Of a stretch of 64,000 bases of DNA, positions 1 to 64,000 are shown in pieces. This DNA comes from Leucoraja ocellata (Eukaryota): positions 1,550,001 to 1,614,000 of the forward strand of contig JAWMAR010000077.1 of NCBI GenBank assembly GCA_036785375.1, in the 5' to 3' direction. Numbering within the stretch: position 1 is the first letter of the stretch; each line of letters begins with the position of its first letter. The notes beneath the pieces were generated by a model. The model ran no database searches. It saw nothing but the letters and a program-made list of their open reading frames with translations, and had not been told where the DNA came from. The position numbers and the translations under genes are program-made.

Positions 1-599
1 TGCTGACCGGTCATTTTCATTAGCTCATTGAGAAAAAAAGGATGTAAACAGCAGCACGTGATGCACTGTCATTCCATTTTGAAATTTAAGTTTATTCAGA
101 AGTCTGTTTTACAAACCTCATTGTGGTATGATAGTTGAAATGTTAAAGTTCAATTTAATCTGATTATATAAAAGTTTTAGATTTTTAAAAGATTTGTTAT
201 TGAAAATTTAACATTTTATCTGGTCTTAAAATGTTATTATGCACCATGGTATGTTGTTATCAACATTTGTTTGTTTATTAGACTTTTATATATTTCATTA
301 CCAATAAAGGAAATCCCTGACTTTTTAGCCTCAAATTGATGTATGAATATCATTCTTTTTCATAGTAGTCCCTCATGTCATCACATATCTCATATTTCAT
401 TTCTCATATATTTAGATCATTGAAACACACACAAACGCAAGGAAGGAATGCACTGCATTTAAAGTTTGACTTTTCACATTTATTTTGATGAAGAAAACAG
501 ATACAAGCACGTCAAATGCACTGCATTTAAAAGGATTTTATTTTTATACGTTTCGAACAAGCAATACACTGAATTTAAAAGAACATGTTTGAAAAACTA

Positions 600-870
600 A
601 TGTCATTTTTTTAGGTGATCTTACGACTATAGTCGTACCCCGTCGTAGCTTGTCGTAGCTTGCTTTCTGTGATCGTGGGTGTAGTCGTCTGTAAGTCGAA
701 GTTGGTCGTCTTCAGTCCCCACTATTGGGTCACCAATTGTCATAGCTTGTCCCACATAGACGTAGGATGTCTTCTACATAGTCGTAGGATGCATTTTATT
801 TTGGCGATTCAACAAGACTATGACAGTCGCCTGCACTCGCAAAAGAAGTCGCCTAAGTGGGACAGGTCCT
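600..870. mobile_element. Non-autonomous DNA transposon fragment (PIF/Harbinger-like terminus)
   Basis: Ends in ...GCCTAAGTGGGACAGGTCCT followed by TAA; internal GTCGTAG/CGACTA subterminal repeats; opposite end not identified. Confidence 0.35.
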
Positions 871-874
871 TAAT

Positions 875-1155
875 GGTTCCGTTGCCTGATAACAGCTAGG
901 AAGAAACTGTCCCTGAATCTGGAGATAGTCCTTTTCACACTTCTGTAACCCATACCTGATAGGAGAGCAGAGAAGAGGAAGTGTGGTGAGTCTCGTCCTT
1001 GATTATGCTGGTGGCCCTGCTGAGATAGCGCAAAGTGTAGATGAAGCCAATGGAAGGGAAGTTGTTTATTGCGATGATCTGGGTTGCATCCACAATTCTC
1101 TGCAATTTCATGTGGACTTGGATAGAGCTCTTCCTAAACCATGCCGCAATGCATT
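875..1155 (-). mobile_element. Decayed Rex1/Babar LINE 3' fragment
   Basis: Reverse complement resembles the 3' end of the Rex1 ORFs at 26600-26830 and 50460-50670. Confidence 0.45.
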
Positions 1156-1159
1156 CCGA

Positions 1160-1550
1160 GGTTGAGCAGGGTAGGACTTTATTACTTGTAGTGCAGGAGG
1201 ATGAGGGGTCATCTTTTAGAGGTGTATAAAATCATGAGATTGGCTAAATGCACAGTCTTTTACCCAGAGTAGGGGAATCAAGAACCTGAGGACATAGGTT
1301 TGGGGTGAAGGGAGAAAGATTTAATAGCAACCCGAGGGGCAACTTTGCTACTCAAAGGGCATTAGTTAATTGGAACGAACGGAGGTGGTTGAGGCAGGTA
1401 CTATCACAATGTTTAAAATGCTCTTGGACAGGTACATGAACAGGATAGGTTTAGAAGGATATGTGCCAAACGTAGGCAGATGTGACTAGTTAAATGGTGC
1501 ATGTTGGTTGGTGTGGGCAAGTTGGGCTGAAGGGCCTGATTCCAGGATGT
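1160..1550 (+). mobile_element. Old CR1 LINE 3' fragment
   Basis: AGGATGAGGGG...TATAAAATCATGAG...GGGCTGAAGGGCCTG, typical CR1 ORF2 end and 3' UTR. Confidence 0.65.
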
Positions 1551-2765
1551 AACTAGTAGAATGAATAAGGGAGAGCCAGTGGATGTGGTGTATCTGGACT
1601 TTCAAAAAGTCTTTGACAGGATCCCAAACAAAAGATTAGTGTGCAAAACTAGAGCACATGATATTGGGGTAGGGTATTAACATGGATAGAGAACTGGTTG
1701 ACAGACAAGAAGCAAAGAGTAGAAATTAACAGGTCCTTTTCAGAATGGCAAGCAGTGACTAGTGGGGTGCCGCAAGGCTCTGTGCTGGGACCCCAGTTAA
1801 TTATAATATATATTAACGATTTAGATGAGGAAATTATATGTGACATCTCCAAGTTTGCGGATGACACAAAGCTGGGTGGCAGTGTGAGCTGCGATGAGGA
1901 TGTTATGAGACTGCAGGGCGACTTGGATAGGTTGGGTGAGTGGGCAGATGCATGGCAGATGCAGTATAATGTGGACAAATGTGAGGTTATGCACGTTGGT
2001 GGCAAGAACAGGAAAGCAGATTATCTGAATGGTGTCATATTAGGAAAAGGAGAGGTGCAACGAGATCTGGGTGTGCTTGTACATCAGTCACTGAAAGTTA
2101 GCATGCAGGTACAGCAGGCAGTGAAGAAAGCTAATGGCATGTTGGCCTTCATTGCCAGAGGATTTGTTTAGGAGCAAGGAGGTACTACTACAGTTGTACA
2201 GGGCCCTGGTGAGGCCACACTTGGAGTATTGTGTGCAATTTTAATCTCCTAATTTGAGGAAGGACATTATTGCTATTGAGGAAGTGTAGCGTAGGTTCAC
2301 CAGGGATGGGGGACTGGCATATGATGAAAGAATGGGTCAACTGGGTTTGTAATCACTGGAATTTAGAAGGATGAGAGGATATCTTCAAGAAACATATAAA
2401 ATTCTTAAAGGAGTGGACAGGCTAGATGCAGGGAAAATGTTCTCGATGTTGGGTGAATCCAGAACCAGGGATCATGGCCATTTAGGACTGAGATGAGGAA
2501 AAACTTCTTGGCCCAGTGAGTTGTCAATCTGTGGAATTCTCTGCAACAGAAGGCAGTGGCGGTAATGCACTGGATGTTTTCAAGCGAGAGTTGGATTTAG
2601 CTCTTAGGGCTAAAGAGATCAAGGGATATGGGGAAAAATCAGGAACGGGGTACTGATTTTAGATGATTAGCCATGGTCATATTAAACTCTGCCGTCGTCC
2701 CTGCTGGCTCGAAGGGACGAATGGTTATGGCCTCCTTCTGCGCCTATTTTTATGTTTCTATGACT
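1551..2765 (+). mobile_element. 5'-truncated, decayed CR1 LINE (RT 3' half)
   Basis: ORF 1698-2171 has GVPQGSVLGP and KFADDTK RT motifs; stops/frameshifts afterwards; TTTCTATG tail at about 2755. Confidence 0.9.
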
Positions 2766-3270
2766 CAATGACTATAATAGATGCGTATGAATGTACGTGG
2801 ACTGCAACATTAGACATGGTTGCGCTACATTTAATTGTCCCGCACTGCAAAATTGACATCTGTAATGTACGACAGCATTGCTTTTAGGACATTTACAGCA
2901 GGTAGAACATGTCTCCCTATAAGCAGAAAAGCGTCAATTGTGAGAATATGATGCCTCTGCATGAACGAGAGCACATTGTTCTGCAACTGCTGTAGATTTG
3001 GGAGGAACAACAGCAACAACAGATTAGCAAGAGATACGACTGATTGGCTCTAGCCCAAGTGGGAGGAGAGGGGTGGAAACAGTTGAAAACTGAGGAATTT
3101 GCTCTGTAAATTGGTAAATCAGGCAATTTATCAGTCAATTTAAGCAGGACAGCTCTTTGCGAGCGGCAGTGAGTGAGCGGCCTTGTGAGGGAAGTGCCCT
3201 GTGAGTAAAGTGTGAGTCTTTGGCGAGGAGACCACGCAATAAGCTTGAGAGGTAGAGACCAAAGAAGGAG

Positions 3271-4188
3271 ATGTCAGGCAAGCTGATTCAGTGCGATGCT
3301 TGTAGTATGTGGGAGGTCAAGGACACCGCTGGTGCCTCTGGCTGCTACAAATGCGAAAAATGCATCCAGGTAGAGCTCCTGAAGGGCCGTGTTGGGGAAC
3401 TGGAGAAGCAAGTGGATGACCTCCGGTTCGTACGAGAAACGGAGTCGTTCCTCGACAAGTCCTACAGTACGATTGTTACACCTAAGGTACTGGAAGGGAG
3501 AAGGTGGGAGACAGTGAGAAAGGGAGGGAAGCATGGAATGCCAACGTCCCCGGGTGATGTACCTCTTGTAAACAGGTTCATCCGCTTAGAAGCTGTTGGG
3601 ACAGAAGACGTGAGCGGCGGACTGGCCTGTGATGCGAATAGGGCTGTTGAGCCAAAACCAAAAAGGCCTAAGGCAGGCAAGGCCATAGTAGTGGGAGACT
3701 CCATCGTGAGAGGTACGGACAGGGGTTTCTGCGGCAACAGACGGGATGCGAGGATGGTGTGCTGCCTTCCCGGTGCCAGGATCCAGGATGTCACGGACAG
3801 AGTGCAGAAAATCCTCAAGGGCGAAGGTGAACATCCGGAAGTGGTAGTGCATGTCGGCACAAACGATGTCGGAAAGAAGGGGATGAATATTCTGCAGCGT
3901 GACTTTAGAGAGCTCGGAAAAATGTTGAAAAGCAGGACCTCCAGGGTTGTTATCTCCGGTTTGCTTCCAGTTCCCCGTGCTGGCGAGAGCAGGAACAGGG
4001 AGATACGGGACCTGAACGTGTGGCTGAGGAACTGGTGCACGGGGCATGGATTTAGATTCTTAGATCACTGGGATCTGTTTTGGGGTAAGGGGGAACTGTA
4101 CAAAAGGGACGGATTGCATCTTAACAGGTGTGGGACCAGCATTCTGGCAGGCAGGTTTGCCACTGCTACACGGGTGGCTTTAAACTGA
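3271..4188 (+). CDS. CR1 ORF1p: zinc finger, coiled coil and SGNH esterase
   Basis: CDAC...CEKC zinc finger, LLKGRVGELEKQVDDL heptads, SGNH blocks VGDS, HVGTND, DGLH; 305 aa. Confidence 0.92.
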   Translation: MSGKLIQCDACSMWEVKDTAGASGCYKCEKCIQVELLKGRVGELEKQVDDLRFVRETESFLDKSYSTIVTPKVLEGRRWETVRKGGKHGMPTSPGDVPLVNRFIRLEAVGTEDVSGGLACDANRAVEPKPKRPKAGKAIVVGDSIVRGTDRGFCGNRRDARMVCCLPGARIQDVTDRVQKILKGEGEHPEVVVHVGTNDVGKKGMNILQRDFRELGKMLKSRTSRVVISGLLPVPRAGESRNREIRDLNVWLRNWCTGHGFRFLDHWDLFWGKGELYKRDGLHLNRCGTSILAGRFATATRVALN

Positions 4189-7100
4189 ATAAGGGGGGTG
4201 AGGTGTTGAATGGGACAGTGGAGGATGGAGTTAAAGGGAAAGGGTTTCTTAAATGTGTGAGCGTAGAGACCGAAGGGTGTAAAATGAGGGTAGAAGAAAT
4301 AGGTAGCAAGGTGAAAAGTAAAAGTGGCAGGCAGACAAAACCAGGGCAAAAATCAAAAAGGGCCACTTTTCAACATAATTGTATAAGGGGTAAGAGTGTT
4401 GTAAAAACAAGCCTGAAGGCTTTGTGTCTCAATGCAAGGAGCATTCGTAATAAGGTGGATGAGTTGAATGTGCAGATAGCTATTAATGACTATGATATAG
4501 TTGGGATCACGGAGACATGGCTCCAGGGTGACCAAGGCTGGGAGCTGAACATCCAGGGATATTCAATATTCAGGAGGGATAGACAGAAAGGAAAAGGAGG
4601 TGGGGTAGCGTTACTGATTAGAGAGGGGATTAATGCAATGGAAAGGAAGGACATTAGTTTGGAGGATGTGGAATCGGTATGGGTAGAGCTGCGAAACACT
4701 AAGGGGCAGAAAACGCTGGTGGGTGTTGTGTACAGGCCACCTAACAGTAGTAGTAAAGTTGGAGATGGTATCAAACAGGAAATTAGAAATGCGTGCGACA
4801 AAGGCAAAACGGTTATAATGGGTGACTTCAATCTACATATAGATTGGGTGAATCAAATTGGCAGGGGTGCTGAGGAAGAGGATTTCTTGGAATGTATGCG
4901 GGATAGTTATCTAAATCAACATGTAGAGGAACCAACGAGAGAGCAGGCTATTTTAGACTGGGTATTGAGTAATGAGGAAGGGTTAGTTAGCAATCTTGTT
5001 GTACGTGCCCCCTTGGGCAAGAGTGACCATAATATGGTTGAGTTCTTCATTAGGATGGAGAGTGACATTGTTAATTCAGAAACAATGGTTCTGAACTTAA
5101 AGAAAGGTAACTTTGAGGGTATGAGACGTGAATTGGCCAAGATTGACTGGCAATTAATTCTAAAAGGGTTGACGGTGGATATGCAATGGAAGACATTTAA
5201 AGACTGCATGGATGAACTACAAAAATTGTTCATCCCAGTTTGGCAAAAGAATAAATCAGGGAAGGTAGTACATCCATGGATAACAAGGGAAATCAGGGAT
5301 AGTATCAAAGCGAAGGATGATGCGTACAAATTAGCCAGAAAAAGCAGCATACCGGAGGACTGGGAGAAATTCAAAGACCAGCAGAGGAGGACAAAGGGCT
5401 TAATTAGGAAAGGGAAAATAGATTATGAAAGAAAACTGGCAGGGAACATAAAAACTGACTGCAAAAGTTTTTATAGATATGTGAAAAGAAAGAGATTAGT
5501 TAAAACAAATGTAGGTCCCTTGCAGTCAGAAACAGGTGAGTTGATCATGGGGAACAAGGATATGGCGGACCAATTGAATAACTACTTTGGTTCCGTCTTC
5601 ACTAAGGAAGACATAAATAATTTTCCGGAAATAGCAGGGGACCGCGGGTCAAAGGAGTTGGAGGAATTGAGTGAAATCCAGGTTAGCCGGGAAGTGGTGT
5701 TGGGTAAATTGAATGGATTAAAGGCCGATAAATCCCCAGGGCCAGATAGGCTGCATCCCAGAGTACTTAAGGAAGTAGCTCCAGAAATAGTGGATGCATT
5801 AGTAATAATCTTTCAAAACTCTTTAGATTCTGGAGTAGTTCCTGAAGATTGGCGGGTAGCAAACGTAACCCCACTTTTTAAGAAGGGAGGGAGAGATAAA
5901 ATGGGGAATTACAGACCAGTTAGTCTAACATCGGTAGTGGGGAAACTGCTAGAGTCAGTTATTAAAGATGGGATAGCAGCACATTTGGAAAGTGGTGAAA
6001 TCATTGGACAAAGTCAGCATGGATTTACGAAAGGTAAATCATGTCTGACGAATCTTATAGAATTTTTCGAGGATGTAACTAGTAGCGTGGATAGGGGAGA
6101 ACCAGTGGATGTGGTGTATCTGGACTTCCAGAAGGCTTTCGACAAGGTCCCACATAAGAGATTAGTATACAAACTTAAAGCACAAGGCATTGGGGGTTCA
6201 GTATTGATGTGGATAGAGAACTGGCTGGCAAACAGGAAGCAAAGAGTAGGAGTAAACGGGTCCTTTTCACAATGGCAGGCAGTGACTAGTGGGGTACCCC
6301 AAGGCTCAGTACTGGGACCCCAGCTATTTACAATATATATTAATGATCTGGATGAGGGAATTGAAGGCAATATCTCCATGTTTGCGGATGACACTAAGCT
6401 GGGGGGCAGTGTTAGCTGTGAGGAGGATGCTAGGAGACTGCAGGGTGACTTGGATAGGCTGGGTGAGTGGGCAAATGTTTGGCAGATGCAGTATAATGTG
6501 GATAAATGTGAGGTTATCCATTTTGGTGGCAAAAACAGGACAGCAGACTATTATCTAAATGGTGGCCGATTGGGAAAGGGGGAGATGCAGCGAGACCTGG
6601 GTGTCATGGTACACCAGTCATTGAAGGTAGGCATGCAGGTGCAGCAGGCAGTAAAGAAAGCGAATGGTATGTTAGCTTTCATTGCAAAAGGATTTGAGTA
6701 TAGGAGCAGAGAGGTTCTACTGCAGTTGTACAGAGTCTTGGTGAGACCACACCTGGAGTATTGCGTACAGTTTTGGTCTCCAAATCTGAGGAAGGACATT
6801 ATTGCCATAGAGGGAGTGCAGAGACGGTTCACCAGACTGATTCCTGGGATGTCAGGACTGTCTTATGAAGAAAGACTGGATAGGCTTGGTTTATACTCTC
6901 TAGAATTTAGAAGATTGAGAGGGGATCTTATAGAAACTTACAAAATTCTTAAGGGGTTGGACAGGCTAGATGCAGGAAGATTGTTCCCGATGTTAGGGAA
7001 GTCCAGGACAAGGGGTCACAGCTTAAGGATAAAGGGGAAATCCTTTAAAACCGAGATGAGAAGAACTTTTTTCACGCAGAGAGTGGTGAATCTCTGGAAC

Positions 7101-7220
7101 TCTCTGCCACAGAGGGTAGTTGAGGCCAGTTCATTGGCTATATTTAAGAGGGAGTTAGATGTGGCCCTTGTGGCTAAGGGGATCAGGGGGTATGGAGAGA
7201 AGGCAGGTACGGGATACTGA
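4179..7220 (+). CDS. CR1 ORF2p: APE endonuclease and reverse transcriptase (frame open from 4128; first in-frame ATG 4284; possibly entered by -1 frameshift at 4179-4185)
   Basis: APE motifs LNARS, ITETW, GDFN, LDWVL, SDHN; RT motifs YRPVSL, LDFQKAFD, GVPQGSVLGP, FADD; no internal stops. Confidence 0.95.
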   Translation, partial: FKLNKGGEVLNGTVEDGVKGKGFLKCVSVETEGCKMRVEEIGSKVKSKSGRQTKPGQKSKRATFQHNCIRGKSVVKTSLKALCLNARSIRNKVDELNVQIAINDYDIVGITETWLQGDQGWELNIQGYSIFRRDRQKGKGGGVALLIREGINAMERKDISLEDVESVWVELRNTKGQKTLVGVVYRPPNSSSKVGDGIKQEIRNACDKGKTVIMGDFNLHIDWVNQIGRGAEEEDFLECMRDSYLNQHVEEPTREQAILDWVLSNEEGLVSNLVVRAPLGKSDHNMVEFFIRMESDIVNSETMVLNLKKGNFEGMRRELAKIDWQLILKGLTVDMQWKTFKDCMDELQKLFIPVWQKNKSGKVVHPWITREIRDSIKAKDDAYKLARKSSIPEDWEKFKDQQRRTKGLIRKGKIDYERKLAGNIKTDCKSFYRYVKRKRLVKTNVGPLQSETGELIMGNKDMADQLNNYFGSVFTKEDINNFPEIAGDRGSKELEELSEIQVSREVVLGKLNGLKADKSPGPDRLHPRVLKEVAPEIVDALVIIFQNSLDSGVVPEDWRVANVTPLFKKGGRDKMGNYRPVSLTSVVGKLLESVIKDGIAAHLESGEIIGQSQHGFTKGKSCLTNLIEFFEDVTSSVDRGEPVDVVYLDFQKAFDKVPHKRLVYKLKAQGIGGSVLMWIENWLANRKQRVGVNGSFSQWQAVTSGVPQGSVLGPQLFTIYINDLDEGIEGNISMFADDTKLGGSVSCEEDARRLQGDLDRLGEWANVWQMQYNVDKCEVIHFGGKNRTADYYLNGGRLGKGEMQRDLGVMVHQSLKVGMQVQQAVKKANGMLAFIAKGFEYRSREVLLQLYRVLVRPHLEYCVQFWSPNLRKDIIAIEGVQRRFTRLIPGMSGLSYEERLDRLGLYSLEFRRLRGDLIETYKILKGLDRLDAGRLFPMLGKSRTRGHSLRIKGKSFKTEMRRTFFTQRVVNLWNSLPQRVVEASSLAIFKRELDVALVAKGIRGYGEKAGTGY

Positions 7221-7317
7221 GTTGGATGATCAGCCATGATCATATTGAATGGCGGTGCAGGCTCGAAGGGCCGAATGGCCTACTCCTGCACCTAATTTCT
7301 ATGTTTCTATGTTTCTA

Positions 7318-7565
7318 ACTCTCGAATGCCGATCCAAAGGCATAATTTCCAGGAGCATGTTTTTGGATCAATCTGATAGCTCCCGAGTGCCGGGAATTGA
7401 CGGCAGGACCTCCTTTCACTCGTTTTAAATTACACCCTCGCCCTTAATTGGTCGCCCCACTTAAATGCACCACGCCACCCTACCTGAACATATTTTTTTT
7501 TTTAAATTAACGTAAAACTGTATATATATTGTGTCGGAGCCGTCAGTTTGATCGCGCCTTGCAAG
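7318..7565 (+). promoter_or_regulatory. SFRP4 proximal promoter / 5' UTR
   Basis: CpG-rich unique sequence with inverted CCAAT (ATTGG 7447-7451), CGCCC boxes and TATATATA at 7521 upstream of ATG 7566. Confidence 0.5.
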
Positions 7566-8007
7566 ATGTTCCCAATGATTTGTGCGATGTGCTTTTGGCT
7601 TGTTGCGCGCGTCTTCGTACAGGGAGCACTTTGCGAACCGATTAAGATCCCGATGTGCGAGGCGATGCCCTGGAATATCACGAGAATGCCCAACCATCTC
7701 CATCACAACACCCAAGAAAATGCTATTCTGGCTATAGAGCAGTACGTGGAATTAGTGGATACCAGTTGCAGTCCATTGCTGCGCTTCTTTCTCTGTGCAA
7801 TGTACGCGCCCATCTGCACCTTTGAATTTCTTCACGATCCTGTTAAACCATGTAAGTCAGTTTGCCAGAGAGCAAGAGACGGGTGCGAGCCTATTTTGAA
7901 AATATACAATCACAGCTGGCCCGAGATTCTAGCTTGCAATGACTTGCCCGAATACGACCGAGGAGTCTGCATCTCTCCCGAGGCAATTGTCACTGATTTA
8001 GCCGAAG
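7566..8007 (+). CDS. SFRP4: Secreted frizzled-related protein 4, exon 1 (signal peptide and Frizzled CRD)
   Basis: [11 protein letters not shown]...[27 protein letters not shown]...[33 protein letters not shown]...[10 protein letters not shown]; 10-Cys CRD; donor G|GTGAG at 8007/8008, phase 1. Confidence 0.95.
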
Positions 8008-8313
8008 GTGAGATATAAAATGTTTCCTCATTTTTATTGACGAGCCTTGTGAATATTTGGAGACGCCCAACAGTCCATCAACAAACGCATTAAAATGTGG
8101 ATGACTTCCCTTTTAAAAAGTGTGGATTTTATTTCAAATCACTTCGTTGTAATTTGTCATTTCCATCAGGAAAAAGGATGTGATCATCTATTAATTCGTT
8201 GATGAAAATGTCACTGGTGTTGCAAGAGTATACCACACCTTGCTATTCAGTTATTTATGCATAAGCCAATGTGTAGAATAAACTCAACCTTATGCTTTTG
8301 CTCCAACTTCCAG

Positions 8314-8385
8314 ATTCAAAGTGGATAGAATTCACCGGAGATGCGCTTGTCGCGAAGGCTTCTGCCTGTAAGACCTGGAATTCAA
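8314..8385 (+). CDS. SFRP4: SFRP4 exon 2 (linker, 72 nt)
   Basis: ttccag| ... |gtgagt; DSKWIEFTGDALVAKASACKTWNS resembles the DVKWID...CK linker of mammalian SFRP4; phase 1-1. Confidence 0.85.
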
Positions 8386-8724
8386 GTGAGTGCTAGGAGC
8401 TCGGTTTTTAAAGTACTGTATATATCTGGCCCGTCGGCATTAACTAACAGTGGAGGTTTGTCGACTGTGGATACCGCTTCTTGTAGTCTTTATTATAGAG
8501 AACATTTTGTTTATTTTAAAGCGACGGCATTTCACCTGTTATGTCCCCTGGGGAAATTACCCGCAAACTATATGGCAATTATAGCAAATTGGATTACTGC
8601 TCGATAAGGGATATTCCATTTTTGTTATCACAAAAAAGAGAAAAATACTACGATTTATTACAGAATCGAGTTGTACCAACTATGAATGGAATACACGCGA
8701 GCAAACTTCAACGGCACTTACTGG

Positions 8725-11065
8725 CTACCTGAAATGAGAGAAATCAATATTCATACCATTGGGCTGTAAGCTGCCCAAGCGAAATATGAGATGCTGTTCC
8801 TCCAATTCGCTTTTAGCCCCACTCTGACAGTGGAGGAGACCTAGGACAGAAAAGTCTGTGTAGGAATGGGAAGGAGAATTAAAGCATTTGGCAACTGGGA
8901 GATCAGATAGGTTCAGGTGGGCTGAGTAAAGGTGTTCAGCGAAACGATCGCCCAGTCTACTTTTGGTCAAGAATCCACATCTTGAACAATGGACACAGTA
9001 GATGAGGTTGGAGGAGGTGCAGGTGAACCTCTGCCTAACCTGAAAGGACTGTCAGGGTCCCTGGACAGAGTTGAGGGAGGAGGTATATGGACAGGTGTTG
9101 TAACTTCTGCAGCTGCAGAGGGAGGTACCTGGGGAGGGGTGGGTGCTTTGGGTGGGAAGGGATGAGTTAACCAGGGAGTTGCAGAGTGAACCTTTTTTGC
9201 GGAAGGTGGAAAGTGGTGAAGATGGGAAAATGTGGCTAGTGGTGGGATCCCGTTGGAGGTGGCAGAAATCATGGAAGATTATGTGTTGTATTCGATGGCT
9301 GATGGGATGTAAGGTAAGGGCACTGTCTCTGTTGCGACTAGGGGAAGGGGAGCAAGGGAAGAGCTGCGGGGTACTGAGGAGACACGAGTGAGGGCCTCAT
9401 CTATGATGGGAGAGGGGAACCCCCATTCCCTAAAGAATGAGGACATCTCAGATGTTCTAGTATGGAACACCTCATCTTGGTGCAGCTGCGGCATAGACAG
9501 AGGAATTGGGAGTAGGGGATAGAGTCTTTGCAGGATGCAGGGTGGGAAGAAGTGTAGTCAAGATAGTTGTGGGAGTCAGTGGGTTTGTAATAGTCAGTCA
9601 ATCGTCTATTTCCTGTGATGGAGACTGTGAGATCAAGAAAGGGGAGGGAGGTGTCAGAGATGGTCCAAGTAAATTTGAGTGCGGGATGAAAATTAGTGGT
9701 GAAGTTGATGAAATCCACTTGAGTTCTGCATGGGTGCAGGAGGCATGAGTTCTGCATGGGTGCAGGAGGCATGAGTTCTGCATGGGTGCAGGAGGCATGA
9801 GCAGCATGGGTGCAGGAGGCATGAGCTGCATGGGTGCAGGAGGCATGAGTTCTGCATGGGTGCAGGAGGCATGAGCAGCATGGGTGCAGGAGGCATGAGC
9901 TGCATGGGTGCAGGAGGCATGAGTTCTGCATGGGTGCAGGAGGCATGAGCAGCATGGGTGCAGGAGGCATGAGCTGCATGGGTGCAGGAGGCATGAGTTC
10001 TGCATGGGTGCAGGAGGTAGCACCAATTCAATCATCAATGTAATGGAGATAGAGTTCGGGGATAAAGTTTGGGGATAGGGCCAGTGTACGCCTGGAACAG
10101 GGATTGTTCAACGTACCCTACAAAGAGGCAGGCATAGCTGGGGCCCATGCGGGTGCACATAGCTACGCCTTAGACTCAGAGGAAGTGGGAGGAGTGAAAA
10201 GAGAAGTTGTTAAGGGTGAGGACCAGCTCCGCTAGGCGGAATAGAGTGTTAGTAGTGGGAAATTGGATGGTTCTGCGGTCAAGGAAGAAACGGAGGGCTT
10301 TAAGGCCATCCTGGTGGGGGATGGAGGTGGCGAATGACTGAACGTCCATAGTAAAGATGAGGTAGTGGGGGCTTGAAAAGCAGAAGTCATTCAAGAGACA
10401 AAGTGCAAGTGAGGTATCTTGAGACATAGGGTGGGAGAGATTGGACCGTGGGGATAGGATGGAGTCGAGGTACGTGGAAAGCATTTCCGTGGGACAGGAG
10501 CAGGCAGAAACAATGGGTCTGCCAGGGCACTTGTGTTTATGGATTTTGGAGAGAAGGTAAAACCTGGCTGTGGGGGGCTGGGAAACGATAAGGTTGGAGG
10601 CTGTGGAAGGCAGACAGCCAGAAGTGATGAAATCAGATATGTTGTGTGAGATTAAGACCTGATGCTCATCTGTGGGATCTTGGTCCAAGGGCAAGGAGGA
10701 GTAGGTGTCTGAGAGTTCACGCCTGGCCTCAGCCCGCTAGAGGTCTGCGCGCCGGACTACCATGGCACCTCCCTTGTCGGCAGGTTTGATTATAATGTCG
10801 GGATGGCTGCAGAGTGAGCAGAGGGCTGTACGTTCAGAGGGGTTGAGGTTAGAGTACGTAAGGGGAGTGGAAAAGTTGAGACGGTTGATGTCACGTTGGC
10901 ATTTAGAAATAAAGAGGTCTAGAGAGAGTAGAAGGCCGTTCTGGGTAGTCCAAGAAGAGGGGGACCGGTGGAGACGGGATCATCACTGGGTGGTGAGGAC
11001 TCCTTCCCATAGAAAAAGGCACGGAGGTGGAGGCGACTCATTGAGGTGGGGGCAGAGGGGAACAT
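8725..11065 (-). mobile_element. Decayed Penelope-like element (RT and GIY-YIG endonuclease) in SFRP4 intron 2
   Basis: FYLLSKIHK...PGRPIVS, TMDVQS, LTLNNFSF, YIDD (about 10031-10042), LPFLDL, YYKPTDSH; GIY-YIG C-terminus RLGDRFAEH...EEQHLIFRLGSLQPNGMNIDFS. Confidence 0.9.
9721..10017. repeat. Minisatellite of 12 units of 24-26 bp with a 74-bp higher-order period
   Basis: A=GAGTTCTGCATGGGTGCAGGAGGCAT, B=GAGCAGCATGG..., C=GAGCTGCATGG...; order A A (A B C)x3 A'. Confidence 0.95.
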
Positions 11066-11885
11066 CTTCTTGTGTTTGAGGCAGCAGAGGTTATGTAACA
11101 CACTCCAGGCGCTGTAGGCAGTTCAATGTGCTGTTGTCGAGGGCCGTGAGATCTACCCCTCCACTAGGGGGACGGAGGACAGCGCAGTCGACAATGACGT
11201 GCTGCACTGTTTGTTGGTCTGCTCTACACATGCAGGCTGCTGTTGAACTCAGCCCCCAGCGATGCATGTTGGCATTGAACCGGCCGCCCCCTGTACGGAG
11301 CCGGTTCAGGGCGACCCATTCTTTGCGGGGCAGGTCCGATCCCGGTGGGGCTGTGGTGTTCGGTGCAACAGTGAATTGAGGAGGTCGCGAAGTCTGTTCC
11401 CAGCTGGTTCTCCATGCTCCTAGTGTGTTGAAACCAGAGCCACAGAGGGTCGTTGCATGACGGGAGAAGGGGCAACGAGATGACAGGCGTTGAGGTCCCA
11501 GTTGCTGGGAGTCCTGGGCGAGGTGGTGCAACAGATTTTTGGCGTCCAATGAGGCCTTGCAGACCAGCCTGTGGGTGAAGTACTCTGCGCGGAGATTGGT
11601 GGGTGCGATACCTGCGAGCACCGGTGGAAGATCTGTCGGTATTGGGCGTGGGCAGCCGGTGATGATCCGCGTGGTGCTGTTGAGGATGGCGTCTAACTTG
11701 CTAGAATGAGCGTTGCGGCACCATGCTGGGGCGGCGTACTCAGCGGCACTGTACACAAGTGCAAGAGCAATGGTTCGGAGAGTAGATGTCCTGGAGCCCC
11801 ATGACGTTCCAGCCAAGCAACGCGCCAAGACTTTAGCATGGAGAGCTCCAAGGTGTTGCTTGTAGGTCAGCTGCCGATCTAGAGA
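11066..11885 (-). mobile_element. Vingi/Ingi-like (I group) LINE 3' fragment
   Basis: LDRQLTYKQH...WG...LRTIALALVYSAAEYAAPAW...LNRLRTG...CMC...QTVQHVIVDC (CCHC knuckle); stop at 11091, short AAGAAGA tail. Confidence 0.7.
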
Positions 11886-12237
11886 CAGAGGGGAACAAAG
11901 GCGAGGTTTCCAAGGGCAAGTAGGAGGAGGTGTCTGAGAGTTGTCGCCTGGCCTCAGCCCTGTAGTGGTCTGCTGGTCTGGCCTTGCCAAGGCAGCGTGA
12001 GGTATAAATGGAGTCAATAGAAGGGAGATTGGTTTGTGCGATGGTCTGGGCTGTGTCAGTTTGGCTTGCACGCGGCTTGTTATTATCCATTATTCTATTT
12101 CATAAAGACACTGTAAAATACAATGGGAACATTTATTGCCTTCTTTAAACTACACCTATAAAATATTTGCTGCATTTTTTCATTAAAATCTTCCCTTCAT
12201 TCAAAAAAATTTATAATGGCATCTTAATTTTCCACAG

Positions 12238-12303
12238 ATCATTGTAAATGTAGAAAAATTAAACCAACGCTAAAAACGTACTTGGGCAAGAATTATAACT
12301 ATG
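12238..12303 (+). CDS. SFRP4: SFRP4 exon 3 (start of NTR domain, 66 nt)
   Basis: ccacag| ... |gtaagt; NHCKCRKIKPTLKTYLGKNYNY. Confidence 0.93.
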
Positions 12304-13348
12304 GTAAGTGGTGACTGCCTATTTATTAAGTGGTATTTTGTAATCTATAATAGCAGAATCCCTACCGATGGTTTTTTTGTCCAGATCTTGAACAATCTAT
12401 GACTAATAGACAGGGTTCAGGGGTCAATCACACTCTGGAGTCTATTTGATTGTCGAGATGCACAATTCTATTTTATAATTTCAGAAACTGGAAACTGACA
12501 GCATGTTCAGAAACTGTCATGCACCTATCCCAATGAGTTCATAAATGCTTTTATGTCCTTTGTTCTTTTGTTGCATTTGAAATTAATATAATAAACTCAT
12601 CAGATTTGAACTGACTACATCTTGGATTTGGTAACTTCAACAGTAGGTATTTCCTTTACCTTGCGAAATCTCCCCTAGAAACTAATATGTTAATTTTCTG
12701 GCACATTTAAGAATGTAGACCACGTGCCTCTCAAACTCGTTTGGTTGCAACCCAGCCCAAAATGAAGGTTTAAATATCATAGAGTAATAGAAATTTATGC
12801 ACAGAAAGGAGTCCATTTGATCAATGATATTCATCCTGGCCAAGAAAGAATTAATTAAGATTTATCCTGCTCTCTAATCTTTAACCTTCTGGGTTTTAAC
12901 ATCAAAAACTATACATTATTGGAAGGGAGATTTCTCACACATTTATCATTATGCTTTTTCATAGTGAAATTTTCTACTAGTAATTAATGCAAAGGTCGAG
13001 CTGAAGTCTTTAAAGGGCTTGAACAGCTACGTTCATTTTGAAGAGAGTTCTTCTAAGGTGCAAAAGGAGAGGGAGAATGACTGTTGTTGCATTTGTTTAG
13101 CCTGACTTTAAACCAAGGCAAAAGGGATTATTTTAATAGTCCATTAATCCAATATACCCATGCAAAATTGTGCCAATAAGAATCATTATAAGTAAGTTAT
13201 TGCTTGTATAGTCATAGAGTCATAGAGTGATACAGTGTGGAAACAGGCCCTTTGGCCCAAATTGCCCACACCGGCCAATATGTCCCAGCTACCCTAGTCC
13301 CACCTGCCAGCATTTGGTGTATATCCTCCAAACCTGCCTTATCTATGT

Positions 13349-13806
13349 GGAGTATCAGACTAAGCGGAGGTTGGGCGATCGTTTCGCCAAACACCTCCGC
13401 TCAGTCCGCAATAACCTACCTGAACTCCCGGTGGCCCAGCACTTCAACTCCCCCTCCCATTCTCAATCCGACCTCTCTGTCCTGGGTTTCCTCCATTGCC
13501 AGAGTGAGCAACACCGGAAATTGGAGGAACAGCACCTCATATTCCGCCTGGGCAGCTTGTGTCCTGATGGCATGAACGTTGAATTCTCCCAATTTTGCTA
13601 GCCCTTGCTGTCTCCTCCCCTTCCTTAACCCTTGAGCTGTCTCCTCCCATCCCCCCGCCCTCGGGCTCCTCTTCCTCCCTTTTTCCTTCCTTCTCCCCCC
13701 CACCCCCCATCAGTCTGAAGAAGGGTTTCGGCCCGAAACGTCGCCTATTTCCTTCGCTCCATAGATGCTGCTGCACCCGCTGAGTTTCTCCAGCAATTTT
13801 GTGTAC
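13349..13806 (+). mobile_element. Young 5'-truncated Penelope element (GIY-YIG C-terminus and terminal repeat), 16-bp TSD
   Basis: QTKRRLGDRFAKH...EEQHLIFRLGSL; TSD CCTGCCTTATCTATGT at 13333-13348 and 13807-13822. Confidence 0.92.
13711..13746 (+). ncRNA. Minimal type I hammerhead ribozyme motif in Penelope terminus
   Basis: CUGAAGA-A-[GGGU UUCG GCCC]-GAAAC-GUC; palindromic ACGU helix III; helix I weak. Confidence 0.65.
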
Positions 13807-14204
13807 CCTGCCTTATCTATGTCCCTGTCTAACTGCTTCTTAAATGTTGGGATAGTCCCTGCCTCAACTACCTCCTTTGGCAGCTTGTTCCATACACCCA
13901 CCACCCTTTGTGTGAAAAATAAACACAAAAACGATGTATTTGAGCTATATATTGTTGTAGCTTTATTATCACAATATTTTCAGAGTAATTGCTGATATAA
14001 AAATATTGCATATTTCATAAGGATGTTAACTTATCAGTTTAGAATAAGACTTTTAATGGAAGTTGAATTAAATTGACCCGAGGTAACAGCAGCTTAAATA
14101 TTAATTGAGAAGCATCGAGTCATGATTTTCTAATAGACCCTATCAATGGTCTTGTTTTTTTTGTTGCTGGGAAGTAATTTGTAATTTTTTTTTTTTCACT
14201 TAAG

Positions 14205-14403
14205 TTATTCGGGCCAAATTAAAAGAAGTGAGCAGAAGTGGATGTAATGAAATCACAACTGTAGTGGAGGTGATTGAAACTTTCAAATCATTGACACCTA
14301 TTATGCAACCTTATGTAACCATTCTCACCAATTCTTCATGCTCATGTCCTCAATTACCACCCAACCAAGATTCACTTATCATGTGCTATGTTCTTCACTC
14401 ACG
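14205..14403 (+). CDS. SFRP4: SFRP4 exon 4 (NTR domain, 199 nt)
   Basis: poly-T tract and taag| ... |gtaagt; [29 protein letters not shown]...[23 protein letters not shown]. Confidence 0.93.
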
Positions 14404-14839
14404 GTAAGTGGCATTGTTCTTTGATTCAACTTCACATAAATAAATAAATGGTTTGGTATCCAGGCCAACTGAACAGAATCTTTGTGACATTCTTTTGAAA
14501 CAAATTACTTCTGATTCCACTCTAGGCCAGAGTAAGATTTTGTAAATAAGATATAATAATTTTGTTTGATAATGTTTGAAAATTCTTCTGATGTTTTCCA
14601 TTTAAAATTTGGAAAAAAAAAGAAAATTTGATGTGTAATGTAAATAGTAACAAGTTGTGTAACAAGTTAATTGAAAATGGTACAGGAAAGGGAAAAGGAG
14701 TTGGCATCGTTTGGGTCAGAACAAAAGTAATTAGGAACACACATATACAAAAAACTGTGCAAGTACAAATCTGAAGTGTATTAGCTACTGAACAATAACA
14801 GTGAGAATTTGGGCCAGATATATTAAACATAGAATATAT

Positions 14840-15870
14840 AACAGTATAGCACAGGAAAAAGCCCTTCAACCAACATGTCTGTGTTGAACATGATGCCATA
14901 ACCAACTGTTATATGCCTGCACATGATCCATATCCTTTCATTCCCCGCAATCCATGTGCCTATCTAAAGTCTCTTAAATGCTACTATTGTAGCTGCCTAT
15001 GCCACCACCTCCCCCACAGCATGTCCCATGCACTCACCATTGTCTGTGTAAAATAAAATATGGCCTGCACATCTCCTTTCAACTTTACCGCTTTCACCTT
15101 AAAGCAATGCCCTCCAGTATTTGATATTTCCATTCTGGGACTATCTACCCTAACTACGTCTCTCATAATTTTATATACTTCTATCAGGTCTCGTCAGAGA
15201 AAACAATTCAAGTCTCTTCCCTGTAGCTAATCCAGGCATCATTCTAGTACCCTCTGCACCCGCTCCAAAAGCCTCCACATCCTTTTTGTAATGGGGTGAC
15301 CAGAACTGCATGCAATACTCCAAACGTGGTGGAATCCAAGACTTATAAAGCTGCATCATAACTTCCTGACTCTTATTCTCAATGCCCCGTCCAATGAAGG
15401 CAAGCATACCATATGCTACTTTCAGGGAGTTGGATCCCAAGATCACTCTGTACAGAAATGCTGTTAAGGGTCTTGTGATTCATTGTATATTTAACCCTTA
15501 CATTCAACCTCCCAAATTGCAACATTTCGCACTTGCTTCGATTAAGTTCCATTGCCCACTTGAGTTCTTTCCTCCTTGCTTTATATTCCCCAAAGGCCCT
15601 GTCTAATTTCATCTTTTTAAACCTTGCATGTGCTTCCTTTTTTTTCTTTTTGGCCAAATTTACAATCTCTTGGGTCATCCAATGTTCTCTTACTCGCCAT
15701 CTCTCTCCTTTCTGGAACATGATGGTTCTGAACTTTATCAACTGTCCTTTAAATGATTCCCACATGCCAGATGTCGACTTACCTAACTGCTCCCAATATA
15801 CCTTCCTGAGCTTCGGCTTTGCCATACTACAATTTAGTGTCCTTCCCACAAGATCCACACTTAACCCTAT
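14840..15870 (-). mobile_element. Old fragmented CR1 LINE
   Basis: AYGMLAFIGRGIE...LEYCMQFWSPHY; WESFKGQL...WMT fragments. Confidence 0.8.
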
Positions 15871-17109
15871 TCAAAACAATTTTAAAACTGTAATGGAGTT
15901 GAAAAAATATGAAATTAGACAAGGCCCAATTACCAGTGAAATTTTGCACCATGATGGATCTGGAACAGACTATATTTATCAATGCTTAGTTTTAATTTAG
16001 TTTTTATTCGTGGGATATGGATGTCACTGACCATCCCAGAGATTTAATGTCCATAATAACATTGAGCAAGTACTGGTGACGCACTGCAATGAGCTGTTGT
16101 ATTGACATACTGAAGGTCTTCCTTCCTCCTGTATGTTATGTTGGGTGATTTATGTGAATTTGACATGGAAAAGATGAGAGCAGGTCATACTTTCAATTCA
16201 GTATGGTGTTTGTCTTTGAGAGTAAGTTGATGATGATGGTATTCCTATAGCCATCCTTATGAATATTAGGATTTAAATGTTGTTGTAGCTTTGACAAATT
16301 ATTGTAGTGTATCCTTCGGAGATGGTGTTATACTGGGTTTGACATAATGCCATATCATTTCATTTTCAGTGGTGCATCCCGCAACCACTGTGCACTGGTG
16401 ATGGAAGGAATACATTTTCAGATTATGGATAAATTGCAAGTGATTTGCATTGACCTGCTTGGTGCTAATTGATAAGTTTAAGTGTTGGAAGGAACTGCAG
16501 CTGCTGGTTTAAACTGAAGATGGACACAAAAAGCTGGAGTAACTCAGCGGGACAGGCAGCATCTCCAGAGAGAAGGAATTGGTAATGTTGCAGCTCGACC
16601 TGAAACGTCACCCATTCCTTCTCTCCAGAGATGCTGCCTGTCCCGCTCAGTTACTACAGCTTTTTGTGTCTATCTTCATGAAAAGTTTAAGTGTTATTGG
16701 AGCTGTTTTCATCCAAACAAATGGATGTACACTCCTTACTTGTCCGTTATTGTTGTAAGAAAGTGTTTGAGGAGTAAGATGAGTTACTTACTGTTTTTTT
16801 TAAAGCTGGTGATGGGCTCCAAGGTCCCTCGCATTATATGTCACAAATATTACTTGTCACTTATCACCCTGTTTATATGTTGTGTTCTTCCTGCAAAGGC
16901 CACAGAATGTTTCATGTAAACTGATGTTGAGCAGCTTTCTGCAGACATGCTCACTTATGAACCAATGTCGTAGAGTCACAGAATTATAGCCATACAGGAT
17001 AGCAACAGTGACGTGCGGTGAGGTCAATGACTGGGGAAGCACTGGTCAGTATCAGTGGCCTGGCCCTCCCTGTATTGATCACCGCATCTCCCCGAGGAGA
17101 GAGAGGGGT

Positions 17110-17257
17110 NNNNNNNNNNNNNNNNNNNNNNNNNNNNNNNNNNNNNNNNNNNNNNNNNNNNNNNNNNNNNNNNNNNNNNNNNNNNNNNNNNNNNNNNNNN
17201 NNNNNNNNNNNNNNNNNNNNNNNNNNNNNNNNNNNNNNNNNNNNNNNNNNNNNNNNN
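17110..17257. other. Assembly gap
   Basis: Run of N. Confidence 1.
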
Positions 17258-17993
17258 TATTACATGTCATTTGAACTTCAGTGAGGCTCAAACGAAACTC
17301 CGTGTCCACAGCCATACAAACAAAGACAATTTCCTACAGACATACACACAATTCAATTTACAGAAACATCCATCACAGTGATGGAAGGCAAAGTCTTTTC
17401 TCCTATTCTCCATTTCTCTCCCGATGTTGAAGCCCCAGGCGGGCAATGGTAAGTCCCACGGCCCGGGCGATGTACGGCCTCGCTCCGTGTCGTTCCAACC
17501 CCGCGACATGGGCTGGAGAAGTCGCGTTGCGGGAGCTCCGGAAAGCGGTCTCCCACCCGGACCCGCGAGCTCCCGATATCACAGTCCACCGGACCTGCGG
17601 CTGCAGCTGGAGACTCCGAGCTCCGGGGTCGGGCCGCAGTAGCGAGTCACCACCGCTCCCCACGCTCCGATGCCAGCCAGCCCCACGATGGTAAGTCCGC
17701 AGCTCCGCAGGCTCCGCGACTGGAGCCCCCAGGTCGTTCTGGCTGGAGGCCGCTCCACGGTGCTAGGCCCCAACGACAACGGAGACCCGACAGGGAAAAG
17801 GTCGGGTCTCCCGTAGAGGGAAGAGATTTTAAAAACGTTTCCCCCTTCCCCCCCCACCCCCACCCCCCACATATACACAGTTAAAAACACTATTAAAAAA
17901 CACAAACAACTACATTTAACTAGACAAAAAATAAAAAAAAAGACAGACAGGTTGTAGGGGCTGCTGCAACACAGTCGCACTGCCACCGAAGGG
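17258..17993 (-). mobile_element. GC-rich interspersed repeat, probably a long SINE with a Rex1/L2-like tail
   Basis: Minus strand ends in GTTTCGTTTG...AAATGACATGTAATA, similar to Rex1 3' UTRs in this window; CpG-rich body; flanked by gaps. Confidence 0.4.
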
Positions 17994-18149
17994 NNNNNNN
18001 NNNNNNNNNNNNNNNNNNNNNNNNNNNNNNNNNNNNNNNNNNNNNNNNNNNNNNNNNNNNNNNNNNNNNNNNNNNNNNNNNNNNNNNNNNNNNNNNNNNN
18101 NNNNNNNNNNNNNNNNNNNNNNNNNNNNNNNNNNNNNNNNNNNNNNNNN
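17994..18149. other. Assembly gap followed by a GA-rich simple repeat (to about 18258)
   Basis: Run of N. Confidence 1.
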
Positions 18150-19532
18150 GAGATAGAAGGGAGAGAGAGAGTGAGAGAGAAGGGAGAGATAGAGAGAAGG
18201 GAGAGAGAGAAGGGAGAGAGAGACGGGGGAGAGAGATAAGGGAGAGAGAGGGAGAAAGAGCAGCCCCGGGCTGCCGCGTTCCCTGACTCAAATCTGAGCT
18301 TGTAAAATCATGTGGTGGGCCTGATGTGTGCCCCGGGCCATATTTTAGAGGCTCCTGCCTTACATAAACTAAACAGAAATGTACAGAAGTACAAAGATCG
18401 ATGACTTTATTATTATGATAAGTATAGATCTATTTTTTAAAAATCTAATAACTTTCTAATGTACCGACAAAGTCTACCATCCCAAGTGGCGTATCTTGTT
18501 CTGCTCCATGATCTTTGGTCTGCGCCACCGCTGCTGAAGCTAGCTAACGTGGAAGGAGAGTGAGCCTACGTAATTTACGCTCGCTCTCCCTCCACTGGGT
18601 TCAAGACACGCCCTCTTGTGAGGCAGATGTGATCGCTGCCTCTCCTGGAGCTTTTTCAATGCAGTTTTATGTGAGACCAGCAAGCACAAATTTAATATCT
18701 TTATATGTGAAATACGTTACCTGGACTATGGAAGGTAAGGACATGTAATGAAGGGGTTTACACACATTACATTGTTGACATACATCGAGATAGTACCAAG
18801 CACACGCTTGTTGCCCGCGCGCTCCATGCAGTTTCTGAGGGGTTGCGCAATCAGATGGGAGGCTCAGCTCGTCGCTGCCTCACCTCTCATCTCTCCCTGT
18901 ATTTGCAGCGGAGCTGCGCAAATTTGGCGATTTTGACTAACAAAAAATGACTAGATTCATATAGAAATTACATTTATAACACAGATCAGTGGAAAAATCT
19001 TTATATTTATTTAATTTTATTATTATTTTTCTTGACTTTTCTTAACAGCTATTTTCATTGGAAGTATGACAGGTGAGGCTCTGCTTCCCCTGACCGCATG
19101 TCCCTAGATAGCAACAGGTCTTTCAGCCCAACTTGTTCACGCTGACCAAGTTGCCTCCTGAGATAAATCCATTTGTTTGCAACTGGCCCATAGACTTCCA
19201 AATCTTGTCTATCTATGTACTTGTCAAGTGTCTTTTAAATGTCAGAATTTTGCTTATTTCTAGCACATCTTTTGGAAGCTCATTCCATGTACGAACCACT
19301 TTCAGTGTGAAATAATTGCCACACGTCCCTTTTAGATCTTTCCTCTCTTACTTTGAACATGCCTTCAGGTTTAAGACTCTAGGGAAAGACTGAGGCAATT
19401 CACCTTATCTATGACCCTCATGGTTTTATACACCCCAGTAAAGTCACCTCTCAACCCATCCAACGTTTCCTTATAATTCAGACCTGGTAACACCTTTTAT
19501 AAATCTTTTTTGCACCTTTTTCAGTTGATTAA

Positions 19533-22500
19533 CATAACCATATAACCATATAACAATTACAGCACGGAAACAGGCCATCTCGGCCCTTCTAGTCCGTGCC
19601 GAACACTTACTCTCGCCTAGTCCCATCTACCTGCACTCAGACCATAACCTTCCATTCCTTTCCCGTCCATATACCTATCCAATTTATTTTTAAATGATAA
19701 AATCGAACCTGCCTCCACCACTTCCACTGGAAGCTCATTCCACACAGCTACCACTCTCTGAGTAAAGAAGTCCCCCCTCATGTTACCCCTAAACTTTTGT
19801 CCCTTAATTCTCAAATCACGTCCTCTTGTTTGAATCTTCCCTACTCTCAATGGAAAAAGCTTATCCACATCAACTCTGTCTATCCCTCTCATAATTTTAA
19901 AGACCTCTATCAAGTCCCCCTTAACCTTCTGCGCTCCAAAGAATAAAGAGCTATCTTGTTCAACCTTTCTCTGTAACTTAGGTGCTGAAACCCAGGCAAC
20001 ATTCTAGTAAATCTCTTCTGTACTCTCTCTGTTTTGTTGACATCTTTGCTATAATTTGGCGACCAAAATTGTACACCATATTCCAGACTTGGCCTCGCCA
20101 ATGCCTTGTACAATTTTTACATTACATCCCAACTTCTATACTTCTATGATTTATAAAGGCCAGCACACCAAAAGCTTTCTTTACCACCCTATCTACATGA
20201 GATTCCACCTTCAGGGAACTACGCACAGTTATTCCTAGATCCCTCTGTTCAACTGCATTCCTCAATTCGCTACCATTTACCATGTATGTCCTATTTTGAT
20301 TTGTCCTGCCAAGATGTAGCACCTCTCACTTATCAGCATTAAACTCCATCTGCCATCTTTCAGCCCACTCTCCAAATGACCTAAATCTCTCTGTAGACTT
20401 TGAAAATCGACTTCATTATCCACAACAATACCAATCTTAGTATCATCTGCATACTTACTAATCCAATTTACCACACCATCATCCAGATCATTGATGCATA
20501 TGACAAACAACAGTGGACCCAACACAGATCCCTGAGGCACCCCACTAGTCACCGGCCTCCAACCTGACAACAGTTATCCACCATTACTCTTGGGTATCTC
20601 CCATTCAGCCACTGTTGAATCCATCTTGCTACCCCACTATTAATACTCAACAATTGAACCTTCTTAACCAACCTTCCATGTGGAACCTTGTCAAAGGCCT
20701 TACTGAAGTGCATATAGACAACATCCACCGCTTTACCCTCATCAATTTCCCTAATAACCTCTTCAAAAAATTCAAGAAGATTAGTCAAACATGACCTTCC
20801 AGGCACAAATCTATGTTGACTGTTCTTAATCAGACCCTGTTTATCGAGATGATTAAATATATTATCTCTAAGTATTCTTTCCATTAATTTGCCGACCACT
20901 GACGTCAAACTAACAGGTCTATAATTGCTAGGTTTACTCTTAGAACCTTTTTTAAACAATAGAACAACATGCGCAGTACGCCAATCCTCCGGCACCATTC
21001 CTGTTTCTAATGATATTTGAAATATTTCTGTCATAGCCCCTGCTATTTCTACACTAACTTCTCTCAATGTCCTAGGGAATATCCTGTCAGGACCTGGAGA
21101 CTTATCTACTTTTATATTTTTCAAAAGTGTCAGTACTTCCTCTTCTTTGATCCTCATAGTTTATATAGCTACCCTACTTGTTTCCCTTACCTCACATAAT
21201 TCAATATCCTTCTCCTTGGTGAATACCGAAGAAAAGAAATTGTTCAATATCTCCCCCATCTCTTTTGGCTCTGCAGATAGCTGTCCACTCTGACTCTCTA
21301 ATGGACCAATTTTATCCCTCGTTATCCTTTTGCTATTAATATAGCTGTAGAAACCCTTTGGATTTACTTTCACCTTACTTGGCAAAGCAACCTCATATCT
21401 TCTTTTAGCTTTTCTAATTTCTTTCTTAAGATTCTTTTTACATTCTTTATACTCCTCAAGCACCAAATTTACTCCATGCTGCCTATAATTATTGTAGAGC
21501 TCTCTCTTTTTCCAAACCGTGTCCAATTTCCCTTGAAAACCATGGCTCTTTCCAATTATTACTCTTTCCTTTCAACTGAACAGGGACATAAATATTCTGT
21601 ACTCTTAAAATGTCACCTTTAAATGACCTCCATTTCTCTACAACATTCTTCCCATAAAACAAAATGTCCCAATTCACTCCTTTTAAATCCTTTCGCATCT
21701 CCTCAAAGTTAGCCTTTCTCCAATCACAAATCTCAACCCTAGGTCCAGTTCTGACCTTCTCCATAATTATATTGAAACTAATGGTATTGTGATCACTGGA
21801 TCCGAAGTGCTCCCCACCACATACCTCCGTCACCTGTCCTGTCTCATTTCCTAACAGGAGGTCCAGCACTGCCCCTTCTCTAGTAGGTACCTCTTAGTAT
21901 GGCTGCAAAAAACTATCCTGCACACATTTTACAAACTACAAACCATCCATCCCTTTTACAGAATGTTTCCCAGTCTAAGTGTGGAAAATTGAAATCTCCC
22001 ACAATCACTACCTTGTGCTTACTACTAATAGCTGCAATCTCCTTACATATTTGCTCTTCCAATTCTCGCTCCCCATTAGGCAGTCTATAATACACCCCTA
22101 TAAGTGTTGCTACACCTTTCCCATTTCTCAGTTCCACCCAAATAGCCTCCCTAGACGAGCCCTCTAATCTATCCTGCCAAAGCACTGCTGTAATATCTTC
22201 CCTGACAAGCAATGCAACACCACCACCTCTTGCCCCTCCAATTCTATCACACCTGAAGCAACGAAATCCTGGAATATTTAGTTTCCAATCACAGCCTTCC
22301 TGCAACCATGTTTCACTAATCGCCACAGCACCATACTTCCAGGTGTCAATCCAGGCTCTAACCTCATCCACCTTTCTTACAATGCTCCTAGCATTAAAAT
22401 ATACACATTTACCCACTACCTCTTATTCTCTGTTTATTATATTTTTCTTCTTTCCCCCCTACATGTTGGGTCCGAGTGCTTCCCTTCTCTGCCTCCTGCC

Positions 22501-22971
22501 TCACACTCTGTCTACTAGATTTCTCTATTTGAGTCCCTCCCCCCAAACGTTCTAGTTTAAAGTCTCCCCAGTAGCCTTTGCAAATCTCCCCACCAGGATA
22601 TTGGTTCCCCTCGTGTTCAAGTGCAACCCGTCCTTTTTGTACAGGTCACACCTTCCCCAAAAGAGGTCCCAATGATCCATAAACTTGAATCCCTGCCCTC
22701 TGCACCAATCCCTGAGCCACGCATTTATCCTCCACCTTGCTCCATTCCTACTCTCACTGTCGCGTGGCACAGGCAGTATTCCTGAGATTGTTACTTTTGC
22801 GGTCCTTCTCCTTAACACTCTTCCTAACTCCCTAAATTCTCCTTTTAGGACATCTTCTCTTTTTCTACCTATGTCATTGGTACCTATATGTACCACAACC
22901 TCTGGCTCCTCTCCCTCCCATTTCAGGATTTCTTGGACACGTTCAGACACATCCCAGACCCTGGCACCAGG
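19533..22971 (-). mobile_element. Second CR1 family, near full-length and frameshifted (3' half of ORF1 esterase and whole ORF2)
   Basis: HIGTND/DGLH esterase (22552-22950); FNARS, SETW, GDFN, SDHN, GVPQGS, YADD in successive frames; (TATATGGT)n-type tail at about 19533-19552. Confidence 0.93.
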
Positions 22972-22974
22972 GTA

Positions 22975-23047
22975 TTTTCTATATATATTCTATAGCAAGG
23001 CAACATATTTTCTATAGCAAGGCGACATATTTTCTATAGCAAGGCAA
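22975..23047. repeat. Three tandem copies of a unit of about 22 bp at the CR1 5' junction
   Basis: ATATTTTCTATAGCAAGGCAAC repeated. Confidence 0.85.
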
Positions 23048-23210
23048 CCAGATGTGTACAATCACTCCTTTGAGAAACAATGTTTTTTTCTCATGTCACT
23101 CTTGCTTCTTTACCTGATCATCTTATTTCTGTTAACCCTAGTTCTTGACATTCCAAAAAAAAATATGCTCCAGCTTCTCCAATCTAAACACAATACAATA
23201 CAATGCTATA

Positions 23211-23381
23211 CTTAAGAGGGAGTTAGATGTGGCCCTTGTGGCTAAAGGGATCAGGGGGTATGGAGAGACGGCAGGTACAGGATACTGAGTTGGGTGATCA
23301 GCCATGATATTGAATGGCGGTGCAGGCTCGAAGGGCCGAATGGCCTACTCCTGCACCTATTTTCTATGTTTCTATGTTTCT
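23211..23381 (+). mobile_element. CR1 3' tip (same family as 3140-7317)
   Basis: Near-identical to 7145-7317 including the TTTCTATG tail. Confidence 0.9.
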
Positions 23382-24269
23382 AATATGGTTTTATTCATCA
23401 CATTGCACATAAAGTGCAAGTGAAATTCATTCAAAATAAGGATACATTGGATACTCCTCCCTGCAGTTCATAAATTTCTTCTGCACCATTTCCAAAGTAT
23501 TTACATATCTCCAAAACTTGCTTGAAGAGATGAATGGCCTATTCCTGATAGTATTTTCTATGTTATTTTGAATTGCCCCATTCTCTCCAGAGACACTGCC
23601 TGTCCCCTGAATTACTCCAGCATTTTGTGTCTATCTTCCTAACTCTCTGATTTAGTGTTCCATGAACTCCTCTCACTTTTTGCTTGTGTTGTTTATATCC
23701 ATGTGAACCATTACTGTAGTTTACCACCTCCTTTAAAAACGCCCACAGCTGCACCAGGTTGGCAACCTACAATCTGAGTATCTTGTTTGTGGTCACAGAA
23801 ACTTCTGTCTCCTTCCCTTACAATTAAATCTCATCACTAGCTCTCCTAACCTCTCCGAATGTTTACAGGAAACTACCTTCAGTGCTGTAGCTCCACCCAG
23901 TGGTCATCAACCACTTGCTTTGCCTTTGAGTTAATCAGCTTGCATTACTCACAATATCCTGTAAGTTCCAATATGAATTCCATCTGCATTTCCCTGATTT
24001 CCCATGTAGCACAGGTGGGGTATATCATGGAGCTGAATTTTCCTGCCACCGATTACCTTTGAATTGTCTAGGTAATCTAGGTAAATTAGAGGCTGTAACT
24101 AATTATACTGGACAGTTTATTCCATTTAAGATATACTCTACTACAATTTGATGTCCCTTTCCCCATTGGCGGAAATCCCGGGGGGGACCAAGGGGGACGT
24201 GTCCCCTCCATCTTTTCAGAGGTGGGGGACGGCCCCCCACGCCCCCACATTACAAGCTTTGTAAGATAC

Positions 24270-27200
24270 GTGGGGAAGTAGCTATTCTTGAACCTGGTCG
24301 TTGCAGTCTTCAGGCTCCTGTGCCTTCTACCTGAAGGTATCGGGGAGATGACTGCGATAAATCCACTCGATGGAAGGAAGGTCAGAGCCGATGATGGACT
24401 GGGCAGTGTTTACTACTTTTTGAAGTATTTTCCTCTCCAGGGCGCTCAATTTGCCGAACCAAGCCACGATGCAACCGGTCAACATGCTCTCTACTGTGCA
24501 CCTGTAGAAGTTAGAGAGAGTCCTCCTTGACAAACCGACTCTCCATAATCTTCTCAGGAAGTAGAGGCGCTGATGTGCTTTTTTAATAATTGCATCAGTG
24601 TTCTCGGACCAGGAAAGATCTTCAGAGATGTGCATGCCCAGGAATTTGAAGCTCTTGACCCTTTCAACCATCGACCCGTTGGTATAAACGGGACTGTGGG
24701 TCCCCATCCTACTCCTTCCAAAGTCCACAATCAGTTCCTTGGTTTTGTTGGTGTTGAGGGCCAGGTTATTGTGCTGGCACCATATGGACAGTCGCTTGAT
24801 CTCTCTTCTATACTCTGACTCATCCCCATCAGTGATACATCCCACAACAGTGGTGTCGTCAGCGAACTTGATGATGGCGTTTGCACTATGACCAGCTATG
24901 CATTCATGTGTATAGAGTGAGTACAGCAGGGGGCTGAGCACGCAGCCTTGAGGTGCTCCCGTGCTGATTGTTATTGAGGCTGACACATTTCCACCAATAC
25001 GAACAGACTGTGGTCTGTGGATGTGGTTCTGGACTTTATAAACTCCACCATCAATAGTGTCACCTCCCTCAAACAGGTGACCATATACCCGAATCAGAAG
25101 CCATGGATGAACAGCGAGGTCAGGCTACTGCTGAAAGCACGGGACACCGCTTTCAGGTCAGGCGATGCTCGAGCCTACAGTTCATCCAGGGCTAACCTGA
25201 AGAGGGGCATCAGGAAGGCCAAGCACTGCCATAAGCTCAGGATTGAGGAGCACTTCAACAACAACTCCGACCCCCGACGCATGTGGCAAGGCATCCAGGC
25301 CATCACGGACTACAGACCCTCCAACATCACCCCCACATCCAGCGACGCCTCCTTCCTTGAGGAGCTGAATCACTTCTATGGCCGCTTCGACAGGGACAAT
25401 CTAGAGACAGCCATCAAGGCTGTGCTACCTGCCGATCACCAACCCCTCACACTCACCCCCTACGACGTGTACGTGGCACTGAGTAGGACTAATGCACGTA
25501 AGGCTGCTGGCCCTGACGGCATCCCCGGGCGCGTGCTCAGTGCCTGTGCTGCGCAGCTGACAGACGTCTGGACTGACACCTTCAACCTGTCACTTGCCCA
25601 AGCAGTTGTCCCCACTTGCCTTAAAGCCACCTCCATCGTGCCAGTGCCAAAACACTCCACTGCGGCAAGCCTCAACGACTTCCGCCCAGTTGCACTTACC
25701 CCCATCATCACCAAGTGCTTCGAGAGGCTGGTCCTGGCACACCTCAAAAGCTGCCTACCCCCCACACTGGATCCCTATCAGTTTGCCTATCGCAAGAACA
25801 GGAGTACGGAGGATGCCATCTCAACGGCACTTCACTCCGCCCTCTCCCACCTTGACAACAGAGACACTTATGTAAGAATGCTGTTCATCGATTACAGCTC
25901 AGCATTCAACACCATTATTCCATCAAAACTGATCACCAAACTCGGTAACCTGGGCATCGACCCCTCCCTCTGCAACTGGATACTGGACTTTCTAACCAAC
26001 AGACCCCAGTGTGAGGTTAGACAAGCACACCTCTTCAACCCTCACTCTGAACACCGGCGTTCCTCAGGGCTGTGTGCTGAGCCCCCTCCTCTACTCCCTC
26101 TTCACCTATGACTGCACACCTGTACATGGTACTAACACCATCATCAAGTATGCAGATGATACAACGGTGATTGGCCTCATCAGCAACAACGATGAGCTGG
26201 CCTACAGGGAGGAGGTCCAGCACTTAGCAGCATGGTGCGCTGACAACAACCTGGCCCTTAACTCCAAGAAGACCAAGGAGCTCATTGTAGACTTCAGGAA
26301 GTCCAGAGGCGGCACGCACACCCCCATCCACATTAACGGGACGGAGGTGGAACGTGTTTCTAGCTTCAGGTTCCTGGGAGTCAACATCTCCGATGACCTC
26401 TCTTGGACCCACAATACCTCTACTCTGATCAAGAAGGCTCATCAGCGTCTCTTCTTCCTGAGAAGACTGAAGAAGGTCCATCTGTCTCCTCAGATCCTGG
26501 TGAACTTCTACCGCTGCACCATCGAGAGCATCCTTACCAACTGCATCACAGTATGGTATGGCAACTGCTCTGTCTCCGACCGGAAGGCATTGCAGAGGGT
26601 GGTGAAAATTGCCCAACGCATCACCGGTTCCACGCTCCCCTCCATTGAGTCTGTCCAAAGCAAGCGCTGTCTGCGGAGGGCGCTCAGCATCGCCAAGGAC
26701 TGCTCTCACCCCAACCATGGACTGTTTACCCTCCTACCATCCGGGAGGCGCTACAGGTCTCTCCGCTGCCGAACCAGCAGGTCGAGGAACAGCTTCTTTC
26801 CGGCCGCTGTCACTCTACTAAACAACGTACCTCGGTGACTGCCAATCACCCCCCCCCCCCCGGACACTTATTATTTATTTTTTTTATTCAAAATCGTTTG
26901 CTATGTCGCTCTTCAAAGGAGATGCTAAATGCATTTCGTTGTCTCTGTACTGTACACTGACAATGACAATTAAAATTGAATCTGAATGAGGAAGTCGAGG
27001 ATCCAATTGCAGAGGGATGCACAGAGACCCAGTTCTGCGAGTTTGGTAACCAGCTTGGAGGGGATGATTGTGTTAAATGCCGAGCTGTAATCAATGAATA
27101 ACAGCCTGACATATGAGTTTTTGTTGTCCAAGTGGTCCAGAGCGGAGTGGAGAGCCAGCGAGATCGCATCCACCGTTGATCTGTTGTGGCGGTAAGCGAA

Positions 27201-28735
27201 CTGCAGTGGGTCCAGGTTTTTGTCAAGGTATGAGTTGATGTGCACCATGATCAGCCTCTCAAAGCACTTCATCACCACAGACGTTAGTGCCACTGGTCGA
27301 TAGTCATTGAGGCACGTCACCTTGCTCTTCTTGGGCACCGGTATTATTGATGCCCCTTTAAAGCAGGTGAGAGCCTCAGACCTCAGAAGTGAGAGGTTGA
27401 AAATGTCCGTAAAAACTCCAGCCAGTTGGTCCGCACAGGTTTTAAAACACACCCAGGCGCTTTTCGAGGGTTCATCCCTCTGAAGTATCTTCTGACATCG
27501 GCCTCTGTGACTGTGACCGAAATACCATCACGGCGAATGGGGGCTCGGGAAGGCACATCAGTGTTCTCGGTATCAAAGCGTGCGTAAAACGCATTGAGCT
27601 CGTCAGGGAGCTGCCTCCTGATTTTGCCTTGTAGGAGGTGATTGCATTCAGGCCCCGCCACAGCTGCCGAACATCCGCCTCATCCTCCAGCTTTGAGCAG
27701 AAGTCCCTTTTGGGCTTTATGGTGGCCTTACCAAGGTCATATCTGGATTTCTTGTAGACCTCTGCATCTCCATGCATAAATGCTCGGGATCTGGACTTCA
27801 GAAGAATGTGGAACTCATGGTTCATCCAAGGCTTCTGGTTAGGAAACACTCGGAAGGTTTTTGTTGGGATGCAGTCCTCCACTCATTTCTTAACGAAGTC
27901 TGTAGTGACTGTGGCGTATTCGTTCAGGCCCGTTGACGAGTCCCTGAACATTGCTCAGTCTACAGACTCCAAACAGTCTTGGAGTTGTTCCTCTGCCCCC
28001 CACCCCCCCTCCCCCCCAACCAGCTCTGTACAGTCCTCACCTCTGGGGGTGCACTCTTCAATTGCTGCCTGTAGGCAGGAAGCAGCAGTATGGTCGGATT
28101 TACCCAAGTAAGGGCGAGGGATAAAGCGATAGGTATCCTTGATGGTCATACAGCAGTGGTCGAGGGTGTTTGATCCTCTGGTACTGCAGGAGACATGTCG
28201 GTGGAAGTTAGGGAGCAATTTCTTAAGGTTGGCTTTGTTGAAGTTCCCGGCTATGGTGGTAAATCGTCTGGTGCTTGTTGACCACGGCGTGCAGCTCCCC
28301 CAGTGCCAGGCGGACGTCTGCCTGGGGAGGGATGTAGACCGCGGTCAGGGTGATGAAGGTGAATTCACTCGGTAGGTAGAAGGGACTGCACTTCACAGCC
28401 AGATGTTCAAGGTGTGGAGAGCAGGAGTTGGATAGGACTGCCACGTCTGAGCACCACGCAGAGTTGACCATGAGGCAGACGCCCCCTCCTCTCCCTTTCC
28501 CAGATGCCATTGTACGGTCCATGCGATGGATGGAGAAACCTTTAGGCTGGACTGCTGAGTTTGGGGAGCTGGGGGTGAGCCATGTCTCTGTGAACACAGA
28601 GCATTCCCTCAGCTCCCTTTGGTAAAGCAGCCTTGCTCCTAAGTCCTCCACTTTATTTTCAAGCAACTGTACATTGGCCAGGAGGATGGTAGGGAGAGGG
28701 AGTTAAAGTCTCCCGCGCTTCAGTCTTACCTGAAG
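24270..28735 (-). mobile_element. Rex1/Babar LINE (APE and RT, decayed), split by a nested insertion
   Basis: FTETW, GRGGGVC, VYIPP, SDH (APE); [34 protein letters not shown] (RT); the halves rejoin co-linearly with the + copy at 49800-49880. Confidence 0.92.
25020..26987 (+). mobile_element. Young 5'-truncated Rex1/Babar LINE of a different family, nested in opposite orientation
   Basis: ORFs 25017-26111 and 26011-26838 (single frameshift near 26010), KYADD; TTGAATCTGAAT tail. Confidence 0.93.
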
Positions 28736-28844
28736 TGGAGAGAGTTACAAAATTTAAAATAATAGGTGTTAATCTCTCACATGATCAGTCCTGTGCCCTA
28801 ACATAAATGTAATCATGACGGTGCATCAGTGTCACCACTCTTTC

Positions 28845-29460
28845 AGAACTTGAAAGAGTTCCAGCATATCAACAGATACTGACAAACCTCTGCATATCTA
28901 CAGTAGAAAGTATCTTGACTGGTTGAATCAAGGCATGGTATGAAAATTCCATTGCACGGGAACATAACAGAGAGTGGTGGCACAGCCTGGTCCATCATAG
29001 AAACAGCCCTTCCCACTTTCCCACCTCACGAAGGCAATATTTATCATCAAGAGTCCCTAAATCCAGCCATGCCCTCTTCTGGCTGCTTCCAACAGGCAGG
29101 AGGAACAGAAGTCCGATATCCCACACCAGCTGGTTCAGGAACGACTTCCATCAACTATCAGGTTCTTGAACCAGCCCGCAGAACCCTAATTTTACCACAG
29201 TAATGGAAACCTACAGAACACCTCTTGTACTATATTTGACTTGTTTTATTGTCCAGCTGTGTTTTGTACTAATGTCTTTAGTTTTTGCAGTATTTCTTTC
29301 TACTGCCTTTTTACCTACAGAATTTGTCTAATTTCATGTATAATTTGTTTTTGTGTATGTGAATGAGTCTATGTGACTGTGATGCTGCTGCATGCGTTTT
29401 TCATTTTACTGATGGCTTACCATATTTGTGCATACTGTATGACAATAAACTGATCTTGAC
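28845..29460 (+). mobile_element. Old Rex1 3' fragment
   Basis: TACAGTAGAAAGTATCTTGACTGGTTG...TTCAGGAACGACTTC...GACAATAAAC similar to the 3' part of 50360-50887. Confidence 0.6.
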
Positions 29461-29709
29461 GAGAGAAAAAAATGGCTTGGCAATGTGATATTGATTTTCC
29501 CCATTTACTCTCTCAAGTCAAGTCAAGATCATCGATCATTAAAGTAAACCAGTATGTTCATGTTCACAGAAGCATAATAATGTTAACAGATAAATACTAG
29601 ATGGAGATAAAATAATCATAATCTGACGTATTTCTGAACGGACAAATAAGCTCAAACTTCACAGAATTTCTTTGAAGAGATGGCAATATGGCAGAAAGAT
29701 GTGGAATCA

Positions 29710-30587
29710 AAGCATGGGAAAATGAATTTTATAACGAAAGATATTTGGGATGAAAGTCTACAACATATTCATCAATGCTCGTTAAATACCAGACATTCTT
29801 TAATACAATTTAAAGTACTACATAGACTGCATTATTCTAAAACAAAATTAAATAGAATTTTTCCAAATATCTCCCCTATCTGTGACAAATGTCAATATTC
29901 AGCAGCTAATTTAACTCATACTTTTGTAAATTGTATAAAAATTAAACATTTCTGGACGGATATTTTTTAAATTATTTCCGAAGTTATTAATATCCAATTC
30001 AATCCCGACCCAAAACTAATAATACTTGGAATATCAGTACAAAGCCTAAAACTTACAAGCCAAAGACATTTCCTTGATTATAGTATAATAATTGGGAAAA
30101 AACTAATATTAACATTTTGGAAAAACCCAACAACCCCCACAATTAAAATGTGGATTATGGAGATGTCGGAGACCTTACATTTGGAAAAAAATAGACTTGT
30201 CTTAATTGACAAACCAGAATTATTTGCTGGAATATGGTCTCCATTTATAGATTATTTGAAAGGGTAAATTGGTCCAGCACGGAAGCCAGACTGAAACTTA
30301 AATCCAGGATTAGATGAATAGTTATGTTTTATAACCCACGGACCTATCTCCTAAACTGTATTATTGGTAATTTATTCTATTTTTTTTAATTCTTTTTTTT
30401 CCCTTTCTTTCTATCTATAAATAAAAATAAACAATTAGAAGCAGTGTTAATATGTAATTGATAAATGAGGACCACAGCTATTTTGATAGCTGGGACCCCA
30501 GATACTAACAACATGTAATTGATAAACAAAGTTTTGGTTTTGATCATATGTATATGCTTCTAATAAAAAATATTATTAAAAAAAAAA
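29710..30587 (+). mobile_element. L1-clade LINE 3' fragment with poly(A) and 15-bp TSD
   Basis: IQFKVLHRLHYSK...CDKC...LTHTFVNC (ORF2 CCHC); AATAAA at 30562, A-tail; TSD AAAGATGTGGAATCA at 29695-29709 and 30585-30599. Confidence 0.9.
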
Positions 30588-31329
30588 GATGTGGAATCAG
30601 ATGTGGCATACAAAGACATTAATGGAGCTTTAGAGTCACAGCACAAGAAAATAGGCCCTTCAGCTTAACTCATCTGTGCCTACTCAGATGCCCCATCTAA
30701 GCTTGTCCCATTTTGCCCACTTTTGGCCAATATCCCCCTAATGCTTTTGCAAAGATTTCACACATTGGGGAAGCTTTGTCATTACGAAATTGAATTACTG
30801 AAGGGCAGTAAGTTGAATACAAGAGAAGAAACAGAGGAGAAATAAAATGACTGAGAATTGACAGCAATATCTCCTAAATGTTGGAACTTGGTAATGATAC
30901 TTGGTACTTGGTAATGATATCTCTGAAGGTTCTGTTGTGTAGTTCTTCATGTTTACTGAAACATCAATAATCTTCATATCAAGGTCAAATGAAGTAGCAT
31001 TGAGATATGTAAATGAAACCAAGACAGCAGATACAATTAATAAATCTGAAGAACAAAGGAAATTATTATCATGAAGATGTTTGAGACACTCTTGTTAATT
31101 TCCTAATTTCTGTCCCCTCTCCTGATTCACTGAAAAATGGTCAGTTTATGAAAAAGGCAAATTCTATCTAAATGTTTGGTAACATTTAAATTCATTATTG
31201 CACATGATGTATTCATTTCTTCTGCGAATAAAAGAAAATCAGATCCAATTCACACAGATTGTCGAATATTTATTTGCCACTGAATGTTCTACACAATCTA
31301 ATCAGTGTTTTTCCCCTGATTTTTCATAG

Positions 31330-31393
31330 ACTGATGCTCTTTAATGGCTGTTTGGTTGCAAAATGGAAAGATCAATGGGTTAAACGATTGAAG
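31330..31393 (+). CDS. SFRP4: SFRP4 exon 5 (64 nt)
   Basis: ttttcatag| ... |gtaagg; RLMLFNGCLVAKWKDQWVKRLK; phase 2-0 fits exons 4 and 6. Confidence 0.92.
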
Positions 31394-31976
31394 GTAAGGT
31401 ATGTGTACAGCGACAGTTCCAGTTAGAAATTCAACATCTTCCAATATTAGTTACAACATTGTGTAGCATTATCTCAATTTTAATATCACTACATAGTATT
31501 AAATCTACATAATTTACTAAGCAGTTCTTTGAATAATGTTTATTCACATTTTGCAGTTGTCTGATTATTTATTGTATTTACAGTATAGAAACAATGCATT
31601 TGGTCCAACATATCCATGCCAGTTTTTAGCATCCACATGAACTGTACAGACTATAGATTTCCTTTGCAGTCAGAGTCACAAATCACAGAACCAGGCACTT
31701 CAGCTCACCTTGTCCATACCACATATGAAGTTCCTACCTAATCCTTCCCTGGTAACTGAAACATTCCATTTCTGGCATGCATCCTGTGTGCCTTCTTCAC
31801 CATCCTGTCTGCCTGTGTTGCTATCTGCAGGCATCTTTGAACTCATGCACCAGGTACTTTGTTCCACAATGCATCCAAGGGCACTACCATTCATGATACA
31901 TATCCTACTCGTCTTAGACAAGTCCCAAACAAAAATACATCACACGCTCATGTGAATTAACTACCGTAATTAATTA

Positions 31977-32494
31977 CCGTATTTACCGGCAATGAAGACG
32001 CTATTTTTTACCAAGAAATAAGGCACAAAATTTTATCTGCGTCTTGGAGGCCTAAGGTTAGGTTGTTAGCCAAAAACGATAGACTTGGCTATCCCTCAGT
32101 ACAGCAACATCAAGAACGATGTTGCTGTACTGCCAAGTCTATCCCTCATTGCTGGCAGCTATTGGGAAGCGGCTGTAAAGTGGGAAGTGGCTGTAAAAGG
32201 ACAACGCCGCTGTTGGGGGGGGGGGGGGGAAGAGTTCCTTTCACAGCATGTGGTGAGTCTGCCAGCAACTCTTTCACTCACCGCTGCTGTGGCGCTCCGG
32301 GTGCGGAGCCACCTCATCGTGGCCAGGGAGGGAAGTAGCTCGGGTGGCTGCGAGCGGCCGCCGGGACCGGACAGCGGAACCTGTCTCCACCTCAGCGCCT
32401 TATTTTGGCCCGCCCACCAGCCACAGTGTCCATCGGCACAGACGCAACCGGCGCAGGTGGTGGTTGGCGGGTAGCTACTGCGAGGCTCCATCCC

Positions 32495-32529
<35 letters not shown>

Positions 32530-32813
32530 GTCCCGGGAGAGGGTGACCTGGGTGTTACAGCCAGTCCCGGGGCAGGCGACCTGGGAACTGCAGCCAGTCC
32601 TGGGTACGCGAGGGATCTGGGAACTGCAGCCAGTCCCGGCTACGTGAGGGATCTGGGAACTGCAGCCAGTCCCGGGGCACGCAGCCAATGTTGCCGACCC
32701 CTGGACTAAACCAAACCCTTGATCCTGTCCCGCCACCCTTTTCTCAAAATTTAGCAACTTAAATTGGGGATGTGTCTTCGACGCAGGTGTATCTTCATTG
32801 CCGGGAAATACGG
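31977..32813. mobile_element. Tc1/mariner-pogo type MITE with TA TSD
   Basis: TA|CCGTATTTACCGGCAATGAAGA ... TCTTCATTGCCGGGAAATACGG|TA; internal (CT)n and 33-36 bp tandem units at 32529-32690. Confidence 0.88.
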
Positions 32814-34967
32814 TAACTGGTCCAGAGGATTGGAGACCAGCCTATGTTGTAGGTTCTGGAAGCTTGGAGTGTGGCCAATATTGTTCCTTTGTTTAAGAAG
32901 AGAAGTAGCAATAATCCAGGTTGTTTTAGGCCGGTGAGCCTTATGTCAATGGTAGGGAAGCTATTGGAGAAAATTCTTTGGGATAGGAAAGTTTTACTTT
33001 TAAAAGACTTCCACTACTTGAATTTAGATTTATCTGTAAGTGGCAACCGTGGCGATGCTTGTCAGGTCCAGTTTATGTTGAAATTGGTCTTCCCCCATTT
33101 CAGACACTTAATTTCCTGACTATCATTATCTCTTTCCACAACTACTTTGAAACTCACTGTCAAGATCACTGTTGAATTTTGAAATCACAGTTCAAAATCA
33201 AAATGTGAAACTTTGAATTTGTTTATATTTCCTGCCACATCTGGTGAAACTGGCCATTCTGAAATATATGAGCATTTTATAAAGTGAAATTCTCTGCTCA
33301 CCTTCACTCCAAACAGCAAAACCTTCGGTACTGTACACATAATATTTTCAGTGATCATTCTACGTTATTCTGCTGTCTCACATAAAGAGATATTAAGACA
33401 AATAATGACTTGGTCAAAGGTGAAAACATTTCTGAAAGGGTGGGGAAAGATCGAGGGGGATCCATTGCTTGGGACCGATCAGGAATACACAGAGATCAGA
33501 ATATGAAGAAGACAGAGATGTTGCCTTTACATGTTCTCGAGAGATGCTGCCTGATCCGCTGAGTTACTCCATCACTTTGTGTCTTTACACAATATTCTGC
33601 ACTCTGTTTTCTCTTTTGTACAACCTGTTGTACTCATGTATGGTATGATCTGCCTGTACAGTATGCGAGTCAAAACTTTTCACTGCATCCCCGTACATGT
33701 AACAATAATAATCAATACCAATACAGGCTTCATTACTCTCTTCCCTGAATTTCATAGCTTCCATGACCTTCTCCAGAGTATGATAAATATTAACTTAAAA
33801 TCTTGCCCATCTCCTTTATCACACACACATTGATCTTTAAGGGGTCATAATCTCTCCCACGGACTGTAGGTATTGAGGAAATTACAGTGCAGTTGGGTGA
33901 CACGGAATAGATTTGACTTGTTTGGTAATGACATGAGTGGGAACTAAAGTGTAGTTGCCTAATCAACCAGCAGAGGTATCCTGCGATAGTTCTTGGTCAT
34001 TGGATATGGAATATTGCGTGACAAATTGCCTCAGTATGTGCAGAAATAGGTAAACCTCTTTGAACATCTTCCATTAGCTATATCTACCTTTACAGATGAA
34101 GGTGGGTGGGGTGTATTCATCTTACTTTTCGCCCTGTGGCTGAAGTGCCCTTTCTTCTCCAGCTTGATGACTTACACAGGAAAGACCAGTATGAAGTTCT
34201 TATGATGTGCCATTATTATGTGGAAAGATTTACAAATATAAACATTAGCAACAATCTTCATCTGCACCACAATTAATGCAGTACTTCTATCTGAAAACTC
34301 CAGAAACATTTGATCTTGCAGCCTAATCAAAAAACTATGTTTTTACCTTTGGATTTAGATTTATATTGACTGGCCATCCTCATTCTATTTTCTATAAAGC
34401 TGGAACCATTTGGAGCTGGAGCTCTTGCTGTCCATACTCTAACTCTGATTATAATCTTCACCGAGAAGCTGTATGCTTGCTGATCTACTGACTTCCAATT
34501 AAGAAATGCCTCATTAAAGATTTCCATGTTTATTTTTAGATCTCTCCATGACCATGACCTCCCTTCTCTGCAGTCCTATAACTTTCCAATATACATAGTT
34601 CCTTAATTTCCAGTTCTTACCTTCAAATGGTGGTCCTGAATATCAGAATACTACCCCCACCAAACAAAAAAATTCTTGCCTTTATTTTCACCTTTAAGGT
34701 TAAGGGTTTCAAATAATGAAATACTAAATTATTTCATTCAGTAGAGTCACGTTTGCCACAAAATTGCCAATTCCATTTCCAATCTGCACAGAATCATCAG
34801 CCATCAACAAGTAATCTGCCTTTTCCCAATATCCGAGTTCATCACTCAATAAAACAGAATTGAACAAGCTCCAGGAAGATGCTATCAATATTACCTGAAA
34901 TGCCTTTAAAATATTGGTGTTTGGGAAGGGAAAATATGAGGTTTAGAAGGCTTCTTATTTAAATGAA

Positions 34968-35135
34968 TGGCATAGTGGCACAGTGCTGCTATTTCACTGC
35001 TCCAGTGCAGTTTGGACATTATTTGTGTAATCACACGTGTTTTCCTGAGTGGTCCAGTTTTTCCCACATCACAAAGATGTGCTGGTTGGAGTTAATTGAT
35101 TACTGTAAATTATCCTCGGTGTAGGTCAGTGGTAG
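34968..35135 (+). mobile_element. Decayed tRNA-derived SINE (HE1/V-SINE-like); similar remnants at about 43050-43230 (+) and 58555-58680 (-)
   Basis: GGCATAGTGGCACAG...TTTTCCCACATCACAAAGATGTGC...TTAATTG..TACTGTAAATT core. Confidence 0.55.
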
Positions 35136-35458
35136 GAGAATCTGGATGGGAATGTAGGGGTGGGGAGAGGTGGGAGGTGTTGCAGAGCACAAGAAAGTGT
35201 AGGTTACAAAGAATTAAGGGGGGAAATAGAATTAATGGGCTTGTTCTGTGAGCTAGTATGGACTTTTTGGACCAAATTACCTCCTTTAATAGTGTAAAGA
35301 AACTTGAGTTTAGCATACCTAGCTACAAATGTTAGAGCTAGAATACCCAAACAGTTGTTTTCATTGTGATTATATCACATCACAGTTGCTATATATTTCA
35401 TAATAATTGGTGTCTCCCTGAAGCTTGTGTTACATTGTCTTGTTTTTGTGTTCATTAG

Positions 35459-35638
35459 CATTGGGAACAAAGATTAAACCAACAACAGCGATTGGGTGTT
35501 ACTCATGAGAGAAACCAAAATACTGGACACATTGAGCGAGGTGGTGATCCAAAGCTAAGGTCGAAGAACCGAAACCATGTTCCTGGCAAACCTGGTAAAA
35601 TAGCCAATAAAAACAAGAAGGAAGCCAAGAAACTATAA
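35459..35638 (+). CDS. SFRP4: SFRP4 exon 6 coding part (basic C-terminal tail, TAA stop)
   Basis: cattag|; HWEQRLNQQQR...PGKPGKIANKNKKEAKKL*; summed CDS 442+72+66+199+64+180 = 1023 nt = 340 aa plus stop. Confidence 0.9.
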   Translation, partial: HWEQRLNQQQRLGVTHERNQNTGHIERGGDPKLRSKNRNHVPGKPGKIANKNKKEAKKL

Positions 35639-36069
35639 ATTGGAAAGTTGATGCAGCTACAACTATCTTGTATTCTTGATATCAGACGTTGGCTTCAATA
35701 GCATGCAGCAAACTGTATTTACAAATGTCTGTATAGTATCAACAACATTGAATGTTTTGAATTTCATTATGCAGGCACTGCCAACCATAGTCATTGGTTT
35801 GCGCTACAATGTGGTGGGCATCTTTGATAACTCTCATATTTCAAAGCAAGGAAATATGTCTGAATAATTTATGTCCATCTTATATTCTTGAGAAATCCAC
35901 CTTGCTACTGCATAGTTGCTTGCTGCACTGCATGTTGACAATGTGCCATTTGTAAGTTTATCTCTATCTCTGAATTATTATTTTCCCTAACATAGATATA
36001 TTGCATTACTTATTTAAAATATTATTCTTCCAATTTGTCAGTTTAATATAAAAAAACTGATAGAATAAC

Positions 36070-36075
36070 AATAAA
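36070..36075 (+). terminator. Candidate SFRP4 polyadenylation signal
   Basis: First AATAAA seen after the stop codon, about 430 nt into an AT-rich 3' UTR. Confidence 0.4.
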
Positions 36076-36269
36076 TGAAAATACTGCAGATGCTGGAAAT
36101 CTGAAATAATAACTAAAATCTCTGGAAAAACTTAGTAGGTTGAAGACCATTCATAACTATTATGTTAGATTGTATGGTAGTTTCTGTATTTTTTAATTAA
36201 AATTAAATGTACAACATTTTGGAAAGTTCATGCCATTATTTTTATTTTATTTTCAATATTTAGAAGTTA

Positions 36270-38224
36270 CTATACCAAGTGGACCCCGTCCCCCAACGCG
36301 GAGGGGAAGGGGGGTTGGGATGTGGGAGGGCTGGGGAGACAGAGGCCCTCTGGAGTTAATCACCCCCATTACCTGTTCCCCCAACGTAACCCGTTGCCCC
36401 AATGCATCCCATTTCCACCACTCATCCGTTACCCGAACGCAATCCGTTTCCACCACTCACTGACTGTGCATGTCATTTTCAACTTTAAAAAAAATGCAAT
36501 TGCACTAAGATTCAATGTGATGTAGGTGCCGCTGACAAGGCCATCTTTTGTTATCCAAATCATTAAACTTTGCTGTGCTGGATTAGGCTGGCAGATTCTT
36601 TCCCTGAAGGACATTTGCTGTGAAGGATCAGTCTTGTGGGATAGAAACATTGTAGCTGGCAGGGCATTGTGATGTCATAACTGCCTAACTGCCAGTGCAG
36701 ATTTGAAGAAATCCAACTTTTAAATGTCACTTTAAAACATTTAAATCTCTCCCACGACATCCGTATCCTTACAACAATGTAAAGGCACTCTCATAGCTTG
36801 TGTATTGGCAGCAGAGATCACATTGTGTTGTCATTTTTTTTTTTTGGTTGGTGGAACTTTCACTGCATGAGATCCCATTATGATGTCGTTTTCAGAATCT
36901 TCATGGCAGCTTATGTAAATGAGATCCCATTGTGATGTCATTGTTGGACTCAGCAGCCTATAGTAAATGAGATGCCATTGTGATTGGTGGACTGTGAGGT
37001 GGCATTGTGACATAATCACTAGAAGCTTCTGGAAGAGTCTCAAGACGAGACTTTTATAAGTATACTAGACCAAGGGGGACTAGACCGTTGGGTCCCGTCC
37101 CCTCAACGCGCGGTTGCAGTGAGGTGGGGGGGCTGCGGCGTCACACACACACTACCCCCCCCCCCCACACACACACACACACACACACACACTAACCATC
37201 CACAATTCTCAGGCGCGTCTGGAGAGGGAGGGGGGTAGAGAGAGGGCAGATAGAGAGGGGGTAGAGACAGAGAGAGAGGGGCAGAGGGAGGGGGAGAAGG
37301 GGAAAGGGAGGGGTAGGGGGGAGAGAGAGGTGGGGGAAGAGGGGGGCGGGGGAGAGAGGGCGGAGAGAGAGAGGGGGAGGAGAGGTGGATGAGAGAGGGG
37401 GGGGGAAAGAGGGCAGAAAGAAGAGGAGTGAAAGGGGGGTAAAGAGGGGAGGTGGCGGCGTGGATCCGAGTGAGGCACACAGATTGTGACGTCATCAGCC
37501 AAAGCTGCTCGGTTTTATTTTCAAAGTTATTTCAGATTCTTGAACATTTTGATTAATAACTCGAGAAATTAAGCATGAATTTTTCAGGTAAGACAAGTTC
37601 AGAGTCCACGCGATAAATCTCTACCGGAATATGTAAAAATCTTACGGTTAGTGTCGTTTTTTCGAGCAGATGTGATTACACACACACACACACACGCACC
37701 CAAGATCAAACTTTTAATAGTTACATGATACTAGACCAAGTGGGACCCGTTGGGCCCCGTCCCCCAATGTGGGCTGTGGGTAGTGAGGAGTAGGATGTGG
37801 GGAGTGGGATGTGAGGAATTGGGGCTGGGCTGTGGGCTGAGGGCTGTGGGGAGTGGCATCTGAGATCCCATTGTGATTTCATTGTTGGCTTGCGGAATGT
37901 TCACAGCAGTGTATGTAAATGAATGCCATGGTGATTGGAGGACTGTGAGATGCCAGTGTGACGTCGTACCTGGAAGCTTCTAGAAACCTCTCACTACAGT
38001 CAGTTATTCTTCTCAAACTGGGCTTTTATAAAACTTTAAATATCAATAATGTGAAATATAATATCAAATGTGAAAAAACTTGATATTAACGACCACGGGA
38101 AAAAGTTCAATAAGATTCTGCAAACGTTTTCGAGTCACTGTGTACCATTTTGGCGTAGTTCCTTGATCTCACAGACAGACAGCCAAACAAGATGAGACTT
38201 TTAATAGTATAGAGATAGATAGAT
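36270..38224 (-). mobile_element. Three head-to-tail non-autonomous Helitrons (36270-37064, 37065-37730, 37731-38224)
   Basis: On - strand each begins (TC)TA..CT(A)TTAAAAGT..ATCTTG and ends with a GC hairpin plus CTTGGTCTAG; CTAG at 37065 and 37731; internal microsatellites. Confidence 0.75.
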
Positions 38225-38635
38225 AAAGGCTCCCTTTTTGTGATCATTGAAGGAAGCATGGATCGGAATTATATTCATACATAATTAGATGGCATTTTTT
38301 GTTCTTAAAAGATTAAGTACTTTCTGCTTTCAATAAGGGGAGCATTCCTTCATCTCTTAAGCTCATAGAACAACATTCCTCTCTATAGAAATATAAAATA
38401 AATCTTAATAGCAAATTTACCCTTTCCTCTGTATTTTATTCTATGGAAAACTATCACGAATCTTGTGCTGCATCATTCTAGAATTCCATAAATTGAAATT
38501 AAATACAAATTGTTTTGGTACATTTGGCCTACCAATAGATTCCTACCACAGATAAATATGAATGAAATTATCTGAATGTATTGTACCAACAACATGAGCA
38601 CAAGAAAGATCAGGGATCTCTTGGCTACAGTGAGA

Positions 38636-38835
38636 NNNNNNNNNNNNNNNNNNNNNNNNNNNNNNNNNNNNNNNNNNNNNNNNNNNNNNNNNNNNNNNNN
38701 NNNNNNNNNNNNNNNNNNNNNNNNNNNNNNNNNNNNNNNNNNNNNNNNNNNNNNNNNNNNNNNNNNNNNNNNNNNNNNNNNNNNNNNNNNNNNNNNNNNN
38801 NNNNNNNNNNNNNNNNNNNNNNNNNNNNNNNNNNN
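38636..38835. other. Assembly gap (200 N) inside an old CR1 3' fragment (about 38590-39285, +)
   Basis: Run of N; flanks show CR1 ORF2 end. Confidence 0.95.
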
Positions 38836-39329
38836 GAGATACTATTAAGCTGGAAAGAATGGAGAGAAGGATTTATGAGGATATTGCCAGGACTCAAGGC
38901 CCTGCGCTACAGGTTGGGCAGGCTGAGTTTATTCGCAGAAAACAGCGGTGATCCTATCATGGTATATAAAATGCACAGAACAGGATGGGATTCAAGAACT
39001 AGGGGCATATAATTAAGGGGAGAGCTGAAAGATTTAATAGGAATCTGAGGGGCGACCTTTCACACCAGGGGTGGTGGGTGTACGAAATGAGCTGCCACAG
39101 GAAGTAGTTGATTCAGGTGCAATAAAAACATTTAAAAAACATATTGACAGGTACATGGATCGGAAAGATTCAAGGGATATAGACTGGCCTGGGGGATTGG
39201 GACTAGCATCTCTAGCAATGGGCATATCGGTTGGCATGGACGAGTTGGGCTGAAGGGCCTGTTTCCTTGTTATATGATTGTATGGGGCAATGTAACAATG
39301 CCCCATTATATTCTTATATTGTAACAATG

Positions 39330-40800
39330 AGAGTGGAAACAAGTCAACATCTACACTGGCGACCTTCCTTATGATCTTAAATACTTCAATAAGGTAATCT
39401 ACCATTCCTCAAGGAATGCAGTCCCAAATTGTCTAATGTCCTTTGGTAGGATGGCTTTCTCAGGAATTATCCTGGTGAATCTCCCTTGGACTCCTTTTAG
39501 TTAAGGGGGCCAAAACTGTGCACGGCATTTCAGATTTGGTCTCAACAGCACCCTGTGCAATTGTAATAAAACTCCAATATTCTCAATCTCCAACCCCTGT
39601 ACAATGAAAGACAACATGCTGTTTGACTTCTTACTTATTTATTGAAACTGCCTGCTAGCTTTTTGTGATTAATGCACTGGAACATCTCTGAACATTCATT
39701 TGCCATTTCTCCTATTTAGCCAACAATTAGCCTTTTGATTTCTCTTACATATGTGCACAGCTTCACACTTCCAGACATTAAATTCCATTTGCCAGGTTTT
39801 CATAAATTCACTCAATCTATTTAGTTGCACAATCACAGTGTTTTTATTACAACATTCCTGACCACCTAGTTTTGTATCATTAAAAAACGGTATCATTCCT
39901 TCCTCTGGGTCACATGCAAATACTGGACAATTGCAGGCTGATTAATGATCCCTGGGGAACCACCAGTTATTTTATTCCAGTCTGAAAGTGATCCATTTCC
40001 CTGCTTTCTATGAGGCAACCGGTTTTCATCCATGATCACACACGTCCTCCAATACTTTGGCCTTTTAATTTATGCATCAGCCTCTTATATAGCACTTTGT
40101 CAAATGCACTTTAGACATCTAAATATACACATCCATATACACCTCTCTATTTACACATTCCGTTTTATGAATTCTCCCTGTAACAATGTCAATGATTGTG
40201 AGCAAATTTATCAAATATGATTTACCTTTCATAAAGTCATGATGGTGCAGTTTGATGCTATTGGTCTTTTGAAAATGATCAGTTATTTGCTTTTTAATTT
40301 TTAACTCTAACATCTTTCCAGCAAAAGGTGATAAACCAATTGCCCTATGCTTCACCATTGTCGGCCTTGAACACAGTCTCATTGGCTGTTTTCCAATTTT
40401 CTGGTTCCCTCCATGAAGCTAATGAGTTCTGAAAATGTTCAACCAATAAGTCCAGTGTCTCTAAATTGCTTTAAATTGTTAGGACTAAGCCATCAGGTCC
40501 CAGCAATTTGTTTGCCTTTTGCCTTGCGAGTTTCTTGAATTATTGCAAGTTCCTCCATGTCACTTGAACTTGGTCAATCTTTTATCTATGGGATATTTAG
40601 AGTGTCCTCTGTGATGAAGACTGATGTCAAAAAATGATATAACATATATATGCCATTATTTGTTTCCTGTTATTAATTCAACAGCATCTCTCTAGAGGTT
40701 CCACACTTATGTTAGACACTTTCTTCCTATTTATATATAGAAATGCTTAGCGTTTGTTTTGATATCACAAACATGTTTTTTCCCAAAATCTATTTACTCT
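39330..40800 (-). mobile_element. Ancient, highly decayed CR1
   Basis: Remnants DTKLGG...WQMEFNVWKCE and HDFMKGKSYLINL. Confidence 0.7.
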
Positions 40801-42275
40801 TTTCTTTTGAACTTTCTAACCTTTCGCTATTGGATCCTAAAAAACCCTGTCCTCTGGGTCATCATCAGGGAAAGAAGGGGAATTAGTAAGCTATCAACCT
40901 ATTGACATTTTTTGAGAAAGCCTGACAAAAATTGACATTTTTGAGGAAGAATGCTTAGAAGGAATCGGTAGATATTTTTAGGGTTCCCAGAAGCCATTTG
41001 ACAAAATTACCTCACAAAAGGTTAAATCACAAAATAAGTGCCCATGATATTGCCATAAATAGAGGACTTACTAAAAGGCAGGAAGCAGTGTGTAGCGATA
41101 AGGACCAGCAGGAACAGTAGAAGCAGATTTAGGGTTTCAGGTACCAAGTACACAGAACCAGGTGCAATGTGTTAGGTACAGATATTTGGATAAAGAGTGT
41201 ACAATAATCAAGCAATTGTATCAGCTGGTTATAATATTGGTACGCATAATCAGGGACTGGGTTCTGGTTGCAGTTTTTTAGGTCCAGAGTATCAGGGTCC
41301 CAGCTACAAAGTATTATGGGAAGGGTCTCAGAGACAGGGTTCAGCTGTGCTATCAAGAACAAACCATCAGCGTTAGGGTATTAGGAACTGTGTCAGTTAT
41401 AGAGTATCATGGATGAGTACTGGGTATTAGCGTTTATTAGGAAACAGTTCTCATTAACTATTTGGCATGCTCCAATATACAAGGAATATTAATGTTAATA
41501 TGTCGTATTAATTCATCAGGGTGCTCACTTTGAGGAAGCCCGCTGAAAAGAAGTTGGGGCTGGTTCTATTCCCACAGAAAGCATTTTAACCAAGATTTTA
41601 AATGATGGAGAATAGTCATTTCCTCTGGCTGCGATGTTATTGTCAGTCTTGAATATAAAATTCTTACCTAAATAGTGTGGAATAGTAATGGAGATGTGAT
41701 GATTATGAAATAATTTTTCACACTCGGGAATATTGATGCATGGAGTGTGTTTAGAGAGGGGTTGAGGCAGAGATTGTTGCTTTTGGGATAATCTAATTCT
41801 GGATTTGTATTAATGGTTTCCATGATAAACTGTGAAAAATGTGCCTTCCAGATGTACAACTGAGCAGTAGCTGACAAGACCAAATGGGCTGATGACTATA
41901 TTGATAGAATATTTCAGCTGATGTAATCATTGCCACTAATATGATGGAAGCTTTCTCTGCACCTATCTGCCGGATTACTTGCACATGAAGTCATGCTTTG
42001 GTCTAAAAACACAACACACATTTCATTTCCTCATTGTGTTGATGTGAGGAGACTTGCTGTGCTGGGATCTTTCAGTATGAAGGAGGCTGGTAGACTCTGG
42101 CTTTTCATCTCCAGATGCATCACAAAATCAAAATAGTCCACACCCCTGTGGAAGTGAAGTTGGATGCAAAATATAAATGACTGATTAGAACCATGTTTTA
42201 CAGTGCCCCAGGACTAAGTATGAAGTTTCCATAAATTATGATTTGAACCATGAACCCAATAAATAAATGCCAATG

Positions 42276-42461
42276 GTACAAAAAAAACTGGAGAAACTCA
42301 GCGGGTGCAGCAGCATCTATGGAGCGAAGGAAATAGGCAACGTTTCGGGCCGAAACCCTTCGTTATTTCCTTCGCTCCATAGATGCTGCTGCACCCGCTG
42401 AGTTTCTCCAGCTTTTTTGTGTACCTTCGATTCTCCAGCATCTGCAGTTCCTTCTTAAACA
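42276..42461. mobile_element. Penelope terminal-repeat insertion forming an inverted repeat, 15-bp TSD
   Basis: Arms 42276-42335 and 42364-42425 are near reverse complements; TSD AAATAAATGCCAATG at 42261-42275 and 42462-42476. Confidence 0.92.
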
Positions 42462-43324
42462 AAATAAATGCCAATGATCACCTCTTCACGTTCTCCTCAG
42501 GCAGTCCCCTAGGGTTGTGGTCCACTCGGTGGCATTCTTATTTTGTGGGTTCTGAGGTGGCTAATGAGGCCGGAGGTGACTGACAGGGCAGGTGGGGTGG
42601 GCAGTTTATGAGGTGTTGCAATTTACAGTGTCTCTGTGTAGACCCAGTGCATGGCCTTGAGGTTTCCAATGCAACCCAAATGGTCATTCCCCATCTTGAG
42701 CAGTCATTTGCTACAGATCCATAGATGTCAGTGGGGAAGTTGCATTCCTTTATGGTGGTTTTTTACCACATCTTTGCGTCTCCTCTTCCATCCACCTGAT
42801 AATCTCTTCCCATGCAGAGTACAGAATGGAGCCTCTTCTGACAATTTGTCCTCAGATCCTTGAATGCAGTGGCTGGCCCAATAGGTCTGATCTTGGGCCT
42901 GTGATATGGGGTGTGGGCCTGGGAGAGGACACTGTCATTAGCCACTTACCATTCTGGCCAAATGGACGGACATTGCGAAGAAGCCTTCGGTTTTATTTTT
43001 TCTTGTGACACCTGCTGTAGCAGTTCAGGATTCAGAGGTATATGTGAGGCCATGCATGCTGCCTGTGGAGTCCAATCTGATCCTAGCCTTCAGTGCTGTC
43101 CGTGAGGAGTTTTAATGCTCTTTCTTTGGCAGTTTGGGTTTCCTCCAGGTGCTTCAATTTCACATCCCATGAGCTGTGTTGATTCATTAACTGGCTGCTG
43201 TAAATTTCCCCCAATGTAAGTGGATGCAAAAGAGAATAGACAGACAATGTCTAGTTCAAATGGACAGTTTCGGGTTGAGATGCTTCCTCTAAACTTAAAG
43301 AGTTAAGTTTTCTAAACCAACGTA

Positions 43325-45697
43325 ACCAACGAGAAAGCAGGCTATTCGAGACTGGGTATTGAGTAATGAGGAAGGGTTAGTTAGCAGTCTTGTTGTGCGT
43401 GGCCTCTTGGGCAAGAACGACCATAATATGGTTGAGTTCTTCATTAGGATGGAGAGTGACATAGTTAATTCAGAAACAAGGGTTCTGAACATAAAGAAAG
43501 GTAACTTTGAGGGTATGAGACGTGAATTGGCCAAGATAGACTGGCAATTGATTCTTAATGGGTTGACGGTGGATATGCAATGGAAGGCATTTAAAGATTG
43601 CATGGATGAACTACAACAATTGTTCATCCCAGTTTGGCAAAAGAATGAATCAGGGAAGGTAGTGCATCCGTGGATAACAAGGGAAATCAGGGACAGTATC
43701 AAATCAAAAGATGAAGCATACAAATTAGCCAGAAAAAGCAGCCTACCAGAGGACTGGGAGAAATTCAGAGTCCAGCAGAGGAGGACAAAGGGCTTAATTA
43801 GGAAAGGGAAAGTAGATTATGAAAGAAAACTGGCAGGGAACATAAAAACTGACTGCAAACGTTTTTATAGATATGTGAAGAAAAAAAGATTAGTTAAAAC
43901 AAATGTAGGTCCCTTGCAGTCAGAAACAGGTGAATTGATCATGGGGAACAAGGACATGGCAGACCAATTGAATAACTACTTTGGTTCTGTCTTCACTAAG
44001 GAAGACATAAATAATCTTCCAGAAATAGCAGGGGACCGGGGGTCATACGAGATGGAGGAACTGAGTGAAATCCAGGTTATTCGGGAAGTTGTGTTAGGTA
44101 AATTGAATGGTTTAAAGGCCGATAAATCCCCAGGGCCAGATAGGCTGCATCCCAGTGTACTTAAGGAAGTAGCCCCAGAAATTGTGGATGCATTAGTGAT
44201 AATTTTTCAAAACTCTTTAGATTCTGGAGTAGTTCCTGATGATTGGAGGGTAGTTAATGTAACCCCACTTTTTAAAAAGGGAGGGAGTGAGAAAACGGGG
44301 AATTACAGACCAGTTAGTCTAACATCGGTAGTGGGGGAAATGATAGTCAGTTATTAAAGATGGGATAGCAGCACATTTGGAAAGTGGTGAAATCATTGGA
44401 CAAAGTCAGCATGGATTTATGAAAAGTAAATCATGTCTGATGAATCTTATATAATTTTTCGAGAATGTAACTAGTAGAGTGGATAAGGGAGAACCAGTGG
44501 ATATGTTATATCTGGACTTTCAGAAGGCTTTCGACATGGCCCCACATAAGAGATTAGTATACAAACTTAAAGCACCTGGTATTGGGGGTTCAGTATTGAT
44601 GTGGATAGAGAACTGGCTGGCAGACAGGAAGCAAAGAGTAGGAGTAAACGGGTCCTTTTAACAATGGCAGGCAGTGACTAGTGGGGTACTGCAAGGCTCA
44701 GTGCTGGGACCCCAGCTATTTACAATATATATTAATGATTTGGACGAGGGAATTGAATGCAACATCTTCAAGTTTGCAAATGACACGAAGCTGGGGGCAG
44801 TGTTAGCTGTGACGAGGATGCTAGGAGGCTGCAAGGTGACTTGGATAGGTTGGGTGAGTGGGCAAATGCATGGCAGATGCAGTATAATGTGGATAAATGT
44901 GAGGTTGTCCACTTTGGAAGCAAGAACAGGAAAGTAGACTATTATCTGAATGGTGGCCAATTTGGAAAAGAGGAGATGCAACGAGACCTGGGTGTCATGG
45001 TACACCAGTCATTGAAAGTAGGCATGCAGGTGCATCAGGCAGTGAAGAAAGCGAATGGTATGTTAGCATTCATAGCAAAAGTATTTGAATATAGGAGCAG
45101 GGAGGTCCTACTGCAGTTGTGCAGGGTCTTGGTGAGACCACACCTGGAGTATTGTGTACAGTTTTGGTCTCCTAATCTGAGGAAAGATATTCTTGTCACA
45201 GAGGGGGTACAGAGAAGGTTCGCCAGACTGGTTCCTGGAATGGCAGGACTTTCATATGAAGAACGATTGGATAGACTCGGCTTGTACTCGCTAGAATTTA
45301 GAAGATTGAGGGGGGATCTTATAGAAACTTACAAAATTCTTAAGGGGTTAGACAGGCTAGATGCAGGAAGATTGTTCCCGATGTTGGGGAAGTCCAGAAC
45401 AAGGGGTCACAGTTTAAGGATAAGGGGGAAGTCTTTTAGGACCGAGATGAGAAACACATTTTTCACACAGAGTGGTGAATCTGTGGAATTCTCTGCCACA
45501 GAAGGTAGTTGAGGCCAGTTCAGTGGCTATATTTAAGAAGGAGTTAGATGTGGCCCTTGTGGCTAAAGGGATCAAGGGGTATGGAGAGAAGGCAGGAGGT
45601 ACAGGATACTGAGTTGGATGATCAGCCATGATCATGTTGAATGGCGGTGCAGGCTCGAAGGGCCGAATGGCCTACTCCTGCACCTGTTTTCTATGTT
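43325..45697 (+). mobile_element. 5'-truncated CR1 (same family as 3140-7317) with several disabling mutations
   Basis: ORFs 43359-44357, 44479-44661 and 44841-45512 co-linear with ORF2; FANDT replaces FADDT. Confidence 0.95.
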
Positions 45698-47718
45698 ACT
45701 AAGTAGCCAGTATAAACAGGTGGGGAGAGGGCTGGGGCAAGGACTAGCAAGCGATAGATGGATACAGGTGAGGAGGTTGATTGGCAGGTAACAGGTGGAG
45801 AGAAGAGTGGATATGGCAACAGAGACTGGGAGGTGATAAGTTGAAAGCTAATTTCAGCTGATTCTGGAATTGATAAGAAGAAGGTGAAGAATGGAACTGA
45901 GTGAGAGGCGGTGGAAGATGGAAGCAACAGAGGGGGGGGGGGGGAGAGGGGAGCTGGGGGGGGGGGGGGGGGGGGGGGGGGGGAGGGGGAGGGGAGGGGG
46001 GGGGGGTTGAAATACTGCGTTCCAGTTCTCTTGATTGAAATCTTATTAACATAGCCTGGCCAGAGGCTCGGGTGGGAGTTTGGACGAGATGCAGCGCGGG
46101 CATGCTCGCATCTCTGCACAGCAAGGAAACAGTGCCTTCGGCCCATCTCGTCCATTCAAGCAACGTCAGTTCACTCCAGTATGTCCGCGAACCTGGACGA
46201 GAGGAAGTGTGAGATATCGGTAGCTGGGAGTGAGGTGCAGCAAATGCGCCTGCGGATAAGAATAACATCCATAAATATGCTCGGTTCTTAAACTTACTGT
46301 GCAATAAATAAATAAATAACCCCCATCCGGGAACATGCATAACATATTAACTAAATTAAACCGGAGATTGTACAAATAAATTCACCACTGACTAATGGGC
46401 AGGATTATCAAACAAAACGCCCTTGACATGCGGAGATACGAATCGAAGGACAAAATTAGTCTGTCAGAGTTGGTATTTGTTTTCTCTTACCCCATATTTG
46501 TCCCGTCTCAAAAGCCTCACTTCACACTGAACGCTACTATCTTTGTTTCAATAAAACCAGAACTTCCTTCAGTGGAGCAGTTGGTGCCATAATTCCACAG
46601 TGTTTGGGTTATTTTTAGAGAACTCTGCGGTGTGTTCAAGGCCTAAGGCAGCCCCGCAAAGCGTCAGGGACTCCAGTAATGACAACGGCCCGTTATGTTT
46701 CTGGGGAACGAGCCTTAAATAAAATTACGCGCCGACTGGTGAGGCTGCGGACAACTATTTTCCTCCTTCATAAAAAAAAAATCAAGGTAAAAACAAAAGA
46801 AAGCAAAGCTGAGTTAAGGGTTGATGGGAGGGGGTGCATTCCCTTGCCTGTACGCTATTCACATAATTCTCATGTTTATTTATGACAGTTCAGCCCATCG
46901 AGTCCATGCGGTACTGGGAACAATCTCATATTCCCACCATTGAGGCAACAGCCTTCCCACTTAGTACACCACCCGTCGACACCAGGGGCAATTTACAGCG
47001 GCCAAGCAACCCACGAGGTGACATGTTTTGGGATGTGGATGAATCCGAGCACACGGCGGAAACCTATGGAGTTATTCTGAGTAGGTTCACGCGTTGCGGA
47101 TTTCCACACACGGATAAAGGGGAGAACGAGGGATGGTACCAAATGAACGATGATGGAGGAACATTGCCACCAGCTCTCGGGCCATTGAGTCAGATGTTGG
47201 AACAGGACGTCGGGAGTAGCTGGGAGAAAGGCCCGTGAGGGGAAGGTGGGTGACTTGGCAGAGTGGGATATGAGGAGTGTGATGATAGCGACGATGGGAG
47301 AGATGGGAGAGGAGATGGGGAGCAGGGTCATAGAAGGTGAATATGGCGAGGTGAAATTGGGAAATGGGGGATGGGGGTAGGCTGGGGGAAGATGAAGAGC
47401 AAATGGTGAGAGAGAGAGATGGGGAGTTGGGAAATGGACAGTGATGTGGAGATGGGGAGACGGGAGAAGGGAATGTAGAGGGGAAGAGTGAGGAACATGG
47501 TGAGGGGAAATGGGGGTGCATAGTGGGGGAGATGGGGAGACGGGAAGAGGGGGAAAGGGGAGAAATTGGGAGCAGGGTGGGAGGACGGCAGGGGGGGTGT
47601 GAGGGAGGAATGGGGAATGGGGAATGGGAATGGGAAGATGAGAAAGGGAGGTGGGAGATGAGCGACTCGGGAGGGGAGCGGAGTGGTTTTAGTCCAATTC
47701 CAATCAGTAAACATATCT

Positions 47719-47748
47719 TGCCATCTAGTGGCTGGAGCTGGTATTGCA
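47719..47748 (-). promoter_or_regulatory. CTCF-type binding site with upstream (ZF9-11) motif
   Basis: Minus strand TGCAATACC-AGCTC-CAG-CCACTAGATGGCA matches core CCAC(C/T)AG(A/G)(G/T)GGC(A/G) plus the TGCARTNCC module at the usual spacing. Confidence 0.7.
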
Positions 47749-47814
47749 GAACCACCCTGGCCTGTCCCAGGCAGTACTGCGATGAAACGGCCAGCTACAC
47801 AATCGTGTGTTTAT

Positions 47815-49050
47815 CATAGAAACATAGAAAAATAGGTGCAGGAGTAGGCCATTCGGCCCTTCGAGCCAGCACCACCATTCAATATGATCATGGCTGATCA
47901 TCTAAAATCAGTACCCGTCTCTGTTCCCCCCCCCGCCCCAAATATCCATTGATTCCTTTAGCCCTAAGAGCTAAATCTAACTCTCGCTTGAAAACATCCA
48001 GTGAATTGGCCCCCACTGCCTGTGGCAGAGAATTCCACAGATTCACAACTCTCTGGGTGAAGAAGTTTTTCCTCATCTCAGTCTTAAATGGCTGTTATTT
48101 GTATACATTGTGTATGCAAGCAGAGAATCTCTGGGCTGAGTCACATGTGATAATAAAGTATTCCTATTCCTAAACTGTGACCCCTGGTTCTGGACTCCCC
48201 CAACATCGAGAATATTGTCCTGTATCTAGTCTGTCAAATCCTTTAATGATTTTATATGTTTCTATAAGATCCCCTCTCACCCTACATTCCAGTGAGAGAT
48301 ACCCCCCCCCCCACCCCTCCTCCCCCCCTCCACCCCTCCTCCCCCCCCCCCACCCCTCCTCCCCCCCCCCCCCCCCGCTCCCGGCCCCCAAGTGACAGAT
48401 TGTTCAGGCTTGCTCCAGATAGCCCTGCACTGCGCTCATTGTAAAAGAGTCACAGTGATACAGTGTGGAAACAGGCCCTTCATCCCAACTTGTCCACATC
48501 GGCCAACATGGCCCAGCTGCCCGTATTTGGTCCATATTCTTCCAAACCTGTCTAATCCATGTACCTGTCTAACGATTTCTTAAATGATGGGGTAGTCCCT
48601 GCCTCAACTACCTCCTCTGGCAACTTGTTCCATACACCCACCACCCATTGTGTGGAAAAAGTTACCCTTCAGATTCCATTGAATCTTCACCTTCATCGTT
48701 AACCCATGTCCTCAAGTCCTCAGTCGCCTACTTTCGGCAAGAGACTGTGTATCTACCGGATCGATTCCTCTCATGATTTTATACACCTCAATAGGATGTC
48801 CCCTCATCCTCCTGCGCTCCAAGGAATAGAGTTCCAGCCTACTCAACCTCTCCCTATTGCTCAGACCCTCTAGCCCTGCCAATATCTGTGTAAATATTCT
48901 CTGTACCCTTTCCAGCTTGACAACATATTTCTATAACATGGTGCCCAGAACTGAACACAACACTGTAAATGTGGCCTCACCAAAGTCTTATACAACTGCA
49001 TTAACCTCTCAATTGCCATACAATACTCCGACTGATGAAAGCCAATTCGC
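47815..49050 (-). mobile_element. Two CR1 3' fragments separated by a C-rich tract
   Basis: MRKNFFTQRVVNLWNSLP, GDLIETYKI, LVRPHLQCCVQFW. Confidence 0.8.
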
Positions 49051-49504
49051 CACAACTGTTCGATTGAAAACTGATAGATTGAAGAGGCCAACAGGTATTA
49101 TCCATCCACCATCATTGTTGAGACGGTGGTGGCGAGTCGCCTTTTGCACCTGCTGCAGTCCCACTGATGAAGGTGCTCCCACGTTATGGTTAGATTGTTC
49201 CTGAATTTAACCCGTGCAATGATGAACGATGGGTTATAAATACAATATTCCAAATCTGGACGTTAAGCAACTGTGAGCACAACTTGCAACACTGGTGTTC
49301 CTCTTGTGTCCCCCACCGCACCCCCACTTTTCTTTCCCGGTGGCAGAGGTCACGGGATTTGAAGACTCTGCATGTATAAGAGTTCATTTGTATATTTTTG
49401 CAGCCACTGTGAGCCTTTGGAGGGAGTGAAAATTTAGGATGTTCGATCAAATGGCAGTGCACTGGACTGCATTGTCCTGCCTGTGTGTGAAGCTTTTGAG
49501 AATT

Positions 49505-50887
49505 TGTGATGTGCCTTAATGACTATCGACCTGTAGCACTAACACCTGTGGTGATGAATTGCTTTGAGAGGTTGATCATGGCACAAATCAACTTCTACCT
49601 CGACAAAAACCTGGACCCACTGCAGTTCGCTTACCGCCACAACGGATCAACGGTGGATGCGATCTCGCTGGCCCTCCACTCCGCTCTGGACCACTTGGAC
49701 AACAAAAACTCATATGTCAGGCTGTTATTCATTGATTAATGAATTGCTCGGCATTTAATACTATCATCCCCTCTAAGCTGGTTACCAAACTCGCAGAAAT
49801 GGGTCTCTGCGCATCCCTCTGTAATTGGATCCTCGACTTCCTCATTCACAGACCACAGTCTGTTCGTATTGGTGGGAATGTGTCAGCCTCGATAACAATC
49901 AGCATGGGAGCACCTCAAGGCTGCGTGCTCTGCCCCCTGCTGTACTCACTCTATACTCATGACTGCGTAGCCGGTCATAGTGCGAACTCCATCATCAAGT
50001 TCGCTGACGACACCACTGTTGTGGGACATATCACTGATGGGGATGAGTCAGAGTATAGAAGAGAGATCGAGCAACTGTCCATATGGTGCCAGCACAATAA
50101 CTTGGCCCTCAGCACCAACAAAACCAAGGAACTGATTGTGGACTTCGGAATGAGTAAGAGGGGGACCCACAGTCCCGTTTATATCAACGGGTCGATGGTT
50201 GAAAGGGTCAAGAGCTTCAAATTCCTGGGCGTGCACATCTCTGAAGATCTTTCCTGGTCCGAGAACACTGATGCAATTATCAAGAAAGCACATCAGCGCC
50301 TCTACTTCCTGAGAAGATTACGGAAAGTCGGTTTGTCAAGGAGGACTCTCTCTAACTTCTATAGGTGCACAGTAGAGAGCATGCTGACCGGTTGCATCGT
50401 GGCTTGGTTTCGGCAATTGAGCGCCCTGGAGAGGAAAAGACTTCAAAAAGTAGTAAACACTGCCTAGTCCATCATCAGCTCTGACCTTCCTTCCATCGAG
50501 GGGATTTATCGCAGTCGCTGCCTCAAAAAGGCTGGCAGTATCATCAAAGACCCACACGATCCTGGCCATACACTCACCTCCCTGCTACCTTCAGGTAGAA
50601 GGTACAGGAGCCTGAAGACTGCAACGACCAGGTTCAGGAATAGCTACTTCCCCACTGCCAGCAGGCTATTAAACCTGGCTCAGACAAAACTCTGAACATT
50701 AATAACCCATTATATGTTATTTGCACTTTAACAGTTTATTTATTCATGTGTGTGTATATTTATATAATGGCATATGGACACACTGATCTGTTTTGTAGTC
50801 AATGCCTATTATGTTCTATGCTGAAGCAAAGCAAGAATTTCATTGTCCTATCAGGGACACATGACAATAAACTCACTTGAACTTGAA
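49505..50887 (+). mobile_element. 5'-truncated Rex1/Babar LINE (same family as 24270-28735)
   Basis: [22 protein letters not shown]; AATAAA followed by CTTGAACTTGAA tail. Confidence 0.93.
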
Positions 50888-52521
50888 TTAGGCAAGTAGA
50901 GGGTATTCCAAGGCCTTTGAGTGTCTAGGGTCCCATTTCTGTGTTGTACAACTCTAGGTTCAGGTTTGGGTTTAGGTTTATTACTATCACCTGTACTGAA
51001 GTACAGTGAAAAGCTTTGTTCTGCAGGCTACCCAAACAGTTCACATATATCGTTTTCACACCTTACCCTTCCATATCTCTGTCTCCTCTCTCCTGACTCT
51101 CAGTCTCGACCCGAAATGTCACCCATTCCTTTTATCCAGAGATGCTGCCCGTCCTGCTGAGTTGCTCCAGCATTTTGTGTCTATGTTCAGATATATACTA
51201 TATATAAATACAGTTAAGCCAAACTCGAATACAATAGGTAGAGCACAGTAGAAGATACAGAGTGCAGCACATGATATACATGTGGCTTGTCTATGGTGGA
51301 AATATTTGGGGTATCGGGAGATTAGTAGGATACCAAGCTTCTCACTGGCCATATTGTCTATGTAAGTGTCTGGCCATACTATACATATTATATATGGATA
51401 CAGTCTGACTTAGCAGAGGTTAGGAAATTGAATATCAAGCGTAGGGAGTTGGATTTTCTCCATTCTCTGATGGTCATTGCCTGGCTCTTTTATGGCCAAT
51501 TACCTGGCACTTACCAGCCCATGATGAATGTTGGCATTTGTGACTCAAATGGAAATTTGCATTTTTATAAACAGTTTTTAGACATACGTCGTGGAAACAG
51601 ACCCGATGGTCCACCGAGTCCGCCCTGACACTTATACTACTTCTATCTTACACACTGGGGGCACAAACCTGCACGTCTTTGTGGGAATGTGGGAATATGG
51701 GAATACCGAGTACCCAGAGTAAACACATGCGATCACAGGGTACAATCAGTGATTTCTGACAACCACAACCATTTTACTTTGTGCAAGATAGGACTGTAAC
51801 CTCTGGCCCCTTTGATGCCCACAGACCAGTTTTACCTTGATACCTTCATCAGCTCAAATACTGACTGCTGGAGGAACCTGGCGGTTAGGTGGAGGCAGAT
51901 GGACACTCGATGAGACCCTTTCACAGTCTATGGAAAGGGGTTCAACCTGAAATGTTGGCTCTCCATTTCTCTCCACAGGTTTGCCTGACCCGCTGACAGC
52001 ATGTGAAATCGTTTGTGTCTCTTTGCGAAATGTTGCCAAGGAGATAGCTCCAGGATTGTGAACTTGTGACACTGGAGGGTCTCGACACGAAACGCCACCT
52101 ATTCCTTTTTCTCCTGTCTGACCTGCTGAGTTACTGCAGCCTTTTGTGTCAATGAAGGAAATATGTTTTATTTACAGGGCAGTCATTCCCGTCCGTTTCC
52201 AGTTCTTCCTCCAAAGTTTCCCAGTGCACTGATGCAAAAATATTTCTTGCGATCCCACAAAAAACACAGACTATATGTTTGGAATACAAAAGGCTAGGCA
52301 GCATCTATGGAGATAAATGGAGTTAATGCTTCAAACCTTTTCTTAGGCGCACTTAACCCCGAACTGTGAATGATGCTGCAGTAAGGTTTTCACCAAGGAA
52401 AATGGAAATTGGGGTTTGCAGAATACCCTATTTCTGGCTGTTTATTAACATCCAGCAGATACCATGGAAAATAAGATGAACGCAAATATGAGCTGGTTAA
52501 TGGTGTCAAATTTACAATGGC

Positions 52522-53208
52522 CTGCAGGTACAGCAGGCAGTGAAGAAAGCTAATGAAAGCTAACGTTGGCCTTCATAACAAGAGGACTTCAGTATAGGAG
52601 TAAAGAGGTTCTTCTGCAGTTGTATAGGTCTCTGGTGAGACCACATCTGGAGTATGGTGTACAGTTTTGGTCTCCTACTGTGAGGAAGGACATCCTTGTG
52701 ATTGAGGCAGTGCAGCGAAGGTTCACGTGATTGATCCATGGGATGGCGGGACTGTCATATGAGGAAAGTTTTAAAAGACTAGGCTTGTATTCACTGGAGT
52801 TTAGAAGGATGATGGAGGATCTTATAGAAACATATAAAATTATAAATGGACTGGACAAGCTAGATGCAGGAGAAATGGACCTAATATTGGGCAAGTCCAG
52901 AACCAGGGGCCACAGTCTTAGAATAAAAGGGAGGTCATTTAAGACTGAGGTGAGAAAAAAACTTTTTCTCCCAGAGAGTTGTGAATTTATGGAATTCTCT
53001 GCCACAGAGGGCAGTGGAGGCCAAATCACTGGATGGATTTAAGAGAGAGTTAGATAGAGCTCTAGCGGCTAGTGGAGTCAAGGGAAATGGGGAGAAGGCA
53101 GGCACGGGTTATTGATAGGTGACGATCAGTCATGATCACAATGAATGGCGGTGCTGGCTCGAAGGGCCGAATGGCCTCCTCCTGCACCTATTTTCTATGT
53201 TTCTATGT
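52522..53208 (+). mobile_element. CR1 3' fragment (related subfamily)
   Basis: GLYSLEFRRM..DLIETYKI; TTTCTATG tail. Confidence 0.88.
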
Positions 53209-53644
53209 CAATTTATATCAATGGATTAGTCTGGATTAATGGGTTGGATTTCTTTGCTCTTGACAGCTGGTAACATTCTTGCAAGAGTCCTGATTAACAG
53301 ACTGATCAGTCTCTTTGAGGGACGCCTATTCTAGAAAATCAGCGTGGTTTCTGTAAATGGTGTGAAACAATATACATGATCTTTATAGCAAGAGAATTCC
53401 AAGTGAAGTGGCGAGAACAAACTGTAGTTTGCTCACCACCTTTTTGAATGGTTTTCAACACTTTGTGTTGTGGGGACCCATAGAAGATCATAGCAAAGTA
53501 CGGAAACCCCAAAGGGTATGACGCTCTCTGCAATGATACAGAACTGGTGCTGCTCATTATAACCTAGAGGTCTTTAGCCAAAACTAAAATACGATAATCC
53601 ACTTTTTTTTTAAATGCTGATAACTGTGCTCTCAATACACTCAT

Positions 53645-54396
53645 TTTATCTGAATGGTGGCCGATTAGGAAAAGGGAAGATGCAACGAGACCTGGGTGTC
53701 TTGGTACACCACTCAATGAAAGTAGGCATGCAGGTGCAGCAGGCAGTGAAGAAAGCCAATTGTATGTTAGCATTCATAGCAAAAGGATTTGAGTATAAGA
53801 GCAGGGAGGTTCTACTACAGTTGTACAAGGTCTTGGTGAGACCATACCTGGAATATTGCGTACAGTTTTAGTTTCCTAATCTGAGGATGGACATTCTTGC
53901 CATAGACGGAATACAGAGAAGGTTCACCAGACTGATTCCTGGGATGTCAGGACTTTCATATGAAGAAAGACTGGATAGACTCAGCTTGTACTCGCTAGAA
54001 TTTAGAAGATCTTATAGAAACTTACAAAATTCTTAACGGGTTGGACAGGCTAGATGCAGGAAGATTGTTCCCGATGTTGGGGAAGTCCAGAACAAGGGGT
54101 CACAGTTTAAGGATAAAGGGGAAATCTTTTAGGACTGAGATGAGAAAAACATTTTTTACACAGAGAATGGTGAATCTCTGGAATTATCTGCCACATAATG
54201 TAGTTGAGGCCAGTTCATTGGCTATATTTAAGAGGGAGTTAGATGTGGCCCTTGTGGCTAAAGGGATCAGGGGGATATGGAGAAAGGGCAGGTACAGGAT
54301 ACTGAGTTGGACGGTCAGCCATGATCATATTGAATTGCGGTGCAAGCTCGAAGGGCTGAATGGCCTACTCCTGCACCTATTTTCTATGTTTCTATA
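53645..54396 (+). mobile_element. CR1 3' fragment (same family as 3140-7317)
   Basis: YLNGGRLGKG.MQRDLGV...; TTTCTATG tail. Confidence 0.9.
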
Positions 54397-54618
54397 TGCT
54401 GAAAAATAAATGCCCATTTTAGCAAGGCGAAACGCCCCAAGAGGTTCACGGTTGATCTCAAAATACAGTCAAACAGCCGACCAAAGTCATGGTTTTAAAG
54501 GCGGGAGTGGCTCAAGTGGTGGGGAGATTTAAGAGGGCAGGTGATGGGAATGGAATTCCCGTGCCACGATACACACGGCTGAGGCTCATCCACCGTCGGT
54601 GAGAAAGCTAATATCTCT

Positions 54619-54769
54619 TGTGTTTAAGAAGGAACTGCAGATGCTGGAAAATCGAAGGTACTCAAAAATGCTGGAGAAACTCAGCGGGTGCAGCAGCATC
54701 TATGGAGCGAAGGATTAGGCAACGTTTCGGGCCGAAACCCTTGGCATCGCTCCATAGATGCTGCTGCAC
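54619..54769 (-). mobile_element. Penelope terminal-repeat insertion with short inverted arm, 14-bp TSD
   Basis: TSD AAGCTAATATCTCT at 54605-54618 and 54770-54783. Confidence 0.9.
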
Positions 54770-54899
54770 AAGCTAATATCTCTGTTGTGAAATTATTCCA
54801 ATCGCCCATGGTCATTGTTTGCATGAATCTTTGGCGTTGAGTAATTCGCAAGAAGGTGCATTAGGAGTCCCTACCTGGAAGAACCAATGAAGTTCTTGC

Positions 54900-55188
54900 A
54901 CAGATTAATCACTAACCAAGCATTTGACGTACCTCTTCTTCCGGGACCATGCGCTCCAATTGGAAACGGTTCACCTGCATTTCAGCAGCATTGAGATCAT
55001 ACACGGAGTCCGCGGCCGCTGTTCGTTGTTAGTCAACAGTGCTAACCACGTCAGGGAGGAAATATTTCAACGTCTCTCGCAGTCGGTTTAAAGCCGACAC
55101 ATCTGGTGACAGCAGGAGTGTCGAGACGTTATCCGCTCCATTTCCACGAACCAGCGAATCCACTCAGCTGGAGCGGTAAAGCAAAGCC
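54900..55188 (+). promoter_or_regulatory. Putative TCR V promoter
   Basis: CRE-like TGACGT (54925) and ACGTCA (55048), ETS GAGGAAAT (55057), E-boxes CACCTG/CATCTG/CAGCTG, TTTAAA at about 55087. Confidence 0.5.
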
Positions 55189-55237
55189 ATGCGTGCGGAG
55201 ATCGCAGCTCCCTTGCTGCTCCTGGCCTTCTCCTTCT
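55189..55237 (+). CDS. TRGV: T-cell receptor V leader exon
   Basis: GCCATG; MRAEIAAPLLLLAFSF plus T|GTAGGT; 49 nt, phase 1, in frame with the V exon after an 80-nt intron. Confidence 0.85.
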
Positions 55238-55317
55238 GTAGGTAGTTCAGGTTTGGCTCATTTTAAGGTTCATGTTATCCCAAAAGGTCGGTAGTAACTG
55301 CGGTATTCCTTCAACAG

Positions 55318-55633
55318 GCTGCTGCCCTTCCCAGTCTCTACTCCAGCTAAAAGCATCAAACACCAGATCGAAAGGGAAGACGGCACGCTTTCGCTGCGTC
55401 ATTAACACCGAGAATGATTTCGACGGTCTGCAGGTGCATTGGTACCGAAACGCCGTGAGCGGAGGCATGCAGCGCATCCTGTACATCAGCGTGAAATCCG
55501 AGCCAGTCAGGGACCCGGGCTTCGGCGACAAATTCTTCGCTGAAAATTTGTCGAAGGAGAATGCGAGCCTGTTGGACATCAGAGACATAGACGAGAGCGA
55601 CGCGGGGGACTACTACTGTGCTCATTGGAAGAG
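55318..55633 (+). CDS. TRGV: Germline T-cell receptor gamma variable segment, V exon
   Basis: caacag|; QSLLQ...GKTARFRC...VHWYR...QRILY...DPGFGDKF...DESDAGDYYCAHWK; HWY and YYCAxW are gamma-type signatures; followed by a 23-RSS. Confidence 0.85.
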
Positions 55634-55672
55634 CACAGTGATACAACGCCGCGGGAGCCCAGATCAAATACT
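55634..55672 (+). other. Recombination signal sequence (23-RSS)
   Basis: CACAGTG (55634-40), 23-nt spacer, TCAAATACT (55664-72; consensus ACAAAAACC). Confidence 0.9.
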
Positions 55673-57199
55673 CAGCGCAGAGCCGAGGCTGCAGCTTGCC
55701 ACACAACGTTGCTGTGTTGTTACAGTCGCTCGAGTCAGGTTAAACCGGCTGTCCATTATTCCCGTCTCAATTGTTCAATCCAATTACCAATTCAGGTTCC
55801 AGATATTTGAGAGGGAGAACCGCATGCCGCCGAGACGCTGCCGCATATTAACCCTGGAAACTGGACAGAGGCCTAACAACACATGAACACGCTGGATAAA
55901 CTGAGGGTCCCTCTTCATGCCCAGCCACCTTTGTGTCCTGGGGTACTACAGCCGATCTGTACTCTCTAGGCGCTGGAGGCAACTTCCCGGTTCACCCTTC
56001 CATCGATCTTGACGCCTTGCGTCCGACTACTCCTGATCCCTCTCGTTAACTTTGTCTGCCGAGCCTTCGAGCGGGTTCCCCAACAAGCTCTTGGACGAGG
56101 TCCCAATTTCGCCGAACGATGAGCGTTCAGACGAGTTCCCGCCGACCGCGAGTTCCCCCTGACCGCGAGCCTTGGGAGGAATTGCAACAATTTGGGGGCA
56201 GGTTCCTGGTCTCCTGCCGACGAGCCTAAGGCACATGTTGCGGCCGAGGCAGCTCTGGAGGGACAATTTTATAGGGAGGTTGCACGCAGTCGAGGATCAC
56301 GACCCGTGACCCGTACTGTTGCCACGCACCGCCAACTGGCATACACGCGATGAACTGCAGGTAGGCATTTACTATGGCTGCCAGCACAGTGGGATTTTCT
56401 TCTGTCCCAGCATCCGGACTGGTTGCACACTCGCTGACCCCGGGCTGTCTATCCCCGCGGCCCGGGGGGAGGAAGAGGTCGGGGTGTCGGTGCAGTGACT
56501 CTGGGTGGACGGAGGGAGCACACCGTCCCCAACCTTGCTGCAGCTGACACTGCCCAGAGCCACGGCCCCACCTCATCCAGCCCCACCCCACCCGGCCCCG
56601 GCCCCGCTCCATGTGTGTGGGCACTGCCGACTCACAGCCCCTGACAATGCGGCCCACAGGGGGAGACATGGCCGGACAGCGCTGAGAGTGGGGTCTGCCC
56701 CGAGGGATGCGCTCCTTCGGCCTCTTACACCTTGGTGCTCGGGTTCAGACTTGGTGCTCTGACTTTGAGTTCACTTTATTTAGCGAAGGCTTATCGAGAT
56801 GGTGCTGTTTCTCTGGACACCACAATGAATGCGGCTATTAGTCGCGGATTGTAAAATACGCTACACCATGAGATAACACCAGTTTAAACATGATGCCTTC
56901 CCGCACCGCCAATTATTTACAGCGCAAAAAATGATCATTTTGGCGGTTTTTAACAGGAAAGAAAGTACGCGTTTCGTGCGTTAACAGTGTATGCTGAGGC
57001 CGCCATGTCCTCCACATGGATTGCGTTGCTTCTTGCATCACGCCCTTTGACCCGATTACCTTACGCGCAACCCCCTTATAGAAGCCAATACTCTATAAAT
57101 CTGCACGCCTTTGGAATATGAGAGGAAAACGGAGCAACTGGAGAAAACCTATGCGGTCACAGTGCGAATGTGGAAACTCCATACAGACAGGAACAAACC

Positions 57200-57400
57200 C
57201 CGGTCCCTACTTTCTCCCTTTCTCAACTCTCCCTCAGCCCACTGGCTCCTCCTCTTCCTTTCTTCTTCCGCCCCCCCCCCCCCCCCCCCCCCACCATCAC
57301 ATCAGTCTGAAGAAGGGTTTCGACCCAAAACGTTGCCTATTTCCTTCGCTCCATAGATGCTGCCTCACCCGCTGAGTTTCTCCTGCATGTTTGTCTACCA
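57200..57400 (+). mobile_element. Penelope terminal fragment with mutated hammerhead core
   Basis: CTGAAGA-A-GGGTTTCGACCC-AAAACGTT (G of GAAA changed to A). Confidence 0.8.
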
Positions 57401-59399
57401 CAGGATTTATGTTCCTTTTTTTGATTGATTGAAAGATACAGCTTGGAAACAGTACCTTTGGCTCGCCAAGTCCTCGCTGACCGATCACCCAATCACACAA
57501 GTATGTGTTATTCCACACACTCACCCACTTCCTACACACTAGAGGTATTGCAGAGGCCAATAAGCGAGTTCAGTATTTCGACTGCGCATGCCCAGGTCAT
57601 AGGTCAGTCGCGATAAACATTTTCAGCAGCTGAACTGCTGCGTGTTAACTGCGTGTGATGGGACACTGGCCTGGAGTAGTGGCGGCCCCAGGCTTACAGT
57701 CAGGGCTATCTCCAGATCAACTCTGCTCCAACTCCCGAGGAAACCGTTCCCCGATGGGCTGGGGACCATCTGCTGCATCTCTCACCTTATCCGGTGGCTG
57801 TCGGTTGACCCCCTCGGTGCTGGCGAAAACCGAGCACCTGTCATCAACGGGGATTCGCACAAAATACTGCAGTAACTCAGCGGGTCAGGCAACATCTCTG
57901 GAGAAGGGTCTCGACCCGAACAGCATCCTTTTCTCCAAAGATGCTGCCTGTCCCGCTGAGTTACTCCAATACGTTGTGTCTACCTTCGCTGTAAACTAGC
58001 ATCTGCAGTTCCTTCTGACAGAGCGACGCCTGTCCATGGGTAAATGCGAGGCAGCAGAGAGAGAGATGGGGACAGGGATGGGAAGAGAGATGGGGAGAGA
58101 GGAACTCTCTCTCGCGGCTTCACTGCAGGTCCTGGACGCCCCGTCTCCGCAAGAACTCCCCGGCACTAGGACAATCCCATCCCCAAACACATTCCCCCCC
58201 CACCCCGGACTGAAGGGAGGAACTGGGGGACATTGCCCGCCTCTGCAACCGACGTGCAAACCCCGGCACTCACCGTGGATTGTTAAACTAAACACATCTG
58301 TGAGCAAAACACAAACATGCACATCTTTTACCCCCCTTCTCTTTCCCCTACCTCTCACCATCTCTCCGCTGGTCCAGTCTCTCCCCCTGTCTCCCACTCG
58401 CATGTGCCCCCTCTCTCTCGCTGGTACACCCCGCTCTCCCGCTACCTGGCAGCCCCATTCGCATTTTTTTTTCTCTAATGACTTTGAGAAATCCCACGAT
58501 TCCTTGCATTTTTCGGAATACCGAACTTGTTTATTAAACAAGCTCGCATATCATTAGGACGTGGTAGGAAACTGGAACACCCGGAGGAAATCCATGCAGT
58601 CACTGGGAGACTGTGCAAACTCCACACAGTTGAACCCGGGTCTGTGGCATCTTGAGGCTGCAGCTTTATCAGCTGCACCGTTTGTTTGTGGTCTCTCTCT
58701 AATTGCTATCTATCATTAATCTATGAACCACGTATATGTCAACAGTTTGTCCACACAGCTACTCCTCTGGTGGGGAAATGATTTATCACCCAGTCTGTGG
58801 TTGGAATCTAGAAGGCGCTGACAGTGTGTGTTTGGGGTGGGGCGGGTTCCACTGTGGCCTTTGAGAGGGAATTGGATCAATACATGGTGCTGTTAAAATT
58901 TGCAAAAATACTGAGGGGCCAGGAGGTGGAACCAGCTGATGGATAATTGGCACAGACACGATGGGACAAATAGTCTCATGCTGTGCTATAACTATTCTAT
59001 AATTCTGTCAGAGATATTCTCTTTGTCCTTTCCCTCCCTTTCCCAGTCTCACTGCAGTTTAACTTGTTCTCTCAACTTCTTAGTTCTGAAGAAGTGTCTG
59101 ATTTGAAACATTACTTTTTGTTCCCTTTCCACAGATGCAGTCTGAACCATTGGCTGTTTCTAGCATTTTCAGTTTTGGTTTCAAATTCCAACATTTGCAT
59201 TTTTCTTTGATTATTTTTTCATGTGCAAAAATGAGAACTAGTCTGAACCCGGTGATCGATGGTTGGTGTGGATTCAGTGAGCCAATGTTTCCATGCTGTG
59301 TCCTTCAATTCAATCAGTCATGACTCATTTAATCAAGGAGGGCTCAAGAATCAGGGCACAAATTTAATATTTACGAAAAGATTTACGAGGATGTTCCAC

Positions 59400-59860
59400 C
59401 TAAAGGCATGAGCTGAGGGCATGAGCTATATGGAAAGGATGGGCAGACCAGGACTTTAATCCTTGGAGCACAGGAGGCTGAGGGGTGATCTTTTAAACGT
59501 GTATAAGATCTTGAGGGGATTGGATGGGGTGAAAGCACAGAGTATTTTATCCAAGGTAGAGGAAATCAAGAACCGGGGGACATAGGATTAAGGGGAGAGG
59601 GGAAGATTTAATAAGAATCTGGGGGCAACTTTTCCCACACAGATGATGGTGGGTATCCAGAAAGAGCTGTCAGAGGCGATAGTTAAGGCAAGTACTACAA
59701 CAAAATGTAAAACGTCAGGTTGGATAGGAAAGGTACACAGACAGGAAAACTTTAGAGGGATATTGGCCAAACGTGGGCAGGTGGGACTGGCGTAGATGGG
59801 GCATCTTGGTCGGCAGGGGAAAGTTGGGCTGAAGGGCCTGTTTCCAGGCTTTTAATCTCT
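59400..59860 (+). mobile_element. Old CR1 3' fragment
   Basis: AGGAGGCTGAGGGGTGATCT...GGGCTGAAGGGCCTGTTTCC. Confidence 0.7.
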
Positions 59861-59917
59861 GACTATTTAGGCAAAAGATAGAATAGGAATGTCAGGGACA
59901 AACATATATATTTACAC

Positions 59918-60240
59918 TCCTCCATGGCCACAGCGAGCAGCACCGGAAATTGGAGGAACAGCACCTCATATTCCGTTTGGGGAGTCTACACCCCCGGGGC
60001 ATGAACATCGAATTCTCCCAATTCTGTTAGTCCTTGCTGTCTCCTCCCCTTCCTCAGCTCCCCTACTATCTCCTCCCACCCTCCAGCCTTCTGGCTACTC
60101 CTCCTTTTCCCTTTCTTGTCCCGACCCACCCCCACCCCCGATCAGTCTGAAGAAGGGTTTCGGCCCGAAACGTTGCCTATTTCCTTCGCTCCATAGATGC
60201 TGCTGCACCCGCTGAGTTTCTCCAGCTTTTCTGTGTAACC
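59918..60240 (+). mobile_element. Young Penelope 3' fragment with hammerhead motif (60147-60174), 13-bp TSD
   Basis: TSD TATATATTTACAC at 59905-59917 and 60241-60253. Confidence 0.9.
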
Positions 60241-60810
60241 TATATATTTACACAGAGCATCATTATATTCTAAGATTCACTGCCCACGTGGGTGGTGGAA
60301 ATGTTAGTCAATGCTTTCTCAATCAATTTCTAGACTTCAGATTTCTAGCATTCACTGTTTGTTTTAATCTTTAAAAATGGAATCAGATGGATACCTGACC
60401 CAAGGATCTTGGCCTAGGCCTGGGCTATTTTAGTTCAACTTTATCTGAGAAGGTTAATGAAATGCAGTCAACCTTTGAAAATAAGTGATTTTTCAAAATC
60501 GAAGTCAAGTGAAAAAGTTAAAAATCTGCACACTCGGAAAATCTGAAATAAAATTAGGAAATGTTGGCAATGCTCAGCAGTTCAGGCAGCACCCCTGGAG
60601 TGAGAAACAGTTAACCTTTTGAGTTAAAACCTTCATCAGGAGTTGGGAAAAGAGAAACAAGTGCTTCAGATCCAGTGACCATGTAAACAATAAATCACAT
60701 TTATGCAGGCCCACTACGTAGAAGACTCCGATCGGGCTTTCGCAGGAATTCAACTTAAAATACCAGAACATGCAGGTTCAAAACAAGTGCAGAGGAATGA
60801 AGTGCAGATG

Positions 60811-60949
60811 AAGTGCAGTCTGAAGAAGGGTTTTGGCCCGAAACGTCGCCTATTTCCTTCGCTCCATAGATGCTGCTGCACCCGCTGAGTTTCTCCAGCA
60901 TTTTTCTGTACCTTCGATCTTCCAGCATCTGCAGTTCCTTCTTGAAAAC
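60811..60949 (+). mobile_element. Penelope terminal repeat with hammerhead motif (60820-60847), 15-bp TSD
   Basis: TSD AATGAAGTGCAGATG at 60796-60810 and 60950-60964. Confidence 0.9.
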
Positions 60950-62233
60950 AATGAAGTGCAGATGCTGGTTTACACCAAAGACAATCATTAAATACTGCAG
61001 TAATTCAGCGGGTCAGGCAGCATCTCTGGATAAAGAAATAGGTGATGATTTTGGGCTGAAGCTGTGCTGAACTACTGTCTATTTCACTGGTGACCCTCAA
61101 ACTATCCTTGATCGGATTGTTCTGGCTTTACCTTGCACTAAACGTTATTCCCTTATCAGGTATCTACACACTAAATGGCTCCATTGTAATCATGCATTAT
61201 ATTTCCGCTGACAGAATAGCACGCAACAAAAGCTTTTCACTGCATCTCAGTACACGTGACAAAAAACAAAATTAAACTGAACTGACCCAAAAGGTCACCT
61301 ATTCCTTTTCTCCTGAGATGCTGCCTGGCCGGCTGAGTTACTCTAGCATTTTGTGACTATCTTAGGCTTTCCCATACACCCCCTCAGCCCCCTCATTACC
61401 TCTTTAGGCTCCTCCTCCCCCTTTCCTGGTTCCATTCACATACTCCCACGCACAGGGTCCCCTCATCATCTAGTTCCATCTGCTTTTCACCTCTCCCCAT
61501 TATCACCTTCTTTACTTATCTGTTTCCAATGTCCAGTCTTTGTGTGGTCGCTTGTCACCCTCTGGCCTCTGTCTTCAGCTTCACCCTCCTCTCCCTCCAT
61601 TTGGCTCCATCCATCCTCTTTCTCATTGCCTGTATCCACGCACGTCTGTCTCCCAATTTAACCCCTCCCCATATGGCTTCATCTTCCCGTCAAAGGTTCT
61701 CCCAACTTCAGGCTACCTATCATCCACTAGTCCGTATCTCGCCTTCCCCCTTCCTCTTCTATCGTCTCTCTCAGTCCTGCTGTAGGTTCGCCACACGAAA
61801 AGTTGCCCTCCCCCCCCGCCCGCCCGCCCTAGCTGCTCCACACAGTTCCTCCAGCTATTAATAGTTGCAGAGGGAAGTGAGTCTCCGGAATTCTCTGCCC
61901 ATTTAGAGGTAGACACAATTTGGAAAGAAATGTTTGAAAAGCAGTTAGATATTGCTCTAGGTTCCAGCGTCTGTAACCTTTGGTGTCCAAATTGAGCATT
62001 TGCGTCTACTACCCTCCCCCTAACCACAGCCTAACAAAACGTTGGGTTAATTCCATTAGTCAAAACACGGTTTCGAAGGTTGCAATCTCACACCCCAGTG
62101 TAGGAGTATGACCAGTTTTAGAAGCAGGAGCAACTGTAGGAACTGGAACTGGAGCAAGAGCAGCTGTTGGTGCAGGAGCATGAGTGGGAACAGCGGTAGG
62201 AGCAGGAACTGCAGTTGCCGTAGGAGTAAACCT

Positions 62234-63673
62234 AAGAAGGGAGGGATGAGAGAAAACGGGGAATTACAGACCAGTTAGTCTAACATCGGTAGTGGGGAAA
62301 CTGCTAGAGTCAGTTATTAAAGATGGGATAGCAGCACATTTGGAAAGTGGTGAAATCATTGGACAAAGTCAGCATGGATTTACGAAAGGTAAATCATGTC
62401 TGACGAATCTTATAGAATTTTTCGAGGATGTAACTAGTAGCGTGGATAGAGGAGAACCAGTGGATGTGGTGTATCTGGACTTCCAGAAGGCTTTCGACAA
62501 GGTCCCACATAAGAGATTAGTATACAAACTTAAAGCACAAGGCATTGGGGGTTCAGTATTGATGTGGATAGAGAACTGGCTGGCAAACAGGAAGCAAAGA
62601 GTAGGAGTAAACGGGTCCTTTTCACAATGGCAGGCAGTGACTAGTGGGGTACCGCAAGGCTCAGTGCTGGGACCCCAGCTATTTACAATATATATTAATG
62701 ATCTGGATGAGGGAATTGAAGGCAATATCTCCAAGTTTGCGGATGACACTAAGCTGGGGGGCAGTGTTAGCTGTGAGGAGGATGCTAGGAGACTGCAAGG
62801 TGACTTGGATAGGCTGGGTGAGTGGGCAAATGTTTGGCAGATGCAGTATAATGTGGATAAATGTGAGGTTATCCATTTTGGTGGCAAAAACGGGAAAGCA
62901 GACTATTATCTAAATGGTGGCCGATTGGGAAAGGAGGAAATGCAGCGAGACCTGGGTGTCATGGTACACCAGTCATTGAAGGTAGGCATGCAGGTGCAGC
63001 AGGCAGTAAAGAAAGCGAATGGTATGTTAGCTTTCATTGCAAAAGGATTTGAGTATAGGAGCAGGGAGGTTCTACTGCAGTTGTACAGGGTCTTGGTGAG
63101 ACCACACCTGGAGTATTGCGTACAGTTTTGGTCTCCAAATCTGAGGAAGGACATTATTGCCATAGAGGGAGTGCAGAGACGGTTCACCAGACTGATTCCT
63201 GGGATGTCAGGACTGTCTTATGAAGAAAGACTGGATAGACTTGGTTTATACTCTCTAGAATTTAGGAGATTGAGAGGGGATCTTATAGAAACTTACAAAA
63301 TTCTTAAGGGGTTGGACAGGCTAGATGCAGGAAGATTGTTCCCGATGTTAGGGAAGTCCAGGACAAGCGGTCACAGCTTAAGGATAAGGGGGAAATCCTT
63401 TGAAACCGAGATGAGAAGAACTTTTTTCACACAGAGCGTGGTGAATCTCTGGAACTCTCTGCCACAGAGGGTAGTTGGGGCCAGTTCATTGGCTATATTT
63501 AAGAGGGAGTTAGATGTGGCCCTTGTAGCTAAGGGGATCAGTGGGTATGGAGAGAAGGCAGGTACGGGATACTGAGTTGGATGATCAGCCATGATCATAT
63601 TGAATGGCAGTGCAGGCTCGAAGGGCCGAATGGCCTACTCCTGCACCTAATTTCTATGTTTCTATGTTTCTAT
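62234..63673 (+). mobile_element. Very young 5'-truncated CR1 with open RT frame
   Basis: 427-aa ORF 62292-63575 differs from the full-length ORF2 at about 10 residues; (TTTCTATG)n tail. Confidence 0.96.
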
Positions 63674-64000
63674 GGTCTGTCCAACATGTCTCCTTCCAGT
63701 AATCCACATGGGTGGAGAATTCCAGAGATTCACATCACACTGTGAGAAGATTTGTTTTAACTACCCTCTTGAAAACAGTTTCGCTCGTCTGCAGGGGATT
63801 GTGAAGCGAATCCACGTGGGCTGTTAAAGTGATGGAAGGGTTTATTTGGCGGGGAATCTCCACCATCCAGCAGGCTGCCGCACTCAGGATATTCATGGAA
63901 TCAAAGGTGGGGAATAATGCTAGAAACGGCGCTGATGCAGAAGATCAGCCGTGAACGCAGAACCGGGGTTACGGATTCTCAACATACCAGCGGGGAGATG

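What the first reader, a model, noticed from the sequence alone, without database searches (positions are those of the whole stretch)
4170..4250. Candidate -1 programmed ribosomal frameshift joining CR1 ORF1 to ORF2 (U_UUA_AAC at the ORF1 stop)
Seen: ORF1 ends GCT TTA AAC TGA, which puts T_TTA_AAC (4179-4185) exactly in X_XXY_YYZ phase. ORF2 is in the -1 frame and is already open across the site (GFKLNKGGE). A G6 run and further GG/GGG tracts start 7 nt downstream, the usual spacer distance for a stimulator. Established: U_UUA_AAC is the coronavirus 1a/1b slippery heptamer, and ORF2 of the studied LINEs (L1, SART1) is made by termination-reinitiation/coupling. Inference: CR1 may make a gag-pol-like ORF1-ORF2 fusion (esterase-APE-RT), perhaps stimulated by a G-quadruplex. 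I know of no experimental demonstration for CR1, but cannot check the literature.
Basis: partly seen in the sequence, partly recalled or inferred. Interest (0 to 1): 0.85.

Follow-up and report, generated by a model that had tools for sequence, protein, structure and literature searches.

The report
Slippery frameshift site in CR1 LINEs
In this intact jumping gene (a CR1 LINE) the first gene ends in a seven-letter slippery sequence that relatives keep unchanged, and the second gene continues one base back, so its copying enzyme is likely made when ribosomes slip back one base, as in retroviruses.

Summary
Observation confirmed. An intact young CR1 LINE (about 2985-7317) ends ORF1 in T_TTA_AAC-TGA; ORF2 is open across it in the -1 frame. 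In one element that is weak (2-5% by chance); conservation is the evidence. Five lineages 52-73% alike keep TTTAAAC+stop (115 of 117 copies) while preceding residue, stop codon and linker length (35-84 codons) change; only 3 of 48 invariant degenerate columns keep one codon, two of them in this site. The -1 frame is open to the endonuclease in 94 of 117 copies; two lineages mostly lack an in-frame ATG there. ORF1 homologs from sharks to birds end in LN; bird and ray ORF2 models carry FKL in frame. An L2-type esterase family lacks the site. A G tract 7-10 nt downstream is conserved, but no canonical G-quadruplex, hairpin or 3'-end pairing was found. Best reading (0.85): -1 programmed frameshift giving a 1316-aa ORF1-ORF2 fusion; untested at the bench. 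Ten paper searches found no CR1 report; key older papers were unreadable. The scan noted this before in other genomes (e1-8041403, e1-9568866).

The parts
2985..7317 (+). Full-length young CR1 LINE (family A here); ends approximate
   Evidence: Other copies align from about 2976-2987 and end at 7317 at 97-99% identity; 998 first-look candidates for the junction in the genome
3271..4188 (+). ORF1, 305 aa: N-terminal CxxC-x-CxxC motif and SGNH/GDSL esterase; ends ...RVALN-stop
   Evidence: PF13472 E 5.5e-13; matches 4C1B, ORF1-encoded protein
4179..4185 (+). Slippery heptamer U_UUA_AAC in ORF1 phase
   Evidence: sequence; conserved in 115 of 117 copies of five lineages
4186..4188 (+). ORF1 stop directly after the heptamer (TGA here; TAA or TAG in other lineages)
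4193..4203 (+). G tract (G6-T-G4 in most copies, G6-T-GAGG here); candidate stimulator of unknown form
   Evidence: G run of 4-7 starting +8 to +11 after the heptamer in 10 of 10 junctions; G4Hunter peak in top 2.3% or better of ORF2 windows
4179..7220 (+). ORF2 read from the slip site: 84-codon linker, APE endonuclease, reverse transcriptase; 1013 codons without a stop
   Evidence: (PF03372, PF00078)
4284..4286 (+). First in-frame ATG of ORF2, 95 nt after the ORF1 stop; not conserved between lineages
7221..7317 (+). 3' UTR with predicted stem-loop and short (TTTCTATG) repeat tail, no poly(A)
   Evidence: sequence and fold

Best explanation
This CR1 LINE likely makes its endonuclease/reverse transcriptase by a programmed -1 ribosomal frameshift at the U_UUA_AAC that ends ORF1, which would give an ORF1-ORF2 fusion protein. 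Shown: the heptamer, its phase, the adjacent stop, the open -1 frame, and their conservation. Inferred: most ribosomes stop at UGA and release the 305-aa (34 kDa) ORF1 protein; a minority with tRNA-Leu and tRNA-Asn on UUA AAC slip to UUU AAA and continue ...RVALN-LNKGG... to a 1316-aa (148 kDa) esterase-APE-RT protein, which would fix the ORF1:ORF2 ratio as Gag:Gag-Pol is fixed. Least certain: the stimulator, most likely the conserved G tract 7-10 nt downstream (two-tier quadruplex or a protein-binding site), perhaps helped by the stop next to the site.
For: (1) Five lineages (A, S, T, D of this genome; metagenome record L061), 52-73% nucleotide identity over 169 codons: 115 of 117 distinct copies carry TTTAAAC+stop. 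(2) Of 48 columns with an invariant, degenerate amino acid only 3 keep one codon in all five representatives: one Cys and the Leu (TTA; 10 of 81 other Leu codons) and Asn of the site; the codon before encodes five different residues yet always ends in T (20% of third bases); the stop varies TGA/TAA/TAG. (3) -1 frame open from site to the endonuclease NARS motif in 94 of 117 copies, over linkers of 35, 55-57, 66, 68 and 84 codons of unrelated sequence; in the four genome lineages the other frames hold 4-10 stops each. (4) No in-frame Met before NARS in L061 and in 15 of 21 open T copies; in three T copies the first Met is codon 242. (5) ORF1 homologs at least 42% alike and ending at the same place end in LN: 60 of 63 in the single-query search, 80 of 86 overall, with names from sharks, rays, coelacanth, a teleost, frogs and turtles. 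(6) 24 of 120 ORF2 homologs run far enough upstream to show FKL, the -1 reading of the site, in frame with the endonuclease (20 stork, 1 ibis, 1 godwit, 1 ray, 1 unnamed); P0127 is a copy read through as ...YLKLV... where siblings end ...YLN, with no Met before NARS. (7) Controls: an L2-type esterase family in the same genome has no such end, and the solved L2 esterase aligns only to profile position 313 of 317, before LN, so the fold does not need LN. (8) RNA reads of a related organism list no indel at 4179-4188 and no joint there in two bulk runs at depth about 85-105.
Against: No trans-frame peptide, ribosome profile or reporter data. No classical stimulator: 70 nt downstream fold to only -1.7 to -14 kcal/mol, no canonical G3-N1-7 quadruplex in 10 of 10 junctions, and L061 and subfamily T2 have weak G4Hunter scores (1.1-1.2). 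Families A, S and D do have an in-frame ATG before NARS in nearly all copies, D as a UAAUG stop-start overlap; 23 of the 24 FKL-bearing protein models have a Met between FKL and NARS. 23 of 117 copies are broken in the linker or lack the motif (read as decay). Lineages share ancestry, so counts are not independent; only one DNA record lies outside this genome; evidence for other vertebrates is protein-only.
Confidence: 0.85

Rival explanations
1. ORF2 is made as a separate protein by termination-reinitiation after the ORF1 stop, at a nearby AUG (SART1 type) or without AUG (L1 type); the conserved sequence is a reinitiation signal.
For: Family D has UAAUG at the stop, the pentamer established for SART1 (passages of PMC2699510); L1 ORF2 is thought to start independently of its AUG (passage of PMC5009743); A and S have in-frame ATGs.
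Against: AUG is 95 nt (A) or 104 nt (S) from the stop or absent (T, L061); reinitiation does not predict an exact X_XXY_YYZ in phase. AUG-free restart right at the stop in the -1 frame could still explain the open linker.
Confidence: 0.1
2. The conserved letters reflect protein constraint (terminal Leu-Asn of ORF1, N-terminal Phe-Lys-Leu and Gly-rich stretch of ORF2) or an RNA or DNA element unrelated to translation, and ORF2 comes from its own start or transcript.
For: LN is invariant at protein level; overlapping frames can freeze codons.
Against: Dual-frame constraint on FKL needs those codons to be translated in the -1 frame, which is the frameshift model; the L2 esterase lacks LN; no prominent RNA start was listed before ORF2 (weak: reads come from many copies and both strands).
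Confidence: 0.04
3. The frames are joined at RNA level (splicing, editing or polymerase slippage) rather than by the ribosome.
For: Short homopolymer runs at the site.
Against: No indel listed at 4179-4188 at 5% share or more; joints near the site only 3-4 reads of over 1000 in the single-cell run, none in two bulk runs. Events under 5% would be missed.
Confidence: 0.01

Closest known systems
Canonical -1 programmed ribosomal frameshifting at U_UUA_AAC (coronavirus 1a/1b; retroviral gag-pol logic)
   Same: Identical heptamer and phase, -1 overlap, candidate stimulator at the usual distance (5-8 nt per PMC3919603 passages), structural ORF upstream of polymerase ORF.
   Different: Non-LTR retrotransposon; no hairpin or pseudoknot predicted, only a G tract; stop directly after the heptamer; no protease domain found to cut the fusion. 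Coronavirus use of this heptamer is recalled.
Dictyostelium TRE5-A and TRE3-A non-LTR retrotransposons
   Same: APE-RT LINEs stated to require a -1 frameshift for ORF2 (figure legend of PMC5911963).
   Different: Different lineage and ORF1; I could not read the primary paper, so their site and level of proof are not known to me.
G-quadruplex-stimulated -1 frameshifting (Yu et al., PMC3919603)
   Same: UUUAAAC plus G tracts 6-8 nt downstream gave up to 7% shift in reporters (passages).
   Different: Those were three-tier quadruplexes placed artificially; the paper leaves natural sites open; the CR1 tract does not fit the three-tier pattern.
L1 and SART1 ORF2 translation by termination-reinitiation
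   Same: Bicistronic LINE RNA with a minor ORF2 product; family D has UAAUG.
   Different: They make a separate ORF2 protein; here ORFs overlap at a fixed slippery heptamer and the AUG is not conserved.
CR1 subgroup 7, ORF1 type IVB (Metcalfe and Casane, PMC4120745)
   Same: Zinc-finger/leucine-zipper plus esterase ORF1, APE-RT ORF2, vertebrate host.
   Different: The word frameshift does not occur in that paper's main text.

Membership tests
CR1 LINE with esterase ORF1 | ORF1 with N-terminal Cys motif and SGNH esterase | tested here: met
CR1 LINE with esterase ORF1 | ORF2 with APE endonuclease and RT | tested here: met
CR1 LINE with esterase ORF1 | 3' stem-loop and short repeat tail instead of poly(A) (feature recalled) | tested here: met
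CR1 LINE with esterase ORF1 | RT phylogeny inside the CR1 clade against named references | not tested
   no tree built; assignment rests on architecture and on 36-40% identity of the APE region to bird and turtle LINE proteins
-1 programmed ribosomal frameshift | X_XXY_YYZ heptamer in phase with the upstream ORF | tested here: met
-1 programmed ribosomal frameshift | Downstream ORF in -1 frame, open from the site | tested here: met
   94 of 117 copies, all five lineages
-1 programmed ribosomal frameshift | Site conserved at synonymous positions | tested here: met
-1 programmed ribosomal frameshift | 3' stimulator (hairpin, pseudoknot, quadruplex or protein site) 5-9 nt downstream | tested here: inconclusive
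   conserved G tract, but no stable fold or canonical quadruplex; pseudoknots were not modelled
-1 programmed ribosomal frameshift | Trans-frame protein made, dependent on the heptamer | not testable with these tools
   needs reporter, ribosome profiling or mass spectrometry
Stop-start termination-reinitiation (SART1 type) | AUG overlapping or close to the ORF1 stop, conserved | tested here: not met
   present in 1 of 5 lineages (D); 95-104 nt away or absent in the others
Long-distance frameshift stimulator (pairing with the RNA 3' end) | G tract pairs with the 3' UTR better than chance, at a homologous place in each lineage | tested here: not met
   family A copies no better than shuffles (-19.8 to -20.8 against null means -20.9 to -23.0); T and D within null range; family S beat all shuffles in 2 of 3 copies at a non-homologous site

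The most novel reading that the evidence does not exclude
The whole esterase-bearing CR1 clade, from sharks to birds and into invertebrate-type relatives, expresses its polymerase as a Gag-Pol-like fusion through an ancient X_XXA_AAC frameshift (Leu-Asn, Gly-Asn, Lys-Asn and Pro-Asn ends are the four possible spellings), driven by a bare G tract: a natural frameshift stimulator that is neither hairpin nor pseudoknot.
Probability: 0.45. Interest if true: 0.88.

Novelty: new variant of a known kind. Interest (0 to 1): 0.74.

Why it matters
How LINEs make ORF2 protein from a two-gene RNA is a long-standing question with answers for few elements (reinitiation in L1 and SART1). CR1 is a major LINE of sharks, reptiles and birds (recalled). 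A conserved frameshift would mean its active enzyme is a 148-kDa fusion carrying the esterase, that annotations starting ORF2 at the first Met are truncated, that the ORF1/ORF2 frame offset is a design feature and not decay, and that CR1 retrotransposition assays need the native junction. The site is 7 letters plus a G tract and can be tested in a standard reporter in weeks; if the G tract proves to be the stimulator it would be a natural example of a kind so far shown with artificial constructs.

Tried and rejected
Long-range pairing of the G tract with the element's 3' end (lead from e1-9772336): not above dinucleotide shuffles for families A, T, D; several G and R family copies were too decayed to judge. 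Local hairpin downstream of the site: weak. Canonical three-tier quadruplex: absent in 10 of 10 junctions. DNA from other species: metagenome scan gave 17 loci, only L061 a CR1 junction; prokaryote genomes 6 loci, none relevant; viral contigs and plasmids nothing. Searches of this genome with a turtle-type and a GN-ending ORF1 returned, by identity, no closer lineage than the families already seen, so GN/KN/PN sites were not seen as DNA. No RNA holder was listed as on record for the stretch; raw RNA reads added by species label were laid instead and cover both strands about equally in the bulk runs, so they say nothing on expression of a unit-length RNA. No target-site duplication longer than 7 nt found in a rough search. 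Literature: ten searches gave no paper reporting frameshifting in CR1; four of the kind CR1 + frameshifting returned 0 or unrelated hits. Kapitonov and Jurka 2003, Kojima 2005, Marschalek 1992 and one further id were not held; Haas 1997 and the turtle CR1 paper were not read, and Repbase entries and supplements were not seen: any of these may already mention it.

Full report
What is there. The window holds an intact LINE on the + strand from about 2985 to 7317. ORF1 (ATG 3271, stop 4188, 305 aa) carries a Cys motif and an SGNH esterase; ORF2 is open from 4125 to 7220 with APE endonuclease and reverse transcriptase. The 3' end is a stem-loop and a short repeat without poly(A). This is the CR1 layout with type IVB ORF1 (passages of PMC4120745); I built no RT tree. 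The closest protein is 97% identical and named from a skate. The family is young: the 40 best junction matches are about 100% identical.

The observation. T_TTA_AAC lies at 4179-4185 in ORF1 phase, followed at once by TGA; ORF2 is in the -1 frame; G6 begins after 7 nt. In one element this is weak: 2.1% for this heptamer and 5.0% for any canonical one in the overlap under recoding with the element's codon usage.

Comparison within the genome. Pattern and protein searches fetched other CR1 families. From loci L001-L266 I kept copies with an unbroken 168-codon esterase end, at least 40% identity and a stop 25-27 codons after the catalytic Asp; truncated, decayed, L2-type and bacterial loci fell out, re-fetched loci L267-L292 were left out and 5 loci identical over 1.3 kb to another were dropped, leaving 117 copies in five clusters: A (35), S (31), T (31), D (19) and one metagenome record, L061. 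The filter conditions on stop position, not on codons. Clusters are 52-73% alike at nucleotide level. 115 of 117 have TTTAAAC+stop. With one natural representative each (L121 replaced the atypical L114), 48 columns have an invariant amino acid with several codons; only three keep one codon: a Cys, and the Leu (TTA) and Asn (AAC) of the site. The preceding codon is GCT, CAT, TCT, ACT or GAT, five residues, always ending in T; the stop is TGA, TAA or TAG. That is constraint on RNA letters, not on protein. Two codons further upstream also keep G at the third place, as does one unrelated column; I have no explanation for that.

Frame and start codon. The -1 frame is open from the site to the endonuclease NARS motif in 94 of 117 copies; 23 have a stop, a shifted frame or no motif, as expected of decaying copies. 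Linkers are 35 (L061), 55-57 (T), 66 (S), 68 (D) and 84 (A) codons, and 112 in a chimeric copy; the other two frames hold 4-10 stops each in the four genome lineages, 0 and 2 in L061. The first in-frame Met is codon 35 (A), 38 (S), 3 (D, as UAAUG), and absent before NARS in L061 and in 15 of 21 open T copies; in three T copies it is codon 242. An AUG-started ORF2 would there lack the start of the endonuclease.

Beyond this genome (protein only). Among ORF1 homologs at least 42% alike that end 22-28 residues after the catalytic Asp, 60 of 63 from the single-query search and 80 of 86 overall end in LN; 56 of 275 proteins lacked the motif. The profile used was built from sequences that I chose partly for that end, so the first count is the fairer one. 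Named hosts include sharks, rays, coelacanth, a teleost, frogs and turtles. Of 120 ORF2 homologs, 24 show FKL in frame upstream of NARS (20 stork, ibis, godwit, ray, one unnamed), followed in birds by D-x-K-G-E-G, which fits a G tract; 77 show no FKL (most begin too far downstream) and 19 missed my motif; 23 of the 24 have a Met in between, at varying places. P0127 reads ...RYLKLVGQGG...CLNARS where its siblings end ...RYLN. Among 93 distinct tails of distant homologs, 42 end in N and 37 of these in LN, GN, KN or PN (background for L, G, K, P before N: 26%); about 16 more have an internal KN at the same place. These are the four spellings of X_XXA_AAC, but I saw no DNA for GN, KN or PN, the tails are related, and 30 have no such pair.

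Controls. An L2-type esterase family in the same genome ends without the site, and the solved L2 esterase 4C1B aligns only to position 313 of 317. RNA reads of a related organism (about 5% of two bulk runs and 1% of a single-cell run) list no indel at the site and no joint in the bulk runs; they come from many copies and both strands and show nothing about expression level.

Stimulator. A G run of 4-7 starts 8-11 nt after the heptamer in 10 of 10 junctions and is among the most G-rich 25-mers of ORF2 (top 0-2.3%), but no canonical three-tier quadruplex is present, ViennaRNA predicts a quadruplex in 4 of 10, and folds are weak. Quadruplexes 6-8 nt after UUUAAAC can drive up to 7% shift in reporters (passages of PMC3919603). 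Pairing with the 3' end was no better than shuffles in families A, T and D and better in 2 of 3 S copies at a non-homologous site. The stimulator is therefore unresolved.

Mechanism. Most likely (0.85) a minority of ribosomes slip -1 on U_UUA_AAC and make a 1316-aa, 148-kDa ORF1-ORF2 fusion, against 34 kDa for ORF1 and 111 kDa for a product from ATG 4284. Reinitiation (0.10) is the main rival and may run alongside in family D.

What is known. I saw search listings for ten searches and passages only of: PMC5009743 (first 300,000 of 449,034 characters; CR1 not found as a word; L1 ORF2 ascribed to unusual initiation), PMC5911963 (legend: TRE5-A and TRE3-A require a -1 frameshift), PMC5405496 (+1 shift or reinitiation suggested for Paramecium LINEs), PMC2699510 (SART1 UAAUG), PMC3905857 and PMC4120745 (CR1/L2 esterase papers, no occurrence of frameshift), PMC4255032, PMC5006619 and PMC1965478 (nothing on this). 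None reports a CR1 frameshift, but the founding CR1 papers were not readable and no supplements were seen, so prior mention cannot be excluded. Earlier notes of this scan describe the same site in other genomes (e1-8041403, e1-9568866); I had reached the reading before seeing them and do not count them as support.

Verdict. Real, conserved, and best explained as -1 programmed frameshifting in CR1 LINEs: a known mechanism in a new and widespread setting, with an unusual candidate stimulator. New variant of a known kind; interest 0.74.

Noticed in passing
window 7566-8018 (+): An exon-like ORF with a frizzled cysteine-rich domain (PF01392, E 5e-31), likely a secreted frizzled-related protein gene, begins about 250 nt after the 3' end of this full-length young CR1, in the same orientation.
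   Followed up: partly
L173, L214-L223, L224-L228 (G000): Chimeric CR1 copies: the junction of family T or D is joined to the linker and endonuclease of family A, with the -1 frame kept open (linker 112 codons in L279/L173); suggests recombination between families at the linker.
   Followed up: partly
L267, about 3100 nt after the slip site: Family S has a long 3' UTR whose TGCCTCCCCC can pair over 10 bases with its own G tract; beat shuffles in 2 of 3 copies; also predicted inside a local stem.
   Followed up: partly
L194-L213 (G000): L2-type esterase family whose ORF1 end runs into a short duplicated segment and C runs of varying length, so the stop position differs between copies.
   Followed up: no
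proteins P0016, P0286, P0365: CR1-like ORF1/ORF2 proteins filed under bacterial names (Pseudomonas aeruginosa, Carnobacterium, Candidatus Brocadiaceae) on short contigs: probably animal DNA contamination.
   Followed up: no
window 1540-2762, 43306-45704, 53646-54395, 62233-63672: Further 5'-truncated CR1 copies at 78-98% identity to the element.
   Followed up: no
window 4170-4178: Third positions of the two codons before the variable codon are G in all five lineages although the residues differ; possibly a 5' part of the signal or plain G bias.
   Followed up: no

Follow-up and report, generated by a model that had tools for sequence, protein, structure and literature searches.

The window, i.e. 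the whole stretch of 64,000 nucleotides of Leucoraja ocellata DNA that was analysed, carries on its minus strand a CR1 LINE copy of a family designated family 2. The copy displays 92.3% identity over 3455 bp to the intact element L412, and its parts are as follows.

19534..22972, minus strand: family-2 CR1 LINE copy, dead, truncated at its 5' end within ORF1 and interrupted by many stops and frameshifts
22552..22972, minus strand: 3' part of ORF1, SGNH/GDSL esterase domain (PF13472, E 2.3e-13) ending ETLN-stop; the open reading frame spans 22552..22989
22555..22561, minus strand: slippery heptamer U_UUA_AAC in the phase of ORF1 (29 of 30 family loci; 14 of 14 representatives)
22552..22554, minus strand: ORF1 stop TAG directly 3' of the heptamer (other families have TGA or TAA)
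22535..22544, minus strand: G-run GGGGGGAGGG, starting 10 nt after the heptamer, a candidate non-canonical stimulator
22412..22561, minus strand: linker in the -1 frame, 50 open codons, no ATG (dN/dS ~0.5 between subfamilies)
22409..22412, minus strand: site of a copy-specific 5-nt deletion and the TAA arising from it (absent bases present in 28 of 30 loci)
21913..22410, minus strand: start of the APE endonuclease domain (PF03372, E 2.2e-11), off the -1 frame only in the window copy and its duplicate
19617..21912, minus strand: remaining ORF2 (end of the endonuclease, reverse transcriptase), broken into ORF fragments
19534..19616, minus strand: 3' UTR with terminal short tandem repeats of the TATATGGT type

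A copy of another family, family 1, lies on the plus strand of the window.

3271..4188, plus strand: family-1 ORF1 (Cys-rich N-terminus, esterase), ending ALN-TGA
4179..4185, plus strand: family-1 heptamer U_UUA_AAC (30 of 30 near-identical loci)
4179..7220, plus strand: family-1 ORF2, read in the -1 frame and uninterrupted across APE and reverse transcriptase, with an in-frame ATG at 4284 (codon 36)
4242..4256, plus strand: family-2-type endonuclease-start relic (GFLKC) inside the family-1 linker, a recombination scar

Both window families encode an SGNH/GDSL ORF1 with PF13472, followed by an ORF2 in which endonuclease precedes reverse transcriptase (PF03372 in family 2; PF03372 and PF00078 in family 1); the [FY]ADD motif is found at ORF2 codon 707 of the intact elements L412 and L415. 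A 3' end of short tandem repeats, the expected form for CR1 LINEs, and frequent 5' truncation are both present, as for CR1 with an esterase ORF1. The best ORF1 homologue in a protein search is 97% identical and comes from Leucoraja erinacea, and the nearest solved relative of ORF2 is human L1 ORF2p; no solved structure was matched by sequence search to the family-2 N-terminal 300 amino acids. The domain layout and the homologues, rather than reverse transcriptase phylogeny against L2, point to CR1 as the probable label. An imperfect tandem repeat of ~21 bases (~22980-23050, minus strand) adjoins the truncation point of the element upstream.

Other mobile-element remnants in the window include 5'-truncated CR1 ORF2 copies, mostly near family 1 (62250-63575, 43326-45512, 53999-54409, 1662-2171), and fragments resembling reverse transcriptase or endonuclease of other LINE or Penelope-like kinds (24327-28702, 49736-50467, 10176-12089, 13218-13601). 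An ORF at 55242-55886 (plus strand) has a V-domain-like end with a DYYC motif, which we take to be of immunoglobulin/T-cell-receptor type, and an exon-like ORF at 7506-8018 (plus strand) presumably resembles the cysteine-rich domain of secreted frizzled-related proteins. On our assumption, the two may mark by synteny an SFRP4/T-cell-receptor-gamma neighbourhood.

The minus strand reads TTTAAAC at 22561-22555, phased T TTA AAC in ORF1, followed by TAG (22554-22552); letters and phase thus agree with the original prediction that ORF1 ends TTA AAC TAG. The G-run, which had been placed directly after the stop, lies instead at 22544-22535, 10 nt past the heptamer. The -1 frame is open as anticipated, although its length from the heptamer is 50 codons rather than about 48, and no in-frame ATG occurs across them, again as claimed. 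It ends at TAA (22411-22409), which overlaps the endonuclease start KCVYFNARS (from 22410); the predicted stop at the beginning of the APE domain is therefore correct, and in the window copy the domain shares the frame of ORF1. The openness of the linker exceeds chance expectation: that of family 2 stayed open in ~3% of 500 dinucleotide shuffles, and frames 0 and +1 contain 4-6 stops each.

A loss of 5 nt from the window copy had also been predicted. A search of the 3.4-Gb genome returned 2957 candidates, of which 40 were scored and 30 fetched, these being the best-scoring copies and not a random sample. Bases are found at the place of the deletion in 28 of the 30 (27 TTTCT, 1 TTTAT), confirming the prediction; the exact heptamer is present in 29, and 28 place the endonuclease in the -1 frame, all of them without a linker ATG; the linker is fully open in 17. 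The majority sequence of the 30 loci contains no stop, and its first Met is at codon 269. The original interpretation thus withstood the refuting conditions set for it, namely a linker ATG or stop in the family sequence and an APE domain off the -1 frame. The two loci without the 5 nt are the window itself (L001) and L002; since their flanks past the truncation point are 96.7% identical over 2747 bp, they represent one duplicated insertion and the loss is a single event. In the poly(A) RNA run X24 (2026), whose reads lie on both strands and may not be the transcript of the element itself, the 5 nt are carried by 195 reads at a depth of 365. Ten of the 30 loci form one cluster of at least 99% identity, and 21 clusters remain, with a median identity of 93.7%; a young burst was rejected as the origin of the ten near-identical loci, as the four checked share flanks.

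Intact elements were sought by matching a stretch of family-2 protein; 11 of the 150 matches scored have open frames of at least 950 codons, and 10 were fetched. Nine of these display the exact heptamer with 972-986 open -1 codons, and in the tenth (L421) the first base of the heptamer is changed. In six of the nine the first Met does not come until codon 243 or 267, and in the other three it is at codon 26. In L412 and L415, two separate insertions that are 97.6% identical (L416 being a duplicate of L412), both reading frames are open: an ORF1 of 311 amino acids is followed by 986 open -1 codons, with the first ORF2 Met at codon 243, and the 62 codons of the -1 frame that precede the heptamer are likewise free of Met. 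In L413 and L414, ORF1 is broken and a Met lies upstream in the -1 frame.

The endonuclease landmarks of these elements are the catalytic Asn at codon 58, SETW at 84, YRPP at 160 and GDFN at 190, with catalytic roles that we assign from general knowledge of APE domains. As these motifs lie before codon 243, initiation at the first AUG would leave out the greater part of the endonuclease, and ORF2 calls taken from the first AUG lose it likewise in family 2. Comparison of the AUG-less subfamilies L415 and L413 gave dN/dS values of 0.14 for APE, 0.20 for the rest of ORF2 and 0.5 for the linker. The family-2 ORF2 is under purifying selection, and the values of 0.14-0.20 indicate that the AUG-less ORF2 was therefore translated. 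The earlier claim that no AUG precedes the endonuclease holds for the subfamily in the window; it fails for sub-branch 2b and for families 1, 3 and 4.

Conservation of the junction was followed over five families of the genome, found by divergent ORF1 protein searches and a position-blind sample of 1 Mb. The heptamer occurs in 30 of 30 near-identical loci of family 1 (endonuclease in the -1 frame in all 30), in 30 of 30 of family 3 (26 of 30), in 20 of 20 of family 4 (13 of 20) and in 23 of 30 of the old family 5, where the majority is -1 and the exact modal length is kept in 14 of 30 copies. A +1 layout suggested by two old family-5 copies was rejected, since 30 loci show indels in the G-run and a -1 majority. 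The position-blind sample has the heptamer at 7 of 9 junctions, one of the others being decayed and one deleted. Among 82 loci from metagenomes and a viral collection, six end ORF1 in heptamer-stop and one more is disturbed by an indel, the rest having other junctions or no motif. In L061, L063, L064 and L066 the endonuclease is also in the -1 frame. Separately, 21 of the 30 loci L173-L202, which may be duplicates or separate insertions, keep the heptamer with AAG in place of the ORF1 stop, which extends ORF1 by 17 codons.

Fourteen representatives (8 from the own genome, 6 from metagenomes, decayed, deleted and indel cases being left out) were compared by codon; they share ancestry, and three rows are of one family, so that 14 of 14 does not amount to 14 independent trials. 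T-TTA-AAC-T is invariant in all 14, down to ~30% amino-acid identity. The residue before Leu takes 10 forms, all encoded by NNT codons (Val from one old copy), and all three stop codons occur after the heptamer, the stop triplet being Leu in the -1 frame in every case. Among 101 aligned columns, only the terminal Leu and Asn have fully invariant third positions. The codons of DGLHL vary freely, its Leu using 5-6 codons, and TTA accounts for 29 of 159 Leu codons. Furthermore, G is invariant in 14 of 14 at three positions 10-12 nt past the heptamer, the first of which falls on the third base of a -1 codon. Dual coding was rejected as the cause, because positions 5' of the heptamer vary and there is no -1 start upstream.

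The ORF1 proteins exhibit the same pattern. An LN end is found in 65 of 83 homologues with an esterase motif near their end, spanning sharks, rays, coelacanth, a teleost, frogs and a turtle. Residues that have no NNT codon (E, K, Q, M, W) occupy position -3 in 0 of 65 as compared to 35 of 65 at position -4 (P ~0.001 on 29 deduplicated tails). The second family had been offered as independent support for frameshifting, and this holds insofar as the site is conserved across diverged families (ORF1 3' ends are ~67% and endonucleases ~64% identical in nucleotides), but not in the sense of separate origins. In a distant group of ORF1 proteins (P0092, P0100-P0120; alignment A2, n=14), the esterase is followed by a Lys-Asn pair that hardly varies and then by tails that do; judged from these proteins, the pair could be the trace of an A_AAA_AAC slip site.

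Recombination has exchanged ORF1 between families without disturbing the frame. L353 is family 2 (92%) as far as +163 after the heptamer and resembles family 4 from +165 onward, and family 1 matches this chimera from its +64, which corresponds to the string at 4242-4256. The string cited in the original prediction is thus present, but as a relic of a family-2-type endonuclease start acquired by recombination and not as a chance match. The ORF1 ends of family 1, family 4 and L353 are 68-75% identical, and their endonucleases 93-96%. Three ORF1s (67-75% identical) hence ride on one ORF2; the crossovers lie on the 3' side, beyond both slip site and G-run, and the frame is kept. The chimera of family-2 ORF1 and linker with family-1/4 ORF2 (L353/L188, L400-L411) has been amplified to at least 40 copies spanning the joint, with 97-100% identity across copies at the joint; of 12 chimera loci, 5 could be scored at the junction, and 3 of these are in the -1 frame.

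The region downstream of the slip site was searched for a stimulator. Folding z-scores for 70 and 120 nt after the stop range from -1.5 to +1.9 in the 14 representatives, that of the window copy being -1.08, and neither a hairpin nor a pseudoknot was found 5-9 nt downstream in these sequences. Across 13 elements, no long-range pairing of the G-run was detected that they have in common, and only 2 of the 14 representatives have a predicted G-quadruplex. The heptamer follows the pattern X_XXY_YYZ in the 0-frame phase, and the -1 ORF is open from it for 972-986 codons in 9 of the 10 long-ORF loci fetched, though not in the window copy. Because the stem-loop or pseudoknot of a canonical site is not found downstream, the slip site is filed, from its sequence features, as a candidate non-canonical -1 frameshift site and not as a canonical signal.

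A -1 frameshift on the heptamer, which would yield an ORF1-ORF2 fusion in family-2 CR1, is the reading best suited to these observations, and a probability of about three in four is assigned to it from the sequence comparisons. It is the simplest account because it covers the exact XXXYYYZ in phase, the free flanking residue, the constant -1 position of ORF2 and the AUG-less intact elements. A minority of ribosomes would slip back one base on U_UUA_AAC, tRNA-Leu and tRNA-Asn re-pairing from UUA AAC to UUU AAA. The stop would then be decoded as CUA or CUG (Leu), giving a Leu-Asn-Leu junction and a fusion of ~1295 amino acids (311 + 984) with a loosely constrained linker between its parts. Most ribosomes would terminate and release ORF1p, so that the ratio of ORF1p to fusion would be high, as in Gag/Gag-Pol. 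Speculatively, the pause might be supplied by the adjacent stop together with the G-run, acting as a protein-binding site or a G-quadruplex, and the efficiency would be low.

Termination-reinitiation, in which ORF2 would be made separately from an overlapping or downstream AUG (or a non-AUG codon in family 2), with the heptamer as a termination-coupled signal or a by-product, is the strongest alternative, though an improbable one. An in-frame linker Met is found at codon 26 in sub-branch 2b, 36 in family 1, 39 in family 3, and 4 and 20 in family 4; family 4 (L303-L322, L354) combines the heptamer with a TAATG stop-start overlap whose ATG is in the ORF2 frame, and may use both routes. In the family-2 linker, the near-cognate codons TTG (6), ATA (12) and GTG (20) would offer non-AUG starts, and the available text of PMC5972666 describes stop-restart coupling in SART1, termination-reinitiation in L1 and calicivirus reinitiation that tolerates changes of the start codon. 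Against this, the AUGs stand at unrelated places (codons 4, 20, 26, 36, 39, 64) and are absent from the linkers of family 2, L061, L063, L064 and L066, and from family 5 before codon 68. The stretch before the AUG is nevertheless open in family 1 (35 codons), family 3 (38) and the chimera L353 (63), the other frames being stop-rich. An AUG overlapping or beside the ORF1 stop, as in SART1, is absent in family 2 and found only in family 4, and a calicivirus-type UGGGA 40-90 nt upstream of the stop occurs in 3 of 14 representatives, none of family 2. Reinitiation, moreover, requires neither a fixed -1 phase nor an exact XXXYYYZ. The linker itself is 35-112 codons long, and the heptamer-to-catalytic-Asn distance ranges from 105 to 336 nt in rows with the -1 layout.

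The heptamer, stop and G-run might instead form an RNA signal unrelated to decoding (splicing, transcriptional slippage, an internal promoter or IRES, packaging), ORF2 being made from a processed or separate message; nucleotide conservation alone names no process and no G-run partner was found, but this explanation is quite unlikely. The AG of the candidate splice acceptor is missing in the TGA and TAA families, X24 reads support none of 15 joints among the 29 listed, and no heptamer indel is listed in X24 at a 10% threshold. Such a signal would also leave the constant ORF1 phase and the -1 ORF2 unexplained. Coincidence, i.e. a Leu-Asn needed at the ORF1 C-terminus whose codons reflect shared ancestry or AT bias, accords with the conservation of LN at the protein level and the relatedness of the families, but is largely refuted by the codon comparison of the 14 representatives, where other invariant residues have saturated synonymous sites and the invariant T sits in the codon of a free residue, and is very improbable.

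Other esterase-ORF1 LINEs join their frames differently. In 21 metagenome loci picked from the 82 (L062, L067, L069, L073, L084 and others within L088-L140), ORF1 ends in TGA followed by C in 20, and frame 0 is open for at least 80 codons in 18. These TGA-C junctions, open mostly into the endonuclease, appear to be of readthrough type and may be an alternative route to the same fusion. ORF2 of the zebrafish element ZfL2-1 is reportedly made by stop suppression. In L323-L328, ORF1 and ORF2 share a single frame of up to 1311 codons; such copies (6 of 8 fetched loci, 3 of them open for 1311 codons) do not count towards a fused lineage, since the single frame is due to one extra G in an ORF1 G-run whose length is anywhere from 6 to 15 in 14 rows, and since single-frame copies were preferred by the search.

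The heptamer U_UUA_AAC is described as among the most shifty on mammalian ribosomes (PMC5009743) and is identical to that of nidovirus ORF1a/1b (IBV, PRRSV; PMC9000960, PMC5009743), which differs in having a pseudoknot 5-9 nt downstream, whereas CR1 has none and the 0-frame stop is immediate. In PRRSV nsp2, a short low-complexity motif, and no RNA structure, lies 10 nt past the slip site (PMC9000960), the same spacing as that of the CR1 G-run; that motif is, however, C-rich and bound by PCBP and nsp1-beta, so that the likeness is one of spacing only. Among LINEs, precedents are the APE-type TRE5-A and TRE3-A of Dictyostelium, for which a figure legend in the review PMC5911963 gives a -1 frameshift as required for ORF2; they belong to another clade with another ORF1 and are targeted to tRNA genes. 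SART1, mammalian L1 and the Paramecium LINE groups 1-3 likewise have bicistronic mRNAs (PMC5972666, PMC3708506, PMC5405496), but in the available parts of these sources SART1 and L1 have a separate ORF2 start, the Paramecium groups a proposed +1 frameshift, reinitiation or readthrough, and none a -1 heptamer.

Vertebrate esterase CR1 (type IVB, CR1 subgroup 7; PMC4120745) likewise has an esterase ORF1, an APE-RT ORF2 and a short tandem repeat 3' end, and the word 'frameshift' is absent from the available text of that paper. The route of LINE ORF2 translation is stated to be unclear (PMC3708506). A literature search returned no report of CR1 frameshifting or of the CR1 ORF2 route; its coverage did not extend to the first publications on chicken and turtle CR1 or to repeat-database entries, where an earlier remark is possible. 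No CR1 frameshift is reported in the accessible portions of PMC5009743, PMC3708506, 10.1101/788562, PMC4120745, PMC11835228, PMC4255032, PMC6609765, PMC5911963, PMC5405496, PMC5972666 and PMC9000960. What is added here are the intact AUG-less elements and the ORF1 swaps that preserve the frame.

The junction is real and conserved, and it is likely a recoding signal. Homologous ORF1s occur in sharks, rays, coelacanth, teleost, frogs, turtle and lizard, and CR1, among the dominant repeats in many vertebrate genomes, makes up 11.8% of chicken chromosomes according to the available part of PMC11835228. A wider extension, tentative and on balance doubtful, would be that esterase CR1s from cartilaginous fishes to tetrapods and beyond obtain their polymerase solely within a Gag-Pol-like fusion, the adjacent stop and the G-run driving a -1 frameshift that needs no RNA structure, that this cassette travels with ORF1 and that sister LINEs use UGA-C readthrough. 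The stimulator would be the first natural one of its kind; natural G-quadruplex frameshift stimulators were not known in 2016, as the accessible text of PMC5009743 has it, and a conserved frameshift without downstream structure would be a rare type of signal. The defined slip site makes CR1 ORF2 translation testable with a single reporter. If the frameshift is true, ORF2p would carry the esterase ORF1p at its N-terminus, and models of particle assembly and cis preference, as well as the design of CR1 constructs, would change.
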